Below are positions 1-64,000 of a stretch of DNA of 64,000 nt, one piece after another. The stretch covers positions 5,734 to 69,733 of the forward strand of contig CALRBH010000002.1 of assembly GCA_943354165.1 (NCBI GenBank). The letters run 5' to 3'. This stretch comes from Candidatus Uhrbacteria bacterium RIFOXYB12_FULL_58_10. Its GTDB lineage: Bacteria > Patescibacteriota > Patescibacteriia > UBA9934 > GWF2-40-263. The notes under the pieces were generated by a model. That model had not been told where the DNA came from. It searched no databases and was given only the letters and a program-made list of their open reading frames with translations. Position numbers and translations under genes: made by a program. Each line of letters opens with the position of its first letter. Positions within the stretch are counted from its first letter, which is position 1.

Positions 1-193
1 CTTCCGCGGCACCTGCAGGAGTCGTAAAAGTGAATAGATGATTTGATGCGGCAGACGATTGCAGGCTCGTCGTGGAATCCGTAAGCGTGGTGACCGTCGC
101 TGCAAACGCCGCGAAAAACGGAAAGACGAGCGCTCCAAGGGCGCCCACGGCGAATATTCGACGGGTGAAGTTCTGCCAGATTTTCATAACGCA

Positions 194-1051
194 TTACGCG
201 TTTTTTCGGAGAGCTCGCAACCGCAGAAGCAAGCCGAGAACTAAGACGACGCAAAGCGTCGCCGCAATTCCCGCAAGTTCCTTCGGCCACACCGAGTACC
301 GGTATTCCCGGCGCTCGACTTCCCCTCCGTTCGCACTGACCTCGGCCACAACCGAGATCGGCCCAAACGCAAGGGACGTCAATTCGACATTGCCTTCATA
401 TTTTTCCGTCTGTCCGGGGAGCACCCGGTGGTCTACATCGGTGAAATCCTTCGACCATACCTCCTTCCCGAACATGTTTTGCGCCACAACGTTCACCTGT
501 GGAATGACATATGCGCTCCCCTGGTTTTGCACGTTTAAACTGAAGTGATCATTATCCGCCGCAAACGCTATGCCGAGTTTCTTGATGTTTTCTCCTGCCA
601 CATTGAGAAAAACCAAGCTCGCGACGCTCGTCGAAATTCCTCCAGATGAAGCAACGTTGCGTGGAGCGTCTGATACGACGATTGCTGCGTATTGCGCACC
701 CGCTTCAGCGTCCAGCGGAATAGCGACGCTAAACGGAACCGTTTTACGTTCTCCGGCCCTTAGCTGTATCGAAGCATTTGGAAGGGAGATCCATTCAGGG
801 AACCCGGAATGATCTTGCGTATATGGAATGAACTCCGGGGAGGAAGACTGTTCTCTCGCCGCAAATTTTAGCGTTGAGATGAAATAGGTGCGTGATCGGT
901 TCGTATCATTCGACACCGCGATCTCAGACTCGATCACTTCCCCACGGCGCCCGGCAAGATCAATGATTGCCGGAGACACTCCCATCGCAAACGCCCGCAT
1001 CGGGATGAGCGTGGCAAGTGCGACGATGATGGGAAGTAATCGGCGAATCAT
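194..1051 (-). CDS. cell-surface protein: N-terminal signal peptide, C-terminal TM anchor with basic tail (DUF916-like architecture)
   Basis: Minus-strand ORF track 194..1093, trimmed to internal Met (MIRRLLPIIVALATLIPMRAFA signal peptide). C-terminal hydrophobic segment plus LRLRALRKNA tail. Adjacent to the next secreted-protein gene (2-nt gap). Confidence 0.45.
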   Translation of the reverse strand: MIRRLLPIIVALATLIPMRAFAMGVSPAIIDLAGRRGEVIESEIAVSNDTNRSRTYFISTLKFAAREQSSSPEFIPYTQDHSGFPEWISLPNASIQLRAGERKTVPFSVAIPLDAEAGAQYAAIVVSDAPRNVASSGGISTSVASLVFLNVAGENIKKLGIAFAADNDHFSLNVQNQGSAYVIPQVNVVAQNMFGKEVWSKDFTDVDHRVLPGQTEKYEGNVELTSLAFGPISVVAEVSANGGEVERREYRYSVWPKELAGIAATLCVVLVLGLLLRLRALRKNA

Positions 1052-1052
1052 A

Positions 1053-1958
1053 TTAGTAGTTTGCGGACATGATAAAGGAGAGCGTATGTGCATATGCTGC
1101 CCCAGTTGTTGCTCCTGAAACCGATGCTTTCAACGTAACAAAGTCCCGGCTCTCAAATGAGGTGAAGGAACGACTGGTCACTTCTTGGAATCCAGTCGTG
1201 AATCCTGTGTCTGATGTATCAAACGTAGAACCTGAAAGCGTCGTGTCCGACGAACGGCCTCCGTACTCTTCTGAGCCAGTGGTTACTGCACCATCGCCGA
1301 CATCATTAATGTCATTCACACCGTTGCGCAGGTTCCCGTCATCAAAAACTTGAATGGTGTAGCCGTTATCGACTTCCGCATTCACGTCCATCCCAATGAG
1401 GGCTGTGCTTAATATCAGAGAATCCAATGTGCCAAAATCAACGGATGATCCAATAAGCACATAAAGAAAATCATTCGTGCCATTGATCGTTGGTGCAACT
1501 CCGCCATCCTTCAATTCATCCACAGTAATCGTTCCTACTCCAATGGAAATTATTTTTCCTACAGCAGAGACCTGACTAGCGCCCTTATCCTGAACCAATG
1601 CAACAAAATCCCCAACCGCTAATCCAGCGATTGAGGTGGTTATGGTCGTCCCGGCGCTGGCAGTAGCTGCTTGCTCTGTGGCGTTTGATTGTGCAGCGAC
1701 GACAAAGTTGATAACGCTATCAAAGATTCCGGCGCGGTACCCAGAAGAGAGTTGGAAGGTGGTACCGACTGAATCGCCTGGACCATTGGCTTCAGTGGAA
1801 TCGCGTAACTGGAAGCTGGCAGAAGAACTCGTATCTAGCCCACTAGAACCCACGTTATCGAAGCGAACCTCAAAATTCGAAGATGACATCTCCGCAGAGA
1901 CAACACCCACGATCAAAAACACCCCCACAATTGCAACGGCGACCGATGCAATACGCAT
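1053..1958 (-). CDS. secreted Ser/Thr/Gly/Asp-rich protein, probable surface partner of the downstream anchor protein
   Basis: ORF with clear signal peptide MRIASVAVAIVGVFLIVGVVSA. Low-complexity S/T/G/D-rich body. Operon-like arrangement with 194..1051. Confidence 0.45.
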   Translation of the reverse strand: MRIASVAVAIVGVFLIVGVVSAEMSSSNFEVRFDNVGSSGLDTSSSASFQLRDSTEANGPGDSVGTTFQLSSGYRAGIFDSVINFVVAAQSNATEQAATASAGTTITTSIAGLAVGDFVALVQDKGASQVSAVGKIISIGVGTITVDELKDGGVAPTINGTNDFLYVLIGSSVDFGTLDSLILSTALIGMDVNAEVDNGYTIQVFDDGNLRNGVNDINDVGDGAVTTGSEEYGGRSSDTTLSGSTFDTSDTGFTTGFQEVTSRSFTSFESRDFVTLKASVSGATTGAAYAHTLSFIMSANY

Positions 1959-2281
1959 AATCGTTGCTTTCGGGAAGTATTATACCTTGAATACAAGTTT
2001 GAGTCAATCATTTATTTAGCTGGGTTGAGTTATATAATCCAGTAAAAATGATCAAATTTCCTTTATTTTAGTAAAAATAGCTATAAAAATCGAATATTTT
2101 ACACCGATTCCTTATTTATTCAAATTTGGCTACACTGTTGTAGACAAACGTTGATTAAATACAGAATTTGCTTCGTGTGAAACACTGTTTCTCACAATTA
2201 ACTTCTTTCTATAATAGATAATATGTAATAGTGCGATATTCCGAGTATTGTTTTGAGTAATTATGTATTGTTATAAACAAA

Positions 2282-2310
2282 AAACTCTCTGAATATCTTA
2301 GAGAGTTTTT
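2282..2310. terminator. intrinsic terminator hairpin (bidirectional)
   Basis: aaaactctct-gaatatctta-gagagtttttt: perfect 10-bp stem flanked by A-run and T-run, immediately 3' of the minus-strand tRNA. Confidence 0.6.
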
Positions 2311-2386
2311 TGGTGGACTTGAGGAGAGTCGAATTCCTGACCTCTGTAATGCGAATGCAGCGATCTATCAACTGAGCTACAAGCCC
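2311..2386 (-). tRNA. tRNA-Ala(CGC)-like, possibly degenerate (three stem mismatches)
   Basis: The reverse complement gives a 76-nt cloverleaf: GGGCTTG acceptor with G3:U70, anticodon loop TTCGCAT (CGC), variable loop AGGTC, T-loop TTCGACT and encoded CCA. Mismatches at 11:24, 30:40 and 53:61 leave function uncertain. Confidence 0.5.
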
Positions 2387-2727
2387 GAAATGGGCCGCTT
2401 CGCTCCCTCAGGCACGAGTCTGGCCAAAATCAATTGTCGATGACCGAGCTCACGCAGGCAGAAGCAAATTTTTTTGACAGCCATACCATCCGTAAAAGAC
2501 ATGAGCGGCGAATGAGGTCTTGCAAACTTAGTTACAAGCCCATCGAATCGCCTCAAAAATTCTTATCGAATTACATTGTAATGAACTTCGTTGAACTGCA
2601 TCCTAACCATTCCTTACAAATTCCTTCCTCTGATCCACATGAAACAAACTTATGAGGATAGAGTTTTGCACAGGGGTTAACAACCTGTGTATAACTTCCG
2701 TTACAAAACGAACTTTTTTGAAATGTG

Positions 2728-2802
2728 TGGTGCCCCCAGAGGGAATTGAACCCCCATCTTGTCCTTAGGACGGACCTGCTCTATCCGTTGAGCTACGGGA
2801 GC
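2728..2802 (-). tRNA. tRNA-Arg(CCT)
   Basis: The reverse complement folds as a 75-nt cloverleaf: acceptor GCTCCCG/TGGGGGC, D-arm GCTC-AACGGATA-GAGC, anticodon loop GTCCTAA (CCT), T-arm GGGGG-TTCAATT-CCCTC, CCA encoded. Confidence 0.8.
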
Positions 2803-2940
2803 GTGATGCTTTCAATAGTCTTGAATTATTGAAACTACTCGATGACCTATGCGTCGTAAAACGAATAGATATTTTCAATAGTGCTATACTGTTCGCGCTG
2901 GTAGTTTACGAAATTTGGAACTCATCGTCAAAGCATTCAT

Positions 2941-4059
2941 ATGGAATCTGCTTATCTCATTGCAATCATTGTCATTGGAGTTGTCCTTGCAGCAATTCTC
3001 CTATTGCGATCGCGCTCCTCTTCTATAGGGTCAACGCAGGACTCCGCGCAGATCGTCAAAATCGTGAATGATATCCGTCGCGAACTTGGCGAAATTACCA
3101 ACAAATCCCGCACCGAGGTTCAGGAACGACTCGATCGCATGGATGATCGGTTGAGTGTGAACCTCAACAAGTCCGTTGAGATGCTGCAGAAGCACACAAC
3201 CCAGACATCAACGATCGTTCGCGACGTTACCGAAAAACTTACGAAGCTTGATGAGACAAATAAGCAGGTCCTTGGGTTTTCCGAACAGCTTCAGAGCCTG
3301 GAAAACATCTTGAAAAACCCAAAGCAGCGCGGAATCCTTGGTGAATATTGGTTAGAAACGCTTCTCGGCCAAGTATTGCAGCCAACCCAGTATCAGATGC
3401 AGTACGACCTGGGTGTCGACGAGGACACGAAGGCAAAGCTGATTCCTGACGCCGTTCTTTTCGTAAAAGAAATGTTGATACCTATTGACGCAAAGTTTTC
3501 TTTGGAGAATTACAATAGGATTTCCGTAGAAAATGACCCTTCGAAACGCGAGCTGTTGGAGCGTGAGTTCAAAAGCGACGTCAAAAAGCGTATCGATGAG
3601 ACCTCAAAGTACATTCATCCAGAACGCGGGACCACAAACTTCGCCTTCATGTTCGTCCCAGCCGAAGGGGTCTATCACAACCTTATCGGCTCCAATGTCG
3701 GCGCCGTACAGGTAAACTCCAGAAATCTCATCGAATATGCCTTCGAAAAAGGCGTCATGATCGTCTCTCCTACTTCCTTCTTCGCCTACCTCCAAACCGT
3801 ATTGCTTGGCCTACGCGCCCTGCAGATCGAAGACTCGGTAAAAGAGATCCAGCAACAGGCCGAACACCTCATGCGCCACCTCAAAGCTTATGAGGATTAT
3901 CACAACAAGGTAGGGAAACACTTGGAAACAACGGTAAGGGCCTTTGGAGATGCATCAGGGGAGCTTAAGAAGATTGATAAGGATATCTTCAAGATTACGG
4001 AGGGAAAGGCAGGAAAGGAGCTGAGTCCGGTTGAAATCCCACGAATCGACCTCGCATAA
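2941..4059 (+). CDS. rmuC: DNA recombination protein RmuC
   Basis: N-terminal TM helix, long coiled-coil region, and a conserved nuclease-like core (NPKQRGILGEYWLETLL, FMFVPAEGVY) typical of the RmuC family. Confidence 0.8.
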   Translation: MESAYLIAIIVIGVVLAAILLLRSRSSSIGSTQDSAQIVKIVNDIRRELGEITNKSRTEVQERLDRMDDRLSVNLNKSVEMLQKHTTQTSTIVRDVTEKLTKLDETNKQVLGFSEQLQSLENILKNPKQRGILGEYWLETLLGQVLQPTQYQMQYDLGVDEDTKAKLIPDAVLFVKEMLIPIDAKFSLENYNRISVENDPSKRELLEREFKSDVKKRIDETSKYIHPERGTTNFAFMFVPAEGVYHNLIGSNVGAVQVNSRNLIEYAFEKGVMIVSPTSFFAYLQTVLLGLRALQIEDSVKEIQQQAEHLMRHLKAYEDYHNKVGKHLETTVRAFGDASGELKKIDKDIFKITEGKAGKELSPVEIPRIDLA

Positions 4060-4205
4060 CCTTGGCTTTATTGACAAATCAGGCCATTCCGCTACACTCT
4101 GCCCACGCACCGTAATATCGATCATGCTCTCAACTGATCGATAGAACAAAAATTTGTTCCGTAATTCCGTAATTTAGTACGTTCCGTACTTCTGCAACAT
4201 CCGCT

Positions 4206-4478
4206 ATGCCAAACATGGAAAACGCCAAGAAGGCGCACCGCCAGTCCCTGAAGCGTGCCCAGCGCAACCAGATTGCAAAGGACACCATTCACTCCCTGCG
4301 CGTCGCCTTCCGCAAGGCCATCGCCGCCAAGAAGACAGATGAGGCAGCAACGCTTGCTCGCTCCATCGGAAAGTCTCTCGATAAAGCCGTCGCGAAGGGA
4401 ATCATGAAGCTCAACACGGTGTCTCGCACCAAGAGCCGCATGATGAAGAACCTCAACGCCTCAGTGAAGACGAAGTAA
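4206..4478 (+). CDS. rpsT: 30S ribosomal protein S20
   Basis: 90-aa basic protein (MPNMENAKKAHRQSLKRAQRNQ ...) with S20-like sequence and size. Confidence 0.85.
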   Translation: MPNMENAKKAHRQSLKRAQRNQIAKDTIHSLRVAFRKAIAAKKTDEAATLARSIGKSLDKAVAKGIMKLNTVSRTKSRMMKNLNASVKTK

Positions 4479-4486
4479 ACAACAAA

Positions 4487-4568
4487 CTCCAAACGACAAA
4501 GAAAGACAGAAAACGACAAAAGATAAAATCATTTGTCGTTTTTTGTTTTCCCTTTTCTTTGTCGTTTG
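4487..4568. repeat. AACGACAAA-type imperfect palindrome (long hairpin) between convergent rpsT and holA
   Basis: aaacgacaaagaaagacagaaaacgacaaaag ... tgtcgttttttgttttcccttttctttgtcgtttg. A second member of the family is at 43225..43357. Confidence 0.6.
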
Positions 4569-4609
4569 CCCCTGCCGGAGCCAGCAGGCGAGGAAAATCA
4601 GTTTGTTGT

Positions 4610-5626
4610 TTATCGAATGAGTCCTGTCACCAACAACTCTACCGCCGCATCAGGTTCCATTCCTCCACGTTTTGTTTCTCGATCAAAGTGAAATGCATCT
4701 TCGTGCAATCGTTTTAATTCTGCGGTCGAATATTTTTTTGCGTGCGCTAAAAGTTTTTGCGCAACGAACGGATGCACACCGAGAGCTTCGGCAACATCTG
4801 CCTTCGACGCTCCGGGCTGCTCGTCGAAAAGACTGCACACGGAAAGAAGTAAACGAATCTGTCGCGTGAGCATCGTGAGAAGATAATACGCATTTGATCC
4901 GGCATCGCGCTCCTGCATGAGCGCCTCAACCGCTTCACCTTTCCTGTTCGATGCGAGCGCATCCATGAACGCAAACGTGTCGCTTGTCGCCGACGGACGC
5001 ACGAGTAACTCGACCGAAGCACGATCGATCGGTGCGTCGTTCGCATACGCAACGAGCTTATCGATTTCATTCGTGAGCCGCACAATGTCGTCTCCGGCGC
5101 GCGTGCAAAGTTCACGCGTCGCATCCGGTTTGATCGATGCGTTTAATTTTTGTATTCGCTCTTTCACCCATGTTTCAAGGGCGATTCCTTCAGGAACGCG
5201 GAACGGATAGAAATGAATGTCGGTCCAAGTTTTTAGTTCCTTGCACGCGGGCTTTTTTTCAAACGCGTCTACATCGGCATCTTCCCATACGATCGCAATC
5301 GTACTTTCTGGCGTGCGACGAAGTGCTTCAAGAATTTTTTCTGCTGCATCTTTTTTTGCATCGCCGAATGCGTTCTTCAGAATCACCATTCGACGTGGAG
5401 ACAGGAAGGGAAGTGAGGTGATCGCGGTGAGCGCCTCCGACATTTTAAACTTCTCCCCACCTGCGCGAGGGAACCGGTCGACGTTAAGGCCGGTTGGATC
5501 GAACTTTTTTTTGAACGCCAATTCAAGCTCGGAGACCTTCTCCTGGGCGCGGATGGCATCAGATCCGTAGACGACGAGAACCATATTGCGGGCATCGTAC
5601 AGGCAGGGGAATGAGTTGACAAACAA
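4610..5626 (-). CDS. holA: DNA polymerase III delta subunit
   Basis: 338-aa ORF with HolA-like N-terminal AAA+-like region and length. Start uncertain (TTG at 5626 or ATG at 5584, MVLVVYGSD). Confidence 0.7.
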   Translation of the reverse strand: MFVNSFPCLYDARNMVLVVYGSDAIRAQEKVSELELAFKKKFDPTGLNVDRFPRAGGEKFKMSEALTAITSLPFLSPRRMVILKNAFGDAKKDAAEKILEALRRTPESTIAIVWEDADVDAFEKKPACKELKTWTDIHFYPFRVPEGIALETWVKERIQKLNASIKPDATRELCTRAGDDIVRLTNEIDKLVAYANDAPIDRASVELLVRPSATSDTFAFMDALASNRKGEAVEALMQERDAGSNAYYLLTMLTRQIRLLLSVCSLFDEQPGASKADVAEALGVHPFVAQKLLAHAKKYSTAELKRLHEDAFHFDRETKRGGMEPDAAVELLVTGLIR

Positions 5627-5673
5627 AGATATTCCCGATACATTTCTTCGTCATCAACAAGCGGAGGTGCCCG

Positions 5674-6363
5674 ATGACGCAGGAAAAGAGTCGTGGTCTT
5701 TACACCAGTGTCGAAGGCGGCCGTCCGGTCGGATCCGACGAGTTCAAGAAGCTCCTGACGAGCTTCATTTTGGACACGTCCACGTCCATGCGGGAGTTCG
5801 CTGACATCCCGCGCGGCGAGGTGAACCATTTCATCCGGAACCTCAAAAACTCCGGGTTCTCAAAGTACTTCTCTGTCGGTGTCATTGGGTTCGACGGCGA
5901 GATGCGGGCCCTGATGCCAACCAGCGACGTCAAGTCGTGTCCGCTGCTGGCATCCTACGACTTCCGTCGAGGATCGCATCTGTACGACACCGTCCTCCAC
6001 ACGATCGAGGACCTGCTGCCGCGGGTAGACGCGGAAGGCGAACGCGGCTGCGAGTTGCTGATCGACTTGCTTGTCATCACCGACGGAGAAGACTCCGGTT
6101 CCGCACACAAGGTGCGAGAGTCACTCAACATCGCGAGCGCGCGGGCCAAGAACGCAGGGTTCCAGCTCGTACTCGGCGGCATCGGCGTCAACGCAGCAGA
6201 AATCGCCGAGGAGATGGGGTTCCCGCCTTCCAAGGCCTATTCCATCAATCGTTCGGGATCAGGCGTCCATAAGGTGATGCGCAGCGTCACGGAGCGAAGT
6301 CGTTCCACAGTGGACCCCATTCAGCCTCCCAACCGACCCGACCTCACGAGGCGCAAGCCATGA
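5674..6363 (+). CDS. von Willebrand factor A (vWA) domain protein
   Basis: MIDAS-like DTSTSM motif near the N-terminus, ITDGEDS later. RBS gcggaggtg upstream of the ATG. Confidence 0.65.
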   Translation: MTQEKSRGLYTSVEGGRPVGSDEFKKLLTSFILDTSTSMREFADIPRGEVNHFIRNLKNSGFSKYFSVGVIGFDGEMRALMPTSDVKSCPLLASYDFRRGSHLYDTVLHTIEDLLPRVDAEGERGCELLIDLLVITDGEDSGSAHKVRESLNIASARAKNAGFQLVLGGIGVNAAEIAEEMGFPPSKAYSINRSGSGVHKVMRSVTERSRSTVDPIQPPNRPDLTRRKP

Positions 6364-6370
6364 ACGATAC

Positions 6371-6405
6371 GCAAAACCCCGCCATAACAGGCGGGGTTTT
6401 TTCTT
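6371..6405 (+). terminator. intrinsic terminator (aaaaccccgcc-ataacag-gcggggtttttt)
   Basis: GC-rich 7-bp stem plus T-run. A near-identical copy is at 7699..7733. Confidence 0.7.
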
Positions 6406-6416
6406 ATTTCATGATT

Positions 6417-6680
6417 CTAGTCGTAAACATTGTGGTCTCCGACCGCGAGCAAATATGCTTCCTGTGGTTTGGTCGATAAATACCTAAAAACGATTCGTAT
6501 CTTGTAATTGACTGAGAAGCTGAGCCGATCCTTTATGCTCCCTGAGAGTTTATGTACCTTCAATGAACGATGATTGCCTACATCCTTAAATGACTCGACT
6601 TTCTCAACAATCTCATCTTGAAGATCGGCTGGAAGATAATTATACGCCCGCACAAAGCTCGGTGAGAATGATACGAGCAT
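6417..6680 (-). CDS. parE: type II toxin, RelE/ParE superfamily
   Basis: 87-aa product from an internal Met (MLVSFSPSFVRAYNYLPADLQDEIVEKVESF ... YKIRIVFRYLSTKPQEAYLLAVGDHNVYD). C-terminal motif matches the RelE/ParE fold. 10 nt downstream of the RHH antitoxin gene. Confidence 0.7.
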   Translation of the reverse strand: MLVSFSPSFVRAYNYLPADLQDEIVEKVESFKDVGNHRSLKVHKLSGSIKDRLSFSVNYKIRIVFRYLSTKPQEAYLLAVGDHNVYD

Positions 6681-6690
6681 ACGAAATATG

Positions 6691-6912
6691 CTAACGAATC
6701 TTCTTTGCAAGTTCTCGCAAGTCTCCACGCAGGATTTTCCCTTCTCGCAACTCTTGCTCGGATCGTAAAACCGCCTCCACCGCCTGGTCCTCCGCATATC
6801 GTTGAAGCGCCTGTCGAACAACCGTAGCTTTATTCGGCGCAATCCCTCGACGAATCATGTCGCGGATAAATGTCTCGAGGCTAGCTGGGATAGGGACGGA
6901 GATGGTGGACAT
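6691..6912 (-). CDS. parD: ribbon-helix-helix antitoxin (ParD/CopG-like)
   Basis: 73 aa, MSTISVPIPASLETFIRDMIRRGIAPNKATVVRQALQRYAE is typical RHH antitoxin. Immediately upstream of the toxin on the same strand. Confidence 0.7.
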   Translation of the reverse strand: MSTISVPIPASLETFIRDMIRRGIAPNKATVVRQALQRYAEDQAVEAVLRSEQELREGKILRGDLRELAKKIR

Positions 6913-6967
6913 ATGATGATTAAGTATGAAGATATCATACGATTGTATTCACATTGATGTCAATACA

Positions 6968-6996
6968 TTGACAATCTACGGAATTTTTGCTAGATT
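6968..6996 (+). promoter_or_regulatory. sigma70-like promoter TTGACA-N17-TAGATT
   Basis: Read directly; followed by RBS aggagga and the ATG of 7014. Confidence 0.55.
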
Positions 6997-7013
6997 CGGT
7001 TTAGGAGGAACAC

Positions 7014-7517
7014 ATGGATTTATACTACAAGCCGTTCTTTGTGGAGCTTCAAAAAGCAGAGATCTCATACGTGCTGTGCGGAGGTCTGGCGATTATCCTG
7101 CATGGATACAGGAGATTTACTTCAGACATCGATGTTGCTGTATCTTTCAAGACAGAGAATATACAGTCGTTCGTCGAAGTCATGGAAAAGCTGGGATACA
7201 AGCCCCGTGCTCCAGTTCCAGCCATGGAACTCATTGATCCGGAAAAACGAAGGGAATGGAGAGAGGAGAAGAACGCACGTGTGTTCACGTTCTTTGACCC
7301 CTCGCATCCTTATCGGCAGATCGACACATTTATCGAGGAGGTCATCCCATTTGAAGATCTGCTCGCCGCAAGCATCCTGAAAGAGGACAGTGATCTAAAA
7401 ATTCGTATCGCTTCAATTGAGCATCTTTTGAAAATGAAGCGAAACATTCAACCACCACGGCCGCATGATGAGCTTGATATCATCATGCTGGAAAAGATGC
7501 TGCAAGAAAGGAAGTGA
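7014..7517 (+). CDS. nucleotidyltransferase (Pol-beta superfamily; AbiEii/MNT-like)
   Basis: N-terminal LCGGLAIILHGYRRFTSDIDVAV matches the GG/GS-x-DxD nucleotidyltransferase signature. 167 aa. Confidence 0.55.
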   Translation: MDLYYKPFFVELQKAEISYVLCGGLAIILHGYRRFTSDIDVAVSFKTENIQSFVEVMEKLGYKPRAPVPAMELIDPEKRREWREEKNARVFTFFDPSHPYRQIDTFIEEVIPFEDLLAASILKEDSDLKIRIASIEHLLKMKRNIQPPRPHDELDIIMLEKMLQERK

Positions 7518-7698
7518 CAATGAACAAGTTGGATCAACCACAAGAAGAGGAATGGACATTGTCGATGACCTTTCAATGGCTGGAAGAAGCCGCAGAGTTT
7601 CTTTGTGGAATGGGGGCGCTGAAGACGAAGGAAGACAAGTCGTCTGAGCTGAACTCCGAACCACAAGTGAACTAGAAAGCAGCGACGCGTCGATCAAC

Positions 7699-7733
7699 GC
7701 CAAACCCCGCCTTAACCAGCGGGGCTTTTTTTA
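7699..7733 (+). terminator. intrinsic terminator (aaaccccgcc-ttaacca-gcggggcttttttt)
   Basis: Near-duplicate of the 6371..6405 terminator, including the trailing ttatttc. Confidence 0.7.
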
Positions 7734-7794
7734 TTTCGTTATCAGTTTTCTGAACCTCATGGGATCCTTCGTCGCCAAGGGAGACGTGAGCTCC

Positions 7795-10419
7795 TCAGGA
7801 TGACGCCGTGAGCGGCGTCATCTCCCCCCAATTCTCCCCCACCTCCACCTCCACCGTCAACGGCACCTCGTAACTCGCCGCCCCCTCCATCAACTCCTTC
7901 ATCCCTTTCGCAACTGCCGCCACCACATTCGCATCACACTCGACGACGAGTTCGTCGTGCACAGACAGGATCAGTTTTGCGTCCCAGCCGCTGCGCTTGA
8001 GCCAGCCGTCTACAGCGATCATCGCAAGCTTGATTACGTCCGCCTGTGTCCCTTGCACCGGCATGTTGATCGCCATACGTTCGGCCTGCGCGACGAGCAT
8101 CGGGACGCCAGACGAAATCTCGGGGAAGTGTCGGCGGCGCCCGTAAAGTGTCGTGACGAATCCTTCCGCATGCGCCTTTGCGATCGTTTCATCCATGTAG
8201 AGCCGCATCGCGTGGTGGATCTGGAAGTATTTTTCGATGAACACCTTCGCTTCATCGACACTCATCTTCGTTGATCGCGCGAGTGCACGCGGACCCATCC
8301 CATACATGATGCCGAAGTTGATCGCCTTCGCGGCACGGCGCTGATCTGGCGTCACTTCAGATTCCGTTGTGCCGAACATTTCTGCGGCGGTACGCGTATG
8401 AATATCCACCCCATCTTTGAACGCGCGGAGAAAAGGTTCATCTTTCGCAATGACCGCCCCTAATCGAAGTTCGATCTGCGAATAGTCTGCGGCGACGAAG
8501 CGCTTTCCTTTGCTTGCGACGAACGCTTTGCGAATTTCATTTCCAAGATCCGTTTTAATAGGAATGTTCTGCAAATTTGGATCGATCGACGATAAGCGTC
8601 CCGTCGCCGCAACCGTCTGCGCGTACGTCGTATGAATACGTCCATCCTTTGCGATCAGCTTCGGCAGTGCGTCCGCGTACGTCGACTTCAGCTTCGACAG
8701 TTCGCGATACTCCCCGATCTTTTCGATGATGGGATGCGCACCCTCGAGCTTCTCAAGTTCTGGCGCGGCCGTGGAATATCCCGTCTGCGTTTTTTTGATT
8801 CCTTTCGTCGGCAGGGCGAGCTTCTCAAAAAGAATCGTCGCAAGCTGCGAAGGCGAGTTCACGTTGAACATCTCACCGGATACGCCCTGGATTTCACGAT
8901 CGAGTTCCTCAACACGCGTCCCAAGTTTCTTCGCGAACGCGTCGAGCGCTTTCCCGTCGACTTCGACGCCAGTCTTTTCCATGCCATAGAGCACGGGAAT
9001 GAGCGGCATCTCAATCGTGCGATAGACCGACTCTGTTCCCGTCGCGACCAATTCCTTATTCGCCGCTTCAAGCAATGAAGGGAAGAGAGCGCACGCCGTT
9101 CCAAGTTCACGCAACTCCAGTTCGGTCACGAATGACTTAGGGAGAGGAGTCTCGAGTTCATGTGAGCGTTTCTCGGCATGTAGGATGTAGTCGATCAACA
9201 TGAGGTCATCGACTTTCTCTCCAAACTCCCAGCCCGTAATGTGCATCAGAGCCTTTAAATCGTGGGCAATAACGCGTGATGCGCGGGTCAGACGTTCAAA
9301 GATGAGTTTCCGAACCGCTTCCGTCGGCTGAACGATCACGCCGGTACGCGTCCCATCGGAAAGAGCGATCGCACCAACCGTTGTTCCGAATAAATCCGGG
9401 GCCTGCATGCCGAGAAGAACACCGATGTCTCCGTCCAGTTCACGAAGAAACTTTGAGACGGCCGCTTCGTCTTTCAACATCGACATGGCCGTAGCCTTCG
9501 ACGTTCCCTTCGAGACGATCGGCGGGGCAGGGACGCCAGGATTCTTGTCCGCATGCTTTTTCAAGAGCGAGCGAAACTCATAGTTCCGCCAGAGCATGAA
9601 AAGTTTTTCCCAATCCGGTTCCGGGAGCTTCGTTGTTTTGAAATCAAACTCGAGCGGAACGTCGAGACGCACCGTAACGAGTTCGCGCATGAGCTCTGCG
9701 GTCGCTTCGTGACCCGTGAGCTTCTTTGCATACTTCGCTGGAATGTCGCCGCGCTTTAACGCGGCGAAAATCTCTGGAAGCGTTCCAAATTGTTGAAGAA
9801 GTTCCGTCGCCGTCTTTTCCCCAATGCCCGGAATGCCCGGCAAATTATCTGACGGATCGCCGCGCATGGTTTTGAAATCGATGAGCTGAACCGGATCGAG
9901 CCCATAGCGTTCCTTCACCGCCGCGATGTCATAGGTCTTGGTTTCACTCATGCCTTTTACGAAAGACACGACCTTCACATCCTCGTTTACAAGCTGCAAG
10001 GCATCCATATCACCCGTCACAATCAACGTTTCCATCCCCGCTTTCGTAGCCTCGTGCGCCATCGTTCCAATAATGTCATCCGCCTCAAACCCAACGGCTT
10101 CGATCGAGGGGATTCCGTAAAGCTTCAACATGTCCTGAATGAGAGGAATCTGATCGTAAAGCTCCTGCGCCTTCTTTTCGCGGTGTGCCTTGTATGCCTC
10201 GTACTTTTCGTGACGGAACGTGTCCCCCGGAAGGTCCCAGGCAACGGCCATGGAATCGGGTTTCAGCTGGGGAATCATCTTTTCAAGCACGTTTGCAAAG
10301 CCGTAAACGGCGTTCACAACCAGCCCTTCCGCAGTGGCGAGCGGGGGAATAGCGTGCCAGGCGCGATGGAGGAGTGCATTGCCATCCAGGACGACGAAGG
10401 TTTTTTTGGAGGGGTTCAT
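7795..10419 (-). CDS. polA: DNA polymerase I
   Basis: 874-aa ORF with 5'-3' exonuclease N-terminus (VLDGNALLHRAWHA), 3'-5' exo-like middle region, and polymerase motifs (DYSQIELR, SVHDELV). Confidence 0.95.
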   Translation of the reverse strand: MNPSKKTFVVLDGNALLHRAWHAIPPLATAEGLVVNAVYGFANVLEKMIPQLKPDSMAVAWDLPGDTFRHEKYEAYKAHREKKAQELYDQIPLIQDMLKLYGIPSIEAVGFEADDIIGTMAHEATKAGMETLIVTGDMDALQLVNEDVKVVSFVKGMSETKTYDIAAVKERYGLDPVQLIDFKTMRGDPSDNLPGIPGIGEKTATELLQQFGTLPEIFAALKRGDIPAKYAKKLTGHEATAELMRELVTVRLDVPLEFDFKTTKLPEPDWEKLFMLWRNYEFRSLLKKHADKNPGVPAPPIVSKGTSKATAMSMLKDEAAVSKFLRELDGDIGVLLGMQAPDLFGTTVGAIALSDGTRTGVIVQPTEAVRKLIFERLTRASRVIAHDLKALMHITGWEFGEKVDDLMLIDYILHAEKRSHELETPLPKSFVTELELRELGTACALFPSLLEAANKELVATGTESVYRTIEMPLIPVLYGMEKTGVEVDGKALDAFAKKLGTRVEELDREIQGVSGEMFNVNSPSQLATILFEKLALPTKGIKKTQTGYSTAAPELEKLEGAHPIIEKIGEYRELSKLKSTYADALPKLIAKDGRIHTTYAQTVAATGRLSSIDPNLQNIPIKTDLGNEIRKAFVASKGKRFVAADYSQIELRLGAVIAKDEPFLRAFKDGVDIHTRTAAEMFGTTESEVTPDQRRAAKAINFGIMYGMGPRALARSTKMSVDEAKVFIEKYFQIHHAMRLYMDETIAKAHAEGFVTTLYGRRRHFPEISSGVPMLVAQAERMAINMPVQGTQADVIKLAMIAVDGWLKRSGWDAKLILSVHDELVVECDANVVAAVAKGMKELMEGAASYEVPLTVEVEVGENWGEMTPLTASS

Positions 10420-10508
10420 GTAGCAGAAATGTAGCGTAATTGAGCGAAAAAGAAAACGCCCAGGCTTGAGGCCTGGGCAATAAACGAGCGTCGATCCGCG
10501 ACAAACCC

Positions 10509-11456
10509 TCAGAGGGTGTGTTTATGGATATCCTTGTAAAGAACCTGCATCTCGGGAGGGAGGGCGCTCGGCAACAAATGCCGGTAGCCGTCCCCGTCCA
10601 CGATCGTAACGCCAGAGGGACCAATCGCACTCGGAACCCACGGGGCCGTCACCTTCACCTTTTTGCCGTGTGCACACAGGGAAGCTCGATGCCCCTTGCG
10701 ATACAGACGGTGTGCCTGAAGGGAGAAGGACGACACAGCCGCGTTGATCGGAGACCTGGTCCCGATGAGAAACGTCCCATCTCGCCAAGGTTCGCTCACG
10801 AGGAACATGGTGGACTTCAGATCCGTCAGCTTCTGCCATCCCATGGGCGAGTTTTCCAGCGTGTGATTGCGCACATGCTGGATAGAGGTTCCGTAGATGA
10901 GCTGCGTGTCGCGCTGAAACACGATCACGGTCTCATTCACGATCACGACCATTGGCGCAGACCACTCGTTCTCCGTCATGTGCGTGAGCTGCGGGTTGGG
11001 CAGGTCGATCCATCGATGTTTGTTCCCACAGAGGGCGAACAGACCTTTGCGCGCTTCGGACCCGGCGAACTGACGGGTCGAACGTCCGAACTCGTCACCT
11101 TTCAACCGGCCGTCAGGATCGAGCAGACCGTCGCAAAGGGCGGCGGCCACCTTATGAAACGCACACCGAGACTCGGCGAACGCCATGTCCGCGATGAGCA
11201 CATGCAGATCAGGCGCAGACAGGTCCGTGCTCACCTGCGTCACGGCAAGCGCGTTCTGCAGCAACTCCGTTGAGACCTTGTCGTTCCACGCCCGGTGCCA
11301 GGCTTCAGAAACCTTATGGGGTTCAAAGCCGAGCCTAAACGCATAGCGGTCCTTAGGCACAATACTGAACGCCGCAAGCGCGCTCGCAGCGCCGTGTGAA
11401 TTGAGCATGGCTGGAACATGTTCCAGACTTGTATTGGTAACCTGCTTGAGATTCAC
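10509..11456 (-). CDS. hypothetical protein (GC-rich)
   Basis: 315-aa ORF with coding-like composition and no recognisable domain. The opposite strand carries long antisense ORFs typical of high GC. Confidence 0.5.
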   Translation of the reverse strand: MNLKQVTNTSLEHVPAMLNSHGAASALAAFSIVPKDRYAFRLGFEPHKVSEAWHRAWNDKVSTELLQNALAVTQVSTDLSAPDLHVLIADMAFAESRCAFHKVAAALCDGLLDPDGRLKGDEFGRSTRQFAGSEARKGLFALCGNKHRWIDLPNPQLTHMTENEWSAPMVVIVNETVIVFQRDTQLIYGTSIQHVRNHTLENSPMGWQKLTDLKSTMFLVSEPWRDGTFLIGTRSPINAAVSSFSLQAHRLYRKGHRASLCAHGKKVKVTAPWVPSAIGPSGVTIVDGDGYRHLLPSALPPEMQVLYKDIHKHTL

Positions 11457-11625
11457 GATAGCTCCCGTACTTGGAAAGAGAACGCTCTGGTTTTACCCAG
11501 ACCTGCCAACGGCAAGTGCGCCGAAGGATACTCGAGAATGAGTGATGGGTCAAGGGTCACGGAAAATAAAACACGCAGTCCCGAGAGGGACTGCGTGAGG
11601 AAGCGACGGGCGTGTCCCGAATGCT

Positions 11626-12948
11626 TCAGGCGGTGTTCTGCGAGTAGGTCTCGACGAACGGCTTCATGTCAGCCGCTATGCTGTCGAACGAGTGCAGGCC
11701 AACGTTGCCATCCTTGATCGCAAGCACGGTCTGGGCGACCGGGTTCACGCGGGCGATGGCACCGATCTTCGAGGGGATCGAGGAGGCCTCGATCTTGAAG
11801 GTCGGGGTCGCGATGTCCTTGGTGGTCTTCACGATCACCGAGAACGGCACGAGCTGCATCTTCTTGTTCTTGTCCACGTAGGACACGTAGCTCTTCTCGC
11901 CCTGCAGGGAAGTCTCGAGGAGGTTAATGTCCGCGATGGTCCCGGGGATCTCCGCCGACTTCTCCCAGGACAACGCGAGGCCGCCGGGGGTGAGGAAGGA
12001 GTTAATCTGCTTGGGCGTGATGCCGTACAGGTGGGTGCCGCCCACCTTGGCCTGGATGAAGACGCCGTTGACGATGGTCTGGCGGGTCTCCTCGTCGGTC
12101 GTCTCGGTGAGATGACCAAATCGTTGCTCGTTGTTCCACACGAAGATGTTGCGCTTGCCCGAGGGTGTAAGCAGCAGCATCGTGCGCGTCTGGTCTTGAA
12201 TGACGCCGGAGACGTAGCCGTCGCCATTGAACACCGAGCTGAAGAAGCTGCGAGCGATCACGTTCATCTTCTCGTCGATCACCTTGGCACCGGTGTAGGT
12301 GATGACCTTCACTGTGCCGTCGATGGACGTCGCGAGGTTGAACCAGTTGAACTTCTGGTTCAGCGCCATGGACTGGGCCGCGGCGTAAATGTTCTCGAAC
12401 GTCTCGCCCTCAAGGCTCATCGCCTCGAGGTTTTCGAAGCCCTTCAAGAAGGCCACGGCGGCGCGGGTGTTCTTTGTCGACGGCGTGAAGCCGTAGGCCG
12501 CGATCGTGCCCTTGCTTGCGATGTTCTTCCGGATGAAAGCGTCGACTGCCTTCTTGTCGCCGACGTAGAGCTGGAGCTCTTTGCCGCTCAACTGGTCGAT
12601 GATGGTCTCGTGCTGCGGCTGGCTCGCGAGCATCTTGCTCGGCGAGATCGTCGCAGCACTCGATCGCGTCGGGTTGCTGGATACAGTCTTGGTCTGGAAC
12701 TGGCCGGACTTGGCCATCTTCTTCAACTGCTCCGGCAGTGCTCCGTAGAAGACCGGGATCAAGGTGTTGGCAGTGACGGTCATGCCAACGATAATCTTCT
12801 GCGTGGTCTTGCTCTGCTGCAGCTTGGTGGACAACTGTCCCCACGGGACCATGACCTGCAAATTGCGGGAGAGCGTGCTGGAGGGATTGCGATTGTGACG
12901 CGACATGTTGCTTCTGCCTTTGCCCATTGCTGGGCGTTCAAGTTTCAC
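11626..12948 (-). CDS. hypothetical protein (GC-rich)
   Basis: 440-aa ORF with no recognisable motif. Start ambiguous (three in-frame Met within the first 15 codons). Confidence 0.5.
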   Translation of the reverse strand: MKLERPAMGKGRSNMSRHNRNPSSTLSRNLQVMVPWGQLSTKLQQSKTTQKIIVGMTVTANTLIPVFYGALPEQLKKMAKSGQFQTKTVSSNPTRSSAATISPSKMLASQPQHETIIDQLSGKELQLYVGDKKAVDAFIRKNIASKGTIAAYGFTPSTKNTRAAVAFLKGFENLEAMSLEGETFENIYAAAQSMALNQKFNWFNLATSIDGTVKVITYTGAKVIDEKMNVIARSFFSSVFNGDGYVSGVIQDQTRTMLLLTPSGKRNIFVWNNEQRFGHLTETTDEETRQTIVNGVFIQAKVGGTHLYGITPKQINSFLTPGGLALSWEKSAEIPGTIADINLLETSLQGEKSYVSYVDKNKKMQLVPFSVIVKTTKDIATPTFKIEASSIPSKIGAIARVNPVAQTVLAIKDGNVGLHSFDSIAADMKPFVETYSQNTA

Positions 12949-13095
12949 TCAGGACAAAGTATCTCTTGAGAAAATTTCTTTTGAGTTGTCCAAAGTGCGG
13001 AATCGCCTCCTCCAGTCACCATGACTTTTGAGACGGTAGCGCGGATACTATATGAGTTTTGAAAACACGTCAAGCAATCTGTTTTGAAAAATAGA

Positions 13096-13125
13096 AAACC
13101 CGCTAAGAATAGCGGGTTTTCTTCC
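13096..13125 (-). terminator. intrinsic terminator (cccgct-aagaat-agcggg with flanking A/T runs)
   Basis: Hairpin with T-run on the minus strand just 3' of 13134..14135. Confidence 0.55.
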
Positions 13126-13133
13126 TAATCATC

Positions 13134-14135
13134 TTATGGCTGTAGTGCCTCATCGACACTTCCATTCACGGAAATTTCGATATCGGACACGGTCGGGAAC
13201 TGTGCGAGCGTGTGCTCGATCTGTGCTCGTGCCGACCCCACGCGGCAGGAACCAGCGATGGTGGCGATACTGCCGGTGAAGTCTACTCGAGCCACTCCCT
13301 CATTAATGGAAAGCGAGATAATTTCCGTATAAGGAGGAATGGACGAGAAGTATCCGAGTTTTTTCTCCTCCGGAGTGGGCTCATCGAGCAACTTCATGAT
13401 TGCGGCGCGACCAACCGCGGAGGTCTTTGCGATCGTGCGTGTAACAGGGAACACCGCCGTACAATCCTTCAGCGATCCCTTCTTGCTGTTTGGATAGTAA
13501 GCCTGCACGGTAGTGGTCTCCACCGTAAGCATCTGAAGTGGAATGGAAACAAGGTTTTCTTCCTTGCCGTCCTTGGCAGAATAGTTGAACACCTCAAGGG
13601 AGATGCCTGGATCCGTTACTGCAGGAAGGACGATTTCAATCCGGAACGGTCCGAAATGCCCGGAATCCGTCGCATGGGTAAATGCATGTCCACTCGCCAC
13701 TTTCAAACCAGCCGCATCTTTAATCCTCCAGGCAAACTGCTGCTCAAACACGCGCCCAAAGCCGAATACGACAAGCGGGCTAGTCACAATGGAACCAGGA
13801 AGCGGGGAAGTGACCTGCAAGGCCGGCCCCTCGACAGAGACGATCGTCACAGGAGTTACCTCGCGCGTAGAGAACTCACGAACTCCGTCTATACGCACCA
13901 AGGATCCAATCGCTGGCACGGAAATGTCTCCAGAAAAACGGAGGGACTCGATGGATCCGTCAGGCAATCCGAGCTCGGCCGTATGCGCGGAAGGATCTAT
14001 GGAATCAATAACCCCAAACAAGCCTGAAACCAATGCGGAAGTAGGAATCACCTCTTCCTTGCCTGGAGTACGATAAAAACAGCCCATTCCTATGAGGGCA
14101 AGCGACGCGAGAATAATAGCGAGTTCTTTCTTCAT
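13134..14135 (-). CDS. lipoprotein with Gmad2-like Ig domain and C-terminal GerMN domain
   Basis: Start at MKKELAIILASLALIGMGC (lipobox). The C-terminal third resembles a GerMN module (YFSSIPPYTEIISLSINEGVARVDFTGS). The longer upstream extension in the track is probably not translated. Confidence 0.65.
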   Translation of the reverse strand: MKKELAIILASLALIGMGCFYRTPGKEEVIPTSALVSGLFGVIDSIDPSAHTAELGLPDGSIESLRFSGDISVPAIGSLVRIDGVREFSTREVTPVTIVSVEGPALQVTSPLPGSIVTSPLVVFGFGRVFEQQFAWRIKDAAGLKVASGHAFTHATDSGHFGPFRIEIVLPAVTDPGISLEVFNYSAKDGKEENLVSIPLQMLTVETTTVQAYYPNSKKGSLKDCTAVFPVTRTIAKTSAVGRAAIMKLLDEPTPEEKKLGYFSSIPPYTEIISLSINEGVARVDFTGSIATIAGSCRVGSARAQIEHTLAQFPTVSDIEISVNGSVDEALQP

Positions 14136-14178
14136 ACAGTCTGGCGGTAGAGTAACAGAGCGTGGAATGATGTAAAGT

Positions 14179-14895
14179 GTGCATACTATGACCCTATTTT
14201 TCCTTGCCATCGCCGCTGGCGCCCTCACCATCCTCGCCCCCTGCATTCTCCCGATCCTCCCCATCGTCCTCTCCGTCGGTTCAGGATCGTCAAAATGGCG
14301 TCCGCTGTTCGTCGTCATCGGCTTCATCCTCTCCTTTTCCATCCTTGGGGCGTTCTTCACGACCGCCGGGAACTTCCTTGGTGTGAGTAATGCGACATTT
14401 CGATGGATCGCTGTCGTTCTACTCATCCTGTTCGGCCTCGCCCTATTGTTCGAAGGCGTGTATCAGCGTCTCATATCGAAGTTCTCGGGCTTGATGTCTT
14501 CGGCAGGTACGGTCGTTGCTTCAAGCGGGAGCGGAAAGAGCCAAATCGTATCCGGGCTCCTTGTCGGTCTTTCCCTCGGCCTCGTCTGGACTCCATGCGC
14601 CGGCCCAATTCTTGGAACGATTATTACACTCGCCGTAACGAACGGAGATACGATCACAACAGGACTCCTCTTCGCCGCCTATGCCCTCGGCGCCGGTATC
14701 CCCATGCTCGGCATCGCCTACGGTGGCTCATGGGTCTTCACGAAATTAAAAATCGTCGGGACTCGTGCCATCCTCCTCGATAAAATTTTCGGAGTACTTG
14801 TGATCCTCACGGCACTTGCCATCGCGACAGGTATCGATCTCCAAATCCAAGCGTATCTTATCCAGTGGTATCCATCCGGTATCCTGATGCTGTAA
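14179..14895 (+). CDS. ccdA: cytochrome c-type biogenesis / thiol-disulfide transporter CcdA (DsbD family)
   Basis: Polytopic membrane protein with the two signature cysteines (LAPCILP and WTPCAGP). Confidence 0.85.
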   Translation: MHTMTLFFLAIAAGALTILAPCILPILPIVLSVGSGSSKWRPLFVVIGFILSFSILGAFFTTAGNFLGVSNATFRWIAVVLLILFGLALLFEGVYQRLISKFSGLMSSAGTVVASSGSGKSQIVSGLLVGLSLGLVWTPCAGPILGTIITLAVTNGDTITTGLLFAAYALGAGIPMLGIAYGGSWVFTKLKIVGTRAILLDKIFGVLVILTALAIATGIDLQIQAYLIQWYPSGILML

Positions 14896-14903
14896 TTAAT
14901 TTT

Positions 14904-16004
14904 ATGACACGCACACGCGCAACAATTACTGGCGTTATCTTCGGCGCTCTTCTCCTGATCGGTGCATTCATTGTCCAGCAGCGTCTTGGAGCTCAGATGG
15001 AGATCCCGAGTGCAAAACAACTTCTCAAATCTCAGCCCATGATACCGACAACCGACCTCCCGAAGCTCGGATCCATGCCGTCATTCGACGCCAACGGTCT
15101 GTGGATCAACGGATCTCCACGCACGGAAGCAGATCTTAGGGGAAAAGTCATTTTGGTGGATTTCTGGACCTATTCCTGTATTAATTGCATACGGACGTTT
15201 CCATACCTGAAGGACTGGTGGAACAAATACAAGCAGTACGACTATGTACAGATTGGCGTACACACCCCGGAGTTCGAATTTGAAAAAGAAGAAAAAAATG
15301 TTCGCCGCGCCGTGAGTGACTTTGGTCTTACCTACCCAATCATCACAGACAACGAATTCGTCACCTGGAAGAACTACACAAATCGGTTCTGGCCAGCTAC
15401 GTACATCTTCGATAAAGAAGGCCAGCTCCGCTACACACATTTTGGAGAAGGAAATTACGACCACACGGAAAAAGTGATTCAGGAACTGCTCGGGGTAACC
15501 GCACCACTCTCAACCGGTGAACAGCAGGACTTCGCGCAGATCAAAACCCCAGAGACCTACTTCGGCTACGGCCGTGCCGATCGTCTCGCAAGTCCAGAGA
15601 CGATTCTTCGAAACGCATCGAGAGCCTACTCGTTCCCCGTAGAGCTCCCCCTCAACCTATGGGCCCTGGAAGGGGACTGGATGATTGAAAAAGAATCGGT
15701 GCAATTTATGGGAGGAACAGGAAAATTCCGTTTCCATTACAGTGCAGGGGACGTCTTGCTTGTCATGGACACCGCTGATCGACACCAGTCATTCCCAACC
15801 GTTACGGTCGATGGAAAACCTGTCCCGGCAGATTCCTTGGGAAAGGATGTTCAAACCGCGGAAGATGGCCACACCTACTTTGAAATCGAATATCCAAAAG
15901 GTGTCTCACTGGTAAGCGGGCCTGCAGGGGATCATATCCTCGAACTCACCGTCAATCGACCAGGCGTAAAGATTTTCGCCATTACGTTCGGCGCAAAAAA
16001 ATAA
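14904..16004 (+). CDS. membrane-anchored thioredoxin-like (TlpA/ResA/DipZ C-terminal-like) protein
   Basis: N-terminal TM helix, redoxin CxxC (WTYSCINC), long C-terminal extension. Together with ccdA resembles a split DipZ. Confidence 0.75.
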   Translation: MTRTRATITGVIFGALLLIGAFIVQQRLGAQMEIPSAKQLLKSQPMIPTTDLPKLGSMPSFDANGLWINGSPRTEADLRGKVILVDFWTYSCINCIRTFPYLKDWWNKYKQYDYVQIGVHTPEFEFEKEEKNVRRAVSDFGLTYPIITDNEFVTWKNYTNRFWPATYIFDKEGQLRYTHFGEGNYDHTEKVIQELLGVTAPLSTGEQQDFAQIKTPETYFGYGRADRLASPETILRNASRAYSFPVELPLNLWALEGDWMIEKESVQFMGGTGKFRFHYSAGDVLLVMDTADRHQSFPTVTVDGKPVPADSLGKDVQTAEDGHTYFEIEYPKGVSLVSGPAGDHILELTVNRPGVKIFAITFGAKK

Positions 16005-16014
16005 CGGCAGAAAA

Positions 16015-16048
16015 ACAAAAACACCCTCCACACTGGAGGGTGTTTTTG
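16015..16048 (+). terminator. intrinsic terminator (aaaaacaccctcc-acact-ggagggtgttttt)
   Basis: Perfect 8-bp stem plus T-run. A near-duplicate is at 16729..16760. Confidence 0.7.
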
Positions 16049-16107
16049 ATGGGGTGCGCTGTGCGAAATTGTTAGAACCGTCATTCTTATCACGTCAAAG
16101 AAATTCA

Positions 16108-16136
16108 TTGACACGCGTTCATAAAGAAGATATATT
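16108..16136 (+). promoter_or_regulatory. sigma70-like promoter TTGACA-N17-TATATT
   Basis: Read directly, 20 nt upstream of the RHH gene. Confidence 0.55.
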
Positions 16137-16156
16137 GTTAATAACATTTCATATTT

Positions 16157-16447
16157 ATGTCTTCCACAACCACCATCATGTCCGTGTCGCTCCCGACCGC
16201 CCTCACCAAGGCAATCAATGCGCTTGCGGTGAGCACGCATCAGAATCGCAGCGAACTGGTCCGGTCGGCACTACGTGAATACATTATCGACGCCACTGAG
16301 GAACGAGAACGATTTGTGAAAGCCTATAAGACGGCGCGAAAAATGCCACTTGTAGAACTTAAGGGGCACGAGGTTAGGAGGGAGGTTGCGGCACAAGCAA
16401 AAAAGGCAAAACATACGAAAAAGTCTGAACTGGTGAATTTGCGTTAG
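16157..16447 (+). CDS. ribbon-helix-helix (CopG/RHH) antitoxin
   Basis: MSVSLPTALTKAINALAVSTHQNRSELVRSALREYI is a typical RHH fold. Basic C-terminal tail. Confidence 0.65.
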   Translation: MSSTTTIMSVSLPTALTKAINALAVSTHQNRSELVRSALREYIIDATEERERFVKAYKTARKMPLVELKGHEVRREVAAQAKKAKHTKKSELVNLR

Positions 16448-16450
16448 GCT

Positions 16451-16708
16451 ATGCCACCTGTTCACCAGATTTTAGAACAAAAAGAAATCCCGTCCTATCT
16501 GGAAGATCGCGGCCTCCTCAACCAGTACCTAAAGGCTAAACGATATTTGCTGGCTGGAAATACCCTGCAGGTAAAGTTTAAAGAACGAAATCCACAGGGA
16601 AGCGGAATATGGTATTTCCGCATAAACAGACAATTTCGTGCGCTCGGCGTTTTTAACGCAGATGGAGATCTTATTATTTTCAAGATCGACAACCATCAAT
16701 CAAAATAA
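16451..16708 (+). CDS. RelE/ParE-superfamily toxin
   Basis: 85 aa. C-terminal WYFRINRQFRALGVFNADGDLIIFKIDNHQ resembles the RelE/YoeB-type core. 3 nt after the RHH gene. Confidence 0.55.
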   Translation: MPPVHQILEQKEIPSYLEDRGLLNQYLKAKRYLLAGNTLQVKFKERNPQGSGIWYFRINRQFRALGVFNADGDLIIFKIDNHQSK

Positions 16709-16728
16709 GTGAATAGCAAAAACACCTT

Positions 16729-16760
16729 CCGAAACGGAGGGTGTTTTTGATAGTCCCACT
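16729..16760 (+). terminator. intrinsic terminator (aaaaacaccttcc-gaaac-ggagggtgttttt)
   Basis: Near-duplicate of 16015..16048. Confidence 0.65.
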
Positions 16761-16817
16761 TCGTCTGAGAACTTCGTCAGGGATCCATCCCCAACGTAGC
16801 CAGCAGGCGAAGTGGGA

Positions 16818-16893
16818 TGGGGTGCCTAAAGGGAATCGAACCCTCGTAGCCGGGACCACAACCCGGTGCACTAACCACTGTGCTATAGGCACC
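16818..16893 (-). tRNA. tRNA-His(GTG) with encoded G-1
   Basis: The reverse complement is GGTGCCTA-TA-GCAC-AGTGGTTA-GTGC-A-CCGGG-TTGTGGT-CCCGG-CTAC-GAGGG-TTCGATT-CCCTT-TAGGCAC-C-CCA. Anticodon GTG. Extra 5' G pairs with C73. Confidence 0.85.
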
Positions 16894-16965
16894 ATGGGCG
16901 GGAATGTATCACGCGATGACGGGTAAATCAAGGGTAAGAAGAGAGCCGACCCACAGAGGGTCGGC

Positions 16966-17517
16966 TTAGGGAGTAGCTTTGCGAACTTCAATCTTAAGGG
17001 GAAGTTGATACTCAGAAGCAATCAGATGTAGTTCAGTAAAGCTACGTTCGAGATGAGCACGACTCACGGAAATTTCTGTCTGCGTTTCTCTTACCACTTC
17101 CACACACTTGTCACGGATACCCGTTAACCTAGGTTCGGCGGCCGTCCCTCCTGGCAAATCAACAGAAGGATCTTCTTCGTTTAATAAAACGGCCAGATCC
17201 TCGAGTCGAATCGCTTCTTGCACCATCTCGTCGCGCACCGACTTAAGACGGGCTTGAGCGGCTAGCGTCACCTCCACGGACAACGGACGATCAGACTGAT
17301 TGCGCAGATTGAACGCTTCCGTCATGTTTTTTTCGACTTCGATGGCAAGACGACGGACATCCCTTCCTGCTTGGGTATAGGCCTTTACCTGTGTATCACG
17401 CACACGAGCGAGATCACGCGGGGACGCTACACCCTGACAGGGACCGGAGTCTTTATACAGAATGGGATTAGTACGGGCGCAGGCCGTACACGAAAGGAAC
17501 ACAAAGAAATACCGCAT
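16966..17517 (-). CDS. hypothetical lipoprotein
   Basis: Start at MRYFFVFLSCTAC (lipobox-like). Otherwise no recognisable domain. Confidence 0.45.
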   Translation of the reverse strand: MRYFFVFLSCTACARTNPILYKDSGPCQGVASPRDLARVRDTQVKAYTQAGRDVRRLAIEVEKNMTEAFNLRNQSDRPLSVEVTLAAQARLKSVRDEMVQEAIRLEDLAVLLNEEDPSVDLPGGTAAEPRLTGIRDKCVEVVRETQTEISVSRAHLERSFTELHLIASEYQLPLKIEVRKATP

Positions 17518-17580
17518 GGAGACCTCTTGAACGGCCACTTCAAACGAAAAACACCATACCGTCAAGGCATGATGTCTTTA

Positions 17581-17657
17581 TGGTGTCCCGGGAGGGACTC
17601 GAACCCCCAACCTAGAGATTAGAACTCTCCCGCTCTATCCAGTTGAGCTACCGGGAC
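17581..17657 (-). tRNA. tRNA-Arg(TCT)
   Basis: The reverse complement gives a 77-nt cloverleaf: GTCCCGG-TA-GCTC-AACTGGATA-GAGC-G-GGAGA-GTTCTAA-TCTCT-AGGTT-GGGGG-TTCGAGT-CCCTC-CCGGGAC-A-CCA. Confidence 0.85.
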
Positions 17658-18050
17658 ACAACGAAGCTACAATAGGGAAAAATATCCGTCTCGTCCATCG
17701 ATGGAAATAAAAGACGCGTCGAGGTGGACGCGTAATTTCGCAGGAGGCGAGACGGGCAGCAGGACTCAAGTGGTGACGGGATCAGACATCGGCGTGACCT
17801 TGTCAAACACGGGTCTGAACGGACGGCACAGGTCGATGTTGAACACTTCGACCATCTTTCCGAGGAACGCATCAGGGTCTGCTGCGCGAATGACAGGATG
17901 GATCTTGTCTTTCGGGTCTGGCGGGGAACGGGAGGAAGGAGCGGACTTGGCACGAAGCTCTTCGTGCCACTCATCGAGGTGCATGTTTTCTCCAGGTGAA
18001 CGAGGTGCGCCAATACTACCCGTCCCGATGAAGCATGTCAATCCTACTGC

Positions 18051-18980
18051 CTATGTATTCTCTCCCGACTTTCCATGAAACTTCTTATGCACATCGTGCA
18101 GCGTCTTGTTAGTAATGTGTGTATAAACCTGTGTCGTAGTGATCGACGCATGTCCAAGCATCGATTGCACGGAACGAATGTCGGCTCCCGATAGCAGGAG
18201 GTCAGTCGCAAACGTGTGTCGAAGCGTATGCGGAGTCACTTTCTTCGGAATCCCCGCGGCCTTCGCATAATAAATGACCAGTCGCTCAACGGATCGTGGT
18301 GTGAGCGCCCCGACTTCGCCCCGTCCAGCCTTCGCACGGTCATGCGAAACGAACATGTAGGGCGCCGCATCTTTTCGCGCCGCAAGATATTTCTTAAGCG
18401 CCACTTTCGACGCATCCGACAGAAATACCACACGCGGCTTGTCGCCTTTTCCGCGCACGGTAAACTCATCGCGATTCAAATTCACCTGCTCAATCTTCAG
18501 CGAACAGAGTTCCGACACGCGCATCCCGCTCGCAAACAACGTCTCGAGAATCGCTTTGTCGCGCAGGCCGACGAGCCCCTCCGCATGCGTGTCCGGTGCC
18601 TTCAGAATCCGCTCCAATTCCTCGATCTCCAAAAACTCCACCGTGCGGTTGCTCTGTTTCGCAAGTTCGATCTGTTCAGAGGCGAGGGAAACGACGTCAC
18701 GCTTGGCGAGAAATTTCAAAAAAGATCGCAACGCGATGAGGTGATAGTTCTGTGTGTTCTTTTTTATGGTCTCTTCCTCACGCCCAGGAACTTCACGATT
18801 GAGAAAAAGCCGATACTTTCGGACGAGGTCTTTCGAAATCTTTCCAGGAGCGACGTTTCCGGCCCATCGCGAAAATCGTCGGAGATAAAAGTCGTAATTC
18901 TTGATCGTCCGGTTCGCCCGCCCTCGCTCGACCTCAAGATATTCAAGGAAATCCGTGATGTGTTTATCGAGGGGAGACAT
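18051..18980 (-). CDS. xerC: tyrosine recombinase XerC/XerD-like
   Basis: C-terminal catalytic motifs (RHTFATDLL, LLGHASITTTQVYTH). 309 aa from MSPLDKH. Confidence 0.85.
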   Translation of the reverse strand: MSPLDKHITDFLEYLEVERGRANRTIKNYDFYLRRFSRWAGNVAPGKISKDLVRKYRLFLNREVPGREEETIKKNTQNYHLIALRSFLKFLAKRDVVSLASEQIELAKQSNRTVEFLEIEELERILKAPDTHAEGLVGLRDKAILETLFASGMRVSELCSLKIEQVNLNRDEFTVRGKGDKPRVVFLSDASKVALKKYLAARKDAAPYMFVSHDRAKAGRGEVGALTPRSVERLVIYYAKAAGIPKKVTPHTLRHTFATDLLLSGADIRSVQSMLGHASITTTQVYTHITNKTLHDVHKKFHGKSGENT

Positions 18981-19073
18981 AGTTAGTAGATAGTAGATAG
19001 TAGATAGTAGAAAAATAGTCATAGATCAGGTTTTTTGCCCTGACTACTAACTACTTACTACTGACTACTAACT
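18981..19073. repeat. TAG-rich palindromic repeat (TAGTAGATAGTAG family), locus A
   Basis: agttagtagatagtagatagtagatagtag ... ctgactactaactacttactactgactactaact: inverted arms with stop codons in all frames. Confidence 0.7.
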
Positions 19074-19505
19074 TTCAAACGATATCCACATTATACGACA
19101 CTATCTCAGAGAACGCTTGTGCTATCATGGGCGGGTTATGCGAAAGCTGGTGGGGATCTTCTTGATCGCATCTTTTTTAACCCTGGTGAGTTCCACTAAG
19201 GGGATGCCTGGCTGTGCGGCCAGCTCTTTTGTTCCAGCCTGTGCGGCTGAATCGGTCGGTATCGCAACGATCACTGCACCGGATCTCATTGCAGCGGAAC
19301 CCATCGCCTTCCTTACAAGAACATCGATCATTAACAAAGCGATCGCGTTCCCACGTCTCCTGCGCGCCCCAAAGCCTTCGACCGACGGCGCCCCCGGCAC
19401 CTGGCTCAAATCCCTCGACAAGTTCCCATCAAATCTCCTCCCCATGCACGACGCCTGATGTATTCCTCCAGATTTAATCATTTTAAAACCATTTGGGTTT
19501 GCAGA

Positions 19506-19589
19506 GTGGGCAAGGGTGGGCAGGGTGATGGAATATTTTTTTATAGAAAGATTTCCTACACCCTTGCAAACCCCGCCCACCCTTGCCCA
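19506..19589 (+). promoter_or_regulatory. long-stem hairpin (gtgggcaagggtgggc ... gcccacccttgcccac) in the dsbA-like 5' region
   Basis: A 16-bp perfect inverted repeat separated by about 45 nt of AT-rich loop, ending 17 nt before the ATG at 19606. Confidence 0.4.
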
Positions 19590-19605
19590 CCCCCTAACTT
19601 CCTTT

Positions 19606-20361
19606 ATGGACTCTCCAACATCCTCCAAAAACCTCTTCGAAATGATCGCTCCAAAGCAGGCCTTCCTGCTTGGCCTCGTCGCCGCCGTTCTCGTGCTCGG
19701 CACCGCCGGATTCATCATCCTTGGCGGCTGCATGCTCTCAGGAAAGTGTGAGCTTGGCGCAGGAAGCGGGAAAGGCTATGCCATCGCTCCAGACGTAGCC
19801 GCCCCGACCGGTGAACCTGTTCCAACCGGTGCCATCCCAGAAGTAACGTCTGATGACTGGATTCGCGGAGACAAGAACGCCCCCGTCACCATGATCGAAT
19901 ACTCAGATTTCGAGTGTCCGTTCTGCGGCCGGTTCGCTCCAACAGTTGATCAGATCATGAAGGAATACAGTGGAAAAGTCCGCTTGGTATTTCGCCACTT
20001 CCCCCTCTCCTTCCACCCAGAAGCTGAACCAGCCGCCGAAGCCGCAGAGTGCGCGGGGGAACAGGGAAAGTTCTTCGAGTATCATGACGTGCTCTTTGCA
20101 GACCAAACGAAACTCTCGGCCGCTTACTATCCGCAGGTGGCCGCCCAGCTCGGGCTCAATGCGAGCAAGTTCAAGGCCTGTATCGATTCAGACCGTGCCC
20201 TTGAAAAGATCCGCGCCCAGGCCGCCGCTGGCGGATCGGCAGGGGTAACGGGCACTCCAGGCTCCTTCATCATCGATGCTGAAGGAAATGCCACCCCAAT
20301 CAAGGGAGCCCTTCCATACGCTTCCGTGAAGGCCGCCATCGACGCCGCCCTCGCAAACTAG
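19606..20361 (+). CDS. DsbA-family thiol:disulfide oxidoreductase (membrane-anchored)
   Basis: N-terminal TM helix and thioredoxin-fold CPFC active site (YSDFECPFCGRF). Confidence 0.8.
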   Translation: MDSPTSSKNLFEMIAPKQAFLLGLVAAVLVLGTAGFIILGGCMLSGKCELGAGSGKGYAIAPDVAAPTGEPVPTGAIPEVTSDDWIRGDKNAPVTMIEYSDFECPFCGRFAPTVDQIMKEYSGKVRLVFRHFPLSFHPEAEPAAEAAECAGEQGKFFEYHDVLFADQTKLSAAYYPQVAAQLGLNASKFKACIDSDRALEKIRAQAAAGGSAGVTGTPGSFIIDAEGNATPIKGALPYASVKAAIDAALAN

Positions 20362-20414
20362 TAAGTACCGAATAAAAAACTCACCCGTTACTGGGTGAGT
20401 TTTTTATTCTTCCG

Positions 20415-21851
20415 TTAAGCAACGCGCTTATTCGGAGCGGAAACCTGTGTGGAACTGTTCGGACTCTTCAGCTTTGCCCGTAACGCCTCGATACGATTTT
20501 GCATGAGACGGCGTTCCTGCGGTGGAATAATAGCTGGAAGAAGTTTCTGTTTGTCCGCAATACGCTCGAGACTCTGAAGACTGTCCTCAAGAAGCGCATC
20601 GCGGGTGGCCTTTTCACTGATCGCAGAAATATCCGAGCTCACTAGTTTCTCCAAACTCCGAAGGTCCATGTCCATGTCATCGACCTCCTGAAGCGACAGT
20701 TCTGGTTGATATTTTTCGTTCGTGAAAACGGATTCGCCTTCCGGTTCTTCGGCGGCTACTTGTGCACTTTCCTCTTCAGGAAGAATGTCTTGTTCTTGAT
20801 AGGCAAAACTGTCGAGGTCTTTCTGGGCGCGGACCAGCACCTGCTGGATCTTCGCTTCGGCATTCTGCACGGCCTTTTTTACTTCTGGATGGACGATGTT
20901 CTCGCCGATGACTGCCCCCTCTTCCGCAGAAATGACGTCGACGGCAAGTTTATGGAGCTCGTTACCTCGAGCGATAATAGCCTCCAATACGGCCGCTCGC
21001 TCATGCATCTCCGCTTCCGTAAGAGACTGTTCGCTTAGCCGACGAACGGCGCCGTCTTTTACAATGACGTTCTCGCTATTCTCGAATCCAAAAGCCTTTC
21101 CTGCAACGTCCCAATGTTTCATTTCACGATCAAGCGCAACTGGAGAAGAAAATTCTACGCCATCTTTTGCGTCATCAGGAGCCGCTTCTTGAGATCCGAC
21201 GAGCTTCTCCACAGGAATCCTGCCGGCACGCATCTCCGTAACCCCAAGCTCCATGTCACCGTATTTCTTTTGGAACGCCTGAAACTCTTTCGCAATGCCA
21301 TCAGCAAGCGTGTCGACCTGTGCCACTTTTTCCAGGTCCTCAGCCCGGTCTTGTCGATATTCCTTGTCAGCCAATACAGGTTCACCAGGTGGTGAAGCCC
21401 CAACGACTTCCGTATTCGGTCCGGTAGGTTTTGGTAATTCCTCCTCTTTGGAAAACGAATCTTCGTCATTATTATTCATGGCTTCCTGAAGGGACCCCGC
21501 CTTTGATTGATACTCATTGATGGTTTTTTCCAATTGCTTCTTCATCAGAGCTTGAATCTCCGGAAATTTCGCGAACCTTCCGCCTTGGTCGGCAAGATTT
21601 TTCAAATCTTCCGTGTGTTTCGCCTCGGCGACTTTTATGCGTTCAACCGCCGCCTTCTGAAGCTCTTTCGGATTCTTAAATCCAGCCAGTGTGACCTCCT
21701 CATCCGAAACGCGTTCCTTACCGACCTCCGGTGTGGCCGGCGCCGTTTCTACGCTTGGAGCTCCTCCCTTAAGATCAGCAAAATCATCCTCATCTTCAGA
21801 GGAGGATAATGGCGGTTTCATCTCTGGATTTGTGCGGGATTGTTCAGACAT
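20415..21851 (-). CDS. acidic coiled-coil/low-complexity hypothetical protein
   Basis: 478 aa from MSEQSRTNPEMKPPL. Very E/D/K/A-rich, no recognisable domain. Confidence 0.55.
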   Translation of the reverse strand: MSEQSRTNPEMKPPLSSSEDEDDFADLKGGAPSVETAPATPEVGKERVSDEEVTLAGFKNPKELQKAAVERIKVAEAKHTEDLKNLADQGGRFAKFPEIQALMKKQLEKTINEYQSKAGSLQEAMNNNDEDSFSKEEELPKPTGPNTEVVGASPPGEPVLADKEYRQDRAEDLEKVAQVDTLADGIAKEFQAFQKKYGDMELGVTEMRAGRIPVEKLVGSQEAAPDDAKDGVEFSSPVALDREMKHWDVAGKAFGFENSENVIVKDGAVRRLSEQSLTEAEMHERAAVLEAIIARGNELHKLAVDVISAEEGAVIGENIVHPEVKKAVQNAEAKIQQVLVRAQKDLDSFAYQEQDILPEEESAQVAAEEPEGESVFTNEKYQPELSLQEVDDMDMDLRSLEKLVSSDISAISEKATRDALLEDSLQSLERIADKQKLLPAIIPPQERRLMQNRIEALRAKLKSPNSSTQVSAPNKRVA

Positions 21852-21902
21852 ACATGGCGTTAGTGAGAACACTGTACACCGGGAGTAACACTCTGAAAAC
21901 AA

Positions 21903-21945
21903 AAAAGCCGTGGCCCACACTTTAGCGAGTGAGGAACCACGGTTA
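21903..21945 (-). terminator. intrinsic terminator on the minus strand (aaccgtgg ... ccacggctttttt)
   Basis: Hairpin plus T-run directly 3' of 21943..22368. Confidence 0.5.
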
Positions 21946-22368
21946 CTTGCGCTGAGAGATCCGTTCACTGAATGAATCGCGTTTTGGATAGGGAAAGGTC
22001 ACGGAACCTCCCCGCTCGCTGCTGATCTTGAGGGTCACTCCCAGGGGATCGACAGGGAAGCTTATGAGTCGATCAGTGAGCTCGAGAACGAAATGCGATC
22101 TCACCCCGTCTCTGCCAACCACTCGTTGGACGCTGGAGCTTTCTCCCGTGCCCTCATACGGAACCCAGGCAATCTCGAGGCCCATGAGCCAGTGATCCTC
22201 GATCCCTTCCGAGCTCATCACAATCTCAACGAGAGGCGATGATAGATGAAAGACTGCGGCTTTGAATACGGAAAGGGGCAATAGGCTTTTAAGTATGGGA
22301 GAACGGGGACGATAGGCCTTTTGAATGCGGTGAAGGAGCAGATCGGTAGGTTCCGGACTTCGACTCAT
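21943..22368 (-). CDS. hypothetical protein
   Basis: 141-aa ORF with no confident domain assignment. Confidence 0.4.
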   Translation of the reverse strand: MSRSPEPTDLLLHRIQKAYRPRSPILKSLLPLSVFKAAVFHLSSPLVEIVMSSEGIEDHWLMGLEIAWVPYEGTGESSSVQRVVGRDGVRSHFVLELTDRLISFPVDPLGVTLKISSERGGSVTFPYPKRDSFSERISQRK

Positions 22369-22457
22369 ATACCCTCCTCTCGAAAGTGTTGGAACTCATG
22401 AGACTAAGCGAAAAACGGGCTTTTGTCAATACTTCCCACAATTAAGTCACATTTCCA

Positions 22458-22486
22458 TTGACATTTGGCTTATTTTCCCCTATATT
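22458..22486 (+). promoter_or_regulatory. sigma70-like promoter TTGACA-N17-TATATT
   Basis: Followed by RBS aggaggaag and the ATG at 22520. Confidence 0.55.
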
Positions 22487-22519
22487 AGGGCGTTCCCCCA
22501 TAACACCAGGAGGAAGGGA

Positions 22520-22882
22520 ATGATGGATACGACCGTACAAACAAAGACGCAGGAAGTCCTTCAACGATTTGTGATCGAGAATCCGGATATCCATGAGGGG
22601 TGCGGGATACGAAGGCTCTCGGCTCAGACCCAATTGCTCCTCGGCGGATGTCTCGAGATCATCGATCTCCCGCAGCGGATTCCGACCATCATCGCGGCGC
22701 GGGCCTGGATGGACCAGGATCACCTGCCGCCGGAAGAGGAATGGAACACTATACGATACCGTGACAGGAAAGATATTGAGGCCTTTATCGCCTTGTGCGA
22801 TGTCGAGACGGAAAAGCTTCGCCTCACGGACATTGTCCTGCGCCTGCTGCGAATCGCCCGATATGCAAGGAAGGCAACATGA
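22520..22882 (+). CDS. hypothetical protein (first gene of an overlapping two-gene operon)
   Basis: 120 aa with strong promoter and RBS. Stop overlaps the next start (ATGA). Confidence 0.5.
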   Translation: MMDTTVQTKTQEVLQRFVIENPDIHEGCGIRRLSAQTQLLLGGCLEIIDLPQRIPTIIAARAWMDQDHLPPEEEWNTIRYRDRKDIEAFIALCDVETEKLRLTDIVLRLLRIARYARKAT

Positions 22883-23151
22883 GCGACAAAGTGTTCACGC
22901 CAATCCAACGAGAAACGCTGCAGTGGGGGATGAAGATGCTCGAACTCCCTGCGGACGCGAAACCGACCGCATACATGGAGCAGTGCGTCGCCCACATGAC
23001 GGGCGACCAGGCGGATGAAGTGTTTCTCGTCCTCGGCGCGGCGGAAAAGTCGGGGATCATCGGCCAGGTGTTCTTCGACCTGATCAGTGAACCGCAAGGA
23101 GCGGCGGAAGCAGTCGTGCGCGAGCTCGCCGCCATCTTCCTCTCCAAATGA
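22879..23151 (+). CDS. hypothetical protein (second gene, translationally coupled)
   Basis: 91 aa from MSDKVFTPIQRETLQWG. 4-nt overlap with the upstream gene. Confidence 0.5.
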   Translation: MSDKVFTPIQRETLQWGMKMLELPADAKPTAYMEQCVAHMTGDQADEVFLVLGAAEKSGIIGQVFFDLISEPQGAAEAVVRELAAIFLSK

Positions 23152-23180
23152 ACAGACAACATCAACCTAAGAAAGGTACG

Positions 23181-23213
23181 TAAAATCCGGCTGGTTCACA
23201 GCCGGATTTACTA
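23181..23213. terminator. bidirectional intrinsic terminator (aaatccggctg-gttcaca-gccggattt)
   Basis: Sits between convergent genes 22879..23151(+) and 23225..23683(-). Confidence 0.6.
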
Positions 23214-23224
23214 TTTTCCTGGGA

Positions 23225-23683
23225 TTATACGGCACGTTTCGCATCGATAATCCCCAACTCTTGCTTGACCATTTGGAATGCCTTTGTTTTCATGATCTTC
23301 TCGGCTTCCATATTCAAGGTGGTTGCATCCTTCCCGGCTTCCAATCCTTTTCGTACAGAAGACACTGCCATATCCACGAACCTTCTAATGGCCGCCTTGG
23401 CTTCAGGAGTGTTCGCAATCTCCGGAGGAAGCGCCTCGGCGAGGTACTTTTCAACCGCCCGATCCTTATCCTCGGCGGTTTCCATGGAGGAAAAGTGATC
23501 AACGTCAGCACCGAAGGATTTTTCCGTTCCTCCAATGTCTGCTGCAGAAAACTCGCGTGGCTGTTCACGCGGATACTTCTTTTCCGGAATTTTTGCCGCC
23601 TCAGCCTTCTTTGCGGCCATTGAAGCCTCATACGAGGCCTGCATGGCACCTTCATGCGCTCCGCTCATTGATCCTTCTGGCAT
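23225..23683 (-). CDS. hypothetical protein (Ala/Glu/Lys-rich)
   Basis: 152-aa ORF with coding-like composition and no domain. Confidence 0.45.
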   Translation of the reverse strand: MPEGSMSGAHEGAMQASYEASMAAKKAEAAKIPEKKYPREQPREFSAADIGGTEKSFGADVDHFSSMETAEDKDRAVEKYLAEALPPEIANTPEAKAAIRRFVDMAVSSVRKGLEAGKDATTLNMEAEKIMKTKAFQMVKQELGIIDAKRAV

Positions 23684-23718
23684 AGGGTGAATTGATTCCT
23701 CCCTAGTTTACTGCTTCG

Positions 23719-23747
23719 TTGACATGCGTCCACCCAGATGCTAATCT
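23719..23747 (+). promoter_or_regulatory. sigma70-like promoter TTGACA-N17-TAATCT upstream of rpsO
   Basis: Read directly. Confidence 0.5.
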
Positions 23748-23825
23748 TTTTGCGTAATTAAGAGGCGGTACCTGGGCCTGGGATTGAGCCCCTTTGCTCG
23801 GATATACGCGTAAATCTCTACGGAT

Positions 23826-24089
23826 ATGCTCGACATCAAGGCTAAGCAGAAAATCATTGAAAAGTTCCGCACGCATGCGTCAGACACTGGGTCTCCGCAG
23901 GTGCAGATCGCTATCCTTTCTGAGGAGGTTGCTGAGCTTACCAAGCACTTGAAGGATCACAAGAAGGACTTCTCGAGCCGCCGCGGCCTTATCAAAAAGG
24001 TCAACGAGCGCCGACGCCTTCTGAAGTATCTTGAACGCGAGGACGCGAAAGCCGCGACCGCACTCAAGAATGCTCTTGAACTGAATTAA
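23826..24089 (+). CDS. rpsO: 30S ribosomal protein S15
   Basis: 87 aa. [48 protein letters not shown] is the S15 signature region. Confidence 0.9.
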
Positions 24090-24094
24090 TACCC

Positions 24095-24125
24095 GTGACC
24101 CCGCCTCGCGCGGGGTTACGTATTT
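24095..24125 (+). terminator. intrinsic terminator (accccgcc-tcgc-gcggggt)
   Basis: Hairpin after rpsO. Confidence 0.5.
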
Positions 24126-24138
24126 CTCGGGGGAACGT

Positions 24139-24771
24139 ATGTCCACGAAGCACACAGACCAGCGCGTCGGCATTTTCATCGACACGCAGAACCTTTACTA
24201 CAGCGCCCGTTTTCTCTTCGGTCGCAAAGTAAACTTCAAGGCGATCGTAGACACGGCTGCCTCCGGACGCAAACTCATCCGTGCGATTGCCTATGTGATC
24301 GGCACGAAGACCCAGGAAGAGAAGCCATTCTTTGAAGCGCTGCAGAAAAGCGGCATCGAAATTCGCCAGAAGGAGTTGATCGAATACATGTCCGGCCAGA
24401 AGAAAGGCGATTGGGACGTGGGTCTCACCGTGGACGCCATCCGCATGCTCGATATGCTTGATGTGGTGGTAATCGTTTCCGGTGACGGAGACTACGAACC
24501 GCTCGTCGACTTCGCGCGCAGCCGCGGACGCATCGTGGAAGTGATGAGCTTCCGAGAAACGACATCGGGCAGACTCGTCGAGGCGGTCGACGGGTACATC
24601 AACCTGTCGGAAGACAAAAAGCAGTACCTCATCGGCGGGCCGAAACGCTCGTCTAAGCCTGCACAGGAAGACGACCGCAAGCGGCTTGAACGCATGAGCG
24701 AGGATCCAACCGGGATTCCGAAAGCGGAAGACGATGCGGAGGAACGCCGGAGCCGCCGATTATCTTTCTAA
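24139..24771 (+). CDS. NYN (LabA-like PIN) domain protein
   Basis: VGIFIDTQNLYYS ... VVIVSGDGDYEPLV matches NYN/LabA-type nuclease-like domains. Acidic/basic C-terminal tail. Confidence 0.7.
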   Translation: MSTKHTDQRVGIFIDTQNLYYSARFLFGRKVNFKAIVDTAASGRKLIRAIAYVIGTKTQEEKPFFEALQKSGIEIRQKELIEYMSGQKKGDWDVGLTVDAIRMLDMLDVVVIVSGDGDYEPLVDFARSRGRIVEVMSFRETTSGRLVEAVDGYINLSEDKKQYLIGGPKRSSKPAQEDDRKRLERMSEDPTGIPKAEDDAEERRSRRLSF

Positions 24772-24775
24772 GAAT

Positions 24776-26950
24776 ATGTCAGAAATCAAAAAGTTTTCGA
24801 CGCAGTGGGCAGGAAAGACACTGACCATCACCACGGGGAAATACGCCACACAAGCGAACGGTTCCTGTCTCGTGCAGTACGGTGACACCGTACTTCTTGC
24901 GACCGCTGTCATGAGCGACAGTGTGCGCGAAGGGGGATTCGACTACTTTCCATTGATGGTGGAATACGAGGAAAAAATGTACGCCGCCGGCCGCATCAAG
25001 GGCAGCCGTTTCATCAAGAAAGAAGGTCGTCCAACGGACGAAGCCGTGCTTGTTGGCCGCTACATCGACCGCGCATTGCGCCCACTCTTTGACGACCGTA
25101 TCCGTAATGATCTCCAGGTGATCGTCACCTGTCTCGCCTTCGACGGTGAGAACGATCCAGACGTCCCAGCGCTCGTTGCCGCATCCTGTGCAATTCACAT
25201 GAGCGACATTCCATGGGACGGCCCAATCGCTGACGTCCGCGTTGGCCAGATCGGCGGGGAATGGGTGTTGAACCCAAGTTATGAAGCCCGCGCCAAGTCC
25301 GCGCTCGACCTTTCCTTCGCCGGAACGAACGAAAAAATCGTCATGGTCGAAGCAGGATGTAACGAAGTTTCAGAAGACATCGTGCTCGGCGCATTTCAGT
25401 TCGGCATGAAGCACATGAAGGAAGCGATCGATCTCATCGAAGAGGTCCGTTCTGCCGTCGGAAAACCAAAGCGCGACATCTCATCACCAGTAAATGTCCG
25501 CAAGGATGAAGTCCAAACAATCGCGCGTCCGTTCATCACCGGCGCCGTCCGCGAACTGTTCTTCGGCACTCCTCAGGCAAGCAAAGTTGAGCGTGCCAAG
25601 CAGAAAAAGGAAGTGAAGAAGCGCACCGAAGCGTTCCTTCTTGAGCAAGGCGTTCTTCCAGAAGAAATAAAATTTGGAACGTCGATCGTTGAATCTGAAA
25701 TCGAAGCCGAAGTCATGCGCGCCATTCTCGTGGATGGAAAACGCGTCGACGGCCGCGGCATCACCGACATCCGCCAACTCATCTCCGAAGTCGCCATGCT
25801 TCCTCGCGTGCATGGCAGCGGACACTTCAAGCGTGGAGACACACAGGTGCTCTCCATCGTCACCCTCGGTGCCCCAGGCGACTGCCAGACGCTCGATGGC
25901 ATGGAACATGTAGGCGAAAAGCGCTACTTCCATCACTATAACTTTCCTCCATTCTCCGTCGGCGAAGTGAAGCCGATGCGCGGCCCAGGACGCCGTGAAA
26001 CAGGCCATGGAGCCCTCGCCGAAAAGGCACTCGCTCCGATGATGCCTGAGAAGGAAGCGTTCCCTTACACGATCCGGGTGGTTTCCGAAGTGCTCGGTTC
26101 CAACGGTTCCAGCTCCATGGCTTCTACCTGTGGTTCCACCATTGCCCTTATGGACGCCGGCGTACCAATCAAGGCTCCGGTTGCTGGCATTGCAATGGGA
26201 CTTGCTACGGACGGAAAGGGAAAATGGAAGGTTATTACTGATCTTCAGGACCTCGAAGACGGAAAAGGCGGCATGGACTTCAAGATTGCGGGTTCTTCCA
26301 CGGGAATCACTGCGATTCAGATGGATACCAAAACCCAGGGTCTAACGATGGACATCATCGAAACTACCCTTAAGCAGGCATTCGAAGCTCGCATACAGAT
26401 CCTGAAAGTCATGTTGGCGGCGATTCCAACGGTTCGCCCTGAACTTTCCAAGTACGCACCACGCATCATCTCGCTGCGCATCAATCCAGAACGCATCGGC
26501 GACGTGATCGGTCCAGGTGGAAAGATTATCAACGAAATCATCGATACGACAGGTGTCACTGCCATCGACATTGATGATGACGGTCTCGTCATGATCACTT
26601 CACTTAGCGCAGAGGGAGCCGAAAAAGCTCTCAGCTGGGTAAAGAACCTCACCCGCGACGTCGTCGCAGGGGAAACCTTCACCGGAAAAGTGACCCGTCT
26701 GATGACCTTCGGTGCCTTCGTGGAAATTCTGCCGAAGAAGGAAGGGCTCGTACACGTGTCGGAAATGGCTCCTTATCGCGTTGAGCAGCCAGGAGACCTC
26801 GTAAAACCAGGTCAGAGCGTACAGGTAAAGGTCATTGAGATCGATTCGATGGGCCGCATCAATCTCTCCATGAAACAGGCGCCTGGAAATGTGTATCCAG
26901 AGAATCCACCTGTTTCTACTGGATCCTCTCGCCCACCAGCTCGTCGATAA
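24776..26950 (+). CDS. pnp: polynucleotide phosphorylase
   Basis: Two RNase PH-like domains, KH (GPGGKIINEII) and S1 (GKVTRLMTFGAFVEI) domains. 724 aa from MSEIKKF. Confidence 0.95.
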   Translation: MSEIKKFSTQWAGKTLTITTGKYATQANGSCLVQYGDTVLLATAVMSDSVREGGFDYFPLMVEYEEKMYAAGRIKGSRFIKKEGRPTDEAVLVGRYIDRALRPLFDDRIRNDLQVIVTCLAFDGENDPDVPALVAASCAIHMSDIPWDGPIADVRVGQIGGEWVLNPSYEARAKSALDLSFAGTNEKIVMVEAGCNEVSEDIVLGAFQFGMKHMKEAIDLIEEVRSAVGKPKRDISSPVNVRKDEVQTIARPFITGAVRELFFGTPQASKVERAKQKKEVKKRTEAFLLEQGVLPEEIKFGTSIVESEIEAEVMRAILVDGKRVDGRGITDIRQLISEVAMLPRVHGSGHFKRGDTQVLSIVTLGAPGDCQTLDGMEHVGEKRYFHHYNFPPFSVGEVKPMRGPGRRETGHGALAEKALAPMMPEKEAFPYTIRVVSEVLGSNGSSSMASTCGSTIALMDAGVPIKAPVAGIAMGLATDGKGKWKVITDLQDLEDGKGGMDFKIAGSSTGITAIQMDTKTQGLTMDIIETTLKQAFEARIQILKVMLAAIPTVRPELSKYAPRIISLRINPERIGDVIGPGGKIINEIIDTTGVTAIDIDDDGLVMITSLSAEGAEKALSWVKNLTRDVVAGETFTGKVTRLMTFGAFVEILPKKEGLVHVSEMAPYRVEQPGDLVKPGQSVQVKVIEIDSMGRINLSMKQAPGNVYPENPPVSTGSSRPPARR

Positions 26951-26970
26951 TCAACTTGACGATAAGAGAA

Positions 26971-27016
26971 GCCGCTGAAACACTACTGCTAACGCAGAAA
27001 TTTCAGCGGTTTTTCA
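26971..27016 (+). terminator. intrinsic terminator (gccgctgaaa ... tttcagcggttttt)
   Basis: Long hairpin plus T-run 20 nt after the pnp stop. Confidence 0.6.
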
Positions 27017-27021
27017 TTTGC

Positions 27022-28296
27022 ATGGAGCGATTATCGATCCCAATGGGAAGCAGAAACAATCCTCAGAACCGCACCCGAGTTGTTTGGGTATGGGGAATAG
27101 GACTTCTTATTGTGATTGGCTGGGCGGCAGGTCACAAAATCAATACCAGCGACCATGTAACGAATACCGTTCCTGAAGATACCGCGATAGTGGCGCAATT
27201 TTCCGTAAAACGTACAGGATGGGATCAAATCAGTAAGGCACTCGATGGAGTGACGCTGATTAGCAATCGTCCGCTTTCCATTCATGAACTTCCATGGTTC
27301 GTAGAGGGTGAATTCGCCATATTCATAAGTTCGCGCGGACACCGGACCATCTCTGTTCATTCAAGCGACAAGCGATTACCGAAATCTCTGCTTGAAAGCC
27401 GAGGTATTGTCGTTCAAAAGACAGGGGACTCCTCCTATCTACTCTCCGATCGTCGCGAAGGCACGACGGGATATTCCATGCCTAATACTAGCCTAATTTC
27501 CGCACTTCACTGGCCGCCAACACGCCTCGGAACCATTGCAATAGATGGCGTGAGCCGCGCGGGAATTATTCGTATGCTTCCAACAGGGAACATGGAATGG
27601 CGGTTTCCCCATGGATCGTCGTTCAAAAAGACGACATTACCTCCTCCACCAAAGGGAACGCTTATTTTTTTGTCCACGCCGGTGTGGACGCAGGCTCCGG
27701 CCCCACTTTTTTCCTCAACAGAGAGCATTCTTTCTTCCCTAGCCACATGGGACGAGCTCACGACAGAAACCAAACAGGCGGAATATGCTGTGTCACGTTC
27801 GGATGAAATGGACATTTTTCTATTCAAGACAAAGGCAAATATTGAACACCCAGAAGAACGAATTAAACTTTTACGACTCGCTTCTGCTGTCCGATCCCCT
27901 AAGACACGAGCCTTTCAGCTTCCAGATGGAGAAACTGTCCGAGAACTTCTTACGGACCCTTCGGCTGTGACCGTAGAATCCGTAAGCATCGCCGGCGCCC
28001 AAGCGGAACGTGTCACCTCTGGAGATCGGGATGGGGAACTCCTCTCCTTAGAGCGGGAAGGGAACTGGTACTACACCAACAGCCGAGCTTGGCTTGAAGC
28101 CGCGGTTTCCGAAACGCACCCGACCGACGGGTTATGCAAAGGCTCACTCATGGGGATGGACACGGCGGTCCTTTCTTCTGCGACCGGCTCTCCACATTCC
28201 TACTGGCCCTACCCAATCACGGATCTTACAAGCACCTACTCCGCCATCGGACTCCATCAGTCCTTCACCGCCACGATTTTCACCTTTTGCAGGTAA
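27022..28296 (+). CDS. membrane-anchored hypothetical protein
   Basis: Start at MERLSIP after the pnp terminator. Single N-terminal TM (VVWVWGIGLLIVIGWAA). No domain recognised. Confidence 0.45.
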   Translation: MERLSIPMGSRNNPQNRTRVVWVWGIGLLIVIGWAAGHKINTSDHVTNTVPEDTAIVAQFSVKRTGWDQISKALDGVTLISNRPLSIHELPWFVEGEFAIFISSRGHRTISVHSSDKRLPKSLLESRGIVVQKTGDSSYLLSDRREGTTGYSMPNTSLISALHWPPTRLGTIAIDGVSRAGIIRMLPTGNMEWRFPHGSSFKKTTLPPPPKGTLIFLSTPVWTQAPAPLFSSTESILSSLATWDELTTETKQAEYAVSRSDEMDIFLFKTKANIEHPEERIKLLRLASAVRSPKTRAFQLPDGETVRELLTDPSAVTVESVSIAGAQAERVTSGDRDGELLSLEREGNWYYTNSRAWLEAAVSETHPTDGLCKGSLMGMDTAVLSSATGSPHSYWPYPITDLTSTYSAIGLHQSFTATIFTFCR

Positions 28297-28338
28297 CACC
28301 TGCCCTGAGCGGAGATCGCAACCGGAGTCGAAGGGTTA

Positions 28339-28425
28339 TGTGGATAACATGTGTGGAAAAGACACAATGTGTGGATAAGTTGTGGGTCACAACAAGAGTT
28401 CGTCAGAGGAAATATTGTATCCACA
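28339..28425. promoter_or_regulatory. DnaA-box cluster (2 perfect TGTGGATAA, 1 GTATCCACA, 2 weaker)
   Basis: Box positions: 28339-47 tgtggataa, 28352-60 tgtggaaaa, 28370-78 tgtggataa, 28381-89 tgtgggtca, 28417-25 gtatccaca. The cluster lies roughly 9 kb from dnaA. Confidence 0.55.
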
Positions 28426-28461
28426 GTGTAAATGCGCTCAATACAAAGCTATAACGACCGT

Positions 28462-28490
28462 TTGACACATTCATTTATTCAAGGTATTAT
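28462..28490 (+). promoter_or_regulatory. consensus sigma70 promoter TTGACA-N17-TATTAT
   Basis: -35 at 28462-67, 17-nt spacer, -10 at 28485-90. Both hexamers are consensus. Confidence 0.6.
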
Positions 28491-28496
28491 ATTGAG

Positions 28497-28880
28497 GTAC
28501 CTGCAACGTTCTTTCCAACACCTCCCAGACTGTGGGAGATTTCCCGAACGACCCAACCACTAAGAGCGTCCCCACTGCTCATAGTGCTCGTCCGGGAGAC
28601 ATCCCACTTCTCTACTGTTCTCTCTCGGTCAGTCCCACCATCAGCGGTTCTCAATTTCGAGAAGCAACCGGGCACGACCAAAGACTGGTAGAGAAGTACG
28701 AGTCACTTCTGAAACGGTTACCGTGAACGTTGATATATGGACGTCGAGTCGCGTGGCGCTTTACCCTGCGCCTTGAGACCCGACGTCTGTCCACCAATCT
28801 CACACCAACCCACTCAGAGGCTCATCTTACGAAAGGCCTCACCCATCTAAAACACTTTTAGGGGTCCGAGGCCTTTTTCT
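28497..28880 (+). ncRNA. candidate structured RNA, ~380 nt (unidentified; alternatively a long cis-regulatory leader of the downstream dksA-like gene)
   Basis: Bounded by a consensus promoter and a strong extended terminator hairpin (28822-28872 plus T-run). No convincing ORF. Many internal helices, for example GGACGTCG...CGACGTCT. It did not fit my mental models of RNase P, tmRNA or SRP RNA. Confidence 0.4.
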
Positions 28881-28895
28881 ATTTCAAAATACCTA

Positions 28896-29375
28896 ATGGC
28901 TCCATATTCACTCCTTCAGGTAAGGGTGGAGAAATCGATCGTCGATGGATTGCCCGAAATCGATCAGGATGATATCGTGTATCTATTGATATATTCCGCT
29001 ATGGATCAAGCATTTTCTGACAAGATGAAGTCCCTTTTGGTTGAAGAAAAGGGCCGACTGGAGCACGAACTCTCCCAATTTGCGCACCGGAACACTCGGG
29101 CAACCTCCACCACGTACGATACGGATTTCCCAAACATTGGTGATAAAGAGGATGAAAACGCCTCTGAGGTTGCACAATTTTCTGACAATTTGTCGTTAGA
29201 AGATGAGCTGGTAAAGCAATTGAGGGATGTGGAATCCGCCATGCGCCAGTTTGAAAAAGGCGTCTATGGCATCTGCAAGTACTGCAAATTGCCGATTGAT
29301 GAACGCCGTCTTATCGCCCGACCAACTTCCAGCTCCTGTATCCAGTGCAAAAAGACGCTTACTCAAGAAATGTAG
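28896..29375 (+). CDS. DksA/TraR-family C4 zinc-finger protein
   Basis: C-terminal CxxC-x17-CxxC (GICKYCKLPIDERRLIARPTSSSCIQCKK) and an acidic coiled-coil N-terminal region. Confidence 0.7.
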   Translation: MAPYSLLQVRVEKSIVDGLPEIDQDDIVYLLIYSAMDQAFSDKMKSLLVEEKGRLEHELSQFAHRNTRATSTTYDTDFPNIGDKEDENASEVAQFSDNLSLEDELVKQLRDVESAMRQFEKGVYGICKYCKLPIDERRLIARPTSSSCIQCKKTLTQEM

Positions 29376-29379
29376 CCAT

Positions 29380-29850
29380 GTGAAGCGAAATAAGGTCGTC
29401 CTTATTGGGATCGTCGGTACCATCGTGGTCGCTGGCGATCTTTTTGTTAAGCGTTTGGCCGTCACAGGATTTCCGTCAGAGGCTTCTGTTCCGGCTGGAT
29501 CTGTTTTTGCCCTGGCGCTTCATAAAAACTTCGGAATTGCCTTCGATATTCCATTCAAATTTCCTTTAGTGGTTATCGCAACAGCGATTATTGGCTCGGT
29601 TCTCATCCATCTTGCCTATAAGAATCGCCTAGATCGTCCCGATCGCACTGCAGCCGCCTTACTGATCCTCCTCGGTGGGCTCGGAAACTTCATTGACCGT
29701 GTTTTTTATGGTTTTACCGTCGATTATCTCCTAATTCTCAATCGACTGGCAATCAATCTGAGTGATCTGCTCATCCTTGGAGGTGTTGTCTGGATGCTGT
29801 TTGGAGACGAAAAACACAAACAAGTTGACACATCGGAAAAAATCGCGTAA
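29380..29850 (+). CDS. lspA: lipoprotein signal peptidase II
   Basis: Conserved GNFIDRVFYGFTVDY and four TM helices. Start assigned to in-frame GTG at 29380, because the long ATG-initiated ORF in the track overlaps the dksA-like gene. Confidence 0.7.
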   Translation: MKRNKVVLIGIVGTIVVAGDLFVKRLAVTGFPSEASVPAGSVFALALHKNFGIAFDIPFKFPLVVIATAIIGSVLIHLAYKNRLDRPDRTAAALLILLGGLGNFIDRVFYGFTVDYLLILNRLAINLSDLLILGGVVWMLFGDEKHKQVDTSEKIA

Positions 29851-29909
29851 TATACCATTATTATCAATGACCTCTCGCATATCTGCGGGAGGTCTTTTGT
29901 TTTTATCCT

Positions 29910-31418
29910 ATGTCCATACGTTCAGCGGCGATCATCGGTATCGAAGCGCATCCCGTAGACATTGAAACGGATATTTCCTTTGGAATTCATGCATTTACGC
30001 TCGTTGGACTGCCTGACGTATCCGTCCGAGAATCTAAAGAACGCATTCGAGCAGCCCTTCGACGAGTAAACCTGCCATTTCCACGCACGCGGATCACGGT
30101 AAACCTCGCTCCAGCCAACGTGAAGAAGCAGGGACCGGTGTTTGACCTTCCAATTGCCATATCGCTCTTATGTGCCAGCGGAGAACTCCCTCAAGAAGCA
30201 TTCGCCGACACCATCATTATCGGGGAATTGTCGCTTGATGGAACCATTAGACGGGTTCCAGGAGTCCTTGCCGTCGCCCTTCTTGCCCGTAAGGCAGGAA
30301 TCACATCGATCCTTGTTCCAGAAGGGAATGCTTCGGAGGCCGCGGCCGTACGCGGAATCACGGTATTTCCTGCACGCCACCTTGCAGACGTAATCGATCA
30401 TGCACGAGGGATAAGACCCATCATTCCAAGAGAAATGAGCGCGGAGGCACGTCTGATCGGTGCGGGAGTCGATCTAAACTGCGTACGCGGGCAGGAAGCG
30501 GCCAAACGCGGTCTGGAGATTGCGGCGGCTGGATCACACAATCTCCTCCTCAAAGGCCCACCAGGGACTGGAAAAACGCTCCTGGCGCGCACCTTACCGA
30601 CGATTCTTCCACCACTTAGCGAAGATGAGTCTGTCGAAGCTACGGCCATCGCCTCCGTGGCCGGAGTTTTGCCGGAAGGCGCAGGTTTACTGACAGAACG
30701 TCCTTTCCGCAGCCCACACCACAGCGCTTCGGCCGCAGCCCTCGTCGGTGGTGGAAATCCACCGCGACCAGGCGAAGTAACCTTGGCCCATCGTGGTGTC
30801 CTATTTCTTGATGAGCTGCCTGAATTCTCAAAACATTGTCTCGATCACCTACGCCAACCACTAGAAGATGGCTCAATTACGATTTCACGAGCTTCTTCGA
30901 GTATTCGCTTCCCATCGCGCTGCATGCTAGTCGCCGCCATGAACCCATGCCCGTGCGGGTTTGCCGATGATCCAGGAAACCGCTGCACCTGTGCCGAACG
31001 ATCTCGCGCCCAATATGCCCGAAAACTTTCAGGTCCGCTCTTGGATCGCTTCGACCTCGTCATCTCCGTTCCAGCCATTGAAAGCGATAAGCTCCTCGGG
31101 ACCGATCTGCCAGAAGGGTCAGAATTTGTGCGCGCCCGCGTTCTTGCAGCGCGCATGATTCAATCAGAACGCTACAAAGGAACTCCATACCCAGCAAACG
31201 CAGATCTTCCAGCCTCCGTCCTCGAACAATTCTGCCCACTCGATCCGGAATCGAAAAATCTCCTGCGTTCCGCCCTCGACGCCGGACATCTCTCCGCCAG
31301 AGGCCTCTCCCGTATACGAAAAGTGGCCCGCACGGTTGCGGACCTCTCGGGAGAATCAATTTTACAAGTACACCATGTTGCCGAAGCGCTGCGATTCCGT
31401 GGAACGGTTATTCGTTAA
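29910..31418 (+). CDS. comM: YifB/ComM family Mg-chelatase-like AAA+ ATPase
   Basis: Lon-like N-terminal domain, Walker A LLKGPPGTGKT, ChlI-type core and C-terminal domain. Confidence 0.9.
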   Translation: MSIRSAAIIGIEAHPVDIETDISFGIHAFTLVGLPDVSVRESKERIRAALRRVNLPFPRTRITVNLAPANVKKQGPVFDLPIAISLLCASGELPQEAFADTIIIGELSLDGTIRRVPGVLAVALLARKAGITSILVPEGNASEAAAVRGITVFPARHLADVIDHARGIRPIIPREMSAEARLIGAGVDLNCVRGQEAAKRGLEIAAAGSHNLLLKGPPGTGKTLLARTLPTILPPLSEDESVEATAIASVAGVLPEGAGLLTERPFRSPHHSASAAALVGGGNPPRPGEVTLAHRGVLFLDELPEFSKHCLDHLRQPLEDGSITISRASSSIRFPSRCMLVAAMNPCPCGFADDPGNRCTCAERSRAQYARKLSGPLLDRFDLVISVPAIESDKLLGTDLPEGSEFVRARVLAARMIQSERYKGTPYPANADLPASVLEQFCPLDPESKNLLRSALDAGHLSARGLSRIRKVARTVADLSGESILQVHHVAEALRFRGTVIR

Positions 31419-31491
31419 TCATTTCGAGAGGAAAAATGATCATAAGCATGCCAATATTCAAAAACGCCCCACAGATGCGGAGCGTTTATGA

Positions 31492-32805
31492 TTATCGGAC
31501 GTAGACGAGTGGATTTTGGAATTTGCCGTTCTTAATGACTTCAAAGTGTAAGTGTGTTCCTGTGGAGCGGCCTGTTGATCCGGTTTGAGCAAGCTTCTGT
31601 CCAACCGTCACAATATCCCCAACGTTCACGAACAGTTTAGAATGGTGAGCATATCGGGTCACGATCCCATTTCCGTGGTCAATTTCAACGGTATTTCCAT
31701 ACCCATTTCGCCAGCCACTATAAATAATGACACCGTCTGATGCAGCAAAACTAAAGGTCGTATAGTCACCATCAATATCTATTCCAGTGTGCTTCCATCC
31801 ATAATACTGGGTAATCACATGCCAGTCCGTCGGCCATACCCATGTCCCAGAACCGGACGTAAATCCGGAAAGAGGAGCGGTATTGGTCGTTGGTTTCCCA
31901 GTAAGAGTCTGGCTGGAAGATGGGGTCTTCACGGCAAGAGGTCGTACGACGGGAGCCGGAACGAAAGGTGGCTCACCATCAGGCAACATGAGTGTTTCAC
32001 CGATCTTTAAGTCATTCGCACTTGCCAGCTTATTAAAGGCAATGATCTTATCTGATTCTGAACCGTAATTCTTAGTGATCTTTGAAATTGTATCGCCTTT
32101 TTTCACGGTATAAAGAACGCCGTTCACTGGGACGATCTTCATATCCTGGCCTGGTTTGATCAAGCTACGAACCGTGAGATTGTTCGCCCATAAAAGTGAA
32201 GTAAGATTTAACCCAAATTTTTGAGCGATTCCATAAAGGGTATCTCCCTCGGAAACCACATAGGTTTCGATGGAAGTCCGGTCCGCTTCAGGGGTATGTC
32301 CTTCACTGATGGAAGGAGCAGACACGGCGGTTCCTCCAACGGTAGTCGTGGCATATCCGTCTCCTTCTGAAAGCGTATCGAGATGAGCTAATGGATCGAT
32401 AGCACCATCATCATATCCATAAGAAGAAGGGCTGATAGCGACAAACTGACCGGCAGAAACCACATCAATGCTCGCGGACGGATCAGTGGCAACGAGCGCA
32501 TACAACATACTATGCGTTCCAAACGTTTCCGCACGAACATCACTGCCACCAATATTTGTTGATCCGGTCATGGTAGCGATCGCAACCACAGCCACGTGAA
32601 TAGCATAACGGTTGGAGATAAAATACGTTACGCGATTCTTTGCTGGCATGAGGATGCGCCCAAGCTGTCGCTTCAAAAAGAAAACAAGACGATACAAAGG
32701 TACGCCAATGATACGAAGCAAAATCCGTCCTACAGCCTTGGCAGGAGCGATGACGGGCTTCATGAGCCGCGGAGCATTGCGCTTAACTGCCACCAGGCCG
32801 TACAA
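31492..32805 (-). CDS. LysM-domain M23 family metallopeptidase
   Basis: Two LysM repeats (YVVSEGDTLYGIAQKFG and YTVKKGDTISKITKNYG). C-terminal M23 motifs (HTGIDI, GNTVEIDHGNGIVTRYAHH, THLHFEV). Start uncertain. Confidence 0.8.
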   Translation of the reverse strand: MYGLVAVKRNAPRLMKPVIAPAKAVGRILLRIIGVPLYRLVFFLKRQLGRILMPAKNRVTYFISNRYAIHVAVVAIATMTGSTNIGGSDVRAETFGTHSMLYALVATDPSASIDVVSAGQFVAISPSSYGYDDGAIDPLAHLDTLSEGDGYATTTVGGTAVSAPSISEGHTPEADRTSIETYVVSEGDTLYGIAQKFGLNLTSLLWANNLTVRSLIKPGQDMKIVPVNGVLYTVKKGDTISKITKNYGSESDKIIAFNKLASANDLKIGETLMLPDGEPPFVPAPVVRPLAVKTPSSSQTLTGKPTTNTAPLSGFTSGSGTWVWPTDWHVITQYYGWKHTGIDIDGDYTTFSFAASDGVIIYSGWRNGYGNTVEIDHGNGIVTRYAHHSKLFVNVGDIVTVGQKLAQTGSTGRSTGTHLHFEVIKNGKFQNPLVYVR

Positions 32806-32977
32806 GACGGAAAGGAGGAAACGAATGAAAAATTGTTTGAGGGTGAGGCGTATATTGATTCTGGATATACCGCATTATCCTCTACCTGGAAAAACCTGCT
32901 TTCTCATACCTTGGTGAGCGACACCCTATCACAAAAGACCCTATTGGTCAATGTAAAAAGGCATATATATGCCTCTA

Positions 32978-33592
32978 TTAAGCCAATTCTTGATGGAAGG
33001 TTTTGTAGCCCATTCTGTGGAGAGAACAAGGGCCGTATTTCTTTATCGCCTCTCGATGCGCGAGCGTTGCATACCCTTTATGAACCTCAAATCCATACCT
33101 CGGATGGTCGATGGCGAGCTCCTGCATGAGCTGATCCCGCTCTACTTTGGCAATAATGGATGCGGCCGCGATCGATTTCACATATCGATCACCTCGAATG
33201 ATTCCGTTTTGAGGAATAAGAATCCCAGGAATAGTCCAGGCGTCTACCAAAACGTAATCGGCCAACATGATATCTTCGACGGCTCGACGCATCGCAAGAA
33301 GAGTTGCACCGCGAATCCCAAGTTCCGTAATTTCATCAACCGTCGCCCCGGCAACGGCCCAGGCAATGCTGCGCTTCTTAATAAGAGGCGCTAATTCCTC
33401 ACGGGCCCCAGCTTGAAGGAGCTTTGAGTCCTGAATACGCCCAAGTCTGGAATCAAGCGGAAGCACGACGGCACCTGCATAAACCGGCCCGGCCAGGGCT
33501 CCAGACCCCACCTCATCGACACCAACAATCATGCGGTATCCTTGCGCGAGAAGCTCGCGTTCCCGATGGAAGGTCGGAGGAGACATATCCAT
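32978..33592 (-). CDS. rnhB: ribonuclease HII
   Basis: GVDEVGSGALAGPV catalytic DE motif, plus DSK and ASIIAKV motifs. Confidence 0.9.
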   Translation of the reverse strand: MDMSPPTFHRERELLAQGYRMIVGVDEVGSGALAGPVYAGAVVLPLDSRLGRIQDSKLLQAGAREELAPLIKKRSIAWAVAGATVDEITELGIRGATLLAMRRAVEDIMLADYVLVDAWTIPGILIPQNGIIRGDRYVKSIAAASIIAKVERDQLMQELAIDHPRYGFEVHKGYATLAHREAIKKYGPCSLHRMGYKTFHQELA

Positions 33593-33703
33593 AATCTAGC
33601 ATACGATTATGGACGACTCCATCTAAGGCCCGTATATCGTTGACGTAGAGCGGCTTTTCCCGTACGCTGCGCGGGATTCTGTAAGTATTATCGACCTAAG
33701 CCT

Positions 33704-34999
33704 ATGGCAACCGCCACCGTTGAACAGCTTCCAAAGGCCGCCATTAAACTCACTATCACCATCCCGCATGATGAGCTTTTGCCTCACCTCGAGGAAGCCG
33801 CAAAGCGCATTTCGGAAAAGGTGAAAATCGATGGCTTCCGCCCAGGACACGCCTCGCTTGAGGTCGTGAAGGAAAAAGTCGGCGAGATGGCTCTTTACGA
33901 AGAGTCCCTCGAAACCGCTATTCGTACTACTTACACGCAGGCGATTCTCCAACACAATCTCAACACCGTCGGCTCGCCAAAAATCGACCTGGTAAAACTC
34001 GCGCCAGGAAACGATGTGATCTACACCGCAGAGGTTTCGCGCCTTCCGGAAGTGAAAACGCTCGGAGATTTCCACAAACTTTCCATCAAGCCACAGGCAA
34101 AGGAAGTTCCGGAACACGACATCGACATGGCCGTGAAAGATCTTCAGCGCATGCGCACGGTTGAGAATCGAAAAGAGGCTGGAGCCGTTGCCGAAGGCAC
34201 GGACAAGGTCGTCCTCTCGGTGAACATGAAGAAAGGCGGCGTCGGGGTGGAAGGCGGACAGTCGCCCAACCACGGCGTTTACTTGGCCGAGGAATACTAC
34301 ATCCCAGGCTTCAAGGAACAGCTGACCGGCATGAAGGAAGGTGACCAGAAAACCTTCACACTCGCGTTCCCTAAGGAACACGCGCTTGCTTCACTCGCAG
34401 GTCACGATGTCGATTTCGAAGTGACCATGAAGGAGATTTTCAAACTTGAAACTCCGCCGATCGATGACGCGTTCGCTTCAAAACTCGGCATGCCAGACGT
34501 TGCTTCGCTGCGAAACCGTATCAAGGAAAACATGACGGCAGAGCACGTACAGGAAGAAGCGGCACGTCAGGAACGCGAAGCTCTTGAAGCCGTCGCAAAG
34601 GTTTCCACCTTTGAAGACATCCCAGATCTTCTCATTAATGAGGAGATCAATAAGATGATCGGCGAACTCCAGGCACGCGTTGAAGAGCAGGGTGCCGACT
34701 TCATGGGGTACCTCAAGTCCATCAACAAGACCCTCGCTCAGTTGAAAATCGAATTCACCCAGCAAGCCCTCATGCGCATCAAAGTTGCCCTCGTCCTGCG
34801 CGCGATCGGCACGCAGGAGAAGATCGAGGTAACGGATGATGAACTTGATGGAGAACTCGATAAGCTCGCCGAGCAGTATGGCAAAGATCCGGAGACAAAG
34901 AAGCGCATCTACGCCCCGGACTACCGGGAGTACATGGAAAGTGTCCTCAGCAACCGAAAAGTGGTCGCGTTGCTCTTGAAAGAGATGGTAAAAGCGTAA
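33704..34999 (+). CDS. tig: trigger factor
   Basis: 431 aa with ribosome-binding N-domain (FRPGHAS motif), FKBP-like middle domain and C-terminal arm. Confidence 0.9.
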   Translation: MATATVEQLPKAAIKLTITIPHDELLPHLEEAAKRISEKVKIDGFRPGHASLEVVKEKVGEMALYEESLETAIRTTYTQAILQHNLNTVGSPKIDLVKLAPGNDVIYTAEVSRLPEVKTLGDFHKLSIKPQAKEVPEHDIDMAVKDLQRMRTVENRKEAGAVAEGTDKVVLSVNMKKGGVGVEGGQSPNHGVYLAEEYYIPGFKEQLTGMKEGDQKTFTLAFPKEHALASLAGHDVDFEVTMKEIFKLETPPIDDAFASKLGMPDVASLRNRIKENMTAEHVQEEAARQEREALEAVAKVSTFEDIPDLLINEEINKMIGELQARVEEQGADFMGYLKSINKTLAQLKIEFTQQALMRIKVALVLRAIGTQEKIEVTDDELDGELDKLAEQYGKDPETKKRIYAPDYREYMESVLSNRKVVALLLKEMVKA

Positions 35000-35000
35000 T

Positions 35001-35082
35001 AGTTAGTAGATAGTAGTAAGTAGTTAGTAGATTTTCGTCGTCAGTCGACCCTACTAACTACTATCTACTTACTACTATCTAC
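35001..35082. repeat. TAG-rich palindromic repeat, locus B
   Basis: agttagtagatagtagtaagtagttagtag ... ctactaactactatctacttactactatctac, exactly filling the tig-nfo intergenic gap. Confidence 0.7.
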
Positions 35083-35084
35083 GT

Positions 35085-35921
35085 ATGCGATTCGGTGCCC
35101 ATGTTTCAGCTGCCGGCGGCCTATGGAACGGCCCTATCAATGCCGGCGAGATCGGCTGCGAAGTGTTCCAATTCTTCAGCCGCCCTCCGCAAGGAGGCAA
35201 TCCAGCCCCGATTACTCCTGAGGTCGTGACGAAGTTCAAGGCGGCCATGAAGGAACATGGCCAGAAGGATTGCTATATCCACGCGCCCTATTTCATCAAC
35301 CTCGCTTCAGGAACCGATCGTATTCGCAAAGGTTCCCATGCCGTTCTTCGCGAAGAGTTGGAGCGTGGATCATTGTTAGGCGTACGTGGAATGATGTTTC
35401 ACCCGGGTTCAGCAAAGGATGTCGGGCAAGAAAAAGGAATCGAAATGGTGATCGAAGGACTAAACAAAATCATGGACGGATACAAAGGCTCCTGCCAGCT
35501 CCTCGTCGAAATTTCGGCGGGCGCAGGTGAGGTTATGGGCGATACGTTCGAAGAAATCGCCGCATTTTTAAAGGGTGCCGAACGCGGAAAGGAAATCGGC
35601 GTGTGTTTCGACACTCAGCACGCCTTTGCATCGGGTTACGATCTGCGCGATGTGAAAGCCGTGACCAAAACCTTCAAGGATTTCGATAAAATCGTCGGCC
35701 TTGATCGCCTTGTCGCAAGCCATTTGAACGATTCGAAGATAGAACTCGGCGGCCATAAGGACCGACACGAGAGCATTGGGAAAGGACTGCTCGGAAAGGA
35801 AGGGATTAAGGCCGTAACGCAGCACAAACCTCTTAAACACATCGACCTTCTCCTCGAAACCCCGGTCGACGAAGAACGCGCTGGCGAACTTAATCTTCTC
35901 AAGAGCTGGAGGAAGGTATGA
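35085..35921 (+). CDS. nfo: endonuclease IV (AP endonuclease family 2)
   Basis: TIM-barrel xylose-isomerase-like fold motifs (HAPYFINLAS, MMFHPGSA, LVEISAGAG, CFDTQHAFASGYD). Confidence 0.85.
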   Translation: MRFGAHVSAAGGLWNGPINAGEIGCEVFQFFSRPPQGGNPAPITPEVVTKFKAAMKEHGQKDCYIHAPYFINLASGTDRIRKGSHAVLREELERGSLLGVRGMMFHPGSAKDVGQEKGIEMVIEGLNKIMDGYKGSCQLLVEISAGAGEVMGDTFEEIAAFLKGAERGKEIGVCFDTQHAFASGYDLRDVKAVTKTFKDFDKIVGLDRLVASHLNDSKIELGGHKDRHESIGKGLLGKEGIKAVTQHKPLKHIDLLLETPVDEERAGELNLLKSWRKV

Positions 35922-36145
35922 TCGTTACCGTTCACGCGAAGCCCGGCGCGCGAGAAACGAAAGTTGGCCCATGGCTCGATGATTCGACGGTTAAAATTAG
36001 CGTGACGGCCAGGGCGGAAGGAGGGAAGGCGAATGAGGCGGTCATCAAAGCCCTCGCGGAACACCTCAACCTCGCCCCTTCGACGCTTCGACTGGTTCGC
36101 GGGGCGACGACGAGGATGAAGCAGATTGAAGTCCCTTCGAAATAG
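35918..36145 (+). CDS. DUF167 (YggU) family protein
   Basis: 75 aa. VHAKPGARETKV ... VTARAEGGKANEAVIKALAEHL is the YggU signature. 4-nt overlap with nfo. Confidence 0.7.
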   Translation: MIVTVHAKPGARETKVGPWLDDSTVKISVTARAEGGKANEAVIKALAEHLNLAPSTLRLVRGATTRMKQIEVPSK

Positions 36146-36210
36146 ATGCAACGAACAATCTTTCAGAACGATATATAGGTGTAACTCACTAATACAAAGG
36201 GGAGTGTCCT

Positions 36211-36261
36211 ATGAACGAAGTCTGTCCTGTTTGTAAGAAAGATCCTTGTCAGTGTCCGTAG
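36211..36261 (+). CDS. 16-aa cysteine-rich peptide MNEVCPVCKKDPCQCP
   Basis: Strong SD (aaagggga) 7 nt upstream of the ATG and a dedicated intrinsic terminator 3 nt after the stop. CxxC-x4-CxC spacing. Below the ORF-track length cut-off. Confidence 0.35.
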   Translation: MNEVCPVCKKDPCQCP

Positions 36262-36263
36262 TG

Positions 36264-36296
36264 AAGAAAAACGCGCCTCCAATGGGCGCGTTTTTA
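36264..36296 (+). terminator. intrinsic terminator (aaacgcgcc-tccaatg-ggcgcgttttt)
   Basis: Read directly. Confidence 0.6.
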
Positions 36297-36533
36297 CTTT
36301 TCTGGAACCGGATCGTAGCCGCCGTCTGACCAAGGATGACACCGCATGATGCGCCGGAACGCCATCCAGGACCCTTTTATTGCCCCAAACCGCTCGATGC
36401 TGCCGTATCCGTACGTCGAACACGTCGGATGAAACTGGCAGTAGCCGTACGGATAGAACACCTTAAGCGGGCCGTGGTCTGGTGAGACGGTAACTTGATA
36501 CGCCCGTATACAAATGAGAAGAATACAACGCAT
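36294..36533 (-). CDS. yidD: membrane protein insertion efficiency factor YidD
   Basis: CQFHPTCSTYGYGSIERFGAIKGSWMAFRRIMRCHPWSDGGYDPVP is the YidD signature. Confidence 0.85.
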   Translation of the reverse strand: MRCILLICIRAYQVTVSPDHGPLKVFYPYGYCQFHPTCSTYGYGSIERFGAIKGSWMAFRRIMRCHPWSDGGYDPVPEK

Positions 36534-36541
36534 GTGTCAAT

Positions 36542-36883
36542 CTACTTCAACAGCTTAGCTTTCCTCAATAATCCCTCGGTTTGTTTAGAAACGACCTCAA
36601 ACGTAGCACGTCCAATGATCAGCTTCGGTAAGAACACGGCATCAAACCCAGGCTTAAAATGAGGCGAAAGTTTTTCAAGAACGGCACGGACCCGGCGCTT
36701 AATGCGATTACGCTCCACAGCAGACTTGGACACCTTGGTTCCCACGACCACCGTCACCCGACTCTCCGGAAGGCTGGTGAGCCGGTACTTCATGCCGATA
36801 TGAGCATCAAAGACGCTCTTGCCTTTCGCAAAGAGCGTCTTAATATCCTTATCGTTTTTGAGCCTGGATGGGGTTGGAAGCAT
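36542..36883 (-). CDS. rnpA: RNase P protein component
   Basis: 113 aa with conserved RNR basic motif (AVERNRIKRRVRAV). Position between rpmH and yidD. Confidence 0.85.
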   Translation of the reverse strand: MLPTPSRLKNDKDIKTLFAKGKSVFDAHIGMKYRLTSLPESRVTVVVGTKVSKSAVERNRIKRRVRAVLEKLSPHFKPGFDAVFLPKLIIGRATFEVVSKQTEGLLRKAKLLK

Positions 36884-36944
36884 ACCGGGATCCTTCGCTC
36901 CGACATCACGTCGGGGCTCAGGATAACTCCACCTGTCGGTGGAG

Positions 36945-37097
36945 TTACTTAAGCTTCTTTTTCTGTACGCTTACACGAGCGCGGCCACCTGCGCGGCGGC
37001 TGGCAAGCACTTTGCGTCCAGACTTCGTGCGGGAACGTACGCGAAATCCGTGTACCTTGGCCGCTCGGGCTTTCTTTGGTTGAAATGTTCGTTTCAT
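36945..37097 (-). CDS. rpmH: 50S ribosomal protein L34
   Basis: Not in the ORF track (50 aa). Translates to [50 protein letters not shown], the canonical L34. Confidence 0.85.
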
Positions 37098-37132
37098 AGA
37101 TAGATTAATCGAAGTCAGAGAAGGCTACCATG

Positions 37133-37193
37133 TTATCCACAGATTATCAACTGTCTTATCCTCCCTGTGCACACTTGCGGGGTTGTGGATATC
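37133..37193. promoter_or_regulatory. DnaA boxes in the rpmH-dnaA intergenic region
   Basis: Perfect ttatccaca at 37133-41. atatccaca (tgtggatat) at 37185-93. Weaker ttatcaac/ttatcctc in between. Confidence 0.55.
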
Positions 37194-37228
37194 TCATCTA
37201 CACTGCCTGTTGTTAAGCCTCGTCGCTG

Positions 37229-38674
37229 ATGAATTCCGACCATAAAATGGTCGGTGTACTCGTTATGACTACTCACGAGTTGTGGCAAGCCGTGTTGGGA
37301 GAACTTGAATTGTCTTTAAGCAAGGCAAATTTCACAACTTGGTTTAAGAGTACCTTCGTGGCAGAGATCGGAGCAAGTGATGCGTGCATTGGCGTCCCAA
37401 ACCTTTTCACCAAAGCCTGGCTTGAGAAGAAATATCACAAGGAAATCCTGCAGAGCCTGCAAAACCTTACAGACGAACGCGTTCGGACCGTTTCCTATCG
37501 CGTAGAAGCGCGACCGACAGGTGTACAGATCATAGATTCCATTGATCCCGCTCCACTCACAAGCACGATCACCACTCATCAGGAAGCAAACGAGATTCCA
37601 CCGTTCGCTACGGAGTCCGTGCGTATACCTTCCTTTGAGAGCGGAGAATTCACTTTGAATGGCAAGTACACATTCTCCAGCTTTATCGTTGGAAAGCAGA
37701 ATGAACTCGCCCACGCCGCGGCTCAGGCCGTTTCTGGGAACCCAGGTGGCGTCTACAACCCGCTCTTCCTCTATGGTGGGGTAGGACTCGGAAAAACCCA
37801 CCTACTTCAGGCCGTTGGAAACGAACTCCTTCGAAAGAATCCGACGATCAAAGTGCTTTATGTTACCAGTGAACGTTTCACTAACGATTATATTCAAGCT
37901 GTACGCAGCGGAAAAACTCAGGATTTCAAGAACCGTTACCGCAACATCGATCTCCTTCTTGTAGACGACATTCAATTCATCGCAGGGAAGGAAAGCACCC
38001 AAGAAGAGTTCTTCCACACCTTCAACCACTTATATCAAAGCAATAAACAGATTGTTCTCACCTCCGATCGCCCTCCAAAAGCGATCCAGCAAGTGGAACA
38101 TCGCCTCGTTTCCCGTTTCGAATGCGGAATGCTCGCCGACGTAGGAAATCCAGATTACGAAACGCGCGTCGCTATCCTTGAGTCCAAGTGTCGCGACAAA
38201 AACTATCCGCTCGACCGCGACGTCATGCACCACCTCGCCACCATCGTGCAAAGCAACGTTCGAGAACTGGAAGGAGCCCTCAATAAAATCATTGCCTTCC
38301 ACCAATTCAAAAATACGCTTCCTTCGCTCGAGAGTGTGAAGCCGATTCTCTCCAGCTTCAATACGCAGTCACAGAAAAAATCCGTCACCCCAAAAATTCT
38401 CATCAGTACAGTAGCTGTCTATTTCGACGTAGCGATCGAAGACCTGCTTGGAAAGAGTCGCGAGAAGCGTCTCGCTTTTCCGCGACAGATTGTGATGTAT
38501 CTCATGCGAGAGGAACTGAAGTCGAGCTATCCTTCAATCGGGAATGAACTCGGCGGACGTGATCACACCACAGCCATGCACGCGTACGAAAAGATTTGTA
38601 ACTGTCTTTCCCAAGATGAGAAGCTTCAGCACGATATGGAACTCATCAAGCAACGCTTATACACAGCGGCATAG
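37229..38674 (+). CDS. dnaA: chromosomal replication initiator DnaA
   Basis: AAA+ Walker A LFLYGGVGLGKTHLL and C-terminal DNA-binding domain (TAMHAYEKI). Start may be the internal Met at 37265. Confidence 0.95.
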   Translation: MNSDHKMVGVLVMTTHELWQAVLGELELSLSKANFTTWFKSTFVAEIGASDACIGVPNLFTKAWLEKKYHKEILQSLQNLTDERVRTVSYRVEARPTGVQIIDSIDPAPLTSTITTHQEANEIPPFATESVRIPSFESGEFTLNGKYTFSSFIVGKQNELAHAAAQAVSGNPGGVYNPLFLYGGVGLGKTHLLQAVGNELLRKNPTIKVLYVTSERFTNDYIQAVRSGKTQDFKNRYRNIDLLLVDDIQFIAGKESTQEEFFHTFNHLYQSNKQIVLTSDRPPKAIQQVEHRLVSRFECGMLADVGNPDYETRVAILESKCRDKNYPLDRDVMHHLATIVQSNVRELEGALNKIIAFHQFKNTLPSLESVKPILSSFNTQSQKKSVTPKILISTVAVYFDVAIEDLLGKSREKRLAFPRQIVMYLMREELKSSYPSIGNELGGRDHTTAMHAYEKICNCLSQDEKLQHDMELIKQRLYTAA

Positions 38675-38991
38675 AAACATCACACAGGATATTCACAGTT
38701 GTGCGTTGATTGAGCACAATTTGTCCACATGTTATTCCTTGTCTAAAAGGTGTGGAGAAGTGGAATATATCTGGGTATAAGACTCCTCAAATCATGTGGA
38801 TAGAAATAGGGAATAATTCATCCAACCATTCCATCCCCAGTCCACACACCTTTCCCCCACGGGTCTTTCCACATGAACACAAGAATTTTTCCCGTGAATT
38901 CATTCACTGAAATCGACTTGTCCACGCCATCCACACCCCTTATTGTTACTACTAGTATATCTACATATAAACTCTTACTAATAAGCCACCT
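38675..38991. promoter_or_regulatory. candidate oriC (dnaA-dnaN intergenic): degenerate DnaA boxes plus AT-rich unwinding stretch
   Basis: ttgtccaca at 38721-29, tgtggatag, tgtggagaa, and several xTCCACA variants. A 50-nt AT-rich tract (ttattgttactactagtatatctacatataaactcttactaataa) lies immediately before dnaN. Confidence 0.45.
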
Positions 38992-40116
38992 ATGAAACTG
39001 TCGTGTACGAGAGAAAATCTGTTCCAAGGGTTGGCGATCGCAAGTCACCTCACTTCCAAGAACGTAAACCTTCCTGTTCTTCAGAACATCCTCATCCAAG
39101 CGGAGGGAGGTACAATTCGTTTCACGACAACGAATCTTGAAATTGCCGTTCGCTGCATCGTCCGAGGAAAAGTCGATGAGCCGGGTGAAGTGACGGTTCC
39201 ATCCAAATTGTTTTACGACTATGTTTCTCTCCTTCCGAACGAAACGGTTTCCGTAGATGGAAACGCAACATCGCTCTCCGTAGTGTGTGGTGGATATAAA
39301 ACCAAAATGAACGGACTGTCCGCTTCCGAGTTTCCGCTCGTTCCAGACGTTCAAGCCGCCGTCTCTGTTTCCATTCCCGTTCCAGCCCTTCGTGAAGCGC
39401 TCTCCCGAGTTCTCTTCGCCGTCTCAACCAACGAATCCCGCCCAGAGCTCACAGGCGTCTACATGCGGTTCGAAAAGACAGAGAACAGCTACAACCTCAT
39501 CTTGGCTTCCACGGACTCGTACAGGCTCTCTGAATCCGTTATAGCGCTTGAAAAAGGGTTGGAAGACAAGCAGGTCATTATCCCTGCAAGGACACTTGGG
39601 GAAGTGAACCGCATTCTTTCGGTATTTAAAGATGATGTAGAGGCCGCCGCTCACATCGAGATGCGTTTATCCGACAATCAAGCGGTATTTCGCTTCGGAA
39701 CCGTCGAGTTGGTTTCAAGAATTATCGAAGGAAACTACCCAGATTACCGTCAGATCATCCCAAAAACCTTCGAAACCACATCGGTTATCGACCGTGACGA
39801 CTTCGTAAAGTCGGTGAAGACCGCCGCGTTGTTTTCAAAGAATGGTTTGTTCGACGTAACCCTTTCATTCGCTAAGGATGGCCTTACGGTTCGCTCCGTC
39901 GACGCCCAGCGCGGGGAAAACACCGCGATATGTCCTGCAAATGTCACAGGGAAGGACAATACCGTGACCGTAAACTATCGATATCTCCTCGATGGATTGT
40001 CCGCCTGTGCCAGCGACAACGTCATTTTCGAAATGATCGATGCAAGCAATCCGTGTGTTGTACGTCCATCGGACGCAAAAGGCTATTTATACATTGTGAT
40101 GCCGATTAAGCAGTAG
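38992..40116 (+). CDS. dnaN: DNA polymerase III beta sliding clamp
   Basis: 374 aa with three-domain clamp architecture. Position directly after dnaA. Confidence 0.9.
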   Translation: MKLSCTRENLFQGLAIASHLTSKNVNLPVLQNILIQAEGGTIRFTTTNLEIAVRCIVRGKVDEPGEVTVPSKLFYDYVSLLPNETVSVDGNATSLSVVCGGYKTKMNGLSASEFPLVPDVQAAVSVSIPVPALREALSRVLFAVSTNESRPELTGVYMRFEKTENSYNLILASTDSYRLSESVIALEKGLEDKQVIIPARTLGEVNRILSVFKDDVEAAAHIEMRLSDNQAVFRFGTVELVSRIIEGNYPDYRQIIPKTFETTSVIDRDDFVKSVKTAALFSKNGLFDVTLSFAKDGLTVRSVDAQRGENTAICPANVTGKDNTVTVNYRYLLDGLSACASDNVIFEMIDASNPCVVRPSDAKGYLYIVMPIKQ

Positions 40117-40120
40117 AACT

Positions 40121-40235
40121 GAGTCAGTAGATAGTAGTAAGTAGTTAGTAGTATAACGAAAAACCGGTCAAAGCCGTGAGGCTAAAACCGGTTTTTTAGT
40201 AAATCTACTAACTACTATCTACTCACTACTAACTA
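40121..40235. repeat. TAG-rich palindromic repeat, locus C (with embedded terminator hairpin)
   Basis: cagtagatagtagtaagtagttagtagta ... aaaaccggtc-aaagccgtgaggctaa-aaccggtttttt ... ctactaactactatctactcactactaact. The PBP1A stop codon (TAG) lies in the right arm. Confidence 0.7.
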
Positions 40236-43202
40236 TGGTGTTGCGAACGGATTCAGATTCACGTTCGGAATAACGGGTGGCAGCGTTCCTGCTGCCGGTG
40301 GAGTCGGCGGAGGGGGAGATCCAGCAGATCCAGAAACATGGACCAGGACGCCCGACGTCTCAATGGAACCACTCCCGGTATTTGGCTCCGCGACGGCTGA
40401 GAGCACCCAATCCCCACTCACCGGAACCGTCCAATCGAAGGTGATGAACGGTGAATCTGGGTTCGACTTCACCCCAATGGATTGTCGATCCCCAGCCCCG
40501 ACGGGTTTTGCGTAGGCAAGAATGCGTGCAAAAGACGTTGGGTTTTGAAGTTCGATGGCGACGGAGAAAGGCCGGCCGGTCTGTTCAATTGTCTGTCCAT
40601 TCTTTGGATCGATGATAGAGAATGTCGCGGCGGCAGCGTCTGACGAGAGGCGAATGCCGACGGTATCCGAACCCGCGTTATCGACGTCATCATACGCGAT
40701 CGCTTTCAACGTATGGAACCCGCGGCTTACTGTGTTGGGGATGCGTACTGTGAGCTCGTAGGGGTCATGCGTATCGGTTCCGAGGTAGAAGCCGTCGAGA
40801 TAGAGTTCGACACGGGAAACGCCGCGTGGGGCGCTTGCGTTCACAGCGACATGAATGTCGCGCGTGCCGAATTCTTCGTTTTCAAATGGTGTCACAATTT
40901 CGACAGATGGAAGGTTTGCAGGAAGATGGACATCATCGAATTCTGTTGGAGGAACCGCATTTGTTACCTTGATGCCCGTTCGTATTTCCTCACGGGCGAT
41001 CCAGTCTGCCACGCCTTTTTCCCATGCGGCGTACTGGGAATCCTTTGTCGGATCTTCCGGTGGCGCCCCAAGGGGATCTGATCGTTTTATGAACTGTAAT
41101 ATTTCATGGTACTGCGCAAACTTTCGTTCTTCGCGCATGGAAGGAGGGGTAAATTCCGTGGCGAGTTTTCCACTGAATGTATCGATGGTTACAGTCGTGG
41201 CGGGAAGTTGACCATCAAGGACCGGCTTCCCGGTGATCTTGATTTCAGGTTTGATAAACGACTCCACTGGTGTTTTGTCGAGTGCGCGTTTCATGAAGCC
41301 ATTCCAGATAGGTGCCGCAATCTTTGAACCATCAGCACCTTTTTTCATGGCGGTATTGGCCAGGTCCGCATTTCCCGTCCACACCCCTACCGCAAGGGAA
41401 CGTGTGTATCCCATCGTCCAGCCGTCATGATAATCGTTTGTGGTTCCTGTTTTTGCCGCAACAGGGCGTGCACCAAGTTGAACGTATGAGGTAAGTCCGA
41501 AAACGTAAGCGCGCGCGTTATTATCGGCGAGCACATCGGTAATCGTGCGCGCGACGTTAGGTTCCATGACTTTTATTCCATCTCCTGCCTTCCACTCCTC
41601 AATCACGTTTCCAGAAGCGTCTTCGATCTTAAGGATGGCAACCGTATCGTGTCGAACGCCGTCGTTCGCAAATGCGGCGTAGGCCGCGGTGTGTTCAAGA
41701 AGTTTCACTTCCGCACCACCAAGTACGATGGCAAACCCGAACCGTGAGCGGTCTCCAAATGTGGTGTAGCCAAGCCGTTCCGCAAAGGCGATAGAAGCTT
41801 CGACTCCGGCCAAATAAACCGTTTTCACGGCCGGGATGTTGAGTGATCCCTGTAGTGCCTCGCGCATGCGGATAGGTCCGCGCTCGCCGAGATCATAGTT
41901 GTTTGGAGAGTACGTTCCAGTTTCCGTAGGGAAGTCCGTCCTCACATCCCAAAGGATGGTGTTCGGTGTGTAACCCGCTTCAAATGCTTTCGCAAAAACA
42001 ATCGGTTTGAAGCTTGAACCTGGTTGGCGAGGTCGGAGCGCTACGTTTACCTTGCCGTTAATCTCATTGTTAAAATAATCCGCCGATCCGACCATGGCGA
42101 GGATGTGTCCATTCTTCGGATCGATGGCGACGAGTGCTGCATCATTAAAGCCGTATTGTTCGCCGCGTTCTTCAACGCCTTTCACCACTTCTTCTTCCGC
42201 GATGACCTGCTTATCGAAATCAAGCGAGGTAAGCACCCTGAACCCACCTTCCTCCACTTGGCGTGTCCCAAATTTTTCTGCGAGTAGCACTTTTACGTAT
42301 TCGACGAAATGAGGCGCTTTAATGTTTGAAACCCTTGATTTTACTGGGGTTTCAAAATTTTTTGCTTCCGTAGCCTCCTCGAGGGAAATAAAATCGAGAT
42401 CCGTCATTTCATCCAAAATAAAATCTCGGCGTATTTTCAACCGGTCTGGGTTATTGAGATAAAATGTAGGGAGCTGTGGAAGGGCTGCAAGAGTCGCTAT
42501 TTCTCCAAGGGTAAGGTCCTTGGTGGATTTTCCGAAGTAATTTTGTGCGGCCGCCCCGATGCCGTAAAAGGTGGAACCGTAGGGGATCTCATTGAAATAA
42601 ATCTGGAGAATTTCATCTTTTGCGTATCTGCGTTCAAGTTCGATAGAGAGAATAAGTTCTTTGACCTTGCGTGTAAGGGTGCGCTCGTTCGTAAGAATCG
42701 CATTCTTCACAAGCTGCTGGGTCAGGGTTGATCCGCCTCCGCGACTCCCGCCAAACAGGGCGGCACGAAGCAATCCCTTGTAACTGATTCCGTGATGGGA
42801 GCAAAATGCATGGTCTTCCGCGGCAATGGTTGCTTGTAGGGCACGTAAGGGGATCCCGTTTGGATCCACGTCTAGATCCGTTGCATCTTTACAAAGGCCT
42901 TCTTGAAATTTAACAAGCGTGCGATTTTCCTCACCGTAGATTTCATAAAGGAGATGCTCTCCGGTACGGTCATAAATCTTCGTCGTCTGGCTTACGGCCC
43001 GGTCCGTAAGAGAATTCGGATCCGGAAGGTCGCGGCTGACATAGGCAAACAGTCCAAGGACACCAATTGAACCGGCGGCGAGGAGGACGCCGAGAACGAG
43101 AATAGCATTCTTTACGAAGGCTTTTGGAAGACGGATGGATCCTATTTTCAGGGAAGCTTTTCGCTTCCAATCTCCAGAATGGACACGTCGTTGGTTGGAC
43201 AT
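40233..43202 (-). CDS. class A penicillin-binding protein (glycosyltransferase + transpeptidase) with C-terminal Ig-like extension
   Basis: GT51 motifs (EDHAFCSHHGISYKGL, RGGSTLTQQLVKN). Transpeptidase SxxK (PGSSFKP), SxN and KTGT. Start moved to MSNQRRV (43202), because the first 52 codons of the tracked ORF translate the AACGACAAA repeat. Confidence 0.9.
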   Translation of the reverse strand: MSNQRRVHSGDWKRKASLKIGSIRLPKAFVKNAILVLGVLLAAGSIGVLGLFAYVSRDLPDPNSLTDRAVSQTTKIYDRTGEHLLYEIYGEENRTLVKFQEGLCKDATDLDVDPNGIPLRALQATIAAEDHAFCSHHGISYKGLLRAALFGGSRGGGSTLTQQLVKNAILTNERTLTRKVKELILSIELERRYAKDEILQIYFNEIPYGSTFYGIGAAAQNYFGKSTKDLTLGEIATLAALPQLPTFYLNNPDRLKIRRDFILDEMTDLDFISLEEATEAKNFETPVKSRVSNIKAPHFVEYVKVLLAEKFGTRQVEEGGFRVLTSLDFDKQVIAEEEVVKGVEERGEQYGFNDAALVAIDPKNGHILAMVGSADYFNNEINGKVNVALRPRQPGSSFKPIVFAKAFEAGYTPNTILWDVRTDFPTETGTYSPNNYDLGERGPIRMREALQGSLNIPAVKTVYLAGVEASIAFAERLGYTTFGDRSRFGFAIVLGGAEVKLLEHTAAYAAFANDGVRHDTVAILKIEDASGNVIEEWKAGDGIKVMEPNVARTITDVLADNNARAYVFGLTSYVQLGARPVAAKTGTTNDYHDGWTMGYTRSLAVGVWTGNADLANTAMKKGADGSKIAAPIWNGFMKRALDKTPVESFIKPEIKITGKPVLDGQLPATTVTIDTFSGKLATEFTPPSMREERKFAQYHEILQFIKRSDPLGAPPEDPTKDSQYAAWEKGVADWIAREEIRTGIKVTNAVPPTEFDDVHLPANLPSVEIVTPFENEEFGTRDIHVAVNASAPRGVSRVELYLDGFYLGTDTHDPYELTVRIPNTVSRGFHTLKAIAYDDVDNAGSDTVGIRLSSDAAAATFSIIDPKNGQTIEQTGRPFSVAIELQNPTSFARILAYAKPVGAGDRQSIGVKSNPDSPFITFDWTVPVSGDWVLSAVAEPNTGSGSIETSGVLVHVSGSAGSPPPPTPPAAGTLPPVIPNVNLNPFATP

Positions 43203-43224
43203 ATGTGGGGCGAATTGTAGCGGA

Positions 43225-43357
43225 AAATGACGAAAACGACAAAAAACAAACGACAAACGACAAAGAAAAATGGAAAACGACAAACGTTTAAAATTTTCCT
43301 TCCTTTGTCGTTTCCTGCCTTTCTTTGTCGTTTGGGATTTATCGTTTGTCGTTTTCA
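43225..43357. repeat. AACGACAAA-type long imperfect palindrome, second locus
   Basis: aaaatgacgaaaacgacaaaaaacaaacgacaaacgacaaagaaaaatggaaaacgacaaacg ... ttcctttgtcgtttcctgcctttctttgtcgtttgggatttatcgtttgtcgttttcac. Sits in the divergent PBP1A / 3D-domain intergenic region. Confidence 0.65.
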
Positions 43358-43441
43358 CCCCTCAAGGTGTATCATCCCGCCACTCGTATGTGGACTGCCC
43401 TGGGTCTCTTGTCCGTCCAGGGTATGCCACATGCCTCGTCG

Positions 43442-43966
43442 ATGGTGATGGTTGTGCGCCGAATCTCACGGCGACACCCTTTGGAATGTTTTGCATTCCT
43501 TGCGGTATTTGCGATCGCGCTCCTGGTCGCGTTCCCATCGTTTGCGTATGCGGACGAGATCTCGGTAAGCGAGGAAGCGAAGGCAAAATCCGTGGCAATT
43601 CAGATCGCCGCCATGCAAAACGAACTGGTGCCGTTCGGGAAACTGCCGGACGCCCCAAAACCAACCTATCTCTGGAAGATCCGCGTACCGATCACCGCCT
43701 ACTCGTCGGAAGTTGGTCAGACTGACAGCACGCCGTTTATCACCGCAAACGGTACACATGTCCACGAAGGGACGATCGCCGCAAATTTCCTTCCGTTCGG
43801 GACGAAAGTAAAGATTCCACGCCTGTTCGGTGATCGAGTGTTCATCGTCGAAGACCGCATGAACGCGCGGTATGACAAGCGGGTCGATGTCTGGATGCCA
43901 GACACCCCCTCCGCCCGCAGGTTCGGCCTGCGGAACGCAGAGATCGAAGTGTACGGAAAAGACTAA
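43442..43966 (+). CDS. secreted 3D-domain (MltA/YabE-like) cell-wall protein
   Basis: Signal peptide MVMVVRRISRRHPLECFAFLAVFAIALLVAFPSFAYA. C-terminal 3D domain (PITAYSSEVGQTDSTPFITANG ... VDVWMPD). Confidence 0.65.
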   Translation: MVMVVRRISRRHPLECFAFLAVFAIALLVAFPSFAYADEISVSEEAKAKSVAIQIAAMQNELVPFGKLPDAPKPTYLWKIRVPITAYSSEVGQTDSTPFITANGTHVHEGTIAANFLPFGTKVKIPRLFGDRVFIVEDRMNARYDKRVDVWMPDTPSARRFGLRNAEIEVYGKD

Positions 43967-43967
43967 G

Positions 43968-44000
43968 AAAAAAGCTCCTCATTTCTGGGGAGCTTTTTTG
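43968..44000. terminator. bidirectional intrinsic terminator (aaaaaagctcc-tcatttctg-gggagctttttt)
   Basis: Sits between the 3D-domain gene and tRNA-Cys. Confidence 0.6.
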
Positions 44001-44074
44001 GAGGCCGCGACCGGAGTTGAACCGGTGCATAGCGGTTTTGCAGACCGCCGCGTTAACCACTTCGCCACGCGGCC
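43999..44074 (-). tRNA. tRNA-Cys(GCA)
   Basis: The reverse complement is GGCCGCG...GCGGT-CTGCAAA-ACCGC...ACCGG-TTCAACT-CCGGT-CGCGGCC-T-CCA. Anticodon GCA with U73 discriminator (Cys identity). Confidence 0.85.
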
Positions 44075-44115
44075 ACGGCGGGGACCTTATCAAACCCCCC
44101 GCAGTCCTTCAAGGA

Positions 44116-44559
44116 TTACATCGCTTCACGGGCAAGTGTGGCGATATCAAGCTCGTCCATGTGCGACAGGTTCTTCGGAACTTCACCTTTGATACGAGCT
44201 TGTAGATCCGTGTGAAGCGCGGCCTTAAGCTCGTTCATGTTCTGCTGTGCGTCGCACAGCACAATCGACTCGAATTCGTCGTGGCGGAAACGGCGGAGAA
44301 GATCTTCGTTAATCTTGCGATGAAGCTCTGCACGAGTGAGATCATCTCGGTTGTCGTTACTTGAGGTCGATCGAACGTCGCCAGCCCCCGTCACGGAGTT
44401 CTGATGATCGCGACCAGGCTGTTCCTCTTCCTTGGAAGAGATGAACGCGAGCACTTCGACCTCGCTATTCGCGGCGCGGAGGAACTTTGCACGCTCATTT
44501 CCGGCGACAACGATCATGGTGTTGCTATCAAATGGGCGGACGGAGGAGGGGAGGGTCAT
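44116..44559 (-). CDS. hypothetical protein, possibly host-attachment/baeRF-like
   Basis: 147 aa. N-terminal MIVVAGNERAKFLRA resembles the xVLVADGSRARIF start of Host_attach-type proteins. Weak assignment. Confidence 0.4.
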   Translation of the reverse strand: MTLPSSVRPFDSNTMIVVAGNERAKFLRAANSEVEVLAFISSKEEEQPGRDHQNSVTGAGDVRSTSSNDNRDDLTRAELHRKINEDLLRRFRHDEFESIVLCDAQQNMNELKAALHTDLQARIKGEVPKNLSHMDELDIATLAREAM

Positions 44560-44566
44560 AAAAAGG

Positions 44567-44612
44567 GTCTGTTAGGGCGGTTAGGGTTGTAAGGGCGGTA
44601 AGGGGCTAAAAA
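44567..44612. repeat. GTWAGGG 9-bp tandem repeat (4-5 units), locus 1
   Basis: gttagggcg-gttagggtt-gtaagggcg-gtaagggg, upstream of a TATAAT box and the near-leaderless ATG of 44664. Confidence 0.6.
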
Positions 44613-44663
44613 CGATATTGCGAGTATAGCAGGCAGGTCGCGGTACCGCTATAATGCTCTCGT

Positions 44664-45239
44664 ATGAAGAAAAAAGACGGTTCCTTGCGGCTTCTCGTGG
44701 TCTCAAACATCCGCGAGATCGTGTTTGGACTTGAAGATTCTCTCGTGTCCACACTCGGAGCTCTTACCGGGATCGCTGCGGGTACGCAAAACGCCTACAT
44801 CGTCATTTTGTCCGGGCTCGTGATTGTCGTCGTTGAAGCGTTGTCGATGTCCGCCGGAAGTTATCTTTCTTCTAAGTCCGCCGATGAAGCCGAAGACGCA
44901 CTTCTTGCAGAAGAAGGGGGAAGGCCAGATAAATTTCGCGTGGAATTAAGGAAGCACCCAATCCGCGCCGGAGTCGTGATGGGTGTGTTCTATATTCTTG
45001 GCGGGTGTGTGCCACTCGCTCCGTACTTTTTAATGTCGCTTCAAGATGCATTACCAGTATCGGTTGTTCTGACTGCCGTCACATTATTTGGGCTCGGTGC
45101 CTGGAGCGCACAGTTCACAAAGCGCTCGCCAGGACGGAGCGGGGTAGAGATGATGATTGTGTCCCTCACCGCCGCATTCCTCGGGTATGTGGTCGGGTAT
45201 ATCGTCCAGCTGGCGTTTGGGGTAAGCGTCGCCGCGTAG
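44664..45239 (+). CDS. VIT1/CCC1-family (DUF125) membrane protein
   Basis: N-terminal IVFGLEDSLVSTLGALTGIAAG motif and multiple TM helices. Confidence 0.7.
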   Translation: MKKKDGSLRLLVVSNIREIVFGLEDSLVSTLGALTGIAAGTQNAYIVILSGLVIVVVEALSMSAGSYLSSKSADEAEDALLAEEGGRPDKFRVELRKHPIRAGVVMGVFYILGGCVPLAPYFLMSLQDALPVSVVLTAVTLFGLGAWSAQFTKRSPGRSGVEMMIVSLTAAFLGYVVGYIVQLAFGVSVAA

Positions 45240-45283
45240 AAAGCCTTGAAATATAGGCCAGTTTCTGATACCTTCCGCTGGTT

Positions 45284-46480
45284 ATGTCCCGCCAGGTTTA
45301 CCTCGATCACGCCTCCACGACCCCGCTTGATAAGCGGGTTCTTGAGGCAATGATGCCGTATCTGACGGAGCATTATGGCAACCCATCGAGTTTCCACTCC
45401 ATTGGGAAGGAAGCGAAGGATGCCATCGATGAAGCCCGTGCCAACATCGCCAAACTTCTCGTCGTTCGCCCAGATGAAATCCTGTTCACCTCCGGCGGAA
45501 CAGAAGCAGATAACATGGCGATCCTTGGATACGCTCGTGCAAATAAGGAGAAGGGAATGCACGTCATCATTGGTGCGTTCGAGCATCACGCGGTTTTGGA
45601 ATCCGCGATGCATCTTGAGCGCAAGGAAAATTTTTCCGTGACGTATCTCACTCCTGGTCGCGATGGAAGCATCACGCCAGAACAAGTCGTCGCTGCTCTC
45701 CGTGAAGATACGATTCTCGTTTCTGTGATGATGGCGAACAACGAGATCGGAACCATCGAACCGATCGCAGAAATTGTGAAGGCGGTGAAAGCGTCCAAGG
45801 TTCCAAAGACTCCACCGGTCTTCCACACCGATGCGTGTCAGGCCGCCGGCGTGCTCGACCTCGATGTGAGCAAACTTGGTGTCGACATGCTCGCGATGAA
45901 CGGCGGAAAAATTTATGGACCAAAGGGTGCAGGGTTCCTGTATGTGAAGCGCGGCATCAAGCTTCAGCCGCTCATGTTCGGCGGAAGTCAGGAGCGCGCG
46001 ATTCGTCCTGGTACTGAGAATGTGCCCGCAATCATTGGGCTTGCCTTGGCCTTCAAACTTGCTCAAGAGGAACGTAAGGAAGAAAACGAACGTCTTACTG
46101 TCTTGCGCGATCGTCTCATCAACGGCGTGTTGAAGACAATTACGAAGACGCGCCTCAACGGCCATGCGACCGATCGTCTTCCGAACAACGCAAACCTCTC
46201 CTTCATGGATATCGAAGGCGAAGCGCTCATCCTCTATCTCGACGCCGCGGGAATTTACACATCGACAGGGAGCGCGTGCACGAGTGCCTCGCTTGATCCA
46301 AGCCACGTGATCCTCTCACTCGGTCTTCCGTATGAAGTTGCACACGGATCGATCCGTTTCACTCTCGGTCGATCAACAACACAGGAAGACATCGACTACG
46401 TTTTGGAAACGCTTCCGCCGCTCGTCGCCAAGTTGCGTTCGCTGAGTCCGGTGAACGTGGACGCTAAGTATTTTGCGTAG
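45284..46480 (+). CDS. iscS: cysteine desulfurase (IscS/NifS family)
   Basis: PLP-binding SxHK-type region and catalytic Cys motif (TSTGSACTSAS). 398 aa. Confidence 0.9.
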   Translation: MSRQVYLDHASTTPLDKRVLEAMMPYLTEHYGNPSSFHSIGKEAKDAIDEARANIAKLLVVRPDEILFTSGGTEADNMAILGYARANKEKGMHVIIGAFEHHAVLESAMHLERKENFSVTYLTPGRDGSITPEQVVAALREDTILVSVMMANNEIGTIEPIAEIVKAVKASKVPKTPPVFHTDACQAAGVLDLDVSKLGVDMLAMNGGKIYGPKGAGFLYVKRGIKLQPLMFGGSQERAIRPGTENVPAIIGLALAFKLAQEERKEENERLTVLRDRLINGVLKTITKTRLNGHATDRLPNNANLSFMDIEGEALILYLDAAGIYTSTGSACTSASLDPSHVILSLGLPYEVAHGSIRFTLGRSTTQEDIDYVLETLPPLVAKLRSLSPVNVDAKYFA

Positions 46481-46555
46481 ATAGTAGTTAGTAGATAGTA
46501 GTTAGTAGAGTTGAACTACGAAAAACCTACTAACTACTTACTACTATCTACTAAC
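46478..46555. repeat. TAG-rich palindromic repeat, locus D
   Basis: tagatagtagttagtagatagtagttagtag ... ctactaactacttactactatctactaac. Begins at the iscS stop codon. Confidence 0.7.
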
Positions 46556-46569
46556 TGCGAACCCAACAT

Positions 46570-47244
46570 ATGTCACACGCCCAACCCTCCACTCCCGGCA
46601 CCCAAGGTGATGTTGTCACCAAAGATGGGGCAAAATCATGGTTCTACACCCCCGAGGTGAAGGAGCATTTTTTTCATCCCAAAAACTTTCTCAAGGACGA
46701 TGAGGACATGGCGATGTTCAATGCTGTAGGAAAAGTCGGTTCTCCTGCCTGTGGAGATGAACTTCGGGTTTGGATGCAGGTAGACCCAACTACGGAGAAT
46801 ATCAAGGAATTCCGCTGGAAAACCTTCGGTTGCGGTAGTGCAATCGCCTCAACATCCATGGCTTCGGTGATGGTGACCGAGAACGGCGGAATGACCCTGG
46901 AACAGGCCCGTGGCCTCAAGCCACAGGACATCATGTCACGCCTCGGCGGCCTTCCGCAGCGGAAGTTCCATTGTTCCGTGCTCTGCGACAAGGCTTTGCG
47001 CGATGCCATCAACGACTACTACCGCCGCGCCGGAAAGACGGATAAGATTATCGTCGAGTCCGCCCGCGTCATCGATCCAGTGGCGAAAGTCACTGATCGT
47101 GATATCGAAGAAGCCGTCCTTGAAGGAGCTGTCACAATTGAAGCCGTTCAACAGAAAACGAAAGTCGGCATCGGAAATCCAAGTGTCCTGCCGGCCGTCG
47201 AAGAATTGATTCGCTTCTACAAAGAAAAATATTTTGGCGCCTAA
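46570..47244 (+). CDS. nifU: NifU/IscU-type Fe-S cluster scaffold with C-terminal extension
   Basis: The three scaffold cysteines sit in the contexts GSPACGD, FGCGSAIASTS and HCSVLCD. Extra roughly 90-aa C-terminal domain. Confidence 0.8.
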   Translation: MSHAQPSTPGTQGDVVTKDGAKSWFYTPEVKEHFFHPKNFLKDDEDMAMFNAVGKVGSPACGDELRVWMQVDPTTENIKEFRWKTFGCGSAIASTSMASVMVTENGGMTLEQARGLKPQDIMSRLGGLPQRKFHCSVLCDKALRDAINDYYRRAGKTDKIIVESARVIDPVAKVTDRDIEEAVLEGAVTIEAVQQKTKVGIGNPSVLPAVEELIRFYKEKYFGA

Positions 47245-47245
47245 T

Positions 47246-47512
47246 ATGAAACTCCGCGTGCTCGTCGATCCTGACCTCTGCATTGGTGCCGCCAGCTGCG
47301 TCACCATCATGCCGGAGACGTTCCAAATGAATGGAGAAAACAAAGCGTTCGTCCTCGACCACGGAAAGGAACCGGGTGGCTCCTCTTACGAGCGTTGGAT
47401 CGAAGTTTCTGATGCAGAAAAAGAAACCGTCATCCTCGCTGCGCAATCGTGTCCGACACTCGCCGTATTCATCTTTGATGAAGCCGGCGTTCAGCTCTAT
47501 CCAGAATTGTAG
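47246..47512 (+). CDS. small ferredoxin (single-cluster, CIGAASC type)
   Basis: VDPDLCIGAASCV ... AAQSCP is typical of 3Fe/4Fe single-cluster ferredoxins. 88 aa from MKLRVLV. Confidence 0.65.
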   Translation: MKLRVLVDPDLCIGAASCVTIMPETFQMNGENKAFVLDHGKEPGGSSYERWIEVSDAEKETVILAAQSCPTLAVFIFDEAGVQLYPEL

Positions 47513-47513
47513 T

Positions 47514-48617
47514 ATGCGTCTCGTCATCATCGGCGGGGGAATCGCTGGCGTAACTGCGGCTGAAGAGGTCCGCAAACTCGATTCTGACGCCGAGATCACC
47601 ATCCTGTCCGAAGAATTTCACCCGCTCTACAGCCGGGTCCTTTTACCTCATTTCATTAAAGGAAAGGTGTCTCGCGAGCGTGTTTTCCTTAAAAAGCCCG
47701 AATGGTATTCCGAGAAAAATATCGATTGGCAGCCGGGGGTCGTGGTGAAGTCTATCGATACGAACAACAAGTTTGTTCATACGTCCGAGGAACGCGAGAT
47801 CGAATACGACAAACTTCTCATCGTGACCGGCTGTGACGTCCGCACGATTGGCGAAGACGGAAGCAACGTGTCGTATTGGCGTACGCTCGATGACACCGAT
47901 CATCTTCTCAAGCTGATCGCTTCAAATCCGGCGAAGGCGACCGTCTTCGGCGGTGGATTCATGGCATGCGAATATGTGAATGCGTTCGCACATCATGGAG
48001 TGTCGACCTCCGTCCTGACACGAGGACCTTGGTTCTGGTCAAAAATTCTTTCGAAAGAATCTGGCACCCTCATCAACGCGCACCTCGCCGCGCGTGGTGT
48101 CGACGTAACTCCAAACGCCACCGAGCCAACCGTGATGGATGACAACACGATCTTCGGCATCGGCATCGGCATTCACCCAGAACTTTCGTTGATGCGCGAC
48201 GCGGGTATCGAAGTGAACGAGGGAGTGAAGACGAACGAGTATCTCGAAACGAACGTTCCCGACGTCTACGCCGCCGGCGACGTCGCTGAATTCATGGATG
48301 TGACCGCCGGCCGCCAGCGGGTCGTCGGTAACTACATGAACGCCCAAATGCAGGGTCGAGCTGTCGCTAAGATCATTTGCGGGGAAAAGGTACGGTTTGA
48401 GCTGGTTTCCTCATACGCGACCAATGCCTTGGGTCTGGAAATCATCTTTATTGGCGATACCGACCGAAATGCCGCCGATTCCGTCGAAGTTCAAGGAAGC
48501 GCCAGAGAAGGGGCGGTTTCGGAAAGGTTCTTCCGAGGAGGGAAGTTGGTGGGCGCTGTGCTCATAAATAAGAACCTGGAACGGAAGGTAATTACTGACG
48601 AAATCCGGGGAAGCTAG
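47514..48617 (+). CDS. FAD/NAD(P)-dependent pyridine-nucleotide-disulfide oxidoreductase (ferredoxin reductase-like)
   Basis: N-terminal Rossmann VIIGGGIAGVTAAEE. Second dinucleotide-binding segment. AAGDVAE near the C-terminus. Translationally adjacent to the ferredoxin gene. Confidence 0.8.
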   Translation: MRLVIIGGGIAGVTAAEEVRKLDSDAEITILSEEFHPLYSRVLLPHFIKGKVSRERVFLKKPEWYSEKNIDWQPGVVVKSIDTNNKFVHTSEEREIEYDKLLIVTGCDVRTIGEDGSNVSYWRTLDDTDHLLKLIASNPAKATVFGGGFMACEYVNAFAHHGVSTSVLTRGPWFWSKILSKESGTLINAHLAARGVDVTPNATEPTVMDDNTIFGIGIGIHPELSLMRDAGIEVNEGVKTNEYLETNVPDVYAAGDVAEFMDVTAGRQRVVGNYMNAQMQGRAVAKIICGEKVRFELVSSYATNALGLEIIFIGDTDRNAADSVEVQGSAREGAVSERFFRGGKLVGAVLINKNLERKVITDEIRGS

Positions 48618-48674
48618 GAGCTAGTATCTAGAAGCTAGATTTTCACTAGCTCCTAACTCCTAGCTTCTAGCTCC
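48613..48674. repeat. AGCTAG-type TAG-rich palindrome (variant of the TAG-repeat family), locus E
   Basis: gctaggagctagtatctagaagctag-attttca-ctagctcctaactcctagcttctagctcc. Starts in the stop codon of the oxidoreductase gene. Confidence 0.6.
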
Positions 48675-48814
48675 TATTTCCGCTATTCATAGCAAAATAA
48701 AGCGTCAACCCCCATTGACAAAGAGGGATTTTTGTGCTATAAATCTACGTTCGGAAGATTGGAATGTTTCCAGTCTTCCGCAACAATTTTCGTCAGACAA
48801 CCCAGGAGGAAGCT

Positions 48815-49951
48815 ATGGCAGGTGGACACGGACATGGAAAGAAAGATGACCATCACGCTCCGACGCCGGATCCGAAAGGTTCCAAAGGGGGTTCGAATGG
48901 ACCCAAGCAGGGCGTCTGGGGTGAAATGCTCGGAAAAATGTCTGGATGGATTGGGGCCTTGGCCCTCATCATCCCGACCGCCATCACGGCCAGGTTCGCT
49001 GCTCTGGGCAATGACAATGCCCGTGACGCGTTCACCGGCTTCGCTGGTGAGTGGTTCGAAGACAAGTCCGAGAAGCTGATCAAGAACCCGGGCTCCTGGC
49101 TCAAAAAGCACCTGCCGAAGATCAAGCCGTTCTTCAAGGATGAGAAAGTAAACGCGGCTCTCTCTGAGCTTGCAGGCTTCCTCGTCAAAGAGGGAGCAGG
49201 CAAGCACAAAGGCGCTTACTTCTTCGGCGAGATTCTCACCCGCGGCCTCAAGGGTGTGGGTGAAGGACTCAGTGAAGATGCAGAGATCGAAGCCCTCACG
49301 GCTGGTCTCACTGCGGATGGCACATTCGCGGCAGATACCAAGGTCGGTACCGGCCCCTGTTGCTACATCAAGGGTCGCCGCAGCCGCTACGCCCACTTCA
49401 ACCTGCACTGCGAAAATCTGACCGATGACATCGAGCAGATCGAGCAGCCCAAGGAGAAGACGGTCATGATCGGCACGACCCTCGGTAGAGGCAGGGATGC
49501 AATCCCCGCCATCACCACCGAGACTCACGAGGTGAAGCCGGAAGAGGCCAAGCTGGTGAAAGGTGCTTCCATTGAGGAGGCGCGGCTCGCGAAGAAGTCG
49601 TCGGGATTCTGTCCTGATTGCACACCGGAGAAGTATTTGCGCAGGCCCGATGGCACGCTTGCCGCTCCTCCCGAGACCGAGCAGAAGGAAGATCCCAAGC
49701 ACAAAGACGAGCACGCCGATCACCACGATGAACCGAAGGGGTTCGCCGGCAAGGTGAAGGCAGTCGTCACGGGCTTCCGTGAGGCGGCCGGGGTGGTGGT
49801 GGAAACCATCAACCCGAATCCGCATCGGCTCGATGAGCTCGCGAAGCTCAAGGGCAAGCGCGCGAACAACAAGATCGACATCGCTCGTCACGCCGACGAA
49901 CTGCGCAAGCAGGATCCCAACCATCCGCTGCTCGCGAAGCTCAAGGCGTAG
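48815..49951 (+). CDS. novel His/Lys-rich protein with one N-terminal TM helix and paired-Cys motifs
   Basis: Strong RBS (caggaggaagct-ATG). MAGGHGHGKKDDHH N-terminus. TM WIGALALIIPTAITARFAAL. Cys motifs GPCCY, HCEN, CPDC. His-rich C-terminal region. GC-rich. The long antisense ORF 48737..49924 was judged an artefact. Confidence 0.5.
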   Translation: MAGGHGHGKKDDHHAPTPDPKGSKGGSNGPKQGVWGEMLGKMSGWIGALALIIPTAITARFAALGNDNARDAFTGFAGEWFEDKSEKLIKNPGSWLKKHLPKIKPFFKDEKVNAALSELAGFLVKEGAGKHKGAYFFGEILTRGLKGVGEGLSEDAEIEALTAGLTADGTFAADTKVGTGPCCYIKGRRSRYAHFNLHCENLTDDIEQIEQPKEKTVMIGTTLGRGRDAIPAITTETHEVKPEEAKLVKGASIEEARLAKKSSGFCPDCTPEKYLRRPDGTLAAPPETEQKEDPKHKDEHADHHDEPKGFAGKVKAVVTGFREAAGVVVETINPNPHRLDELAKLKGKRANNKIDIARHADELRKQDPNHPLLAKLKA

Positions 49952-49973
49952 CCCAGCAAGTAGCGACCACTGG

Positions 49974-50069
49974 CTCCGCAGAGACGACGATCCTCGTCGT
50001 CTCTGCGGATGCCCCCAACCTCAATAGAGACGGCCTAATAAGCGTGCAGACGGTCATCCGTCTGTGCAC
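49974..50069 (+). other. two perfect GC-rich hairpins without T-runs (ccgcagagacgacg-atcc-tcgtcgtctctgcgg and gtgcagacgg-tcat-ccgtctgtgcac)
   Basis: Read directly. They lie between 48815..49951 and 50112..51140. Confidence 0.5.
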
Positions 50070-50111
50070 CAGTTCGGCTCTCAACGCAGCAACCAAGAAA
50101 GAAGGTACCTC

Positions 50112-51140
50112 GTGACCACTCCAGCGATCCCTCAAAACCAACCTGCTCCCGCCCTCCCGACGCCCCCGGTGGATCCCGCCGAAGCCTTGGCACAAGCCAT
50201 GGCCGAGGACAACACCGACGCGGCGGACGAAGCCGCCCTGCAAGCGCGGGTGGACAAGCACAACACCTGGTGGGGGCGTGCAAAGGCGGCGGGGATTTTC
50301 CTCGTCGTGCTGCCCCTCGTGATCGTCGCCGGCAGCCTCTGCCTTCTGGGCGGTGGCTGGCTCGCCATCCAGTTCGATTCTCCCATGGGGGGATCACTGG
50401 CGGCACTCCTCGGTGCGATCGGCATCATCGTTGCGATGGGCCCGCTCGCGTTGCTCCAGAATGTGGCGAATTTTGCCACGGCGATCTTCGACAACGTCGG
50501 ATGGCTGAAGGCCTTCAAGGACAAGGTCCCAGACCAGATCACCACGTTCGGGCGGATGTTCTCGATCTTCGCGGCGCTGATGGGACTTTTGACCATCATC
50601 CCCGCGTACCGGGCAAGTGCGCTCATCTGGCTCCACTTCCCGCTCTCGATCACACTGCTCGTAGTGTTCTACATGTTCGCCTTGAGAGAAGCGAAACGTG
50701 ATCCCGAGGACGAGCTGAGCAAAAACCTGGCAAGCAGTGGTCGCCTCATGGGCACCATCGCGAAGGTAGCGATCGTCGTGGCGGCTCTCTCAGCGATTAT
50801 CAACGTATCTCCCGAGGCGCGTGAAGTTCTGCTCGACCAGGGCGGTATCCTGCTCTTGGTCGCCATCGCTCTCATCTATGTCGCCGCAAAGACAGAGAAG
50901 ACGAAGATCACGGTCTTCTCTCTCCTCGGGGCTGCAGTGGCGTGTGGGCTCGCGGTGGTGATGGTGACTCGGGACCAGCCCAAGCACGCTCAACCCGCTG
51001 CGGTCGACTGGACCGTGATTGCCGAGCAAGCAGGGAAGTCGAAACCGCCGCGGTACGTCCCACAAGCTCCTTCCAGCACCAAACGGCCGCTCACCCGCAG
51101 TGAGTTCAAAGCGGAGTTCGACGCCATCGGCATCGAATAA
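50112..51140 (+). CDS. novel polytopic membrane protein (about 7 TM) with Pro-rich N-terminus
   Basis: GTG start after RBS gaaagaagg. Seven hydrophobic helices. GC-rich. No family recognised. Confidence 0.5.
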   Translation: MTTPAIPQNQPAPALPTPPVDPAEALAQAMAEDNTDAADEAALQARVDKHNTWWGRAKAAGIFLVVLPLVIVAGSLCLLGGGWLAIQFDSPMGGSLAALLGAIGIIVAMGPLALLQNVANFATAIFDNVGWLKAFKDKVPDQITTFGRMFSIFAALMGLLTIIPAYRASALIWLHFPLSITLLVVFYMFALREAKRDPEDELSKNLASSGRLMGTIAKVAIVVAALSAIINVSPEAREVLLDQGGILLLVAIALIYVAAKTEKTKITVFSLLGAAVACGLAVVMVTRDQPKHAQPAAVDWTVIAEQAGKSKPPRYVPQAPSSTKRPLTRSEFKAEFDAIGIE

Positions 51141-51196
51141 CGCCCACGTACGATAAACCCCCATCACATCTGTGAGTGGGGGTTTCGTCTTTTCGT

Positions 51197-51408
51197 GGGG
51201 CGGTTGGGTCTGTGGGGGCGGTAAGGGTGGTGAGGGTAGTAAGGGTTGTGAGGGCCGACTCTGCCCCTTACAGTCCATTACAGCCCTTACCGCCCTTACA
51301 ACCCATGAAACTGGCCAAAGGCCAGTTTCACTTAACTCAAGAATATGCTTAACCCAGCTATATATCGTGTCAACACCCCTTGACAAAAGTCTAAAAAAGT
51401 GGTATCTT
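51197..51408 (+). repeat. GTAAGGG/CCCTTAC palindromic repeat + small hairpin + TTGACA-N17-TATCTT promoter cassette, locus 2
   Basis: Seven GTNRGGGNN units (51197-51259) are followed by their inverted CCCTTAC units to 51307, then hairpin gaaactggcc-aaa-ggccagtttc, then a promoter at 51380-51408. A near-identical cassette lies at 63690-63884. Confidence 0.65.
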
Positions 51409-51519
51409 TATCCCGATGTCGAATGAAGCGTACGTGTGCGGATGGTGGGTATTTCTGCCATTTGCACCCGTACCGTTCCTTCGACAAGTACGTTGAAGCA
51501 ACTACAAGGAGTACGGCAG

Positions 51520-52200
51520 ATGAAAATTCTGATGATTCTCGCACTCGTTCTCACGTCGGCCTGTGCCACCGGCTTCGGCCTCGCCTTCGAGACCGATGAT
51601 CGCTACGCCGACTCCGTGAAGTCGGGCGAAGTGAAACGCGATGTGACCGGCGACACGTCCGATGGCGTCAGCACCGACACCACGCTCACCACCACGTTCA
51701 CCCCGGTCAAGGAATCCTCGCGGTGGAGCCTCTTGCTAAACACACCGGAGGGGATCGCCAAGATCTCGAACGCCGGTGCCGTGCGCGATGTCGCGCGAAA
51801 GGGTGACCCGGCCGTGAGCACCAACGACGGCGCCAACATCGCCACCAACGATGCGGCCGTCGGCGGAGGACTCTACGGCAGCGCGTACGGCGGCGGTGGA
51901 ACGAGCCGGCGTAAAGCCATGCTCCAAGCCAACGCAGCCCGCACTCTGCAGCTGCAACAACAGCAACCGTTTGTTCTCCCCACGAGCAGAATGGCTTCCC
52001 AGAAGGAAGTCGAAGTCGTGAAGGAAGACGTCGGCAAGCTGAAGAAAGGCATCAAAGTGATCGCGAAGCAGGTGGAGGAGCTGACCCCAGAAACGTCAGC
52101 CACTCCTCCCGCTCCCGCTCCGCCGCCGGCGCCCGTGACCAGCACGCCGCCGGACAAACCCAGCGGCAAACAACCGGGCGTTCCAGAAACGATCGACTAG
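51520..52200 (+). CDS. hypothetical lipoprotein (Gly/Ala/Pro-rich)
   Basis: RBS caaggag. Signal/lipobox MKILMILALVLTSAC. Pro-rich C-terminus. Confidence 0.5.
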   Translation: MKILMILALVLTSACATGFGLAFETDDRYADSVKSGEVKRDVTGDTSDGVSTDTTLTTTFTPVKESSRWSLLLNTPEGIAKISNAGAVRDVARKGDPAVSTNDGANIATNDAAVGGGLYGSAYGGGGTSRRKAMLQANAARTLQLQQQQPFVLPTSRMASQKEVEVVKEDVGKLKKGIKVIAKQVEELTPETSATPPAPAPPPAPVTSTPPDKPSGKQPGVPETID

Positions 52201-52310
52201 CTCGATCAGCGTCCATTCTCACAACTCTTTTCCCAGAGAGACTTCAATCTCTGGGCTTCCCGCAAGCTGCCGTGTATTTCGCACGGCCGCTTACGCAGAA
52301 GGACTCTCCC

Positions 52311-52793
52311 ATGAACAATCGCTTCTTTTCCCTCGTGTTCGTTCTCATCACCCTCACCTCGGCCTGCGCCAGCACCCAGAACCGCGTGCTGCAGCCCGAG
52401 TTCACCCTCCCGTCCTTCACCCTCGCGGCCTTCGCCGAAGGCTCCGACGTGCAGGCGGGGATCGGCGGCTGCACCCGCAACGGCCGCGGCCTCTGCGTGA
52501 CCTACGCAGCGAACAAGATCGACAACCATGACCTGCGCGATCTCCAGCAGATGTACCTCATCTGTGCCTACGATCCCGCTGACGGTAGCAAGATCGTGAC
52601 CGGCTCTGCCAACGGATGCATCCGGGCCTTCGACAAGATGTCCCCGATCTTCATCGACAATGTTCCATTGCGTGGTCAGGTCACCATCACTCTCGAGCAG
52701 GTCGTCTCCCTCCAGGAACCGCCCGTGATGCTCGCCCGCCGTACCTGCACGAAGGTCCCGGGTCCGTACGAGAACTTCATCAATTGCAACTAA
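52311..52793 (+). CDS. hypothetical Cys-containing lipoprotein
   Basis: Signal/lipobox MNNRFFSLVFVLITLTSAC shares the LTSAC lipobox with the preceding gene. Six further Cys residues. Confidence 0.5.
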   Translation: MNNRFFSLVFVLITLTSACASTQNRVLQPEFTLPSFTLAAFAEGSDVQAGIGGCTRNGRGLCVTYAANKIDNHDLRDLQQMYLICAYDPADGSKIVTGSANGCIRAFDKMSPIFIDNVPLRGQVTITLEQVVSLQEPPVMLARRTCTKVPGPYENFINCN

Positions 52794-52824
52794 ATGAAAA
52801 GAGGGCCAAACTGGCCCTCCACTG

Positions 52825-52856
52825 AACCTGACCACTCGGTCAGGTTTTCTGTTTGT
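52825..52856. terminator. intrinsic terminator (gaacctgacc-actcg-gtcaggttttc)
   Basis: Sits between convergent 52311..52793(+) and the pilin array(-). Confidence 0.55.
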
Positions 52857-52864
52857 ATTCTCAA

Positions 52865-53245
52865 TTAACCTGTTCCGGATGCCGTGGCCAGCGACGAAAC
52901 GACGAAGTTTGCGATGGCGTAGGCGGCGACAATGATCACGAGACCGATGATCGAGTTAGTGATGAGCTTCTTGGCCTGTTCCACCTTCTTTCCCTCACCC
53001 TGGTCTGTGAGGTAGAGGAAACCTGCGTAGACGATAATGACCACGAAGATGATCCCGAGAAGACCGAGGAAGACGTTAATAAAACGTCCGATCAGCTCTG
53101 GTAGCGATTGTGTGCCTACGTTAAGTTTTGTGGCATTAAGTGTGCCAACTGCATCATTAATACCCTGGGCGTGGGTAATAAGCGGCAGGAACGCAGCGCC
53201 TACAGCAGCAGAGACAGCACCGATACGAGCGGTAAGACGGTTCAT
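52865..53245 (-). CDS. VirB2/TrbC-like pilin paralog 1
   Basis: Signal peptide. Conserved core INVFLGLLGIIFVVIIVYAGFLYLTDQGEGKKVEQAKKLITNSIIGLVIIVAAYAIANF (TM-loop-TM with AKK motif). Confidence 0.65.
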   Translation of the reverse strand: MNRLTARIGAVSAAVGAAFLPLITHAQGINDAVGTLNATKLNVGTQSLPELIGRFINVFLGLLGIIFVVIIVYAGFLYLTDQGEGKKVEQAKKLITNSIIGLVIIVAAYAIANFVVSSLATASGTG

Positions 53246-53285
53246 AGATATGGAGATAATTAGTCGATTGGTAGTATATCACGCT

Positions 53286-53726
53286 TTAGGCGGAAGGGAG
53301 CTCATCCGGGAGTGGAGCCCCTGGCCCGGTCTGATTCTGGGAACAGACCGGATCCAGCGGATTGTCTGCACAGATTCTCGCCCGTTCGGCTTCAACCGCT
53401 CCGCGATCCTCGAAGATCCCAAAGATGAGGTTCAAGAGGATGAAGTTTGTCAGGGCGTAGGCGCTGATCACGATGACGATCCCGATGACCGCATTACTGA
53501 TCGTTCCCTTGGCTTTTTTGATCTGCTCCTCGTTTCCCTGAGAGGTAAGATACAGGAAACCCGCGTACACGAGCAAGATCACCAGGGCAAGACCCAGCAT
53601 CCCGAGGACGATGTCGATGAGATATCCGATGCTTTCGGCAATATTGGGAGCGGTGGATCCAGTTGCAAACCCGCCCGTACCTGCGGCGCTGTCCAGACTA
53701 GATTGAAACGAAGATAAGGCGCTCAT
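53286..53726 (-). CDS. VirB2/TrbC-like pilin paralog 2
   Basis: Same core (IDIVLGMLGLALVILLVYAGFLYLTSQGNEEQIKKAKGTISNAVIGIVIVISAYALTNF). Divergent N- and C-termini. Confidence 0.65.
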   Translation of the reverse strand: MSALSSFQSSLDSAAGTGGFATGSTAPNIAESIGYLIDIVLGMLGLALVILLVYAGFLYLTSQGNEEQIKKAKGTISNAVIGIVIVISAYALTNFILLNLIFGIFEDRGAVEAERARICADNPLDPVCSQNQTGPGAPLPDELPSA

Positions 53727-53735
53727 AGGGAGGGA

Positions 53736-54182
53736 TTATGAACCGGACAAGAATACCAATTGCGGAAGGAAGAATGAAACGATCGTGAAGGCGGACACGA
53801 CGATCACGATACCAATAACTGCATTTACCAACGCACCTTTTGCTTTTTTGACCCGCTCAACATCTCCCTGGGCCGTGAGGTACAGAATTCCTCCCCAAAC
53901 AAACAGGACGACGAGGATAAGTCCGGATAAGGCGAGCACAGCATTCACAATCTGACCAATAAGCGGAGCGAGTTTTTGTGGTTCACGGCCAAATCCCGCC
54001 GCATTTCCGGCGTCCTGTAGCCCACCAAGTGTACTCTGCGCCCGCGCGATGGGCGGAAACGCCAATAACCAAAGACTCACAGTCGCTATCCAGGAGGAGT
54101 TTCGCATAACGTTTAAGGGCGCCCCGAGAGGCGCCCTTATGCGCCATGCCCCCTCGCCGTCCCGATTCCCCTCCTTCGCCAA
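53736..54182 (-). CDS. VirB2/TrbC-like pilin paralog 3
   Basis: Core IVNAVLALSGLILVVLFVWGGILYLTAQGDVERVKKAKGALVNAVIGIVIVVSAF. Likely start at internal Met 54107 (MRNSSWIATVSLWLLAFPPIARA). Confidence 0.6.
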   Translation of the reverse strand: MAKEGNRDGEGAWRIRAPLGAPLNVMRNSSWIATVSLWLLAFPPIARAQSTLGGLQDAGNAAGFGREPQKLAPLIGQIVNAVLALSGLILVVLFVWGGILYLTAQGDVERVKKAKGALVNAVIGIVIVVSAFTIVSFFLPQLVFLSGS

Positions 54183-54223
54183 GGAGGGGTTAGGGGTGGT
54201 TGCCGAGAGGTTGGCCTGTCTGT

Positions 54224-54655
54224 TTAGCTGGTAGCGGTCGCAAGGCGGCCGATCACGAAGGTAGCGATGGCGAAGCTTGAGAGGATGATGGCGAGCCCGA
54301 TCACACCCGAGATCATGAGCTTCTTAGCCTGCTTGACCTTGTCGTCATTGCCGCCGGACGTCATCCAGAGGAAACCTCCGTAAAGGATGATGACCACTGC
54401 GACGATACCGAGGAAGCTGAGAGCCGTGTTGATAATGCTGGCAATGGTGGTGGTGAGTTCCTGATTGCCGAGACCCGAGGCTCCGGCAAAAGCATCTTTG
54501 CCTGATCCTGAGTCTCCGCCGAAGAAGAAGTCCAGGTCGCTGCCTGCTGCTGGTGCTGGTGTCTGTGCCTTCGCAAATGGAGCGAGGGCGAACGTGGTTG
54601 CGGTGGCGCCTGCGGTTGCTGACCAGCCGACAAGCTTGGCAATGGAGAGCTTCAT
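54224..54655 (-). CDS. VirB2/TrbC-like pilin paralog 4
   Basis: Signal peptide MKLSIAKLVGWSATAGATA. Core IINTALSFLGIVAVVIILYGGFLWMTSGGNDDKVKQAKKLMISGVIGLAIILSSFAIATF. Confidence 0.65.
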   Translation of the reverse strand: MKLSIAKLVGWSATAGATATTFALAPFAKAQTPAPAAGSDLDFFFGGDSGSGKDAFAGASGLGNQELTTTIASIINTALSFLGIVAVVIILYGGFLWMTSGGNDDKVKQAKKLMISGVIGLAIILSSFAIATFVIGRLATATS

Positions 54656-54680
54656 AAGTTATGCCCTTGTGGGCTTATGG

Positions 54681-55049
54681 TTAAACGCTGCCCGTTGTGA
54701 TGGCGCCTACCAGCGCATTCACAAGAGCGTACGCGGTGAATAATACCACAATGCCTATGGAGGCCCAAATCAACGTATCCTTTCCTTTCTGAATCATCTT
54801 CGGATTCCCCTGGGAGAGGATCCACATGAACCCGCCATAGATGAAGGCGAGCAGGGCGAGGGCCCCGGAGAAGCCGAGGAGAGCCGCTACGATCTGTCCG
54901 ATGATTACGTTGATGTCGGATGTGCCTTTTGGATTAGCGGGCGTTCCACCGATCGGATTTATGAGCGTGGCGGCATGTACGACCGCGACGAGGAGAAAAC
55001 TCGCGAGCACGGTTCCGCCAATGACGAAGTGTTTTTTAGAGATTTTCAT
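54681..55049 (-). CDS. VirB2/TrbC-like pilin paralog 5
   Basis: Start at MKISKKHFVIGGTVLASFLLVAVVHA. Core IIGQIVAALLGFSGALALLAFIYGGFMWILSQGNPKMIQKGKDTLIWASIGIVVLFTAYALVN. Confidence 0.6.
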   Translation of the reverse strand: MKISKKHFVIGGTVLASFLLVAVVHAATLINPIGGTPANPKGTSDINVIIGQIVAALLGFSGALALLAFIYGGFMWILSQGNPKMIQKGKDTLIWASIGIVVLFTAYALVNALVGAITTGSV

Positions 55050-55057
55050 AGGTCGGC

Positions 55058-55651
55058 TTATGGAGTGGGGGCAATAAGTTCTACACACTCTCCGTTCGCG
55101 TTTTTTGCGCAGAATACTCTCCTAAGCGTCGTGATGGCCGCAAAGGCGATGAAGACGATCACCAGCCCGATCGTTGCAATCCTCAACCCATCCTTTCCTT
55201 TCTTGATGTTCTCATCAAATCCGCCAGGAAGGTATGCGGCGCCAATCCATCGGACTCCGGAAATAGTGTACATGAGGAAGACGAGCGCGCCCACAATTCC
55301 GAGAATGAACACGCCGACATTGTTCACGACCGTCATGACGTCCGTCAGTTGGCAATCGCCGGTGTTGTAACACTTTGAAGCGATGTCCTGCATGAATGGA
55401 CCAACATCCGCGTGGCTGCATGTGTCCTCTTTGCAGACACCAGTGCCTTTTGGGGTAGCTGGAGTGGTTGTAGATCCTGGTGTAGTGGAGGCGGGAGCAC
55501 AAGGTGATCCTGTGTTACTACAGCATGCAAGGCATTCTTGTCGTTGTCGACTTGCATCCGGCAGAGGCGTGCAAAATTGCTGGACGCAACTTTCTGCGGA
55601 GGCGACAAATGGAGATACAAGGAAAACAAGTACGATGAACAAAGATCTCAT
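55058..55651 (-). CDS. VirB2/TrbC-like pilin paralog 6 with Cys-rich N-terminal extension
   Basis: Signal peptide MRSLFIVLVFLVSPFVASA, then about 70 aa with 12 Cys. Conserved core VFILGIVGALVFLMYTISGVRWIGA ... IKKGKDGLRIATIGLVIVFIAFAAI. Confidence 0.6.
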   Translation of the reverse strand: MRSLFIVLVFLVSPFVASAESCVQQFCTPLPDASRQRQECLACCSNTGSPCAPASTTPGSTTTPATPKGTGVCKEDTCSHADVGPFMQDIASKCYNTGDCQLTDVMTVVNNVGVFILGIVGALVFLMYTISGVRWIGAAYLPGGFDENIKKGKDGLRIATIGLVIVFIAFAAITTLRRVFCAKNANGECVELIAPTP

Positions 55652-57024
55652 AGAGTTTGAGCAACCTTATTTTGAGCGGTCCGGATGAGATCTTCTGCGA
55701 TCTGACCTGCAAGGACACCATCGATCAGGTCAAACATCGCCTGTTCCGCCACTTCGATATTGTTCCCCTTGTACCAGCTCTTGGCCGTCAGGAGCTGGCT
55801 TGAGAAGACTGTGAGGGTTTCGTTTTCTAAGCTGTTCTGGATAAGGACGCGGAGGGCTGGTGGCTTCTGAGCGAGCTTGAGATAGGTGCCTGCCTGTTCC
55901 TTGCGGGTCATGAACTGGGTGAAGTCCCAGGCCCAGTGCTGGTTTTTGCTTGCCTTCGCGACCGCAAAGGCCCAGTAGTTGGCGTAGTTTACGAGCTTGC
56001 CTCCCTCAATCTGCGGAAACGGCATGATGCCGATGTTGAGCTTAGGCGCCCGCGCCTTGATGAAGGGGAGATGGTAGGAGTAGCCAAAGAAGAAAGCGGT
56101 TTTCCCGGAAACGAACGCGTCGAAGGACGGAGGCTGCTGCGAGTTCCAGGTATAGACGTTCTTCGTAGGGTTTGCGAAATCCGCATAGAAGCGCGTGGCG
56201 TCCGCCCCGGGAATCGTGTCGTCGTCGAGTTCGGCGGCGAACGTTGGGCGTCCGCGGTCGTCCGTCATCGGCGTGCCGTTCTGCATCATGAGCGCGGAGA
56301 GGATGTCGAACGAGCGTTCCGTGTTCCGGCTGGTGCCGATGGCGGCCCCGGACTGGATGATGGCATCGTTCGGGCCAATCGAGGTGAGTGCCTTCACGGC
56401 CTCGTGGAACTGCGTCCAGGTGGCTGGGGGCTCAATGATGCCGGCGGTGTTCAGCAGATCCTTGTTGTAGTACACGCCGAGCGTATCCACGGAGAGAGGG
56501 AGGGCCCAGACGCGTTCCTCAGGCACGGCTTTTGCGTTGGCTTGGAAAGGTTTGATGAGGTCAGAGGAGACTACGTCGACGAAATCCTTGCGGACCTGTG
56601 CTGGAGTAATCGTTCGCTCCGTGCGAATGGTAGTGATCGTCTCTTTTTTGATGGTCCCTTTCGTTTCTGTGTAGGGAATGTCGAGGCTCTTCGGAAGCGG
56701 GGCCATGAGGCTCTGCTCTTCGCCGATCCAAGTGTTGTGGATCATGAAGATGTCCGGTCCGGATCCTTCCGCGAAGGCGCGAACGAGGGCTTCCTTGTAC
56801 TCTTCGACACGCAGTTCGCGGTAATTGAAGCTGACGTTGGGGTGGATGGCCTGGTAGCTGGTCATGAGGCTCTGGTAGAACTCTCGGGAATCAAACACGC
56901 CCCAGACGTTGATGGCTACGGGCTTGGCAGCGGCAATCTCGGCGGCGCTTGGACCTCCGCAGCTTTGGCCCGTGAGGACCAGCGAGGAAGCAAGGAGAAA
57001 CGCAAACAGTTTTGTAGATTTCAT
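55648..57024 (-). CDS. ABC-transporter substrate-binding lipoprotein (solute-binding family 1, sugar-type)
   Basis: Lipobox MKSTKLFAFLLASSLVLTGQSC. Periplasmic binding fold length. Its stop overlaps the start of pilin paralog 6 (4-nt overlap). Confidence 0.75.
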   Translation of the reverse strand: MKSTKLFAFLLASSLVLTGQSCGGPSAAEIAAAKPVAINVWGVFDSREFYQSLMTSYQAIHPNVSFNYRELRVEEYKEALVRAFAEGSGPDIFMIHNTWIGEEQSLMAPLPKSLDIPYTETKGTIKKETITTIRTERTITPAQVRKDFVDVVSSDLIKPFQANAKAVPEERVWALPLSVDTLGVYYNKDLLNTAGIIEPPATWTQFHEAVKALTSIGPNDAIIQSGAAIGTSRNTERSFDILSALMMQNGTPMTDDRGRPTFAAELDDDTIPGADATRFYADFANPTKNVYTWNSQQPPSFDAFVSGKTAFFFGYSYHLPFIKARAPKLNIGIMPFPQIEGGKLVNYANYWAFAVAKASKNQHWAWDFTQFMTRKEQAGTYLKLAQKPPALRVLIQNSLENETLTVFSSQLLTAKSWYKGNNIEVAEQAMFDLIDGVLAGQIAEDLIRTAQNKVAQTL

Positions 57025-57063
57025 AATAGGGTACAAACGATTTCTCGCATTGTACCCTATTTA

Positions 57064-57930
57064 CTACTTCATTGTCTTAAGATATCGCTTCAGATCCTTT
57101 CCGATTTCCGGATGTTTGAGGCCGAGTTCCACCTGCGCCTTGAGAAATCCGAGCTTATTTCCGCAGTCATACCGCGTCCCTTCGAACAAATGGCCGTAGA
57201 TGGGGCGTCCGCCGAGCAAGTACGTGGCGAACGCATCTGCCAATCGGATTTCACCGTCTTTGCCCGCGCGCTGGTCCTCGAGGATGGCGAGCATGTCCGG
57301 TGTCAGAACGTATCGGCCAATGACGATGTTGTTGCTTGGTGCCTGCGCTGGAGACGGTTTCTCAACGAATTTCGAAACTTCCCAGGTTGTGGCATCAAGT
57401 TTACGTCCGCCGATCACTCCATAGTTCGAAACGTCCTTTTTTTGCACCTGCTGCAGCGCAACGATGGGATCCTGATATTTTTCATACACGTCGAGGAGCT
57501 GCTTCATGGCCGGAACCTTGCTGTCGATGATGTCGTCGCCGAAAAGCACGGCGACCGGTTCGTGTCGATCGAGGAAGGGGAGCGCGGCGAGGATCGCGTG
57601 GCCATCGCCCATGGGTTTGTTCTGCCGCACGAACGCAAATTTGGCGAGCTTGCCGATGCGTCCCACAAGCGCGAGCTCCTTTGTCTTCTTTTTCTGCTCA
57701 AGGCGATACTCAAGCTCGAAGTTCCTATCGAAATGATCCTCGATCGCGCGCTTGCCGAGTGAGGTCACGAAGATGATTTCCTCGATCCCGCTCGCCACAG
57801 CTTCTTCCACGATGTATTGGATGACAGGCTTATCCACCACGGCTAACATTTCCTTAGGCTGAGCCTTGGAAGCGGGGAGAAACCGGGTGCCGAGCCCGGC
57901 CACGGGGATGACGGCTTTTCGAATACGCAT
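57064..57930 (-). CDS. galU: UTP-glucose-1-phosphate uridylyltransferase
   Basis: KAVIPVAGLGTRFLPASKAQPKEML N-terminal signature. 288 aa. Confidence 0.9.
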   Translation of the reverse strand: MRIRKAVIPVAGLGTRFLPASKAQPKEMLAVVDKPVIQYIVEEAVASGIEEIIFVTSLGKRAIEDHFDRNFELEYRLEQKKKTKELALVGRIGKLAKFAFVRQNKPMGDGHAILAALPFLDRHEPVAVLFGDDIIDSKVPAMKQLLDVYEKYQDPIVALQQVQKKDVSNYGVIGGRKLDATTWEVSKFVEKPSPAQAPSNNIVIGRYVLTPDMLAILEDQRAGKDGEIRLADAFATYLLGGRPIYGHLFEGTRYDCGNKLGFLKAQVELGLKHPEIGKDLKRYLKTMK

Positions 57931-57969
57931 ATAAGGAACCTTACATGCACAAGGTCTAGTTTTGCAATT

Positions 57970-58332
57970 CTAACTCTTTTTCAGCGCTTTCATCGTCTTG
58001 ATGTTCTTAATCGGAGACTTTTTCTTGTCGACGATATCCTTCGCGCAGATTTGAAGAATGTGGTGCATCTGGTCCCGGTCATCGAACCATTCTTCTGGGA
58101 TAATAAATGCGGGAATGGCCCCTGGATACGGCGATGCGGTCTTGGCCTGGTGCTCCAGCATCTCTACGGTGCGCTCCGTCATCTTGATGAACACCGTATC
58201 GTCGCAGATGAACCCAACCATGGCGCCATCATAGTAGATGCCGTATTCGCCAAACATCGACCGGACATGCACGTGCTTGTCATCGCTGATGATGTCGAGG
58301 ATGTGCTGGGCAAAGTCTTTTGAGGTGGACAC
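57970..58332 (-). CDS. TfoX/Sxy N-terminal domain protein
   Basis: 120 aa. FAQHILDII ... VRSMFGEYGIYYDGAMVGFICDDTVFIK fits the TfoX_N domain. Confidence 0.6.
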   Translation of the reverse strand: MSTSKDFAQHILDIISDDKHVHVRSMFGEYGIYYDGAMVGFICDDTVFIKMTERTVEMLEHQAKTASPYPGAIPAFIIPEEWFDDRDQMHHILQICAKDIVDKKKSPIKNIKTMKALKKS

Positions 58333-58424
58333 AGGCGTGGGGGATTAATGAGATGCAGCCTAGTATAAGCGGAGATAAAGAGCAAAGACAAAACGACCCA
58401 GGCGGGTCGTTTTGTCTTTACATG

Positions 58425-59336
58425 CTAGCGGTGCATGATCCAAGTTCCGAGAAAGATGATCCCGATGGTCGCCGCCTTCTGGACAAGATGCTTCCGCACG
58501 AGGCTCTCCGTCCCGATCTTTGGCAGGAGAACCGTGATGAGGATGCCGTAGATGAAGACGAACATCGGCTGGAATCCGTTCACGGCCCATACGAGCGCGA
58601 GCGGCGCGAGTAGGGTCGCGTACTGGAACACCAGGTTTGCGACCACGGTGATGATCTCGTTCGTCGCATTGAGCGAAAGGATTCGTGCGTTGTTTTCCTT
58701 GAGCACGTGCAGGAATTGCTGGCGGTAACTTTTCACGAACGCGAGGAAGAATAGACTCAAGACTGCGCTGCCAACGTAGCCCCAGAACGCCGTCGTCCAA
58801 TAGTCCGTAGCGACCGCCACCATCTTGAAGACCAGGAAGCTGAGCGCCATCACGAACGAGGCGAGCAGCATCAGGAAGAACACGGCGGACTTGAACTTCG
58901 GCATCTTCGTCGTGAGGTCCATGGAGAGCAGGATGCCCCCAAGCACCACGATCGCGGAGCCGACGACCTGGGTCATCGTAAGCGTCTCGTTGAGAACGAC
59001 GACGCCGAGGATGAAGGCAAAAACCGGAATCGTCTGGAACAGCGGAACCACGATCGACGCCTCGTCCCGCTGCATCGCATAGAAGTAGATAAGGATCGAG
59101 AGTACGTACAGGATTCCGCCCACCGCCTGCATCACCGCCTGCGTTGGCGTGATGGAAAGGACGTTTGGATGAATCGCGAGAATGATCGGAAGGACAAACA
59201 GTCCAATGATGGATGAGAAGATGATGAGGGCTCCAGTTCCTCCGCCCTTGAAGTACTTGCTGATCAGGTACTTGTCGAGATGATTCGTCACGCTCCACAA
59301 GGCCGGCCCTATGAGGGCGATCAGAAACCAATGCAT
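58425..59336 (-). CDS. EamA/DMT-family transporter
   Basis: 10-TM protein with duplicated EamA halves. Confidence 0.75.
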   Translation of the reverse strand: MHWFLIALIGPALWSVTNHLDKYLISKYFKGGGTGALIIFSSIIGLFVLPIILAIHPNVLSITPTQAVMQAVGGILYVLSILIYFYAMQRDEASIVVPLFQTIPVFAFILGVVVLNETLTMTQVVGSAIVVLGGILLSMDLTTKMPKFKSAVFFLMLLASFVMALSFLVFKMVAVATDYWTTAFWGYVGSAVLSLFFLAFVKSYRQQFLHVLKENNARILSLNATNEIITVVANLVFQYATLLAPLALVWAVNGFQPMFVFIYGILITVLLPKIGTESLVRKHLVQKAATIGIIFLGTWIMHR

Positions 59337-59468
59337 AAGATCCTCCGTATTAGGTTGAAGAACTCACATCCTTCGCTAGTTTAAGCGAATTTTATGGAAT
59401 AAGTCAATAGAGATTCTCGTTGACCGTCGTAGTAGTTACATGATACGTTTGCGCCGCTTCCGACCCAT

Positions 59469-59559
<91 letters not shown>

Positions 59560-59562
59560 GAA

Positions 59563-59594
59563 AAGAGACCAGCATGTGCTGGTCTCTTTTCTAT
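59563..59594. terminator. bidirectional intrinsic terminator (agagaccagc-atgt-gctggtctctttt)
   Basis: Sits between tRNA-Ser(+) and dedA(-). Confidence 0.6.
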
Positions 59595-60220
59595 TTCTTT
59601 CCCAAGCCCTTCACGAGTTCTACAATCCGTTTCCTCGATGATTCGTCTTTCAAAACGTGGTAGATCGATGGGAGCAGTGACACGACGATAATAACAATGA
59701 CGATGGGGAGGACGTATTGATCTGCCCCGGGGACCGTCTTTCCGAGAAAGTACCCAGCGAGCGTGAGTGACGTTGTCCAAAGAAATCCTCCAATCAGGTT
59801 GTAGGCGACAAACGTCCGGTACGGCATGTTGCCGACCCCAGCGAGAATCGGTGTAAACGTGCGGATGACCGGCATGAAACGGGCGAGGATCAGGGCTTTG
59901 CCCCCGTGCTTCGCAAAGAACTTCTGTGCACGCAGGAGGTGATCCTTATGAAAGAAGAGGGAATCTTCCTTCGTGAAAATCCTCGGCCCCACACGTTTTC
60001 CGAACCCATACCCGACGTTATCGCCAATGATCGCGGCGAGAAACAGGACACCGATCAGGATATCGATATGCAAATATCCCTGCGAGGCGAGAAAGCCGGC
60101 GGTGAAGAGCAGGCTGTCGCCGGGGAGGAAAAATCCAACCAGCAACCCGGACTCGGCGAAGACGATCAAAAATAGGCCGAGATAGCCCGTGGTTTTAATG
60201 AGGGGGACGAGGTCTAACAT
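59591..60220 (-). CDS. dedA: DedA/VTT-domain membrane protein
   Basis: FAESGLLVGFFLPGDSLLFTAGFLA and ARFMPVIRTFTPILAGVGNMPY signature segments. Confidence 0.85.
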   Translation of the reverse strand: MLDLVPLIKTTGYLGLFLIVFAESGLLVGFFLPGDSLLFTAGFLASQGYLHIDILIGVLFLAAIIGDNVGYGFGKRVGPRIFTKEDSLFFHKDHLLRAQKFFAKHGGKALILARFMPVIRTFTPILAGVGNMPYRTFVAYNLIGGFLWTTSLTLAGYFLGKTVPGADQYVLPIVIVIIVVSLLPSIYHVLKDESSRKRIVELVKGLGKK

Positions 60221-60247
60221 GTGGGAGAAGCATAGCAGGTTTTCCCT

Positions 60248-61099
60248 GTGCTATCATGGCCCCGTATGATTCGCTCCCTCTTTTATTGGATTCTGGGACT
60301 GAAGATTTTGGCGTTAAACAAGATTCGCTACACCATCCGCGGCTATCGCACCCCGCGCCCGTTTGCCGTGACGGACATCGATAAGGCCATTGCGTACGAT
60401 AAGGAAGTGATAGAACGATGGGAACTGGCCCTCAAGCAGGCAGGTCTGCCAGGCGTCTCCGGCACACACGTGCTGGAACTCGGCCCGGGTGCCGATCTCG
60501 GCGTCGGCCTCCTCCTGCTCGACCGCGGGGCGAAAAGTTATACCGCCGTGGACGCGAACGTTCTCATCTCGCAGACCCCCGAAGCGCTTTACGAAGGGAT
60601 CCTTCCAGGAACGTCGAAGGAAAAGATCGAAGAGAGGCTTGCGTCGATCAGATTCATCCACGATCCGAAGTTCACGCTTAAAACGATTCCTGACGCGAGC
60701 GCTGACTTCGTCGTCAGCAACGCCGCCTTCGAGCATTTCAATGACGTTCCCCACGTCCTGCGTGAACTCGGCCGCATCGTCGCCCCGGGTGGAGTCATTT
60801 GCATCCACGTCGATCTGCAAACCCACACGCGCGTAATTCGCGACCGCGACCCGCTCAACATTTATCGCTTCGCCCCGTGGCTGTATGGCCTCATGCACTT
60901 CTCCGGCATCCCAAACCGCGTGCGGCCAGCCACGTACATCGCGACACTCATCAAGGGAGGATGGAAGGACTTGAGCATTATCCCCGTCGAAATCATTCCA
61001 GACGCGGAGATGCCTCGACGTTCACGCGGCATCCATCGGTCGTTTGTGAAGGATGAAACACTGTCGGTCTTGAGCTTTATTTTGACGGCGCGAAGGTAA
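60248..61099 (+). CDS. class I SAM-dependent methyltransferase
   Basis: Motif I VLELGPGADLG. Acidic post-I residue. 283 aa. Start may be 60266. Confidence 0.7.
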   Translation: MLSWPRMIRSLFYWILGLKILALNKIRYTIRGYRTPRPFAVTDIDKAIAYDKEVIERWELALKQAGLPGVSGTHVLELGPGADLGVGLLLLDRGAKSYTAVDANVLISQTPEALYEGILPGTSKEKIEERLASIRFIHDPKFTLKTIPDASADFVVSNAAFEHFNDVPHVLRELGRIVAPGGVICIHVDLQTHTRVIRDRDPLNIYRFAPWLYGLMHFSGIPNRVRPATYIATLIKGGWKDLSIIPVEIIPDAEMPRRSRGIHRSFVKDETLSVLSFILTARR

Positions 61100-61131
61100 T
61101 TTTCCTCCTGCTGTGAGACAATGGAGGAACT

Positions 61132-63672
61132 ATGTTGCGCTACGCGGCGTTTATCACCGGATCCGACCATGCGGCGCTCGCAGCGATTTCTTCGCGCCAT
61201 GAAGGGCTGACCGATCGGGAAGCGGTGGACCGCTTCGTGAAATTCGGCAGCAATGCCGTCACGCACGAGCGGCCAAGTGCGGTAGTCATCCTCTCGCGCC
61301 AGGCGAAATCTTTTTTTGTATATCTTCTTTTGGTCGCTTCGCTCATCAACGTGAGTATCGGAGCGAAGATGGACGCGATGCTCTTGATCGGTTTTATTTT
61401 CGTCTACGTCTTCGTCGGGTTTTGGCAGGAGTACAAGGCGGAGACGGCCATCTGGAACCTGAGCTCGTACCTGGTGAAGAACGCGCGCGTGCGTCGCAAC
61501 GGAAAAGTGCAGCAGATTCCTGCCGATCAGCTCGTCCCAGGCGACATCGTCTTTCTTTCGGGTGGGGACACGGTCCCAGCCGACCTACGCGTCCTGAACG
61601 CGCGCGGACTCCTCGTCGACGAATCCATCCTCACCGGCGAATCCGTTCCGGTGAGCAAACATGGTTCACCCATAAAAGAAGGGGAGGTCGATGATGACCT
61701 GCGTACAAAAAATCTTCTCTTTTTCGGCGCGGCGATTACGGGAGGATGGGCGGAAGCGGTTGTGATCGCAACAGGGAAACATTCATATTTTTCCAGCCTG
61801 TTCGCCACGGCGACAAGTATTGAGCGTCCAAGCCTTTTTGAGCGCAACATACGCGCAATCGGAAAGCTGCTCACCGGTGTTTTCGTTGTTTTAGCTCTCG
61901 TAACGCTCGTCCTTAAAGCGACGATCGGTGGCGGGATTCATATCGATACGCTGCTGTTCCTCGTCGCGCTCATCGTGGCCGTCGTGCCGGAAGCGTTGCC
62001 CATCGTCGCAACCCTCGCCTTTTCAAAAGGCGCCCTCGCGCTCGCGAGAAAGCACGTCGTCGTGAAGCGGCTGACGGCGCTTGAGGATCTTGGAAGCGTG
62101 GATATCCTGTGTACGGACAAGACGGGAACGATCACGACGAATCACATGGCGCTCACTGCCGTGGAATCTTCGCTCGGAGAAGTCGAAGCGATCCGCTACG
62201 CGCTCATGGCCGGCCTCGCGGAGAAACACCGTGGCAAAATACACGACCCGTTCGACCAAGCCCTCGCCGAACGCGTACATAAACTGAATGTTTCCTCCGA
62301 CGCCTGCACGCTCACCGACACGATCCCGTTCGATCACGTGCGACGCATCCACTCCGTGCTCTGCGAGATGGGAGATCAAACGACGGTGATCGTCCGCGGC
62401 GCGCCGGAAGAAGTTTTGTCGCGCTCGCACACCTTTGCAGGAACGGGAGGGAAGGGTCATTCACTTTCGAGCGCCGATCGAACGCGTCTGCTCGCGTGGT
62501 TCCGTTCGCGCGGAGAAAAAGGCGAACGCGTTATCGCCGTCGCACGTCGACATGTTCCAAATGGTGTTCATGACCTCGCCAAGCTCGAATCAAGCGAGCT
62601 CGAATTCATCGGACTCCTCTCATTTGCCGATCCGCTCAAGGACACCTCACGCCCTGCGCTTAAGCTCCTCACCGAGCTCGGCATTGGCCTACGTATTATC
62701 ACAGGTGACGCCACGGAAGTGACCACTTCCATTGGCCGAGAGCTCGGTTTGCTAAAGCCAGATCAGCAGGCGATGACGGGCGAAGTGTTCGCTGAACTCG
62801 ATCGTCCAGGACGCGCGAAAGCCGTTGAACACATACATGTGTTCGCACGCACGTTGCCCGCGCATAAACTCCTGATCATCGAAGCGCTTCAGAAACATCA
62901 CGCCGTCGGATTTCTCGGCGAAGGGTACAACGACATCCCCGCGCTCAAGGCCGCGGATCTTTCTCTCGTCGTCGAACGCGCGCCGGATCTTTCTCGATCT
63001 GCGGCTGACATCGTGCTCTTGAATGAGGATCTTCTTGTCATCGCAGAGGGCGTCGAAGAAGGTCGTCGTATTTTTGCGAACACTCTCAAGTACGTCCGCA
63101 CCACGCTCGCCGCAAACGTGGGAAATTTTTTCTCGCTCGCCTTTGCCGCCGTGATCCTTCCATTCCTCCCGATCCTCCCGGTGCAGATGCTCCTCGTAAA
63201 TTTGTTGAGCGACGTCCCAATGACCACCATCTCGCTCGACAAAGTTCCGCGCGCGGAAATTGGCCGTCCGCAAAAATACGTCTTCGGAAAACTCTTCGCC
63301 TTCGTCCTCGTCTTCGGTGCCGTGAGTTCCGTCTTCGACCTCATCCTGTTCCGCTCGTTCCTCCCTTATGGGGAAGGGACGCTCCAGACCGGCTGGTTCA
63401 TGTTCAGTATTTTGACGGAGATGGTCGCCTTTATTTCGCTTCGCTCATTCCTGCCTGTCTGGAAGAGCTGGCCACCAGCGCGAGGGATTCTCCTTGTAGG
63501 AACTGGAGCGATAGCCTTCGCCGCCTTCCTGGTGTATCTGCCGTTTACCCAACACGCATTGCATTTGACCCCGCTTACAGGCATGCAGATCACGCACATG
63601 TTGAGCCTGCTAGCCGTGTATTTCGTCGCGAACGAGATCGTGAAGCGCATCGCCGCGAGACGGCTGGCGTAG
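61132..63672 (+). CDS. P-type cation-transporting ATPase (P2/P3-like)
   Basis: TGES actuator, DKTGTIT phosphorylation site, hinge GEGYNDIPALKAADL, 8-10 TM helices. 846 aa. Confidence 0.9.
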   Translation: MLRYAAFITGSDHAALAAISSRHEGLTDREAVDRFVKFGSNAVTHERPSAVVILSRQAKSFFVYLLLVASLINVSIGAKMDAMLLIGFIFVYVFVGFWQEYKAETAIWNLSSYLVKNARVRRNGKVQQIPADQLVPGDIVFLSGGDTVPADLRVLNARGLLVDESILTGESVPVSKHGSPIKEGEVDDDLRTKNLLFFGAAITGGWAEAVVIATGKHSYFSSLFATATSIERPSLFERNIRAIGKLLTGVFVVLALVTLVLKATIGGGIHIDTLLFLVALIVAVVPEALPIVATLAFSKGALALARKHVVVKRLTALEDLGSVDILCTDKTGTITTNHMALTAVESSLGEVEAIRYALMAGLAEKHRGKIHDPFDQALAERVHKLNVSSDACTLTDTIPFDHVRRIHSVLCEMGDQTTVIVRGAPEEVLSRSHTFAGTGGKGHSLSSADRTRLLAWFRSRGEKGERVIAVARRHVPNGVHDLAKLESSELEFIGLLSFADPLKDTSRPALKLLTELGIGLRIITGDATEVTTSIGRELGLLKPDQQAMTGEVFAELDRPGRAKAVEHIHVFARTLPAHKLLIIEALQKHHAVGFLGEGYNDIPALKAADLSLVVERAPDLSRSAADIVLLNEDLLVIAEGVEEGRRIFANTLKYVRTTLAANVGNFFSLAFAAVILPFLPILPVQMLLVNLLSDVPMTTISLDKVPRAEIGRPQKYVFGKLFAFVLVFGAVSSVFDLILFRSFLPYGEGTLQTGWFMFSILTEMVAFISLRSFLPVWKSWPPARGILLVGTGAIAFAAFLVYLPFTQHALHLTPLTGMQITHMLSLLAVYFVANEIVKRIAARRLA

Positions 63673-63689
63673 CCAGCCGACGAGGGGTC

Positions 63690-63884
63690 GTAAGGGCGGT
63701 AAGGGCGGTAAGGTTCGTACGGCAAGCAACTGTCTGTCCCCTTACAGTCCATTACTACCCTTACCACCCTTACAGCCCCTTGAACCGGCCAAAAGGCCGG
63801 TTTACGCGTATACGTGTTTACCGCTATATCCAGCCAAATAACTTGCCAACAACTCTTGACAAAAGGTCAAAATTGTGGTATAAA
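63690..63884 (+). repeat. GTAAGGG/CCCTTAC palindrome + hairpin + TTGACA-N17-TATAAA promoter cassette, locus 3
   Basis: gtaagggcg-gtaagggcg-gtaagg ... ccccttacagtcc-attactaccc-ttaccaccc-ttacagcccc; hairpin gaaccggcc-aaaa-ggccggttt; promoter at 63856-63884. This parallels 51197-51408. Confidence 0.65.
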
Positions 63885-63926
63885 TATGGGGCGAAAATGT
63901 TCCTTAACCCTTGCCAGGAGTCATAG

Positions 63927-64000
63927 ATGACCAGCGGTCAACCGTTCGCAGATTCTGAGCGTTCTTCTCGCGTCCGTAACATTGGCAGCGTCGTCGGACG
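63927..64000 (+). CDS. 5' fragment of a gene driven by the cassette promoter (frame uncertain, truncated by window end)
   Basis: An ATG follows the cassette. An alternative frame encodes a signal-peptide-like RSQILSVLLASVTLAASS, resembling the lipoprotein at 51520, but lacks an in-frame start. Confidence 0.2.
   Translation, partial: MTSGQPFADSERSSRVRNIGSVVG

What the first reader, a model, noticed from the sequence alone, without database searches (positions are those of the whole stretch)
28339..28425. Ectopic DnaA-box cluster about 9 kb from dnaA, immediately upstream of a consensus promoter
Two perfect TGTGGATAA boxes, one GTATCCACA and two weaker boxes lie within 87 bp, ending 37 bp before a perfect TTGACA-N17-TATTAT promoter. 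The canonical DnaA-box regions are around dnaA at 37133-37193 and 38675-38991. This may be a DnaA-titration or DnaA-reactivating locus (datA/DARS-like), a DnaA-regulated promoter, or a second origin-like element.
Basis: partly seen in the sequence, partly recalled or inferred. Interest (0 to 1): 0.55.

Follow-up and report, generated by a model that had tools for sequence, protein, structure and literature searches.

The report
DnaA-box pair phased to RNA promoter
Two perfect binding sites for the replication initiator DnaA sit at a fixed distance upstream of a strong promoter for an undescribed ~385-nt structured RNA, and the arrangement is conserved in eight Uhrbacteria-like (Candidate Phyla Radiation) genomes, which suggests the initiator controls this RNA.

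Summary
Window 28339-28425 holds two perfect TGTGGATAA boxes 31 bp apart plus three weaker boxes. Four boxes with at most 1 mismatch in 87 bp never arose in 300 simulated sequences, and only the dnaA flanks come close.

The organism is an Uhrbacteria-like member of Patescibacteria. Eight distinct genomes of this clade carry the two perfect boxes at the same syntenic spot, after pnp and an unknown gene, at exactly 31 bp. Where dnaA could be placed (three genomes), the spot lies 8-24 kb upstream of it. The -35 of a near-consensus promoter lies 92 bp (six genomes), 91 bp or 82 bp after box 2. Between the window and the other genomes the 83-bp spacer is at random-level identity.

The promoter drives a ~385-nt RNA that ends in an intrinsic terminator. 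Seven homologs show 28 compensatory base pairs, and no Rfam family matches. The true oriC is the dnaA-dnaN spacer.

Best reading: a high-affinity DnaA operator pair in fixed register with the promoter of an undescribed structured RNA. That means DnaA-controlled transcription, possibly doubling as an origin-proximal DnaA sink. A second origin and DARS are rejected. Pure titration is not excluded. The sign of regulation and the RNA's function are unknown.

The parts
28339..28347 (-). DnaA box 1, perfect (TTATCCACA on the minus strand; reads TGTGGATAA on plus)
   Evidence: Present as a perfect 9-mer in all 8 homologous loci. In the relatives it abuts or overlaps the stop codon of the upstream gene.
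28352..28360 (-). Weak box TGTGGAAAA (1 mismatch), not conserved in relatives
28370..28378 (-). DnaA box 2, perfect, same orientation as box 1, start-to-start spacing 31 bp
   Evidence: The spacing is 31 bp in 8 of 8 genomes.
28381..28389 (-). Weak box TGTGGGTCA (2 mismatches), 11 bp after box 2; not conserved
28417..28425 (+). Inverted box GTATCCACA (1 mismatch). An inverted third box also occurs in L082 (+41 from box 1), L087 (+43) and, more weakly, in L099. It is absent in L084, L083, L096 and L097.
28462..28490 (+). Sigma-70-type promoter TTGACA-17-TATTAT. The -35 starts 92 bp after the start of box 2.
   Evidence: 11 of 12. Conserved as TTGAC[ATC]-17-TA[TG]A[TC]T in all 8 loci.
28497..28882 (+). 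~385-nt structured RNA (predicted start GGTACC..., intrinsic terminator stem 28834-28874 followed by a T-run). No Rfam family matches.
   Evidence: Minimum free energy (MFE) -141 kcal/mol, z = -7.2. In the 7-sequence alignment A4, 90.8% of cells are paired against 39-52% in slid controls, and 28 pairs carry compensatory changes against 5-9. G-U pairs fit the plus strand only. Rfam is negative.
26956..28296 (+). Upstream gene (446-aa ORF; lineage-specific, no Pfam domain), last gene of the rpsO-NYN-pnp-unknown operon. It marks the syntenic position.
   Evidence: AlphaFold2 model with weak lipoprotein-like fold matches.
29001..29375 (+). DksA/TraR-type zinc-finger gene (124 aa; the listed ORF from 28896 is over-extended). 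It is the first gene after the RNA terminator and is followed by lspA and comM.
38675..38991 (+). For reference: the canonical oriC candidate in the dnaA-dnaN spacer. It has degenerate boxes, adjacent boxes at 38918-38935, and the trio-like/AT-rich stretch TACTACTAGTATATCTACATATAA at 38947-38970.
   Evidence: The motif is conserved in L101 and L102. The cumulative GC-skew minimum is at ~39-40 kb.

Best explanation
The two perfect boxes are a conserved high-affinity DnaA operator pair. They lie three helical turns apart on one face of the DNA and are held at a fixed distance from a strong sigma-70-type promoter. With the start site taken about 7 nt after the -10, the box centres are near -154 and -123. 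DnaA occupancy, which tracks the free initiator level, is inferred to modulate transcription of a ~385-nt structured RNA. Read-through of its terminator would extend that control to the dksA-like-lspA-comM genes.

The boxes do not overlap the core promoter, and no conserved proximal operator exists. The action is therefore more likely architectural or stimulatory from upstream than simple occlusion, but the sign of regulation is not determined. The site lies 8-24 kb from oriC in the three genomes where this could be measured, and it is the strongest predicted DnaA site in the region. It would therefore also be duplicated early and hold DnaA, like a B. subtilis-type DBC.

Shown here: the boxes, their non-random density, exact conservation of the geometry, the conserved promoter, the conserved RNA structure, and the canonical DNA-reading motif in this DnaA. 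Inferred: that DnaA binds here in vivo, that binding changes transcription, and what the RNA does.
For: (1) Eight distinct genomes carry two perfect direct boxes exactly 31 bp apart: the window, L082, L083, L084, L087, L096, L097 and L099. Their PNPase is ~70% identical and the flanking unknown protein 23-30% identical. The start of box 2 to the start of the -35 is 92 bp in six, 91 bp in one and 82 bp in one, the last being one helical turn shorter.

(2) The 83-bp spacer is 25-34% identical between the window and the others, which is random level, and 36-42% between subgroups, yet its length is kept. Two of the loci (L084, L087) were retrieved by an RNA sequence block alone, not by the boxes.

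(3) Of 19 perfect boxes in 168 kb of homologous loci, 17 belong to this module. In 1.23 Mb of control loci there are 13 perfect boxes and one pair within 100 bp. L101 and L102 have no perfect box within 10 kb of dnaA, oriC included.

(4) The promoter is conserved. The RNA is real: 28 compensatory pairs against 5-9 in slid controls.

(5) Domain IV of this DnaA keeps the GGRDHTT.MHA recognition motif and matches the E. coli domain IV-DNA complex 1j1v.

(6) Precedent: B. subtilis DBCs regulate neighbouring genes and also restrain initiation, and they lie near oriC (PMC2533591, PMC3245932). In P. aeruginosa, DnaA boxes precede the gidA promoter (PMC13438810).
Against: The boxes are 83 bp upstream of the -35, unusually far for a direct contact with RNA polymerase. 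In seven of the eight loci a terminator hairpin lies between the boxes and the promoter or overlaps the -35 (no obvious terminator in the window). The promoter is close to consensus and should not need an activator. No conserved array of weak boxes links the pair to the promoter. Length conservation within each subgroup may partly reflect shared ancestry; the independent comparisons are about three subgroups plus the 10-bp deletion in L083. There are no expression or binding data. Co-occurrence with the RNA could simply reflect the conserved synteny of the whole region.
Confidence: 0.55

Rival explanations
1. The pair is an origin-proximal DnaA-binding locus that acts on the initiator itself (titration, or datA-like inactivation), as B. 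subtilis DBCs or E. coli datA do. It has no role in transcription of the neighbouring RNA, and the promoter is merely adjacent.
For: These are the strongest predicted DnaA sites within tens of kb. The position on the dnaA side, 8-24 kb from oriC, holds in the three genomes where it could be measured. The window cluster (87 bp, 4 boxes, 2 TTATCCACA) equals the DnaA-bound thdF-jag cluster of B. subtilis in Table 2 of PMC2533591. Okumura et al. predict such clusters in bacteria lacking SeqA/Hda. Origin-proximal enrichment of boxes favours titration (PMC12371093).
Against: Only two boxes are conserved, so capacity is minimal. No IHF-like site is apparent. The strict box-to-promoter distance across diverged spacers has no explanation under this model. 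The distance to dnaA varies threefold.
Confidence: 0.25
2. DnaA bound at the boxes acts on transcription arriving from the upstream pnp operon. It serves as a roadblock or insulator at the 3' end of that operon, protecting the RNA promoter from read-through or occlusion.
For: Box 1 abuts or overlaps the stop codon of the upstream gene in 7 of 8 loci. The operon terminator lies after the boxes, and in L096, L097 and L099 it contains the -35 itself. From my own knowledge, DnaA-mediated blocks to transcription have been described in E. coli.
Against: Intrinsic terminators are already present in seven of the eight loci (no obvious one in the window). A roadblock role does not obviously require a 31-bp pair or a fixed 92-bp distance. 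No data bear on it directly.
Confidence: 0.1
3. The cluster is a second replication origin, or a distal part of a split oriC.
For: The DnaA boxes here are stronger than those in the dnaA flanks.
Against: No AT-rich unwinding element or trio repeat lies next to the boxes. The GC-skew minimum is at 39-40 kb. A conserved box+trio+AT-rich motif sits immediately upstream of dnaN in three genomes. The distance to dnaA varies from 8 to 24 kb.
Confidence: 0.03
4. The boxes are a DARS-type DnaA-reactivating sequence.
For: L082 and L087 have an inverted perfect box 1-3 bp after box 2, so three boxes of mixed orientation occur there.
Against: The DARS core is defined by three boxes with box I opposite to II and III at fixed spacing (PMC5742627). 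Here the inverted box is absent in 4 of 8 genomes and sits at +41, +43 or +78 in the others.
Confidence: 0.04

Closest known systems
Bacillus subtilis DnaA-box clusters outside oriC (sda, ywlC, yydA, thdF-jag, gcp-ydiF; Ishikawa 2007 PMC2533591; Okumura 2012 PMC3245932)
   Same: Both are intergenic, near oriC and contain TTATCCACA boxes. Both lie next to promoters whose genes DnaA regulates, and both have a dual role as a DnaA sink. The window cluster is equivalent in size and box count to the thdF-jag cluster.
   Different: Only two boxes are conserved here, with exact 31-bp spacing and an exact distance to the promoter. The target is a structured non-coding RNA. The host is a CPR bacterium. 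No binding or phenotype data exist.
E. coli datA and DARS1/DARS2 (review PMC5742627)
   Same: All are non-coding chromosomal DnaA-box clusters whose box orientation and spacing matter. datA boxes share one orientation, and DARS1 lies in a promoter region (uvrB; from my own knowledge).
   Different: datA needs at least 3 boxes plus an IHF site. DARS needs three boxes with one inverted. Neither arrangement is conserved here, and Hda/IHF/Fis partners are unknown in this lineage.
DnaA boxes preceding the gidA promoter in P. aeruginosa oriCII (PMC13438810), and classical DnaA-controlled promoters (dnaA, mioC, nrdAB; review PMC8203912)
   Same: DnaA boxes upstream of a promoter close to the origin, with the initiator acting as a transcription factor.
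   Different: In the classical cases the boxes overlap or adjoin the core promoter. Here they are centred near -123 and -154. The review lists no RNA-gene targets.
Fis sites upstream of rrnB P1 (analogy from my own knowledge, not tested)
   Same: A strong stable-RNA promoter with several upstream protein sites spaced about three helical turns apart on one face of the helix.
   Different: The protein is different. The proximal Fis site at -71 contacts RNA polymerase, and no equivalent proximal DnaA site exists here.

Membership tests
oriC-external DnaA-box cluster (B. subtilis DBC type) | Dense intergenic cluster of about 4 or more boxes with at most 1 mismatch, including high-affinity TTATCCACA | tested here: met
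   The window has 4 boxes in 87 bp, 2 of them perfect, comparable to thdF-jag in Table 2 of PMC2533591. Caveat: the relatives keep only 2-3 boxes.
oriC-external DnaA-box cluster (B. subtilis DBC type) | Location near oriC | tested here: met
   8.9 kb from dnaA in the window, ~8.3 kb in the closest relative's contig, ~24 kb in the L097/L101 contig.
oriC-external DnaA-box cluster (B. subtilis DBC type) | Stable DnaA binding in vivo, and early initiation when the cluster is deleted | not testable with these tools
   Needs ChIP or EMSA and genetics, and the lineage is uncultivated.
DnaA-regulated promoter | DnaA boxes conserved together with a promoter | tested here: met
   In 8 of 8 loci the box pair is followed by TTGACN-17-TAnnnT, at 92 bp (six), 91 bp or 82 bp.
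DnaA-regulated promoter | Boxes overlapping or adjoining the core promoter (classical repression geometry) | tested here: not met
   An 83-bp spacer separates them, and no box with 2 or fewer mismatches lies in or just after the core promoter in any locus.
DnaA-regulated promoter | DnaA-dependent change in transcript level | not testable with these tools
   No expression data are accessible.
DARS | Core of three boxes, box I opposite to II and III, with fixed spacing | tested here: not met
   Only two direct boxes are conserved. The inverted box is absent in 4 of 8 loci and at a variable distance in the rest. Definition from PMC5742627.
datA | At least three same-orientation essential boxes plus an IHF-binding site between them | tested here: not met
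   Two conserved boxes only. No WATCAANNNNTTR match was seen by eye in the spacers (a weak test).
oriC / second origin | Boxes adjacent to an AT-rich unwinding element or DnaA-trio; GC-skew switch | tested here: not met
   No such element lies at 28.3-28.5 kb. It is present at 38947-38970. The skew minimum is at 39-40 kb.
Any Rfam 15 RNA family (for the transcript) | Covariance-model match | tested here: not met
   No hit at E<=10 on 28250-29000, none at gathering score on the window, and none at E<=1 on L096, L097 or L099. ARAGORN finds no tmRNA.

The most novel reading that the evidence does not exclude
The module is a replication-status sensor specific to Uhrbacteria-like CPR bacteria. The initiator DnaA, through a stereospecifically placed operator pair, controls a previously undescribed class of large (~385 nt) structured RNA. 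This would be the first non-coding RNA gene known to be under direct DnaA control, and the RNA may in turn act on cell-cycle or envelope functions (neighbouring genes dksA-like, lspA, comM) or on DnaA itself.
Probability: 0.3. Interest if true: 0.75.

Novelty: new variant of a known kind. Interest (0 to 1): 0.6.

Why it matters
Almost nothing is known about gene regulation or replication control in Candidate Phyla Radiation bacteria, which have tiny genomes and few recognisable regulators. This is a sharply defined, conserved cis-regulatory module: two boxes 31 bp apart, 92 bp from a promoter. It can be tested in vitro with recombinant DnaA without cultivating the organism. It links the universal replication initiator to an unclassified structured RNA, and so gives both a candidate new RNA family and a candidate new output of DnaA.

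Tried and rejected
Those loci served only as a 1.23-Mb control.

2. Rfam at gathering and permissive thresholds, ARAGORN, and inspection for RNase P P4 motifs, the tmRNA acceptor/T-arm and SRP motifs gave no match. The 'CAGAACCCG' resemblance to RNase P lies in a local hairpin, not a long-range P4.

3. nhmmer with the RNA profile found no further copy in any of about 100 loci.

4. Pairing of the RNA with the dnaA translation-initiation region (RNAduplex) was no better than with random windows. This was a crude test.

5. A search of the spacer for an array of weak boxes in 11-bp register found no conserved array.

6. A possible antiterminator hairpin shares an arm with the RNA terminator. Single-sequence folds mostly favour the full terminator, so the question of leader versus stand-alone RNA is unresolved.

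8. The weak box pairs at 2631/2686 and 18085/18118 are within the chance range.

Full report
**Observation.** The sequence at 28339-28425 is as described. TGTGGATAA occurs at 28339 and 28370, both perfect and in the same orientation. TGTGGAAAA is at 28352 (1 mismatch), TGTGGGTCA at 28381 (2 mismatches), and an inverted GTATCCACA at 28417. A TTGACA-17-TATTAT promoter follows at 28462-28490, scoring 11 of 12.

The 64-kb window has only three perfect boxes: two here and one upstream of dnaA. It has 22 boxes with at most 1 mismatch against 9.1 expected. In 300 Markov simulations no 100-bp window held more than two such boxes, and none held two perfect ones.

**Context and organism.** The cluster lies between a lineage-specific 446-aa ORF (the last gene of an rpsO-NYN-pnp operon) and a DksA/TraR-type zinc-finger gene, lspA and comM. 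Further on are an M23 peptidase, rnhB, tig, rnpA/rpmH, dnaA (37229) and dnaN.

Source names of homologs place the organism among Candidatus Uhrbacteria / Patescibacteria. This holds both for the unknown protein and for DnaA, whose homologs are about 70% identical. The window comes from an 89-kb MAG contig.

**Conservation.** Homologous loci came from two routes. One was protein look-ups of the unknown gene (L082, L083, L096, L097/L098, L099/L100). The other was a metagenome scan with a 19-base block of the downstream RNA (L084, L087). Synteny is conserved.

All eight distinct genomes carry two perfect TGTGGATAA boxes exactly 31 bp apart. Box 1 abuts or even supplies the stop codon of the upstream gene in the relatives. 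The -35 of a TTGAC[ATC]-17-TA[TG]A[TC]T promoter starts 92 bp after box 2 in six genomes, 91 bp in one and 82 bp in one.

The 83-bp spacer is 25-34% identical between the window and the others, and 36-42% between subgroups. Length is therefore constrained far more than sequence (not at all beyond chance between the window and the others), and the one large indel equals a helical turn.

The weaker boxes are not conserved. An inverted third box occurs in only some genomes, at varying positions. Of 19 perfect boxes in 168 kb of these loci, 17 are in the module. In 1.23 Mb of unrelated control loci there are 13 perfect boxes and a single close pair.

**What the promoter drives.** Downstream lies a ~385-nt segment with no conserved ORF that ends in an intrinsic terminator. 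The window copy folds with z = -7.2. An alignment of seven homologs gives 72 consensus pairs, of which 28 carry compensatory changes. In that alignment 90.8% of cells are paired, against 39-52% when partners are slid, and slid controls give only 5-9 compensatory pairs. Invariant G-U pairs fit only the plus strand.

No Rfam 15 family matches, even at permissive thresholds, in four genomes, and ARAGORN sees no tmRNA. The dksA-like gene really starts at 29001 (124 aa, as in all homologs).

In the window and the L082 group, a conserved TTGCnn-17-TAnnnT element follows the RNA terminator. This suggests a separate promoter, but the element is unclear in the L096 group. Whether the RNA is a stand-alone gene or a long leader therefore remains open.

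**Where the origin is.** Cumulative GC skew bottoms out at 39-40 kb. The dnaA-dnaN spacer holds many degenerate boxes. It ends with two adjacent boxes, a C-run, a TAC/TAG trio-like repeat and AT-rich DNA (38918-38970). The same motif is found in two relatives. Those relatives have no perfect box within 10 kb of dnaA, so the ectopic pair is the strongest predicted DnaA site in the region.

The module lies 8.9 kb from dnaA in the window, about 8.3 kb in the closest relative's contig and about 24 kb in the L097/L101 contig. It is always on the same side and in the same orientation. This orientation is head-on to forks leaving oriC.

**Does this DnaA read the canonical box?** Domain IV keeps the GGRDHTT.MHA recognition segment. 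It matches the E. coli domain IV-DNA complex 1j1v and B. subtilis DnaA.

**Interpretation.** The exact 31-bp pair and the fixed distance to the promoter across diverged spacers argue that boxes and promoter work as one stereospecific unit. That means DnaA-dependent control of the RNA promoter.

The boxes are centred near -123 and -154. No proximal operator or linking array of weak boxes is conserved. I therefore favour an upstream architectural or stimulatory role over occlusion, but the sign is not determined.

A motif TTGAAYACAA lies 31-32 bp after box 2 in six genomes. It may bind a further factor; this is inference only.

The same site would also hold DnaA close to the origin. This is the dual role documented for B. 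subtilis DBCs (PMC2533591, PMC3245932).

A titration-only role is possible but does not explain the geometry and offers only two sites. DARS and datA definitions (PMC5742627) are not met. A second origin is rejected. A roadblock role against read-through from the pnp operon is a minor alternative, suggested by the boxes sitting between the stop codon and the terminator.

**Novelty.** DnaA-box clusters near oriC that regulate neighbours are known. What is new is the strict two-box geometry, the CPR host and the target: a large structured RNA absent from Rfam. A review of DnaA as a transcription factor lists no RNA-gene targets (PMC8203912). No paper in the library links Patescibacteria, DnaA boxes and such an RNA.

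Noticed in passing
window 38918-38970; L101 and L102 dnaA-dnaN spacers: A conserved oriC core lies just upstream of dnaN. It consists of two adjacent degenerate boxes (..ATCCACGCCATCCACA), CCCC, then a TAC/TAG trio-like repeat and AT-rich DNA. Perfect boxes are absent from oriC in two relatives.
   Followed up: partly
window 28896-29375 and 29227-29850: The mechanical ORFs are over-extended. The DksA/TraR-like gene most likely starts at ATG 29001 (124 aa, as in all homologs), and lspA near 29380.
   Followed up: yes
[not shown]
   Followed up: partly
L096 ~11370-11398; L097 ~6408-6448; L099 ~11328-11357: The intrinsic terminator of the upstream operon is embedded in the RNA promoter. The -35 TTGACC lies in the hairpin and the T-run lies in the promoter spacer, an extreme compaction of signals.
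   Followed up: no
L038 (Candidatus Berkelbacteria) 2115-2190: A different CPR lineage shows a classical repression layout: TGTGGATAA, then 37 bp on, TTGACTTATCCACA...TATAAT, with a perfect box overlapping the -35/spacer of a consensus promoter downstream of comM.
   Followed up: no
window 24000-36000 relative to oriC at ~38.9 kb: The strongly promoted RNA gene and the pnp...comM and tig genes are transcribed towards oriC, head-on to the leftward fork. The orientation is conserved in relatives. DnaA control might limit head-on conflicts right after initiation (speculation).
   Followed up: no
RNA 3' domain, window ~28815-28880 and homologs: A hairpin with a CGAAA-type loop shares its 3' arm with the 5' arm of the terminator in all seven RNAs. 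This could be an antiterminator switch or a Y-shaped terminator.
   Followed up: partly
83-bp spacer, 31-32 bp after box 2 in L082, L084, L087, L096, L097 and L099: A conserved motif TTGAAYACAA (TCGAACACA in L099) lies at the same 31-bp period as the two boxes. It has 3-4 mismatches to a DnaA box, is absent from the window and L083, and has no known binding partner.
   Followed up: no
window 17581-19022: A tyrosine integrase gene (18051-19022, minus strand) lies next to tRNA-Arg(tct), possibly the edge of an integrated element. Relatives also carry an integrase upstream of the rpsO-pnp block.
   Followed up: no
window 2631-2694 and 18085-18126: Two pairs of one-mismatch boxes occur here. Pairs of this kind arise by chance in 11% of simulated windows.
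   Followed up: yes

Follow-up and report, generated by a model that had tools for sequence, protein, structure and literature searches.

The window, by which we mean the whole stretch of 64,000 nucleotides analyzed here, comes from Candidatus Uhrbacteria (Patescibacteria/CPR), an ultrasmall groundwater bacterium; a Logan assembly contains an identical contig. A non-coding region at 28297-29000 fills the gap between the gene for a hypothetical protein and a gene for a DksA/TraR-type zinc-finger protein, whose named relatives belong to Candidatus Uhrbacteria and Patescibacteria. The features of this region and of its borders are as follows.

26956-28296: upstream neighbor, the gene for a 446-aa membrane-anchored hypothetical protein with no Pfam match
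28339-28347, + strand: DnaA box 1, TGTGGATAA, a perfect consensus box, conserved in homologs
28352-28360, + strand: DnaA-box-like TGTGGAAAA, one mismatch, not generally conserved
28370-28378, + strand: DnaA box 2, TGTGGATAA, perfect, 31 bp from box 1
28417-28425, - strand: DnaA-box-like TGTGGATAC, one mismatch and opposite orientation; a third, inverted box in a subset of homologs
28462-28490, + strand: RNA promoter, near-consensus sigma-70, with -35 TTGACA (28462-28467), a 17-nt spacer, and -10 TATTAT (28485-28490)
28497-28885, + strand: RNA of about 389 nt, with its probable ends
28832-28885, + strand: extended intrinsic terminator, a two-tier hairpin AAAGGCCUCACCC...GGGGUCCGAGGCCUUU at 28832-28876 (-20.8 kcal/mol) followed by the U-tract UUUUUCUAUUUC to 28885
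28950-28978, + strand: predicted promoter of the dksA-like gene, with -35 TTGCCC (28950-28955) and the extended -10 TGATATCGT (28970-28978), 22 nt before ATG 29001

Eighty loci from species-representative genomes were fetched using an alignment of 22 DksA-like homologs. In iterated nhmmer searches, a stretch of about 550 nt ahead of dksA proved to be conserved in most of these 80 loci; it corresponds to 28338-28890 of the window and takes in the DnaA boxes, the promoter, the transcribed region, and the terminator. The neighborhood is kept throughout the loci, in the order NYN-domain protein, PNPase, hypothetical protein, the conserved element, the dksA-like gene, lspA, and comM, followed by an M23 peptidase gene in reverse orientation. 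The upstream genes differ at two loci, L064 and L066, and there too the RNA adjoins dksA.

The original prediction placed a consensus promoter at 28462-28490 and a terminator at 28822-28880. The promoter proved to match the sigma-70 consensus at 11 of 12 positions, and the terminator call was about right. All 44 homologs have the same TTGA in the -35 and agree at three positions of the -10, and C12 and two more -10 positions reach at least 90% conservation; in the homologs that were folded, the 3' end is likewise a hairpin followed by a T-run. The -10, together with a GTA that recurs at the same point in most homologs, puts the probable 5' end at 28497, and the U-tract puts the probable 3' end at 28885, which gives a length of about 390 nt in the window compared with 330 to 420 nt in relatives. 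Judged on these signals in the sequence, the region has its own promoter and its own terminator, both of them conserved, as expected of a stand-alone noncoding RNA (ncRNA) gene.

The same prediction had found no credible open reading frame (ORF) here and had staked itself on the lack of a conserved protein-coding frame in homologs. Both points held. Between promoter and terminator the window copy has only short, unconserved ORFs of at most 64 aa, and a conserved reading frame was looked for in 44 homologs and not found; their longest ORFs lie on varying strands and in varying frames, with a length close to that in shuffled sequence (69 versus 59 aa). A protein-coding gene was rejected because no conserved ORF was present in the window or in the homologs.

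Evidence for a structured RNA came from folding and from covariation. The window RNA has a minimum free energy (MFE) of -141.2 kcal/mol (z = -6.45 against dinucleotide shuffles). Covariation was analyzed on a MAFFT alignment of 44 copies, for which the RNAalifold consensus comprises 52 pairs, with compensatory changes at 37, and six helices have strong covariation support. Standard pairs fill 93.6% of the cells, compared with 40 to 52% in controls in which the 3' partners were slid by one to three columns, and 309 cells are changed on both sides, compared with 61 to 91 in the slid controls; none of 500 shuffles reached any of five pairing measures. The description of this DNA as structured and rich in internal complementarity is thus borne out, by the covariation analysis of homologous loci that had been proposed as a check, and the two complementarities quoted at the time, GGACGTCG/CGACGTCT and GGCGC/GCGCC, turn out to be the base and the tip of a heavily covarying hairpin, P4. 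Compensatory substitutions together with the absence of a conserved reading frame mark the region as a structured ncRNA.

From its 5' end, the RNA consists of a single-stranded tail, the P1 domain, a long-range helix P2 around P2a and P3, a variable hairpin, P4, and the terminator. The elements in the window copy are listed here.

28506-28516, + strand: 5' motif ACGUUCUUUCC, single-stranded and conserved, family consensus YCGUUCUUU
28534-28605, + strand: P1 domain, outer stem GGG.AUUUCCC / GGGAGA..CCC around a variable hairpin and P1b; covariation helices 1 and 2
28534-28545 / 28594-28605, + strand: P1 strands, from covariation
28564-28580, + strand: P1b hairpin GAGCG-UCCCCAC-UGCUC, which displays a C-rich loop at 28569-28575
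28610-28620, + strand: P2, 5' strand CUCUACUGUUC; helix 3, 11 pairs, 7 with compensatory change
28627-28679, + strand: P3 hairpin, GGUC.GUCC / GGGC..GACC, with a variable tip; helix 5
28683-28693, + strand: P2, 3' strand GACUGGUAGAG, the long-range partner of 28610-28620
28694-28738, + strand: variable segment linking P2 to P4, folded in many homologs into a local hairpin, with a conserved GAGU near its 5' end
28739-28788, + strand: P4 hairpin GGACGUCGAGUC...GACCCGACGUCU; helix 6, 19 pairs, 16 compensatory, 46 bits on the + strand

The exposed motif of the 5' tail has a G, a C, and a TT that are invariant in the alignment and persists even in L061 and L064, the copies that have diverged furthest; no covarying partner of the motif was found, and a pairing with the purine-rich stretch after P2 was dropped when inspection by eye showed it to be inconsistent across sequences. 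With the P1 domain aligned on its own, the P1b stem covaries at six pairs, each with 2 to 12 sequences changed on both sides, and its CCCCAC loop is at least 90% conserved, with no consistent intramolecular (pseudoknot) partner. Most homologs have a stem-loop, P2a, ahead of P3, with the loop AAAACAAAAACAAAA in most and GGGGG in a few, and the nucleotides at the junction of P2, P2a, and P3 are very conserved. The window copy is atypical, as it is without P2a. P4 contains an invariant A.C mismatch between two G-C pairs (GAG/CCC) and is variable in sequence in its apical part. The MFE fold of the window extends P4 into a long, 6S-like rod; this was rejected as not general, the 5' flank forming a hairpin of its own in many homologs. 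A variable linker separates the terminator from the conserved domains.

Two domain covariance models, R1 for the P2-P3 core and R2 for P4, were used to follow the RNA across genomes. R1 identified one copy each in 59 loci (the atypical window copy scored only 37.9 bits), and R2 added 9, so that 68 of the 80 loci have the element at the same place. Three of the loci without a model match (80 - 68) have too little upstream sequence, and two others, L061 and L064, contain diverged copies recognizable by eye, with the same 5' motif and terminator and, in L061, a P4-like GGACGUCGAG. Among the members are SG8_24 (L075) and a genome of Magasanikbacteria (L066). When metagenome contigs were scanned with the RNA motif, 38 matches came up, 31 of them with the synteny of the window; R1 confirmed all 14 of the syntenic contigs that were searched, and the other 7 matches are attributed to chance because R1 does not recognize them. 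No copy away from dksA was found among the 31 syntenic metagenome matches or any of the genome loci, and a scan of viral contigs gave no match. Thus at least 68 of 80 related genomes, as well as 31 metagenome contigs, carry the element ahead of the dksA-like gene; it is a conserved gene, with one copy per locus, of Candidatus Uhrbacteria and neighboring Patescibacteria (SG8_24, Magasanikbacteria).

The covariance models also bear on the strand. R2 scores higher on the + strand than on the minus strand at every locus matched on both, and G.U pairs, which would turn into A.C on the opposite strand, are frequent and conserved in the consensus, one U.G being invariant. We therefore read the RNA from the + strand, in agreement with the promoter and the U-tract. 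A minus-strand RNA, which would do equally well by folding alone, was rejected on these four grounds.

We asked whether the RNA is a member of any described family. At gathering score, Rfam 15 recognized only tRNAs in the whole window, and 4,227 models applied at E ≤ 10 to 28250-28950 gave nothing meaningful; 15 homologous loci gave no match at gathering score, and a typical member (L024) gave only chance-level matches at E ≤ 10. The terminator hairpin has some resemblance to ctRNA_p42d, at 18.5 bits against a cutoff of 50 bits. The Rfam comparison that the original prediction had called for thus matched no family to this RNA in the window or the 15 loci, and its impression by eye that the transcript is unlike RNase P RNA, tmRNA, and SRP RNA is upheld by Rfam and ARAGORN. 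Nor did a literature search turn up any description of this RNA. We conclude that this is a genuine clade-wide family of structured ncRNA, new in sequence and structure, which is in neither Rfam 15 nor the literature searched.

One alternative is that the transcript is a housekeeping RNA so diverged that the Rfam models miss it, a 6S-like RNA being the most plausible, or else RNase P RNA, SRP RNA, or tmRNA. Such an RNA would be expected to have its own strong promoter and terminator and to be single-copy and clade-wide in reduced genomes, as this one is; the length is akin to that of RNase P RNA, and a 6S-like RNA that binds RNA polymerase would suit a position beside DksA, an RNA-polymerase-binding factor. 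Moreover, rnpA lies within the window, yet neither Rfam nor ARAGORN found rnpB, ssrS, ffs, or ssrA in its 64 kb, although absence from a window of this size says little about the genome. Each candidate has evidence against it, however. For tmRNA, ARAGORN found none in the window, Rfam gave no match, and there is no tRNA-like domain or tag ORF. The RNase P models (RNaseP_bact_a/b) are unmatched in the window and L024 at E ≤ 10 and in the 15 loci at gathering score; by eye, the conserved blocks of the 44-sequence alignment are unlike CR-I or CR-V, the sequences that form P4 of RNase P RNA, and the two ends do not pair as in P1 of RNase P RNA, the 5' tail being single-stranded and the 3' end being the terminator hairpin. 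The SRP models are unmatched in the window, L024, and the 15 loci; SRP RNA has a helix 8 / domain IV motif that Ffh recognizes, and the tip of P4 in the present RNA varies in sequence. The 6S models are unmatched in the window and L024, and the covarying fold, 330 to 420 nt of local domains plus one long-range helix, is not a single rod with a central bubble. Taken together, these results make a diverged housekeeping RNA improbable.

The position of the RNA raises the question of its relation to the dksA-like gene. The ORF that begins at ATG 28896, the start that gene callers report, encodes 159 aa. Nearly all of the 120 homologs listed have about 124 aa, covering 78% of this ORF, so the start is most likely ATG 29001 and the gap from terminator to start about 116 nt; the claim that the terminator ends 16 nt before the gene therefore probably rested on a wrong start codon. 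In the Magasanikbacteria genome the terminator lies about 180 nt from dksA. The gap in the window contains the predicted dksA promoter, TTGCCC-17 nt-TATCGT with a TG ahead of the -10. Of 51 loci, 42 have a predicted extended -10, TGnTAnnnT, in the stretch from the terminator to the dksA ATG, at a median distance of 27 nt from the ATG, compared with 13% expected from shuffles.

The original prediction left open whether the transcript is an independent ncRNA or a leader of dksA-lspA-comM. As a cis-acting leader of that operon, attenuator- or riboswitch-like, the RNA would use its folded domains to sense a ligand, a protein, or another RNA and so decide whether the terminator forms, and the strong upstream promoter would read into dksA under some conditions only. 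This would account for a position that is always directly upstream of dksA on the same strand, a link that persists at the two loci where the upstream genes differ, and for the junction around P2, P2a, and P3, whose high conservation is aptamer-like. The linker also shows some complementarity of the anti-terminator type to the 5' arm of the terminator: in 29% of 42 loci the pairing beats that of shuffled linkers (p < 0.05; 5% expected), and it is strong at L040 (10 bp, z = -8.5), at L036, and in the window (GAGGC/GCCUC, z = -3.5), which hints at a regulated terminator. It is absent in most loci, however (mean z = -0.87, median -0.44), the linker between the terminator and the conserved domains is variable, and the predicted extended -10 beyond the terminator in 42 of 51 loci suggests that dksA does not depend on the leader promoter. 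Neither the window nor L024 gave a riboswitch or T-box match in Rfam even at E ≤ 10, the alignment of 44 has no T-box-like sequence, and 330 to 420 nt is much longer than typical leaders. T-box leaders have a Stem I with a specifier loop and carry the T-box sequence in an antiterminator bulge. Riboswitch and T-box leaders do share with the present RNA a same-strand gene downstream, an intrinsic terminator, conserved junctions, and, in some loci, a possible anti-terminator pairing; here, in contrast, the downstream gene has a separate predicted promoter after the terminator, no T-box or known aptamer is found, and the alternative pairing is not general. The evidence thus favors the independent ncRNA and weakens the leader. 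Since dksA has its own predicted promoter in 42 of 51 loci, a stand-alone transcript is most likely, and we hold it, with moderate confidence, in preference to a leader, which we regard as possible but unlikely. The invariable linkage to dksA would fit a role in cis equally well.

The DnaA boxes upstream of the promoter were missing from the original prediction. A pair of perfect TGTGGATAA boxes spaced by 31 to 32 bp is found in 44 of 69 loci, 90 to 150 bp upstream of the -35, and in the most distant loci the DnaA-box segment is the best conserved part, above the body of the RNA. A further motif, TTGAACACA, is common to many loci downstream of box 2 and occurs inverted inside the promoter spacer in about a quarter of the aligned loci. 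At the level of sequence, conserved consensus boxes near a promoter are what would be expected of a DnaA-regulated promoter, and because two perfect boxes precede it in 44 of 69 loci, they suggest that DnaA may control transcription of the RNA. Alternatively, the boxes could serve the neighboring genes or titrate DnaA at the level of the chromosome.

Taken further, the latter idea would make the DNA itself the functional element, either a box cluster that titrates or reactivates DnaA (datA/DARS-like) or part of a secondary origin, with transcription across the site mattering and the RNA product not. Within the intergenic region, nothing is more conserved than the two perfect boxes at their fixed spacing, and the locus is about 9 kb away from dnaA/dnaN, where oriC probably lies. 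The boxes are, however, upstream of the promoter, outside the transcribed part, and the compensatory changes that preserve the helices, together with G.U pairs that hold on one strand only, indicate selection on an RNA. Both the minimum of the cumulative GC skew and additional clusters of boxes are found at dnaA-dnaN instead (37.2-40.1 kb), which is the more likely chromosomal origin; an origin at the RNA locus was rejected on this evidence. For the transcribed part, covariation largely refutes a purely DNA-based function, which we rate as highly improbable overall; the boxes could still have an additional role at the level of the chromosome.

Our preferred proposal is that the locus is a stand-alone structured ncRNA gene with its own strong sigma-70 promoter and extended intrinsic terminator, and that the dksA-like gene would start separately from its extended -10 promoter. 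DnaA bound at the two consensus boxes would tune transcription, so that the level of the RNA might follow the replication-initiation status of the cell, and the released RNA would act in trans through its exposed conserved elements, either as a protein-binding scaffold or by pairing with G-rich target sequences. Our best guess at its role is a trans-acting structured RNA that exposes the CCCCAC loop and the 5' GUUCUUUC tail. With somewhat better than even confidence, we regard this as a previously undescribed stand-alone ncRNA, which may be DnaA-tuned and trans-acting. It is also conceivable, if a good deal less probable, that it is an essential housekeeping ribonucleoprotein RNA or ribozyme specific to this branch of the CPR, with its synthesis coupled to replication initiation through DnaA.

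Comparison with known RNAs helps to place the family. 6S RNA, which binds the sigma-70 holoenzyme and serves as a template for pRNA, is about 180 to 200 nt long; it folds as a single long, irregular helix whose central bubble imitates an open promoter. Like 6S RNA (ssrS), the present RNA comes from a stand-alone, single-copy gene conserved in its clade, with its own sigma-70 promoter and terminator, and it adjoins the gene for a factor of the DksA family, which binds RNA polymerase; it is, however, about twice as long, has several separate domains, and is not matched by the Rfam 6S models. OLE, the raiA motif, and ROOL/GOLLD are multi-domain RNAs of several hundred nucleotides, with strong covariation and restricted to certain clades, whose function was not deducible from sequence. 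The RNA described here shares their size, multi-domain fold, covariation, and clade restriction, but it has no similarity to them in Rfam, is found in Patescibacteria, is linked neither to prophages or tRNAs (as ROOL/GOLLD) nor to oap genes (as OLE), and is unique among them in lying behind conserved DnaA boxes. RsaE/RoxS, base-pairing small RNAs of Gram-positive bacteria, are about 100 nt long and carry several C-rich motifs but otherwise little conserved structure. Both they and the present RNA display a C-rich motif, unpaired and conserved, in a hairpin loop and have a Rho-independent terminator, whereas here there is a single C-rich loop within a much larger conserved fold. For now, we would class the RNA as a new form of stand-alone ncRNA in bacteria, set apart by its unusual and conserved association with DnaA boxes.

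A large part of bacterial diversity belongs to the Patescibacteria (CPR), whose genomes are tiny and whose RNA biology beyond rRNA and tRNA is essentially uncharacterized; our literature search found no paper on it. Because reduced genomes keep an RNA of about 400 nt with several domains at one fixed locus throughout the class, it is unlikely to be dispensable. If it should be the essential housekeeping RNA or ribozyme considered above as the less probable reading, it would be a new functional class comparable to 6S or OLE RNA, retained by genomes of about 1 Mb that have lost most of their regulators, and, together with the DksA-like factor encoded beside it, it might link replication status to the activity of RNA polymerase or the ribosome. 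The DnaA-box pair would place the RNA among very few candidate ncRNAs under the control of a replication initiator, offering a testable link between cell cycle and RNA regulation in organisms not yet grown alone. The family can be aligned and is open to biochemical probing, and the two domain covariance models make it searchable in metatranscriptomes.

One described RNA offers a parallel for pairing with G-rich targets. CcnA of Caulobacter crescentus is a 182-nt ncRNA encoded inside the origin, its transcription is tied through CtrA boxes to a master regulator of replication and the cell cycle, and the CCCC of its hairpin loop pairs with GGGG in the 5' untranslated regions (UTRs) of ctrA and gcrA (PMC8959179). 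Both RNAs have boxes for a replication or cell-cycle regulator (CtrA there, DnaA here), lie near the origin region, and carry CCCC in a hairpin loop. CcnA is alphaproteobacterial, however, and has no homology in sequence or structure to the present RNA, for which DnaA control and G-rich pairing are only proposed. A search for targets of the 5' tail and the C-rich loop at 56 ORF starts in the window gave nothing convincing; across loci, the starts of dksA, lspA, comM, and the gene for the 446-aa hypothetical protein showed only a weak enrichment of GGGG, at comM, in 26 of 68 loci.

Directly upstream of the promoter of the structured RNA, the window carries a cluster of sites resembling DnaA boxes, and a gene for a membrane-anchored protein lies on the 5' side.

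26956-28296, protein of 446 aa carrying a membrane anchor at its N terminus
28339-28425, four clustered DnaA-box-like sites, immediately upstream of the RNA promoter

Two of the four sites are perfect TGTGGATAA, spaced exactly 31 bp apart, and a perfect pair with the same spacing was found again in 44 of 69 homologous loci. In L051, L052, L057, and other homologous loci, TTGAACACA is conserved ∼25 nt 3' of DnaA box 2; the window copy lacks this motif downstream of box 2. An inverted copy, TGTGTTCAA, falls within the spacer of the RNA promoter in about 13 of 44 loci. This motif may represent a weak DnaA box, or a different regulator may bind there. The 446-aa protein contains no Pfam domain; a relative (22 to 40% identity by tblastn) was identified directly 5' of the RNA gene in most Uhrbacteria loci, and in some no relative was detected beside it.

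Within the RNA, most family members carry an A-rich P2a loop, AAAACAAAAACAAAA (alignment A3, columns 15 to 70). The loop is absent from the window copy (28620-28627) and its closest relative, L002, and is replaced by GGGGG in four other members, which suggests that it is dispensable or lineage-specific. Hairpin P4 contains an invariant element.

28747-28749 and 28779-28781, invariant G-A-G opposite C-C-C in P4

The resulting A·C mismatch between flanking G-C pairs is conserved in all 42 aligned P4 hairpins and is a candidate recognition site.

Downstream, the annotation of the dksA-like ORF (28896-29375) probably includes 35 codons too many at the 5' end; since its homologs are 124 aa, we place the likely start at ATG 29001, which is preceded by a predicted promoter of its own.

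28950-28955, TTGCCC, and 28970-28978, TGATATCGT, predicted promoter of the dksA-like gene

In L020, an insertion of ∼300 nt (about 2190-2500) separates the RNA terminator from dksA; its ends are inverted repeats of each other, gatctcttttaaaattcg ... cgaattttaaaagagatc, and it resembles a miniature inverted-repeat element.

A classical origin neighborhood, the probable oriC, occupies 36542-40116, and the minimum of cumulative GC skew lies near 38 to 40 kb.

36542-36883, minus strand, rnpA
37133-37192 and 38657-38803, DnaA-box clusters on both sides of dnaA
37229-38674, dnaA
38992-40116, dnaN

Elsewhere, tRNA-Ala(cgc) at 2311-2386 (minus strand), called by ARAGORN, was not reported by the Rfam tRNA model at its gathering score; the window totals are six tRNAs by ARAGORN versus five by Rfam.

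What the first reader, a model, noticed from the sequence alone, without database searches (positions are those of the whole stretch)
48700..52860. GC-rich block of four novel envelope genes between the Fe-S locus and the pilin array
Four co-oriented genes with strong Shine-Dalgarno sites encode: a His/Lys-rich single-TM protein with paired-Cys motifs (GPCCY, CPDC); a 7-TM protein; and two lipoproteins sharing the unusual lipobox LTSAC. Local GC is visibly higher (about 60+%) than the roughly 30-55% seen in other parts of the window, and the block shows the same antisense-ORF artefacts as 10.5-13 kb. It is delimited by a TAG-palindrome at 48613-48674, two T-less GC hairpins at 49974-50069, the GTAAGGG cassette at 51197-51408 and a terminator at 52825-52856. 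Together with the downstream pilin array this looks like a horizontally acquired or rapidly evolving cell-surface module of unknown function. This is my best candidate for an undescribed system in the window.
Basis: partly seen in the sequence, partly recalled or inferred. Interest (0 to 1): 0.65.

Follow-up and report, generated by a model that had tools for sequence, protein, structure and literature searches.

The report
Fast-evolving envelope gene cassette beside pilins
Four real but unannotatable membrane and lipoprotein genes form a cassette that sits at the same chromosomal spot, next to a pilin gene array, in many Candidatus Uhrbacteria (tiny, probably host-dependent bacteria); it is inherited in place rather than recently imported, diverges unusually fast, and is a candidate partner of the pilins in cell-surface contact.

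Summary
There are four co-oriented genes: G1 48815-49951, G2 50112-51140, G3 51520-52200 and G4 52311-52793. The described hairpins are present, and this is the GC-richest 4-kb stretch of the window (60.0% vs 52.8%).

None of the four proteins matches Pfam, NCBIfam, PHROGs, PADLOC or PDB sequences. A full HMMER scan of 1.84 billion representatives found at most one non-trivial relative each.

The "horizontally acquired" reading is not supported. In every Uhrbacteria locus that extends past the FNR (pyridine-nucleotide oxidoreductase) gene of the NifU-ferredoxin-FNR operon, a cassette of the same architecture lies next to a VirB2-like pilin array. Ten loci hold one; in nine it lies directly after FNR. 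It consists of a soluble part A plus a polytopic membrane part B (usually one fused protein), a Gly/Tyr-rich lipoprotein C, and a secreted protein D. The extra GC recurs in every genome with a cassette directly after FNR, whatever its base GC. No tRNA, integrase or repeat flanks the block.

Sequence similarity between lineages is mostly lost. G3 is hypervariable, yet its leader hairpin is 98% conserved. Two of the window's three best consensus promoters drive the block, about 10 kb from dnaA.

Best reading: a vertically kept, fast-diverging, probably highly expressed envelope module that works with the pilin array. Its function is unproven.

The parts
48610..48681 (.). CTAG-rich imperfect palindrome directly after the FNR stop codon. 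It looks like a terminator and marks the left border of the block.
   Evidence: Inverted repeats I4, I6 and I7. RNA fold -35.2 kcal/mol, z = -3.9.
48715..48743 (+). Promoter P1 for G1-G2: TTGACA, 17 nt, TATAAA, with TG before the -10 element.
   Evidence: Read from the sequence. One of only 3 matches to TTGACAAA-N12-TGnTAT in 64 kb, against 0.06 expected.
48815..49951 (+). G1, 378 aa, the 'A' part. His/Lys-rich N-terminus, one hydrophobic segment (46-64), conserved H194, C199 and C266-P-x-C269-T-P. It corresponds by position to the soluble N-terminal half of the fused AB proteins of relatives.
   Evidence: ORF and AGGAGG site. No family hit. Homologues: P0007/L012 at 91% identity with dN/dS 0.15, and L013 709-1749 at 25% identity, BLASTP E = 1e-9.
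49975..50009 (+). Perfect 16-bp hairpin with a 3-nt loop and no T tract, in the G1-G2 spacer.
   Evidence: both spacer hairpins together -55.1 kcal/mol, z = -8.5. L013 has a 16-bp hairpin of different sequence at the same place.
50044..50067 (+). Second spacer hairpin: 10-bp stem, GTGCAGACGG/CCGTCTGCAC.
   Evidence: L013 has GTGCGGACGA/TCGTCTGCAC at the same place.
50112..51140 (+). G2, 342 aa, the 'B' part. Seven hydrophobic segments. A conserved loop motif Q-x3-N-F-x4-F-x-N ... K-D ... G-R lies between TM2 and TM3. Variable loop at about 50800-50883.
   Evidence: Homologues: P0009 at 34%, E = 4e-11, and L015 at 70%. hhalign to the TM half of the fused AB proteins gives E = 1.5e-4, probability 52%. 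MAFFT aligns the same motif independently. dN/dS 0.42.
51205..51330 (.). GTAAGGG palindrome with 9-nt period (51205-51304) plus a perfect 11-bp hairpin (51306-51330). REP-like or terminator-like element after G2.
   Evidence: -81.6 kcal/mol, z = -6.2. A second full copy lies at 63690-63773 and a half copy near 44570-44605. Absent at the orthologous site of L015.
51380..51408 (+). Promoter P2 for G3-G4: TTGACA, 17 nt, TATCTT, with TG extension.
   Evidence: The same promoter type stands upstream of the C gene in L015, L013, L009 and L002.
51417..51486 (+). Long hairpin at the predicted 5' end of the G3-G4 transcript.
   Evidence: Inverted repeat I3. The whole leader 51409-51522 folds at -44.9 kcal/mol, z = -4.4. 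It is 98% identical to L015 over 51418-51477, while the G3 protein is only 41% identical.
51520..52200 (+). G3, 226 aa, the 'C' part. Lipoprotein with lipobox LTSAC, a hypervariable Thr/Asp-rich N-region, a Gly/Tyr-rich motif, a coiled coil, a Pro-rich tail and a conserved C-terminus VPETID.
   Evidence: Homologues: P0008 at 38-42% and L013 (coiled coil only, E = 1e-7). DNA identity to L015 falls to about 40-47% inside the gene, with an 83% island at the Gly/Tyr motif. dN/dS 0.76 overall and 0.91 in the N-region.
52311..52793 (+). G4, 160 aa, the 'D' part. Lipoprotein with lipobox LTSAC and six further Cys; predicted beta-rich.
   Evidence: L015 homologue 74% identical, dN/dS 0.39. The L013 counterpart matches only in the signal peptide. 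AlphaFold2 pLDDT 38.5, so only the secondary structure is worth noting.
52800..52847 (.). Two back-to-back terminator hairpins: 52800-52820 serves the minus-strand pilin array, and 52824-52847 plus a T run serves G4. Right border of the block.
   Evidence: -31.2 kcal/mol, z = -5.5.
52865..55651 (-). Convergent array of six VirB2-like pilin genes (Pfam T4SS_pilin, PF18895). It is context and the proposed functional partner, not part of the original finding.
   Evidence: An array lies next to the cassette in all eight loci that extend far enough.

Best explanation
The block is a vertically inherited, locus-conserved, very fast-diverging two-operon envelope cassette typical of Candidatus Uhrbacteria (Patescibacteria/CPR).

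Operon 1 (promoter P1, G1-G2) encodes the two halves of what most relatives make as one 694-835-aa protein. That protein has an N-terminal soluble domain with no signal peptide, therefore probably cytoplasmic, often carrying a CPxC knuckle. It is followed by a polytopic membrane domain with an extracytoplasmic C-tail. Two conserved hairpins in the G1-G2 spacer probably set the relative amounts of the two products.

Operon 2 (promoter P2, a 5'-terminal hairpin, G3-G4) encodes two lipid-anchored surface proteins. G3 keeps its signal peptide, Gly/Tyr motif and C-terminus while the rest is hypervariable.

Shown here:
- The genes are real and under selection.
- The architecture and the position are conserved.
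- The extra GC recurs in every genome with a cassette directly after FNR.
- The AB gene stays next to the VirB2-like pilin array even where the array has moved.

Inferred:
- High expression, from consensus promoters, the 5' hairpin, GC3-rich codons and closeness to the replication origin.
- Surface exposure, with diversification driven by hosts or phages.
- G1 and G2 form the membrane base, and G3 and G4 the surface accessories, of the pilin-based host-contact structure.
For: Real genes:
- dN/dS is 0.15 (G1), 0.42 (G2), 0.76 (G3) and 0.39 (G4).
- Homologues sit in the same context in L012, L013 and L015.

Conserved locus:
- The order NifU-Fdx-FNR, then a 4-5.5 kb gap, then a pilin array and a solute-binding protein (SBP) gene is seen in L002, L003, L005, L009 and L011.
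- Each gap holds an AB protein (fused, 744-835 aa) or split A and B genes, a lipoprotein C with a Gly/Tyr-rich stretch, and a secreted protein D.
- L017 has the same left side.

Link to the pilins:
- In L007 the pilin array is inverted and displaced. A 694-aa AB-like fusion with CSEC...CPKC follows it directly.
- L008 has neither the cassette nor pilins after FNR.

B-domain homology across lineages:
- hhalign E = 1.5e-4, and MAFFT aligns the same motif.

Not a recent import:
- The cassette is 3-11 GC points above its flanks in genomes of 42-63% GC.
- No tRNA or direct repeats flank it. There are no PHROG or PADLOC hits.

Expression cues:
- Two of the three TTGACAAA-N12-TGnTAT sites in 64 kb drive the two operons.
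- The leader hairpin is 98% conserved.
- dnaA and dnaN lie at 37.2-40.1 kb.

Literature: VirB2-like pilin arrays are highly variable, often near the origin, and essential in one cultivated CPR species (PMC12102498).
Against: - No component matches any T4SS profile. TrbL/VirB6 and the other Pfam models gave nothing at E <= 0.1.
- No VirB4 is present in the 64-kb window.
- Homology between lineages is demonstrable only within the window/L012/L013/L015 group, plus weakly for the B domain. The A, C and D parts of L002, L011 and the L003 group, and the L007 AB protein, are not significantly similar. The shared architecture could therefore reflect replacement by unrelated genes.
- The link to the pilins rests on adjacency in about 10 related loci. 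That is phylogenetically shallow sampling.
- High expression is inferred from sequence only.
- G1 has its hydrophobic segment at the N-terminus, whereas its L013 homologue has it at the C-terminus. G1's topology is unresolved.
- Both AlphaFold2 models were unusable (pLDDT 45 and 38).
Confidence: 0.45

Rival explanations
1. A stand-alone variable surface coat. G1-G4 form an abundant, rapidly diversifying envelope layer that helps the cell evade phages or host recognition. It has no mechanistic link to the pilins and sits beside them only because both are origin-proximal, highly expressed envelope loci.
For: - G3 is hypervariable between conserved ends.
- G2-G4 have higher dN/dS than the neighbouring FNR gene and pilin genes.
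- The D position appears to have been replaced.
- Lineages share architecture but not sequence.
- No T4SS homology was found.
Against: - AB moves together with the pilin array in L007, where C and D are missing.
- The cytoplasmic A domain and the conserved cytoplasmic loop of B are hard to explain for a passive coat.
Confidence: 0.3
2. A metal- or redox-related membrane module belonging to the upstream Fe-S operon (IscS-NifU-ferredoxin-FNR). G1's His-rich patches and Cys motifs would bind metal, and G2 would be a transporter.
For: - The cassette directly follows FNR in nine loci.
- G1 has His-rich stretches and conserved H194, C199 and CPxC.
- A VIT1-like gene lies upstream.
Against: - The His-rich patches are not conserved. 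P0007 has a deletion in one, and the L013 homologue lacks the N-terminal one.
- The cassette has its own consensus promoter after a terminator-like palindrome.
- In L007 the AB gene has left FNR and stays with the pilins.
- No transporter or metal-binding family matches.
Confidence: 0.1
3. A recently acquired genomic island: foreign DNA of higher GC inserted between the Fe-S locus and the pilin array.
For: - The block is the highest-GC 4-kb stretch in the window.
- Its proteins are orphans.
- G1 is more similar to its L012 copy than the flanking FNR gene is (dS 0.35 vs 1.0). This would fit recent exchange between strains.
Against: - The same architecture occupies the same site in nine related loci.
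- Cassette GC tracks each host genome with a constant positive offset, rather than being uniform.
- There are no tRNA, integrase or att-like repeats and no phage or defence hits.
Confidence: 0.05
4. Gene-calling artefact: the ORFs are chance open frames in GC-rich DNA.
For: A mirror-image 395-aa antisense ORF exists, and many overlapping ORFs are listed.
Against: - dN/dS is below 1 in the + frames.
- Shine-Dalgarno sites, promoters and terminators are in register.
- Homologues have conserved motifs, signal peptides and lipoboxes.
Confidence: 0.02

Closest known systems
VirB6/TrbL-type and PrgH/TcpH-type polytopic T4SS membrane proteins, the pilus or channel platform of type IV secretion systems
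   Same: G2, and the fused AB proteins of relatives, are polytopic membrane proteins (5-7 predicted TM segments) joined to a large soluble domain. They are encoded next to VirB2-like pilin genes. In established T4SS biology VirB6 is the membrane platform on which VirB2 polymerises (my own knowledge).
   Different: There is no sequence match to TrbL/VirB6 or any other T4SS model. The soluble domain is N-terminal here. No virB4, virB3 or virB8 is nearby. Fold comparison was not possible because the models had low confidence.
VirB2-like pilin arrays of Patescibacteria (Microb Genom 2025, PMC12102498)
   Same: The neighbouring six-gene PF18895 array fits that description. The paralogues are variable, the array is near dnaA, and arrays are sometimes interrupted or flanked by non-pilin genes.
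   Different: That survey scored only known T4SS profiles. The passages I searched by keyword do not describe the AB/C/D cassette; I did not read the whole paper.
Variable surface-lipoprotein loci and flexible cell-envelope islands at conserved chromosomal sites (for example Mycoplasma Vlp/Vsa lipoproteins, and the envelope 'metagenomic islands' of marine bacteria)
   Same: Flanks are conserved while content is hypervariable. Signal peptide, lipobox and C-terminus are kept while the exposed middle diverges. Identity between close strains is mosaic.
   Different: No repeat-driven phase-variation machinery or silent cassettes were found. The cassette also includes a cytoplasmic domain and a polytopic membrane protein, and its GC offset is conserved. 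The comparison with these systems rests on my own knowledge.
5'-terminal stem-loop mRNA stabilisers (E. coli ompA leader, B. subtilis aprE leader)
   Same: A long stable hairpin begins within about 10 nt of the predicted transcription start of an envelope-protein operon.
   Different: No experimental 5' end or half-life is available. There is no Rfam family. The function is inferred only from position and from 98% conservation.

Membership tests
T4SS VirB6/TrbL (PF04610) or PrgH-type polytopic component | Significant match to the family profile | tested here: not met
   Pfam scans at E <= 0.1 of G2 and of the AB/B proteins of L002, L003, L009 and L011 gave no TrbL/VirB6 hit. The L007 AB protein was scanned only against PHROGs and PADLOC, also without a hit. 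The PDB profile search was negative.
T4SS VirB6/TrbL (PF04610) or PrgH-type polytopic component | Polytopic inner-membrane protein with at least 5 TM segments | tested here: met
   Seven hydrophobic segments in G2 and 5-7 in the fused AB proteins. This is a hydropathy scan, not a dedicated topology predictor.
T4SS VirB6/TrbL (PF04610) or PrgH-type polytopic component | Encoded in a cluster with virB4 and other T4SS genes | tested here: not met
   VirB2-like pilins are adjacent. No VirB4-sized ATPase or other T4SS domain was found among the window ORFs scanned.
Bacterial lipoproteins (Lgt/LspA substrates) | N-terminal signal peptide ending in a lipobox with an invariant Cys | tested here: met
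   G3 reads MKILMILALVLTSAC and G4 reads ...FVLITLTSAC. By inspection both fit the PROSITE PS51257-type pattern, which I recalled from memory. A Cys is kept at or near this position in the L015 and L013 homologues; in the MAFFT alignment of the G3 family it is offset by one or two columns.
Bacterial lipoproteins (Lgt/LspA substrates) | lgt and lspA present in the genome | not tested
   Not seen among the ORFs scanned. The rest of the genome was not available.
Horizontally acquired genomic island | Absent from the same site in related genomes | tested here: not met
   A cassette of the same architecture lies directly after FNR in L002, L003, L004, L005, L009, L011, L012, L013 and L017, and beside the pilin array in L015. 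Four of these loci are truncated and show only part of the cassette: L004 A, B and C; L012 only A; L015 B, C and D; L017 only AB.
Horizontally acquired genomic island | Composition atypical for the host genome | tested here: inconclusive
   GC is 7 points higher here. The same offset recurs in every genome with a cassette directly after FNR and tracks that genome's GC. It is therefore a property of the locus, not a foreign signature.
Horizontally acquired genomic island | Mobility hallmarks: flanking tRNA, integrase or transposase, direct repeats | tested here: not met
   The nearest tRNAs are at 43999 and 59469. There are no flanking direct repeats, no PHROG hits, and no integrase or transposase domain among the flanking genes or the window ORFs scanned against Pfam.
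Zinc ribbon / CxxC metal-binding domain (G1) | Two CxxC-type knuckles, or an equivalent set of four ligands, conserved in homologues | tested here: inconclusive
   CPxC, C199 and H194 are conserved in G1, P0007 and L013. L007 has CSEC...CPKC and L002 has CPKC. The L003 group lacks the motif. No model or Pfam match is available.
Anti-phage defence systems (PADLOC) and phage proteins (PHROGs) | Match to any model | tested here: not met
   Zero families at E <= 0.01 for G1-G4 and two AB proteins.
Known structured RNA families (Rfam 15), for the hairpins and the leader | Match at the gathering threshold | tested here: not met
   Only sub-threshold matches to miRNA-precursor models, which reflect generic long hairpins.

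The most novel reading that the evidence does not exclude
The AB protein (G1 plus G2 here), together with the C and D lipoproteins, is a previously unrecognised assembly and anchoring machine for VirB2-like pilins in Uhrbacteria. It would work without a neighbouring VirB4-type T4SS, and its surface parts would be kept hypervariable by host or phage pressure. This would be a new kind of pilus base in CPR bacteria.
Probability: 0.15. Interest if true: 0.75.

Novelty: new variant of a known kind. Interest (0 to 1): 0.45.

Why it matters
CPR/Patescibacteria depend on contact with host cells. Their VirB2-like pilin arrays are essential in the one species tested genetically (PMC12102498), yet the parts that assemble or anchor these pilins are only partly known.

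A cassette that is conserved in position and architecture, escapes every profile library, stays with the pilin array and carries strong expression signals is a concrete candidate for those missing parts, or for a variable surface coat.

The locus also gives a clean case for two questions:
- How can synteny and architecture persist while sequence similarity disappears?
- Why does one locus keep a GC excess across genomes whose base composition differs by 20 points?

If instead the genes are unrelated orphans, the finding is only typical CPR dark matter.

Tried and rejected
Protein family and structure searches:
- Pfam, NCBIfam, PHROGs and PADLOC scans of G1-G4 and of relatives' proteins gave nothing above noise.
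- The sub-threshold hits (YwiC, HemJ, YscO, ectoine synthase, Peptidase_G2) were rejected. All lie far below the curated cut-offs.
- PDB profile searches were negative.

Large homologue searches:
- Word-index searches found only self or near-self for G1 and G2. An alignment query of the B domain found only 3 proteins.
- The full HMMER scan, run on G1-G4 joined into one query, found 3 non-trivial hits.
- The WD40-repeat hit to G4 (P0010, E = 1.4e-4 summed over 9 repeats) matches one 'DGS-IV-G--G-IR' strand motif. I regard it as motif-level similarity, not homology.
- The metagenome scan with the AB alignment returned only 2 loci.

Structure prediction:
- AlphaFold2 on G2 (4-sequence alignment) gave pLDDT 45.5, and on G4 (single sequence) 38.5.
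- Both models are unusable, so no fold search was run.

Comparisons between lineages:
- hhalign and HMMER between lineage-specific versions were significant only for the G2 family against the TM half of the fused AB proteins.
- C-type lipoproteins find each other among the top hits in both directions, but at E = 0.4-4. This may be driven by composition.

Other:
- The Rfam hits are generic hairpin matches to miRNA models.
- I considered and rejected a prophage or island origin, a defence system, and G3/G4 being paralogues.

Full report
**1. What is in the sequence**

The region holds four + strand genes with Shine-Dalgarno sites:
- G1, 48815-49951, 378 aa
- G2, 50112-51140, 342 aa, GTG start
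- G3, 51520-52200, 226 aa
- G4, 52311-52793, 160 aa

A hydropathy scan gives one moderately hydrophobic segment in G1 (residues 46-64), seven in G2, and N-terminal signal-type segments in G3 and G4. The string LTSAC occurs only twice in all six frames of the window, at the ends of the G3 and G4 signal peptides.

The block is 60.0% GC against 52.8% for the window. It is the GC-richest 4-kb stretch, and the rise is mainly at third codon positions: GC3 is 0.72-0.85 against 0.59 +/- 0.10. The rise is real but moderate, and other 1-kb windows reach 0.59.

The long antisense ORF opposite G1 is an artefact. The + frame has dN/dS = 0.15 against a homologue.

**2. Organism and setting**

The neighbouring genes are ordinary chromosomal genes of a CPR bacterium.
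- Upstream lie a baeRF/Host_attach gene, a VIT1-like gene, IscS, NifU, a ferredoxin and an FAD oxidoreductase (FNR).
- Downstream lie six convergent T4SS_pilin (PF18895) genes and a solute-binding protein (SBP) gene.
- dnaA and dnaN lie at 37.2-40.1 kb, where the cumulative GC skew turns. The block is therefore about 10 kb from the replication origin.
- The closest genomes found through the FNR protein are Candidatus Uhrbacteria MAGs. FNR is 44-60% identical across the ten loci, and NifU is 72-80% identical where it is complete.

**3. Homology searches**

G1-G4 have no hit at or near threshold in Pfam, NCBIfam, PHROGs or PADLOC, and profiles of the G1, G2 and G4 families have none among PDB sequences.

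I ran a full HMMER scan of 1.84 billion cluster representatives with the four proteins joined into one query. Beyond self-hits it returned only the following:
- P0007, matching G1 at 90% identity
- P0009, matching G2 at 34%, E = 4e-11
- P0008, matching G3 at 38%, E = 1e-12
- a weak motif-level match of G4 to a WD40-repeat protein

The contigs that carry these relatives show the same four-gene split cassette in the same context. L013 reads FNR, 346 aa, 341 aa, 246 aa, 187 aa, pilins. L015 reads a partial G2 homologue, 236 aa, 160 aa, pilins. G1 is homologous to the L013 346-aa protein over almost its full length (E = 1e-9). G3 matches its L013 counterpart in the coiled coil (E = 1e-7). G4 matches its counterpart only in the signal peptide.

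**4. The locus in more distant relatives**

In L002, L003, L005, L009 and L011 the order FNR, then 4-5.5 kb, then a convergent pilin array (followed, in L002, L003 and L005, by the SBP gene) is kept. G1-G4 give no tblastn hit in those gaps. L004 and L017 show the left side only.

Reading the gaps shows the same architecture each time:
- A large protein of 744-835 aa. It has an N-terminal soluble half without a signal peptide and a C-terminal polytopic half. In L002 it is split into a 495-aa protein with a C-terminal TM segment and a 357-aa TM protein.
- A lipoprotein of about 160-250 aa with a Gly/Tyr-rich stretch.
- A secreted protein or lipoprotein of 230-320 aa.

None of these proteins hits Pfam.

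Profile comparisons link only one pair. The G2 family matches the TM half of the fused proteins at hhalign E = 1.5e-4, probability about 50%. MAFFT independently aligns the same loop motif, with Q116, G147, R148, P177, A190 and L191 invariant in 7 sequences. C-type lipoproteins find each other among the top HMMER hits of 1858 ORFs, but without significance.

A CPxC knuckle recurs in the soluble part of the window group, L002 and L007, but not in the L003 group.

G1 plus G2 are therefore best read as the split form of the AB protein. This is shown for B, weakly. For A it rests on position and architecture.

**5. Link to the pilins**

In L007 the pilin array is inverted and separated from FNR by an unrelated gene. 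A 694-aa AB-like fusion follows the array directly, and no C or D genes are present. In L008, a more distant genome, neither the cassette nor pilins follow FNR.

Wherever the sequence extends far enough, AB and the array are neighbours. This is the only evidence for a functional link. It comes from about ten related loci.

**6. Evolution**

The cassette is 3-11 GC points richer than its flanks in every genome with a cassette directly after FNR, although those genomes range from 42 to 63% GC. The offset tracks the host genome. This argues for in-place evolution under a local bias, such as expression-linked codon choice or GC-biased gene conversion. It argues against import from one foreign pool.

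No tRNA, integrase or flanking repeat is present.

Against L015, which is about 80-93% identical in DNA over G2, G4 and pilin 1, the picture is mosaic:
- The body of G3 drops to about 40-47% identity.
- An 83% island remains at the Gly/Tyr motif.
- The G3 promoter and leader region is 77-98% identical, and 98% over the hairpin (51418-51477).

dN/dS values are as follows:

| Gene | dN/dS |
|---|---|
| G2 | 0.42 |
| G3 | 0.76 (0.91 in the N-terminal variable region) |
| G4 | 0.39 |
| Pilins 1 and 2 | 0.15 and 0.24 |
| FNR | 0.12 |
| G1 | 0.15 |

Cassette genes also show dS values about two to three times lower than their flanks. G1 is closer to its L012 copy (91% aa) than FNR is (81%). This points to codon constraint or to recent exchange between strains.

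L013 and L002 are about equally distant by FNR (57-60%). L013 keeps recognisable G1-G3 homologues and L002 keeps none. The locus may therefore undergo replacement as well as divergence. This remains unexplained.

**7. Regulatory features**

Only three sites in 64 kb match TTGACAAA-N12-TGnTAT, against 0.06 expected. Two of them precede G1 and G3. The same promoter type precedes the C gene in L002, L009, L013 and L015.

The G3-G4 transcript would begin with a hairpin at 51417-51486; the leader 51409-51522 that contains it folds at -45 kcal/mol. That region is almost invariant against L015. Its position resembles 5' stem-loop mRNA stabilisers; this is inference.

The two hairpins without a T tract between G1 and G2 have counterparts in L013 with the same stem lengths, 16 bp and 10 bp. 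Stem 1 has a largely different sequence there, so pairing is kept through changes on both arms. They are conserved RNA or DNA elements, perhaps setting the G1:G2 ratio.

The GTAAGGG palindrome is a repeated intergenic element. It has full copies at 51205 and 63690 and a half copy near 44570, and it is missing at the L015 site. It is not a marker of a lipoprotein paralogue.

Rfam has no family for any of these elements.

**8. How it most likely works**

Shown here:
- The genes are real and under selection.
- They form two transcription units.
- The products are a membrane-associated soluble protein, a 7-TM protein and two lipobox proteins.
- The locus is conserved, and AB is adjacent to the pilins.

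Inferred from charge distribution and from the fused forms:
- The A domain and the conserved TM2-TM3 loop of B face the cytoplasm.
- The B C-tail faces outward. In relatives it carries a Cys pair.
- G3 is anchored by lipid. It extends through a coiled coil and a Pro-rich linker, exposing a hypervariable domain.

My best reading is that G1/G2 form a membrane base and G3/G4 form surface accessories of the pilin-based contact apparatus. The cassette would be strongly expressed and diversified by host or phage pressure. Confidence is 0.45.

The main rival is a stand-alone variable coat with no mechanistic tie to the pilins (0.30). A metal or redox role tied to the Fe-S operon (0.10), a recent island (0.05) and an artefact (0.02) are less likely.

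**9. Comparison with known systems, and verdict**

The module resembles a VirB6/PrgH-type platform in being polytopic, joined to a soluble domain, and adjacent to VirB2-like pilins. It fails the membership tests on profile match and on clustering with virB4.

G3 and G4 meet the sequence definition of lipoproteins.

The behaviour of the locus resembles variable surface-protein loci and flexible envelope islands.

The protein families are new to all libraries tested, but function is unproven. I rate it a new variant of a known kind: a lineage-specific, hypervariable envelope cassette accompanying a pilin array. Interest is 0.45. It would be higher only if the pilin-platform role were confirmed.

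Noticed in passing
window 51205-51304, 63690-63773, and a half copy near 44570-44605: A G-rich palindromic element with 9-nt period, (G)GTAAGGGNN repeated, occurs in intergenic DNA. Each full copy is followed by a short perfect hairpin and a consensus promoter. It is absent from the orthologous site of L015, so it behaves like a REP/MITE-type insertion.
   Followed up: partly
window 51417-51486 (L015 about 870-940): The 5' leader hairpin of the G3-G4 operon is 98% identical between the window and L015, although the G3 protein is only 41% identical. It is a strongly constrained RNA or DNA element with no Rfam family.
   Followed up: partly
window 49975-50067; L013 1750-1835: The two hairpins without a T tract in the G1-G2 spacer are conserved in position and stem length (16 bp and 10 bp) in L013. 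Stem 1 has a largely different sequence there, so the changes are compensatory.
   Followed up: partly
window 37229-40116: dnaA and dnaN lie here, and the cumulative GC skew reaches its minimum near 39-40 kb. The window therefore spans the replication origin, and the pilin array and cassette are origin-proximal, as reported for T4SS genes in many CPR.
   Followed up: partly
window 10509-12948: A second GC-rich stretch, with ORFs of 315 and 440 aa and GC3 of 0.71-0.88, also has no Pfam hit. GC-rich orphan genes may be a recurring feature of this genome.
   Followed up: no
window 48715, 51380, 63856: Only three sites in 64 kb match the extended promoter TTGACAAA-N12-TGnTAT. The third precedes an ORF starting near 63925 (MTSGQPFADSER...), which runs off the window.
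   Followed up: no
L003 14033-14503, L004 13952-14470, L005 13995-14480, L017 5677-6018 (all minus strand): A conserved 113-172-aa ORF of unknown function lies on the opposite strand between the AB gene and the C lipoprotein gene in the L003 group. The window has no counterpart.
   Followed up: no
window 48815-49951 vs L012; window 47517-48617 vs L012: G1 is more similar to its L012 copy (91% aa, dS 0.35) than the adjacent housekeeping FNR gene is (81% aa, dS 1.0). G2 and G4 likewise have lower dS than the pilins against L015. This suggests codon constraint, GC-biased conversion or recent recombination.
   Followed up: partly
window 55058-55651 (minus strand): The last pilin gene of the array encodes a 197-aa protein. 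It has a long Cys-rich, Thr/Pro-rich N-terminal extension ahead of the T4SS_pilin domain.
   Followed up: no
window 44116-44559 (minus strand): This gene matches baeRF family 12 / Host_attach ('protein required for attachment to host cells'). It lies just upstream of the Fe-S operon, and the contig carrying P0009 has the same arrangement.
   Followed up: no
window 52560-52640 (G4 residues 83-123): G4 contains a single WD40-blade-like motif (YDPADGSKIVTGSANGCIRAFD). It matches the repeats of a 1533-aa WD40 protein at E = 1.4e-4 summed over 9 repeats. This is probably strand-motif similarity only.
   Followed up: partly
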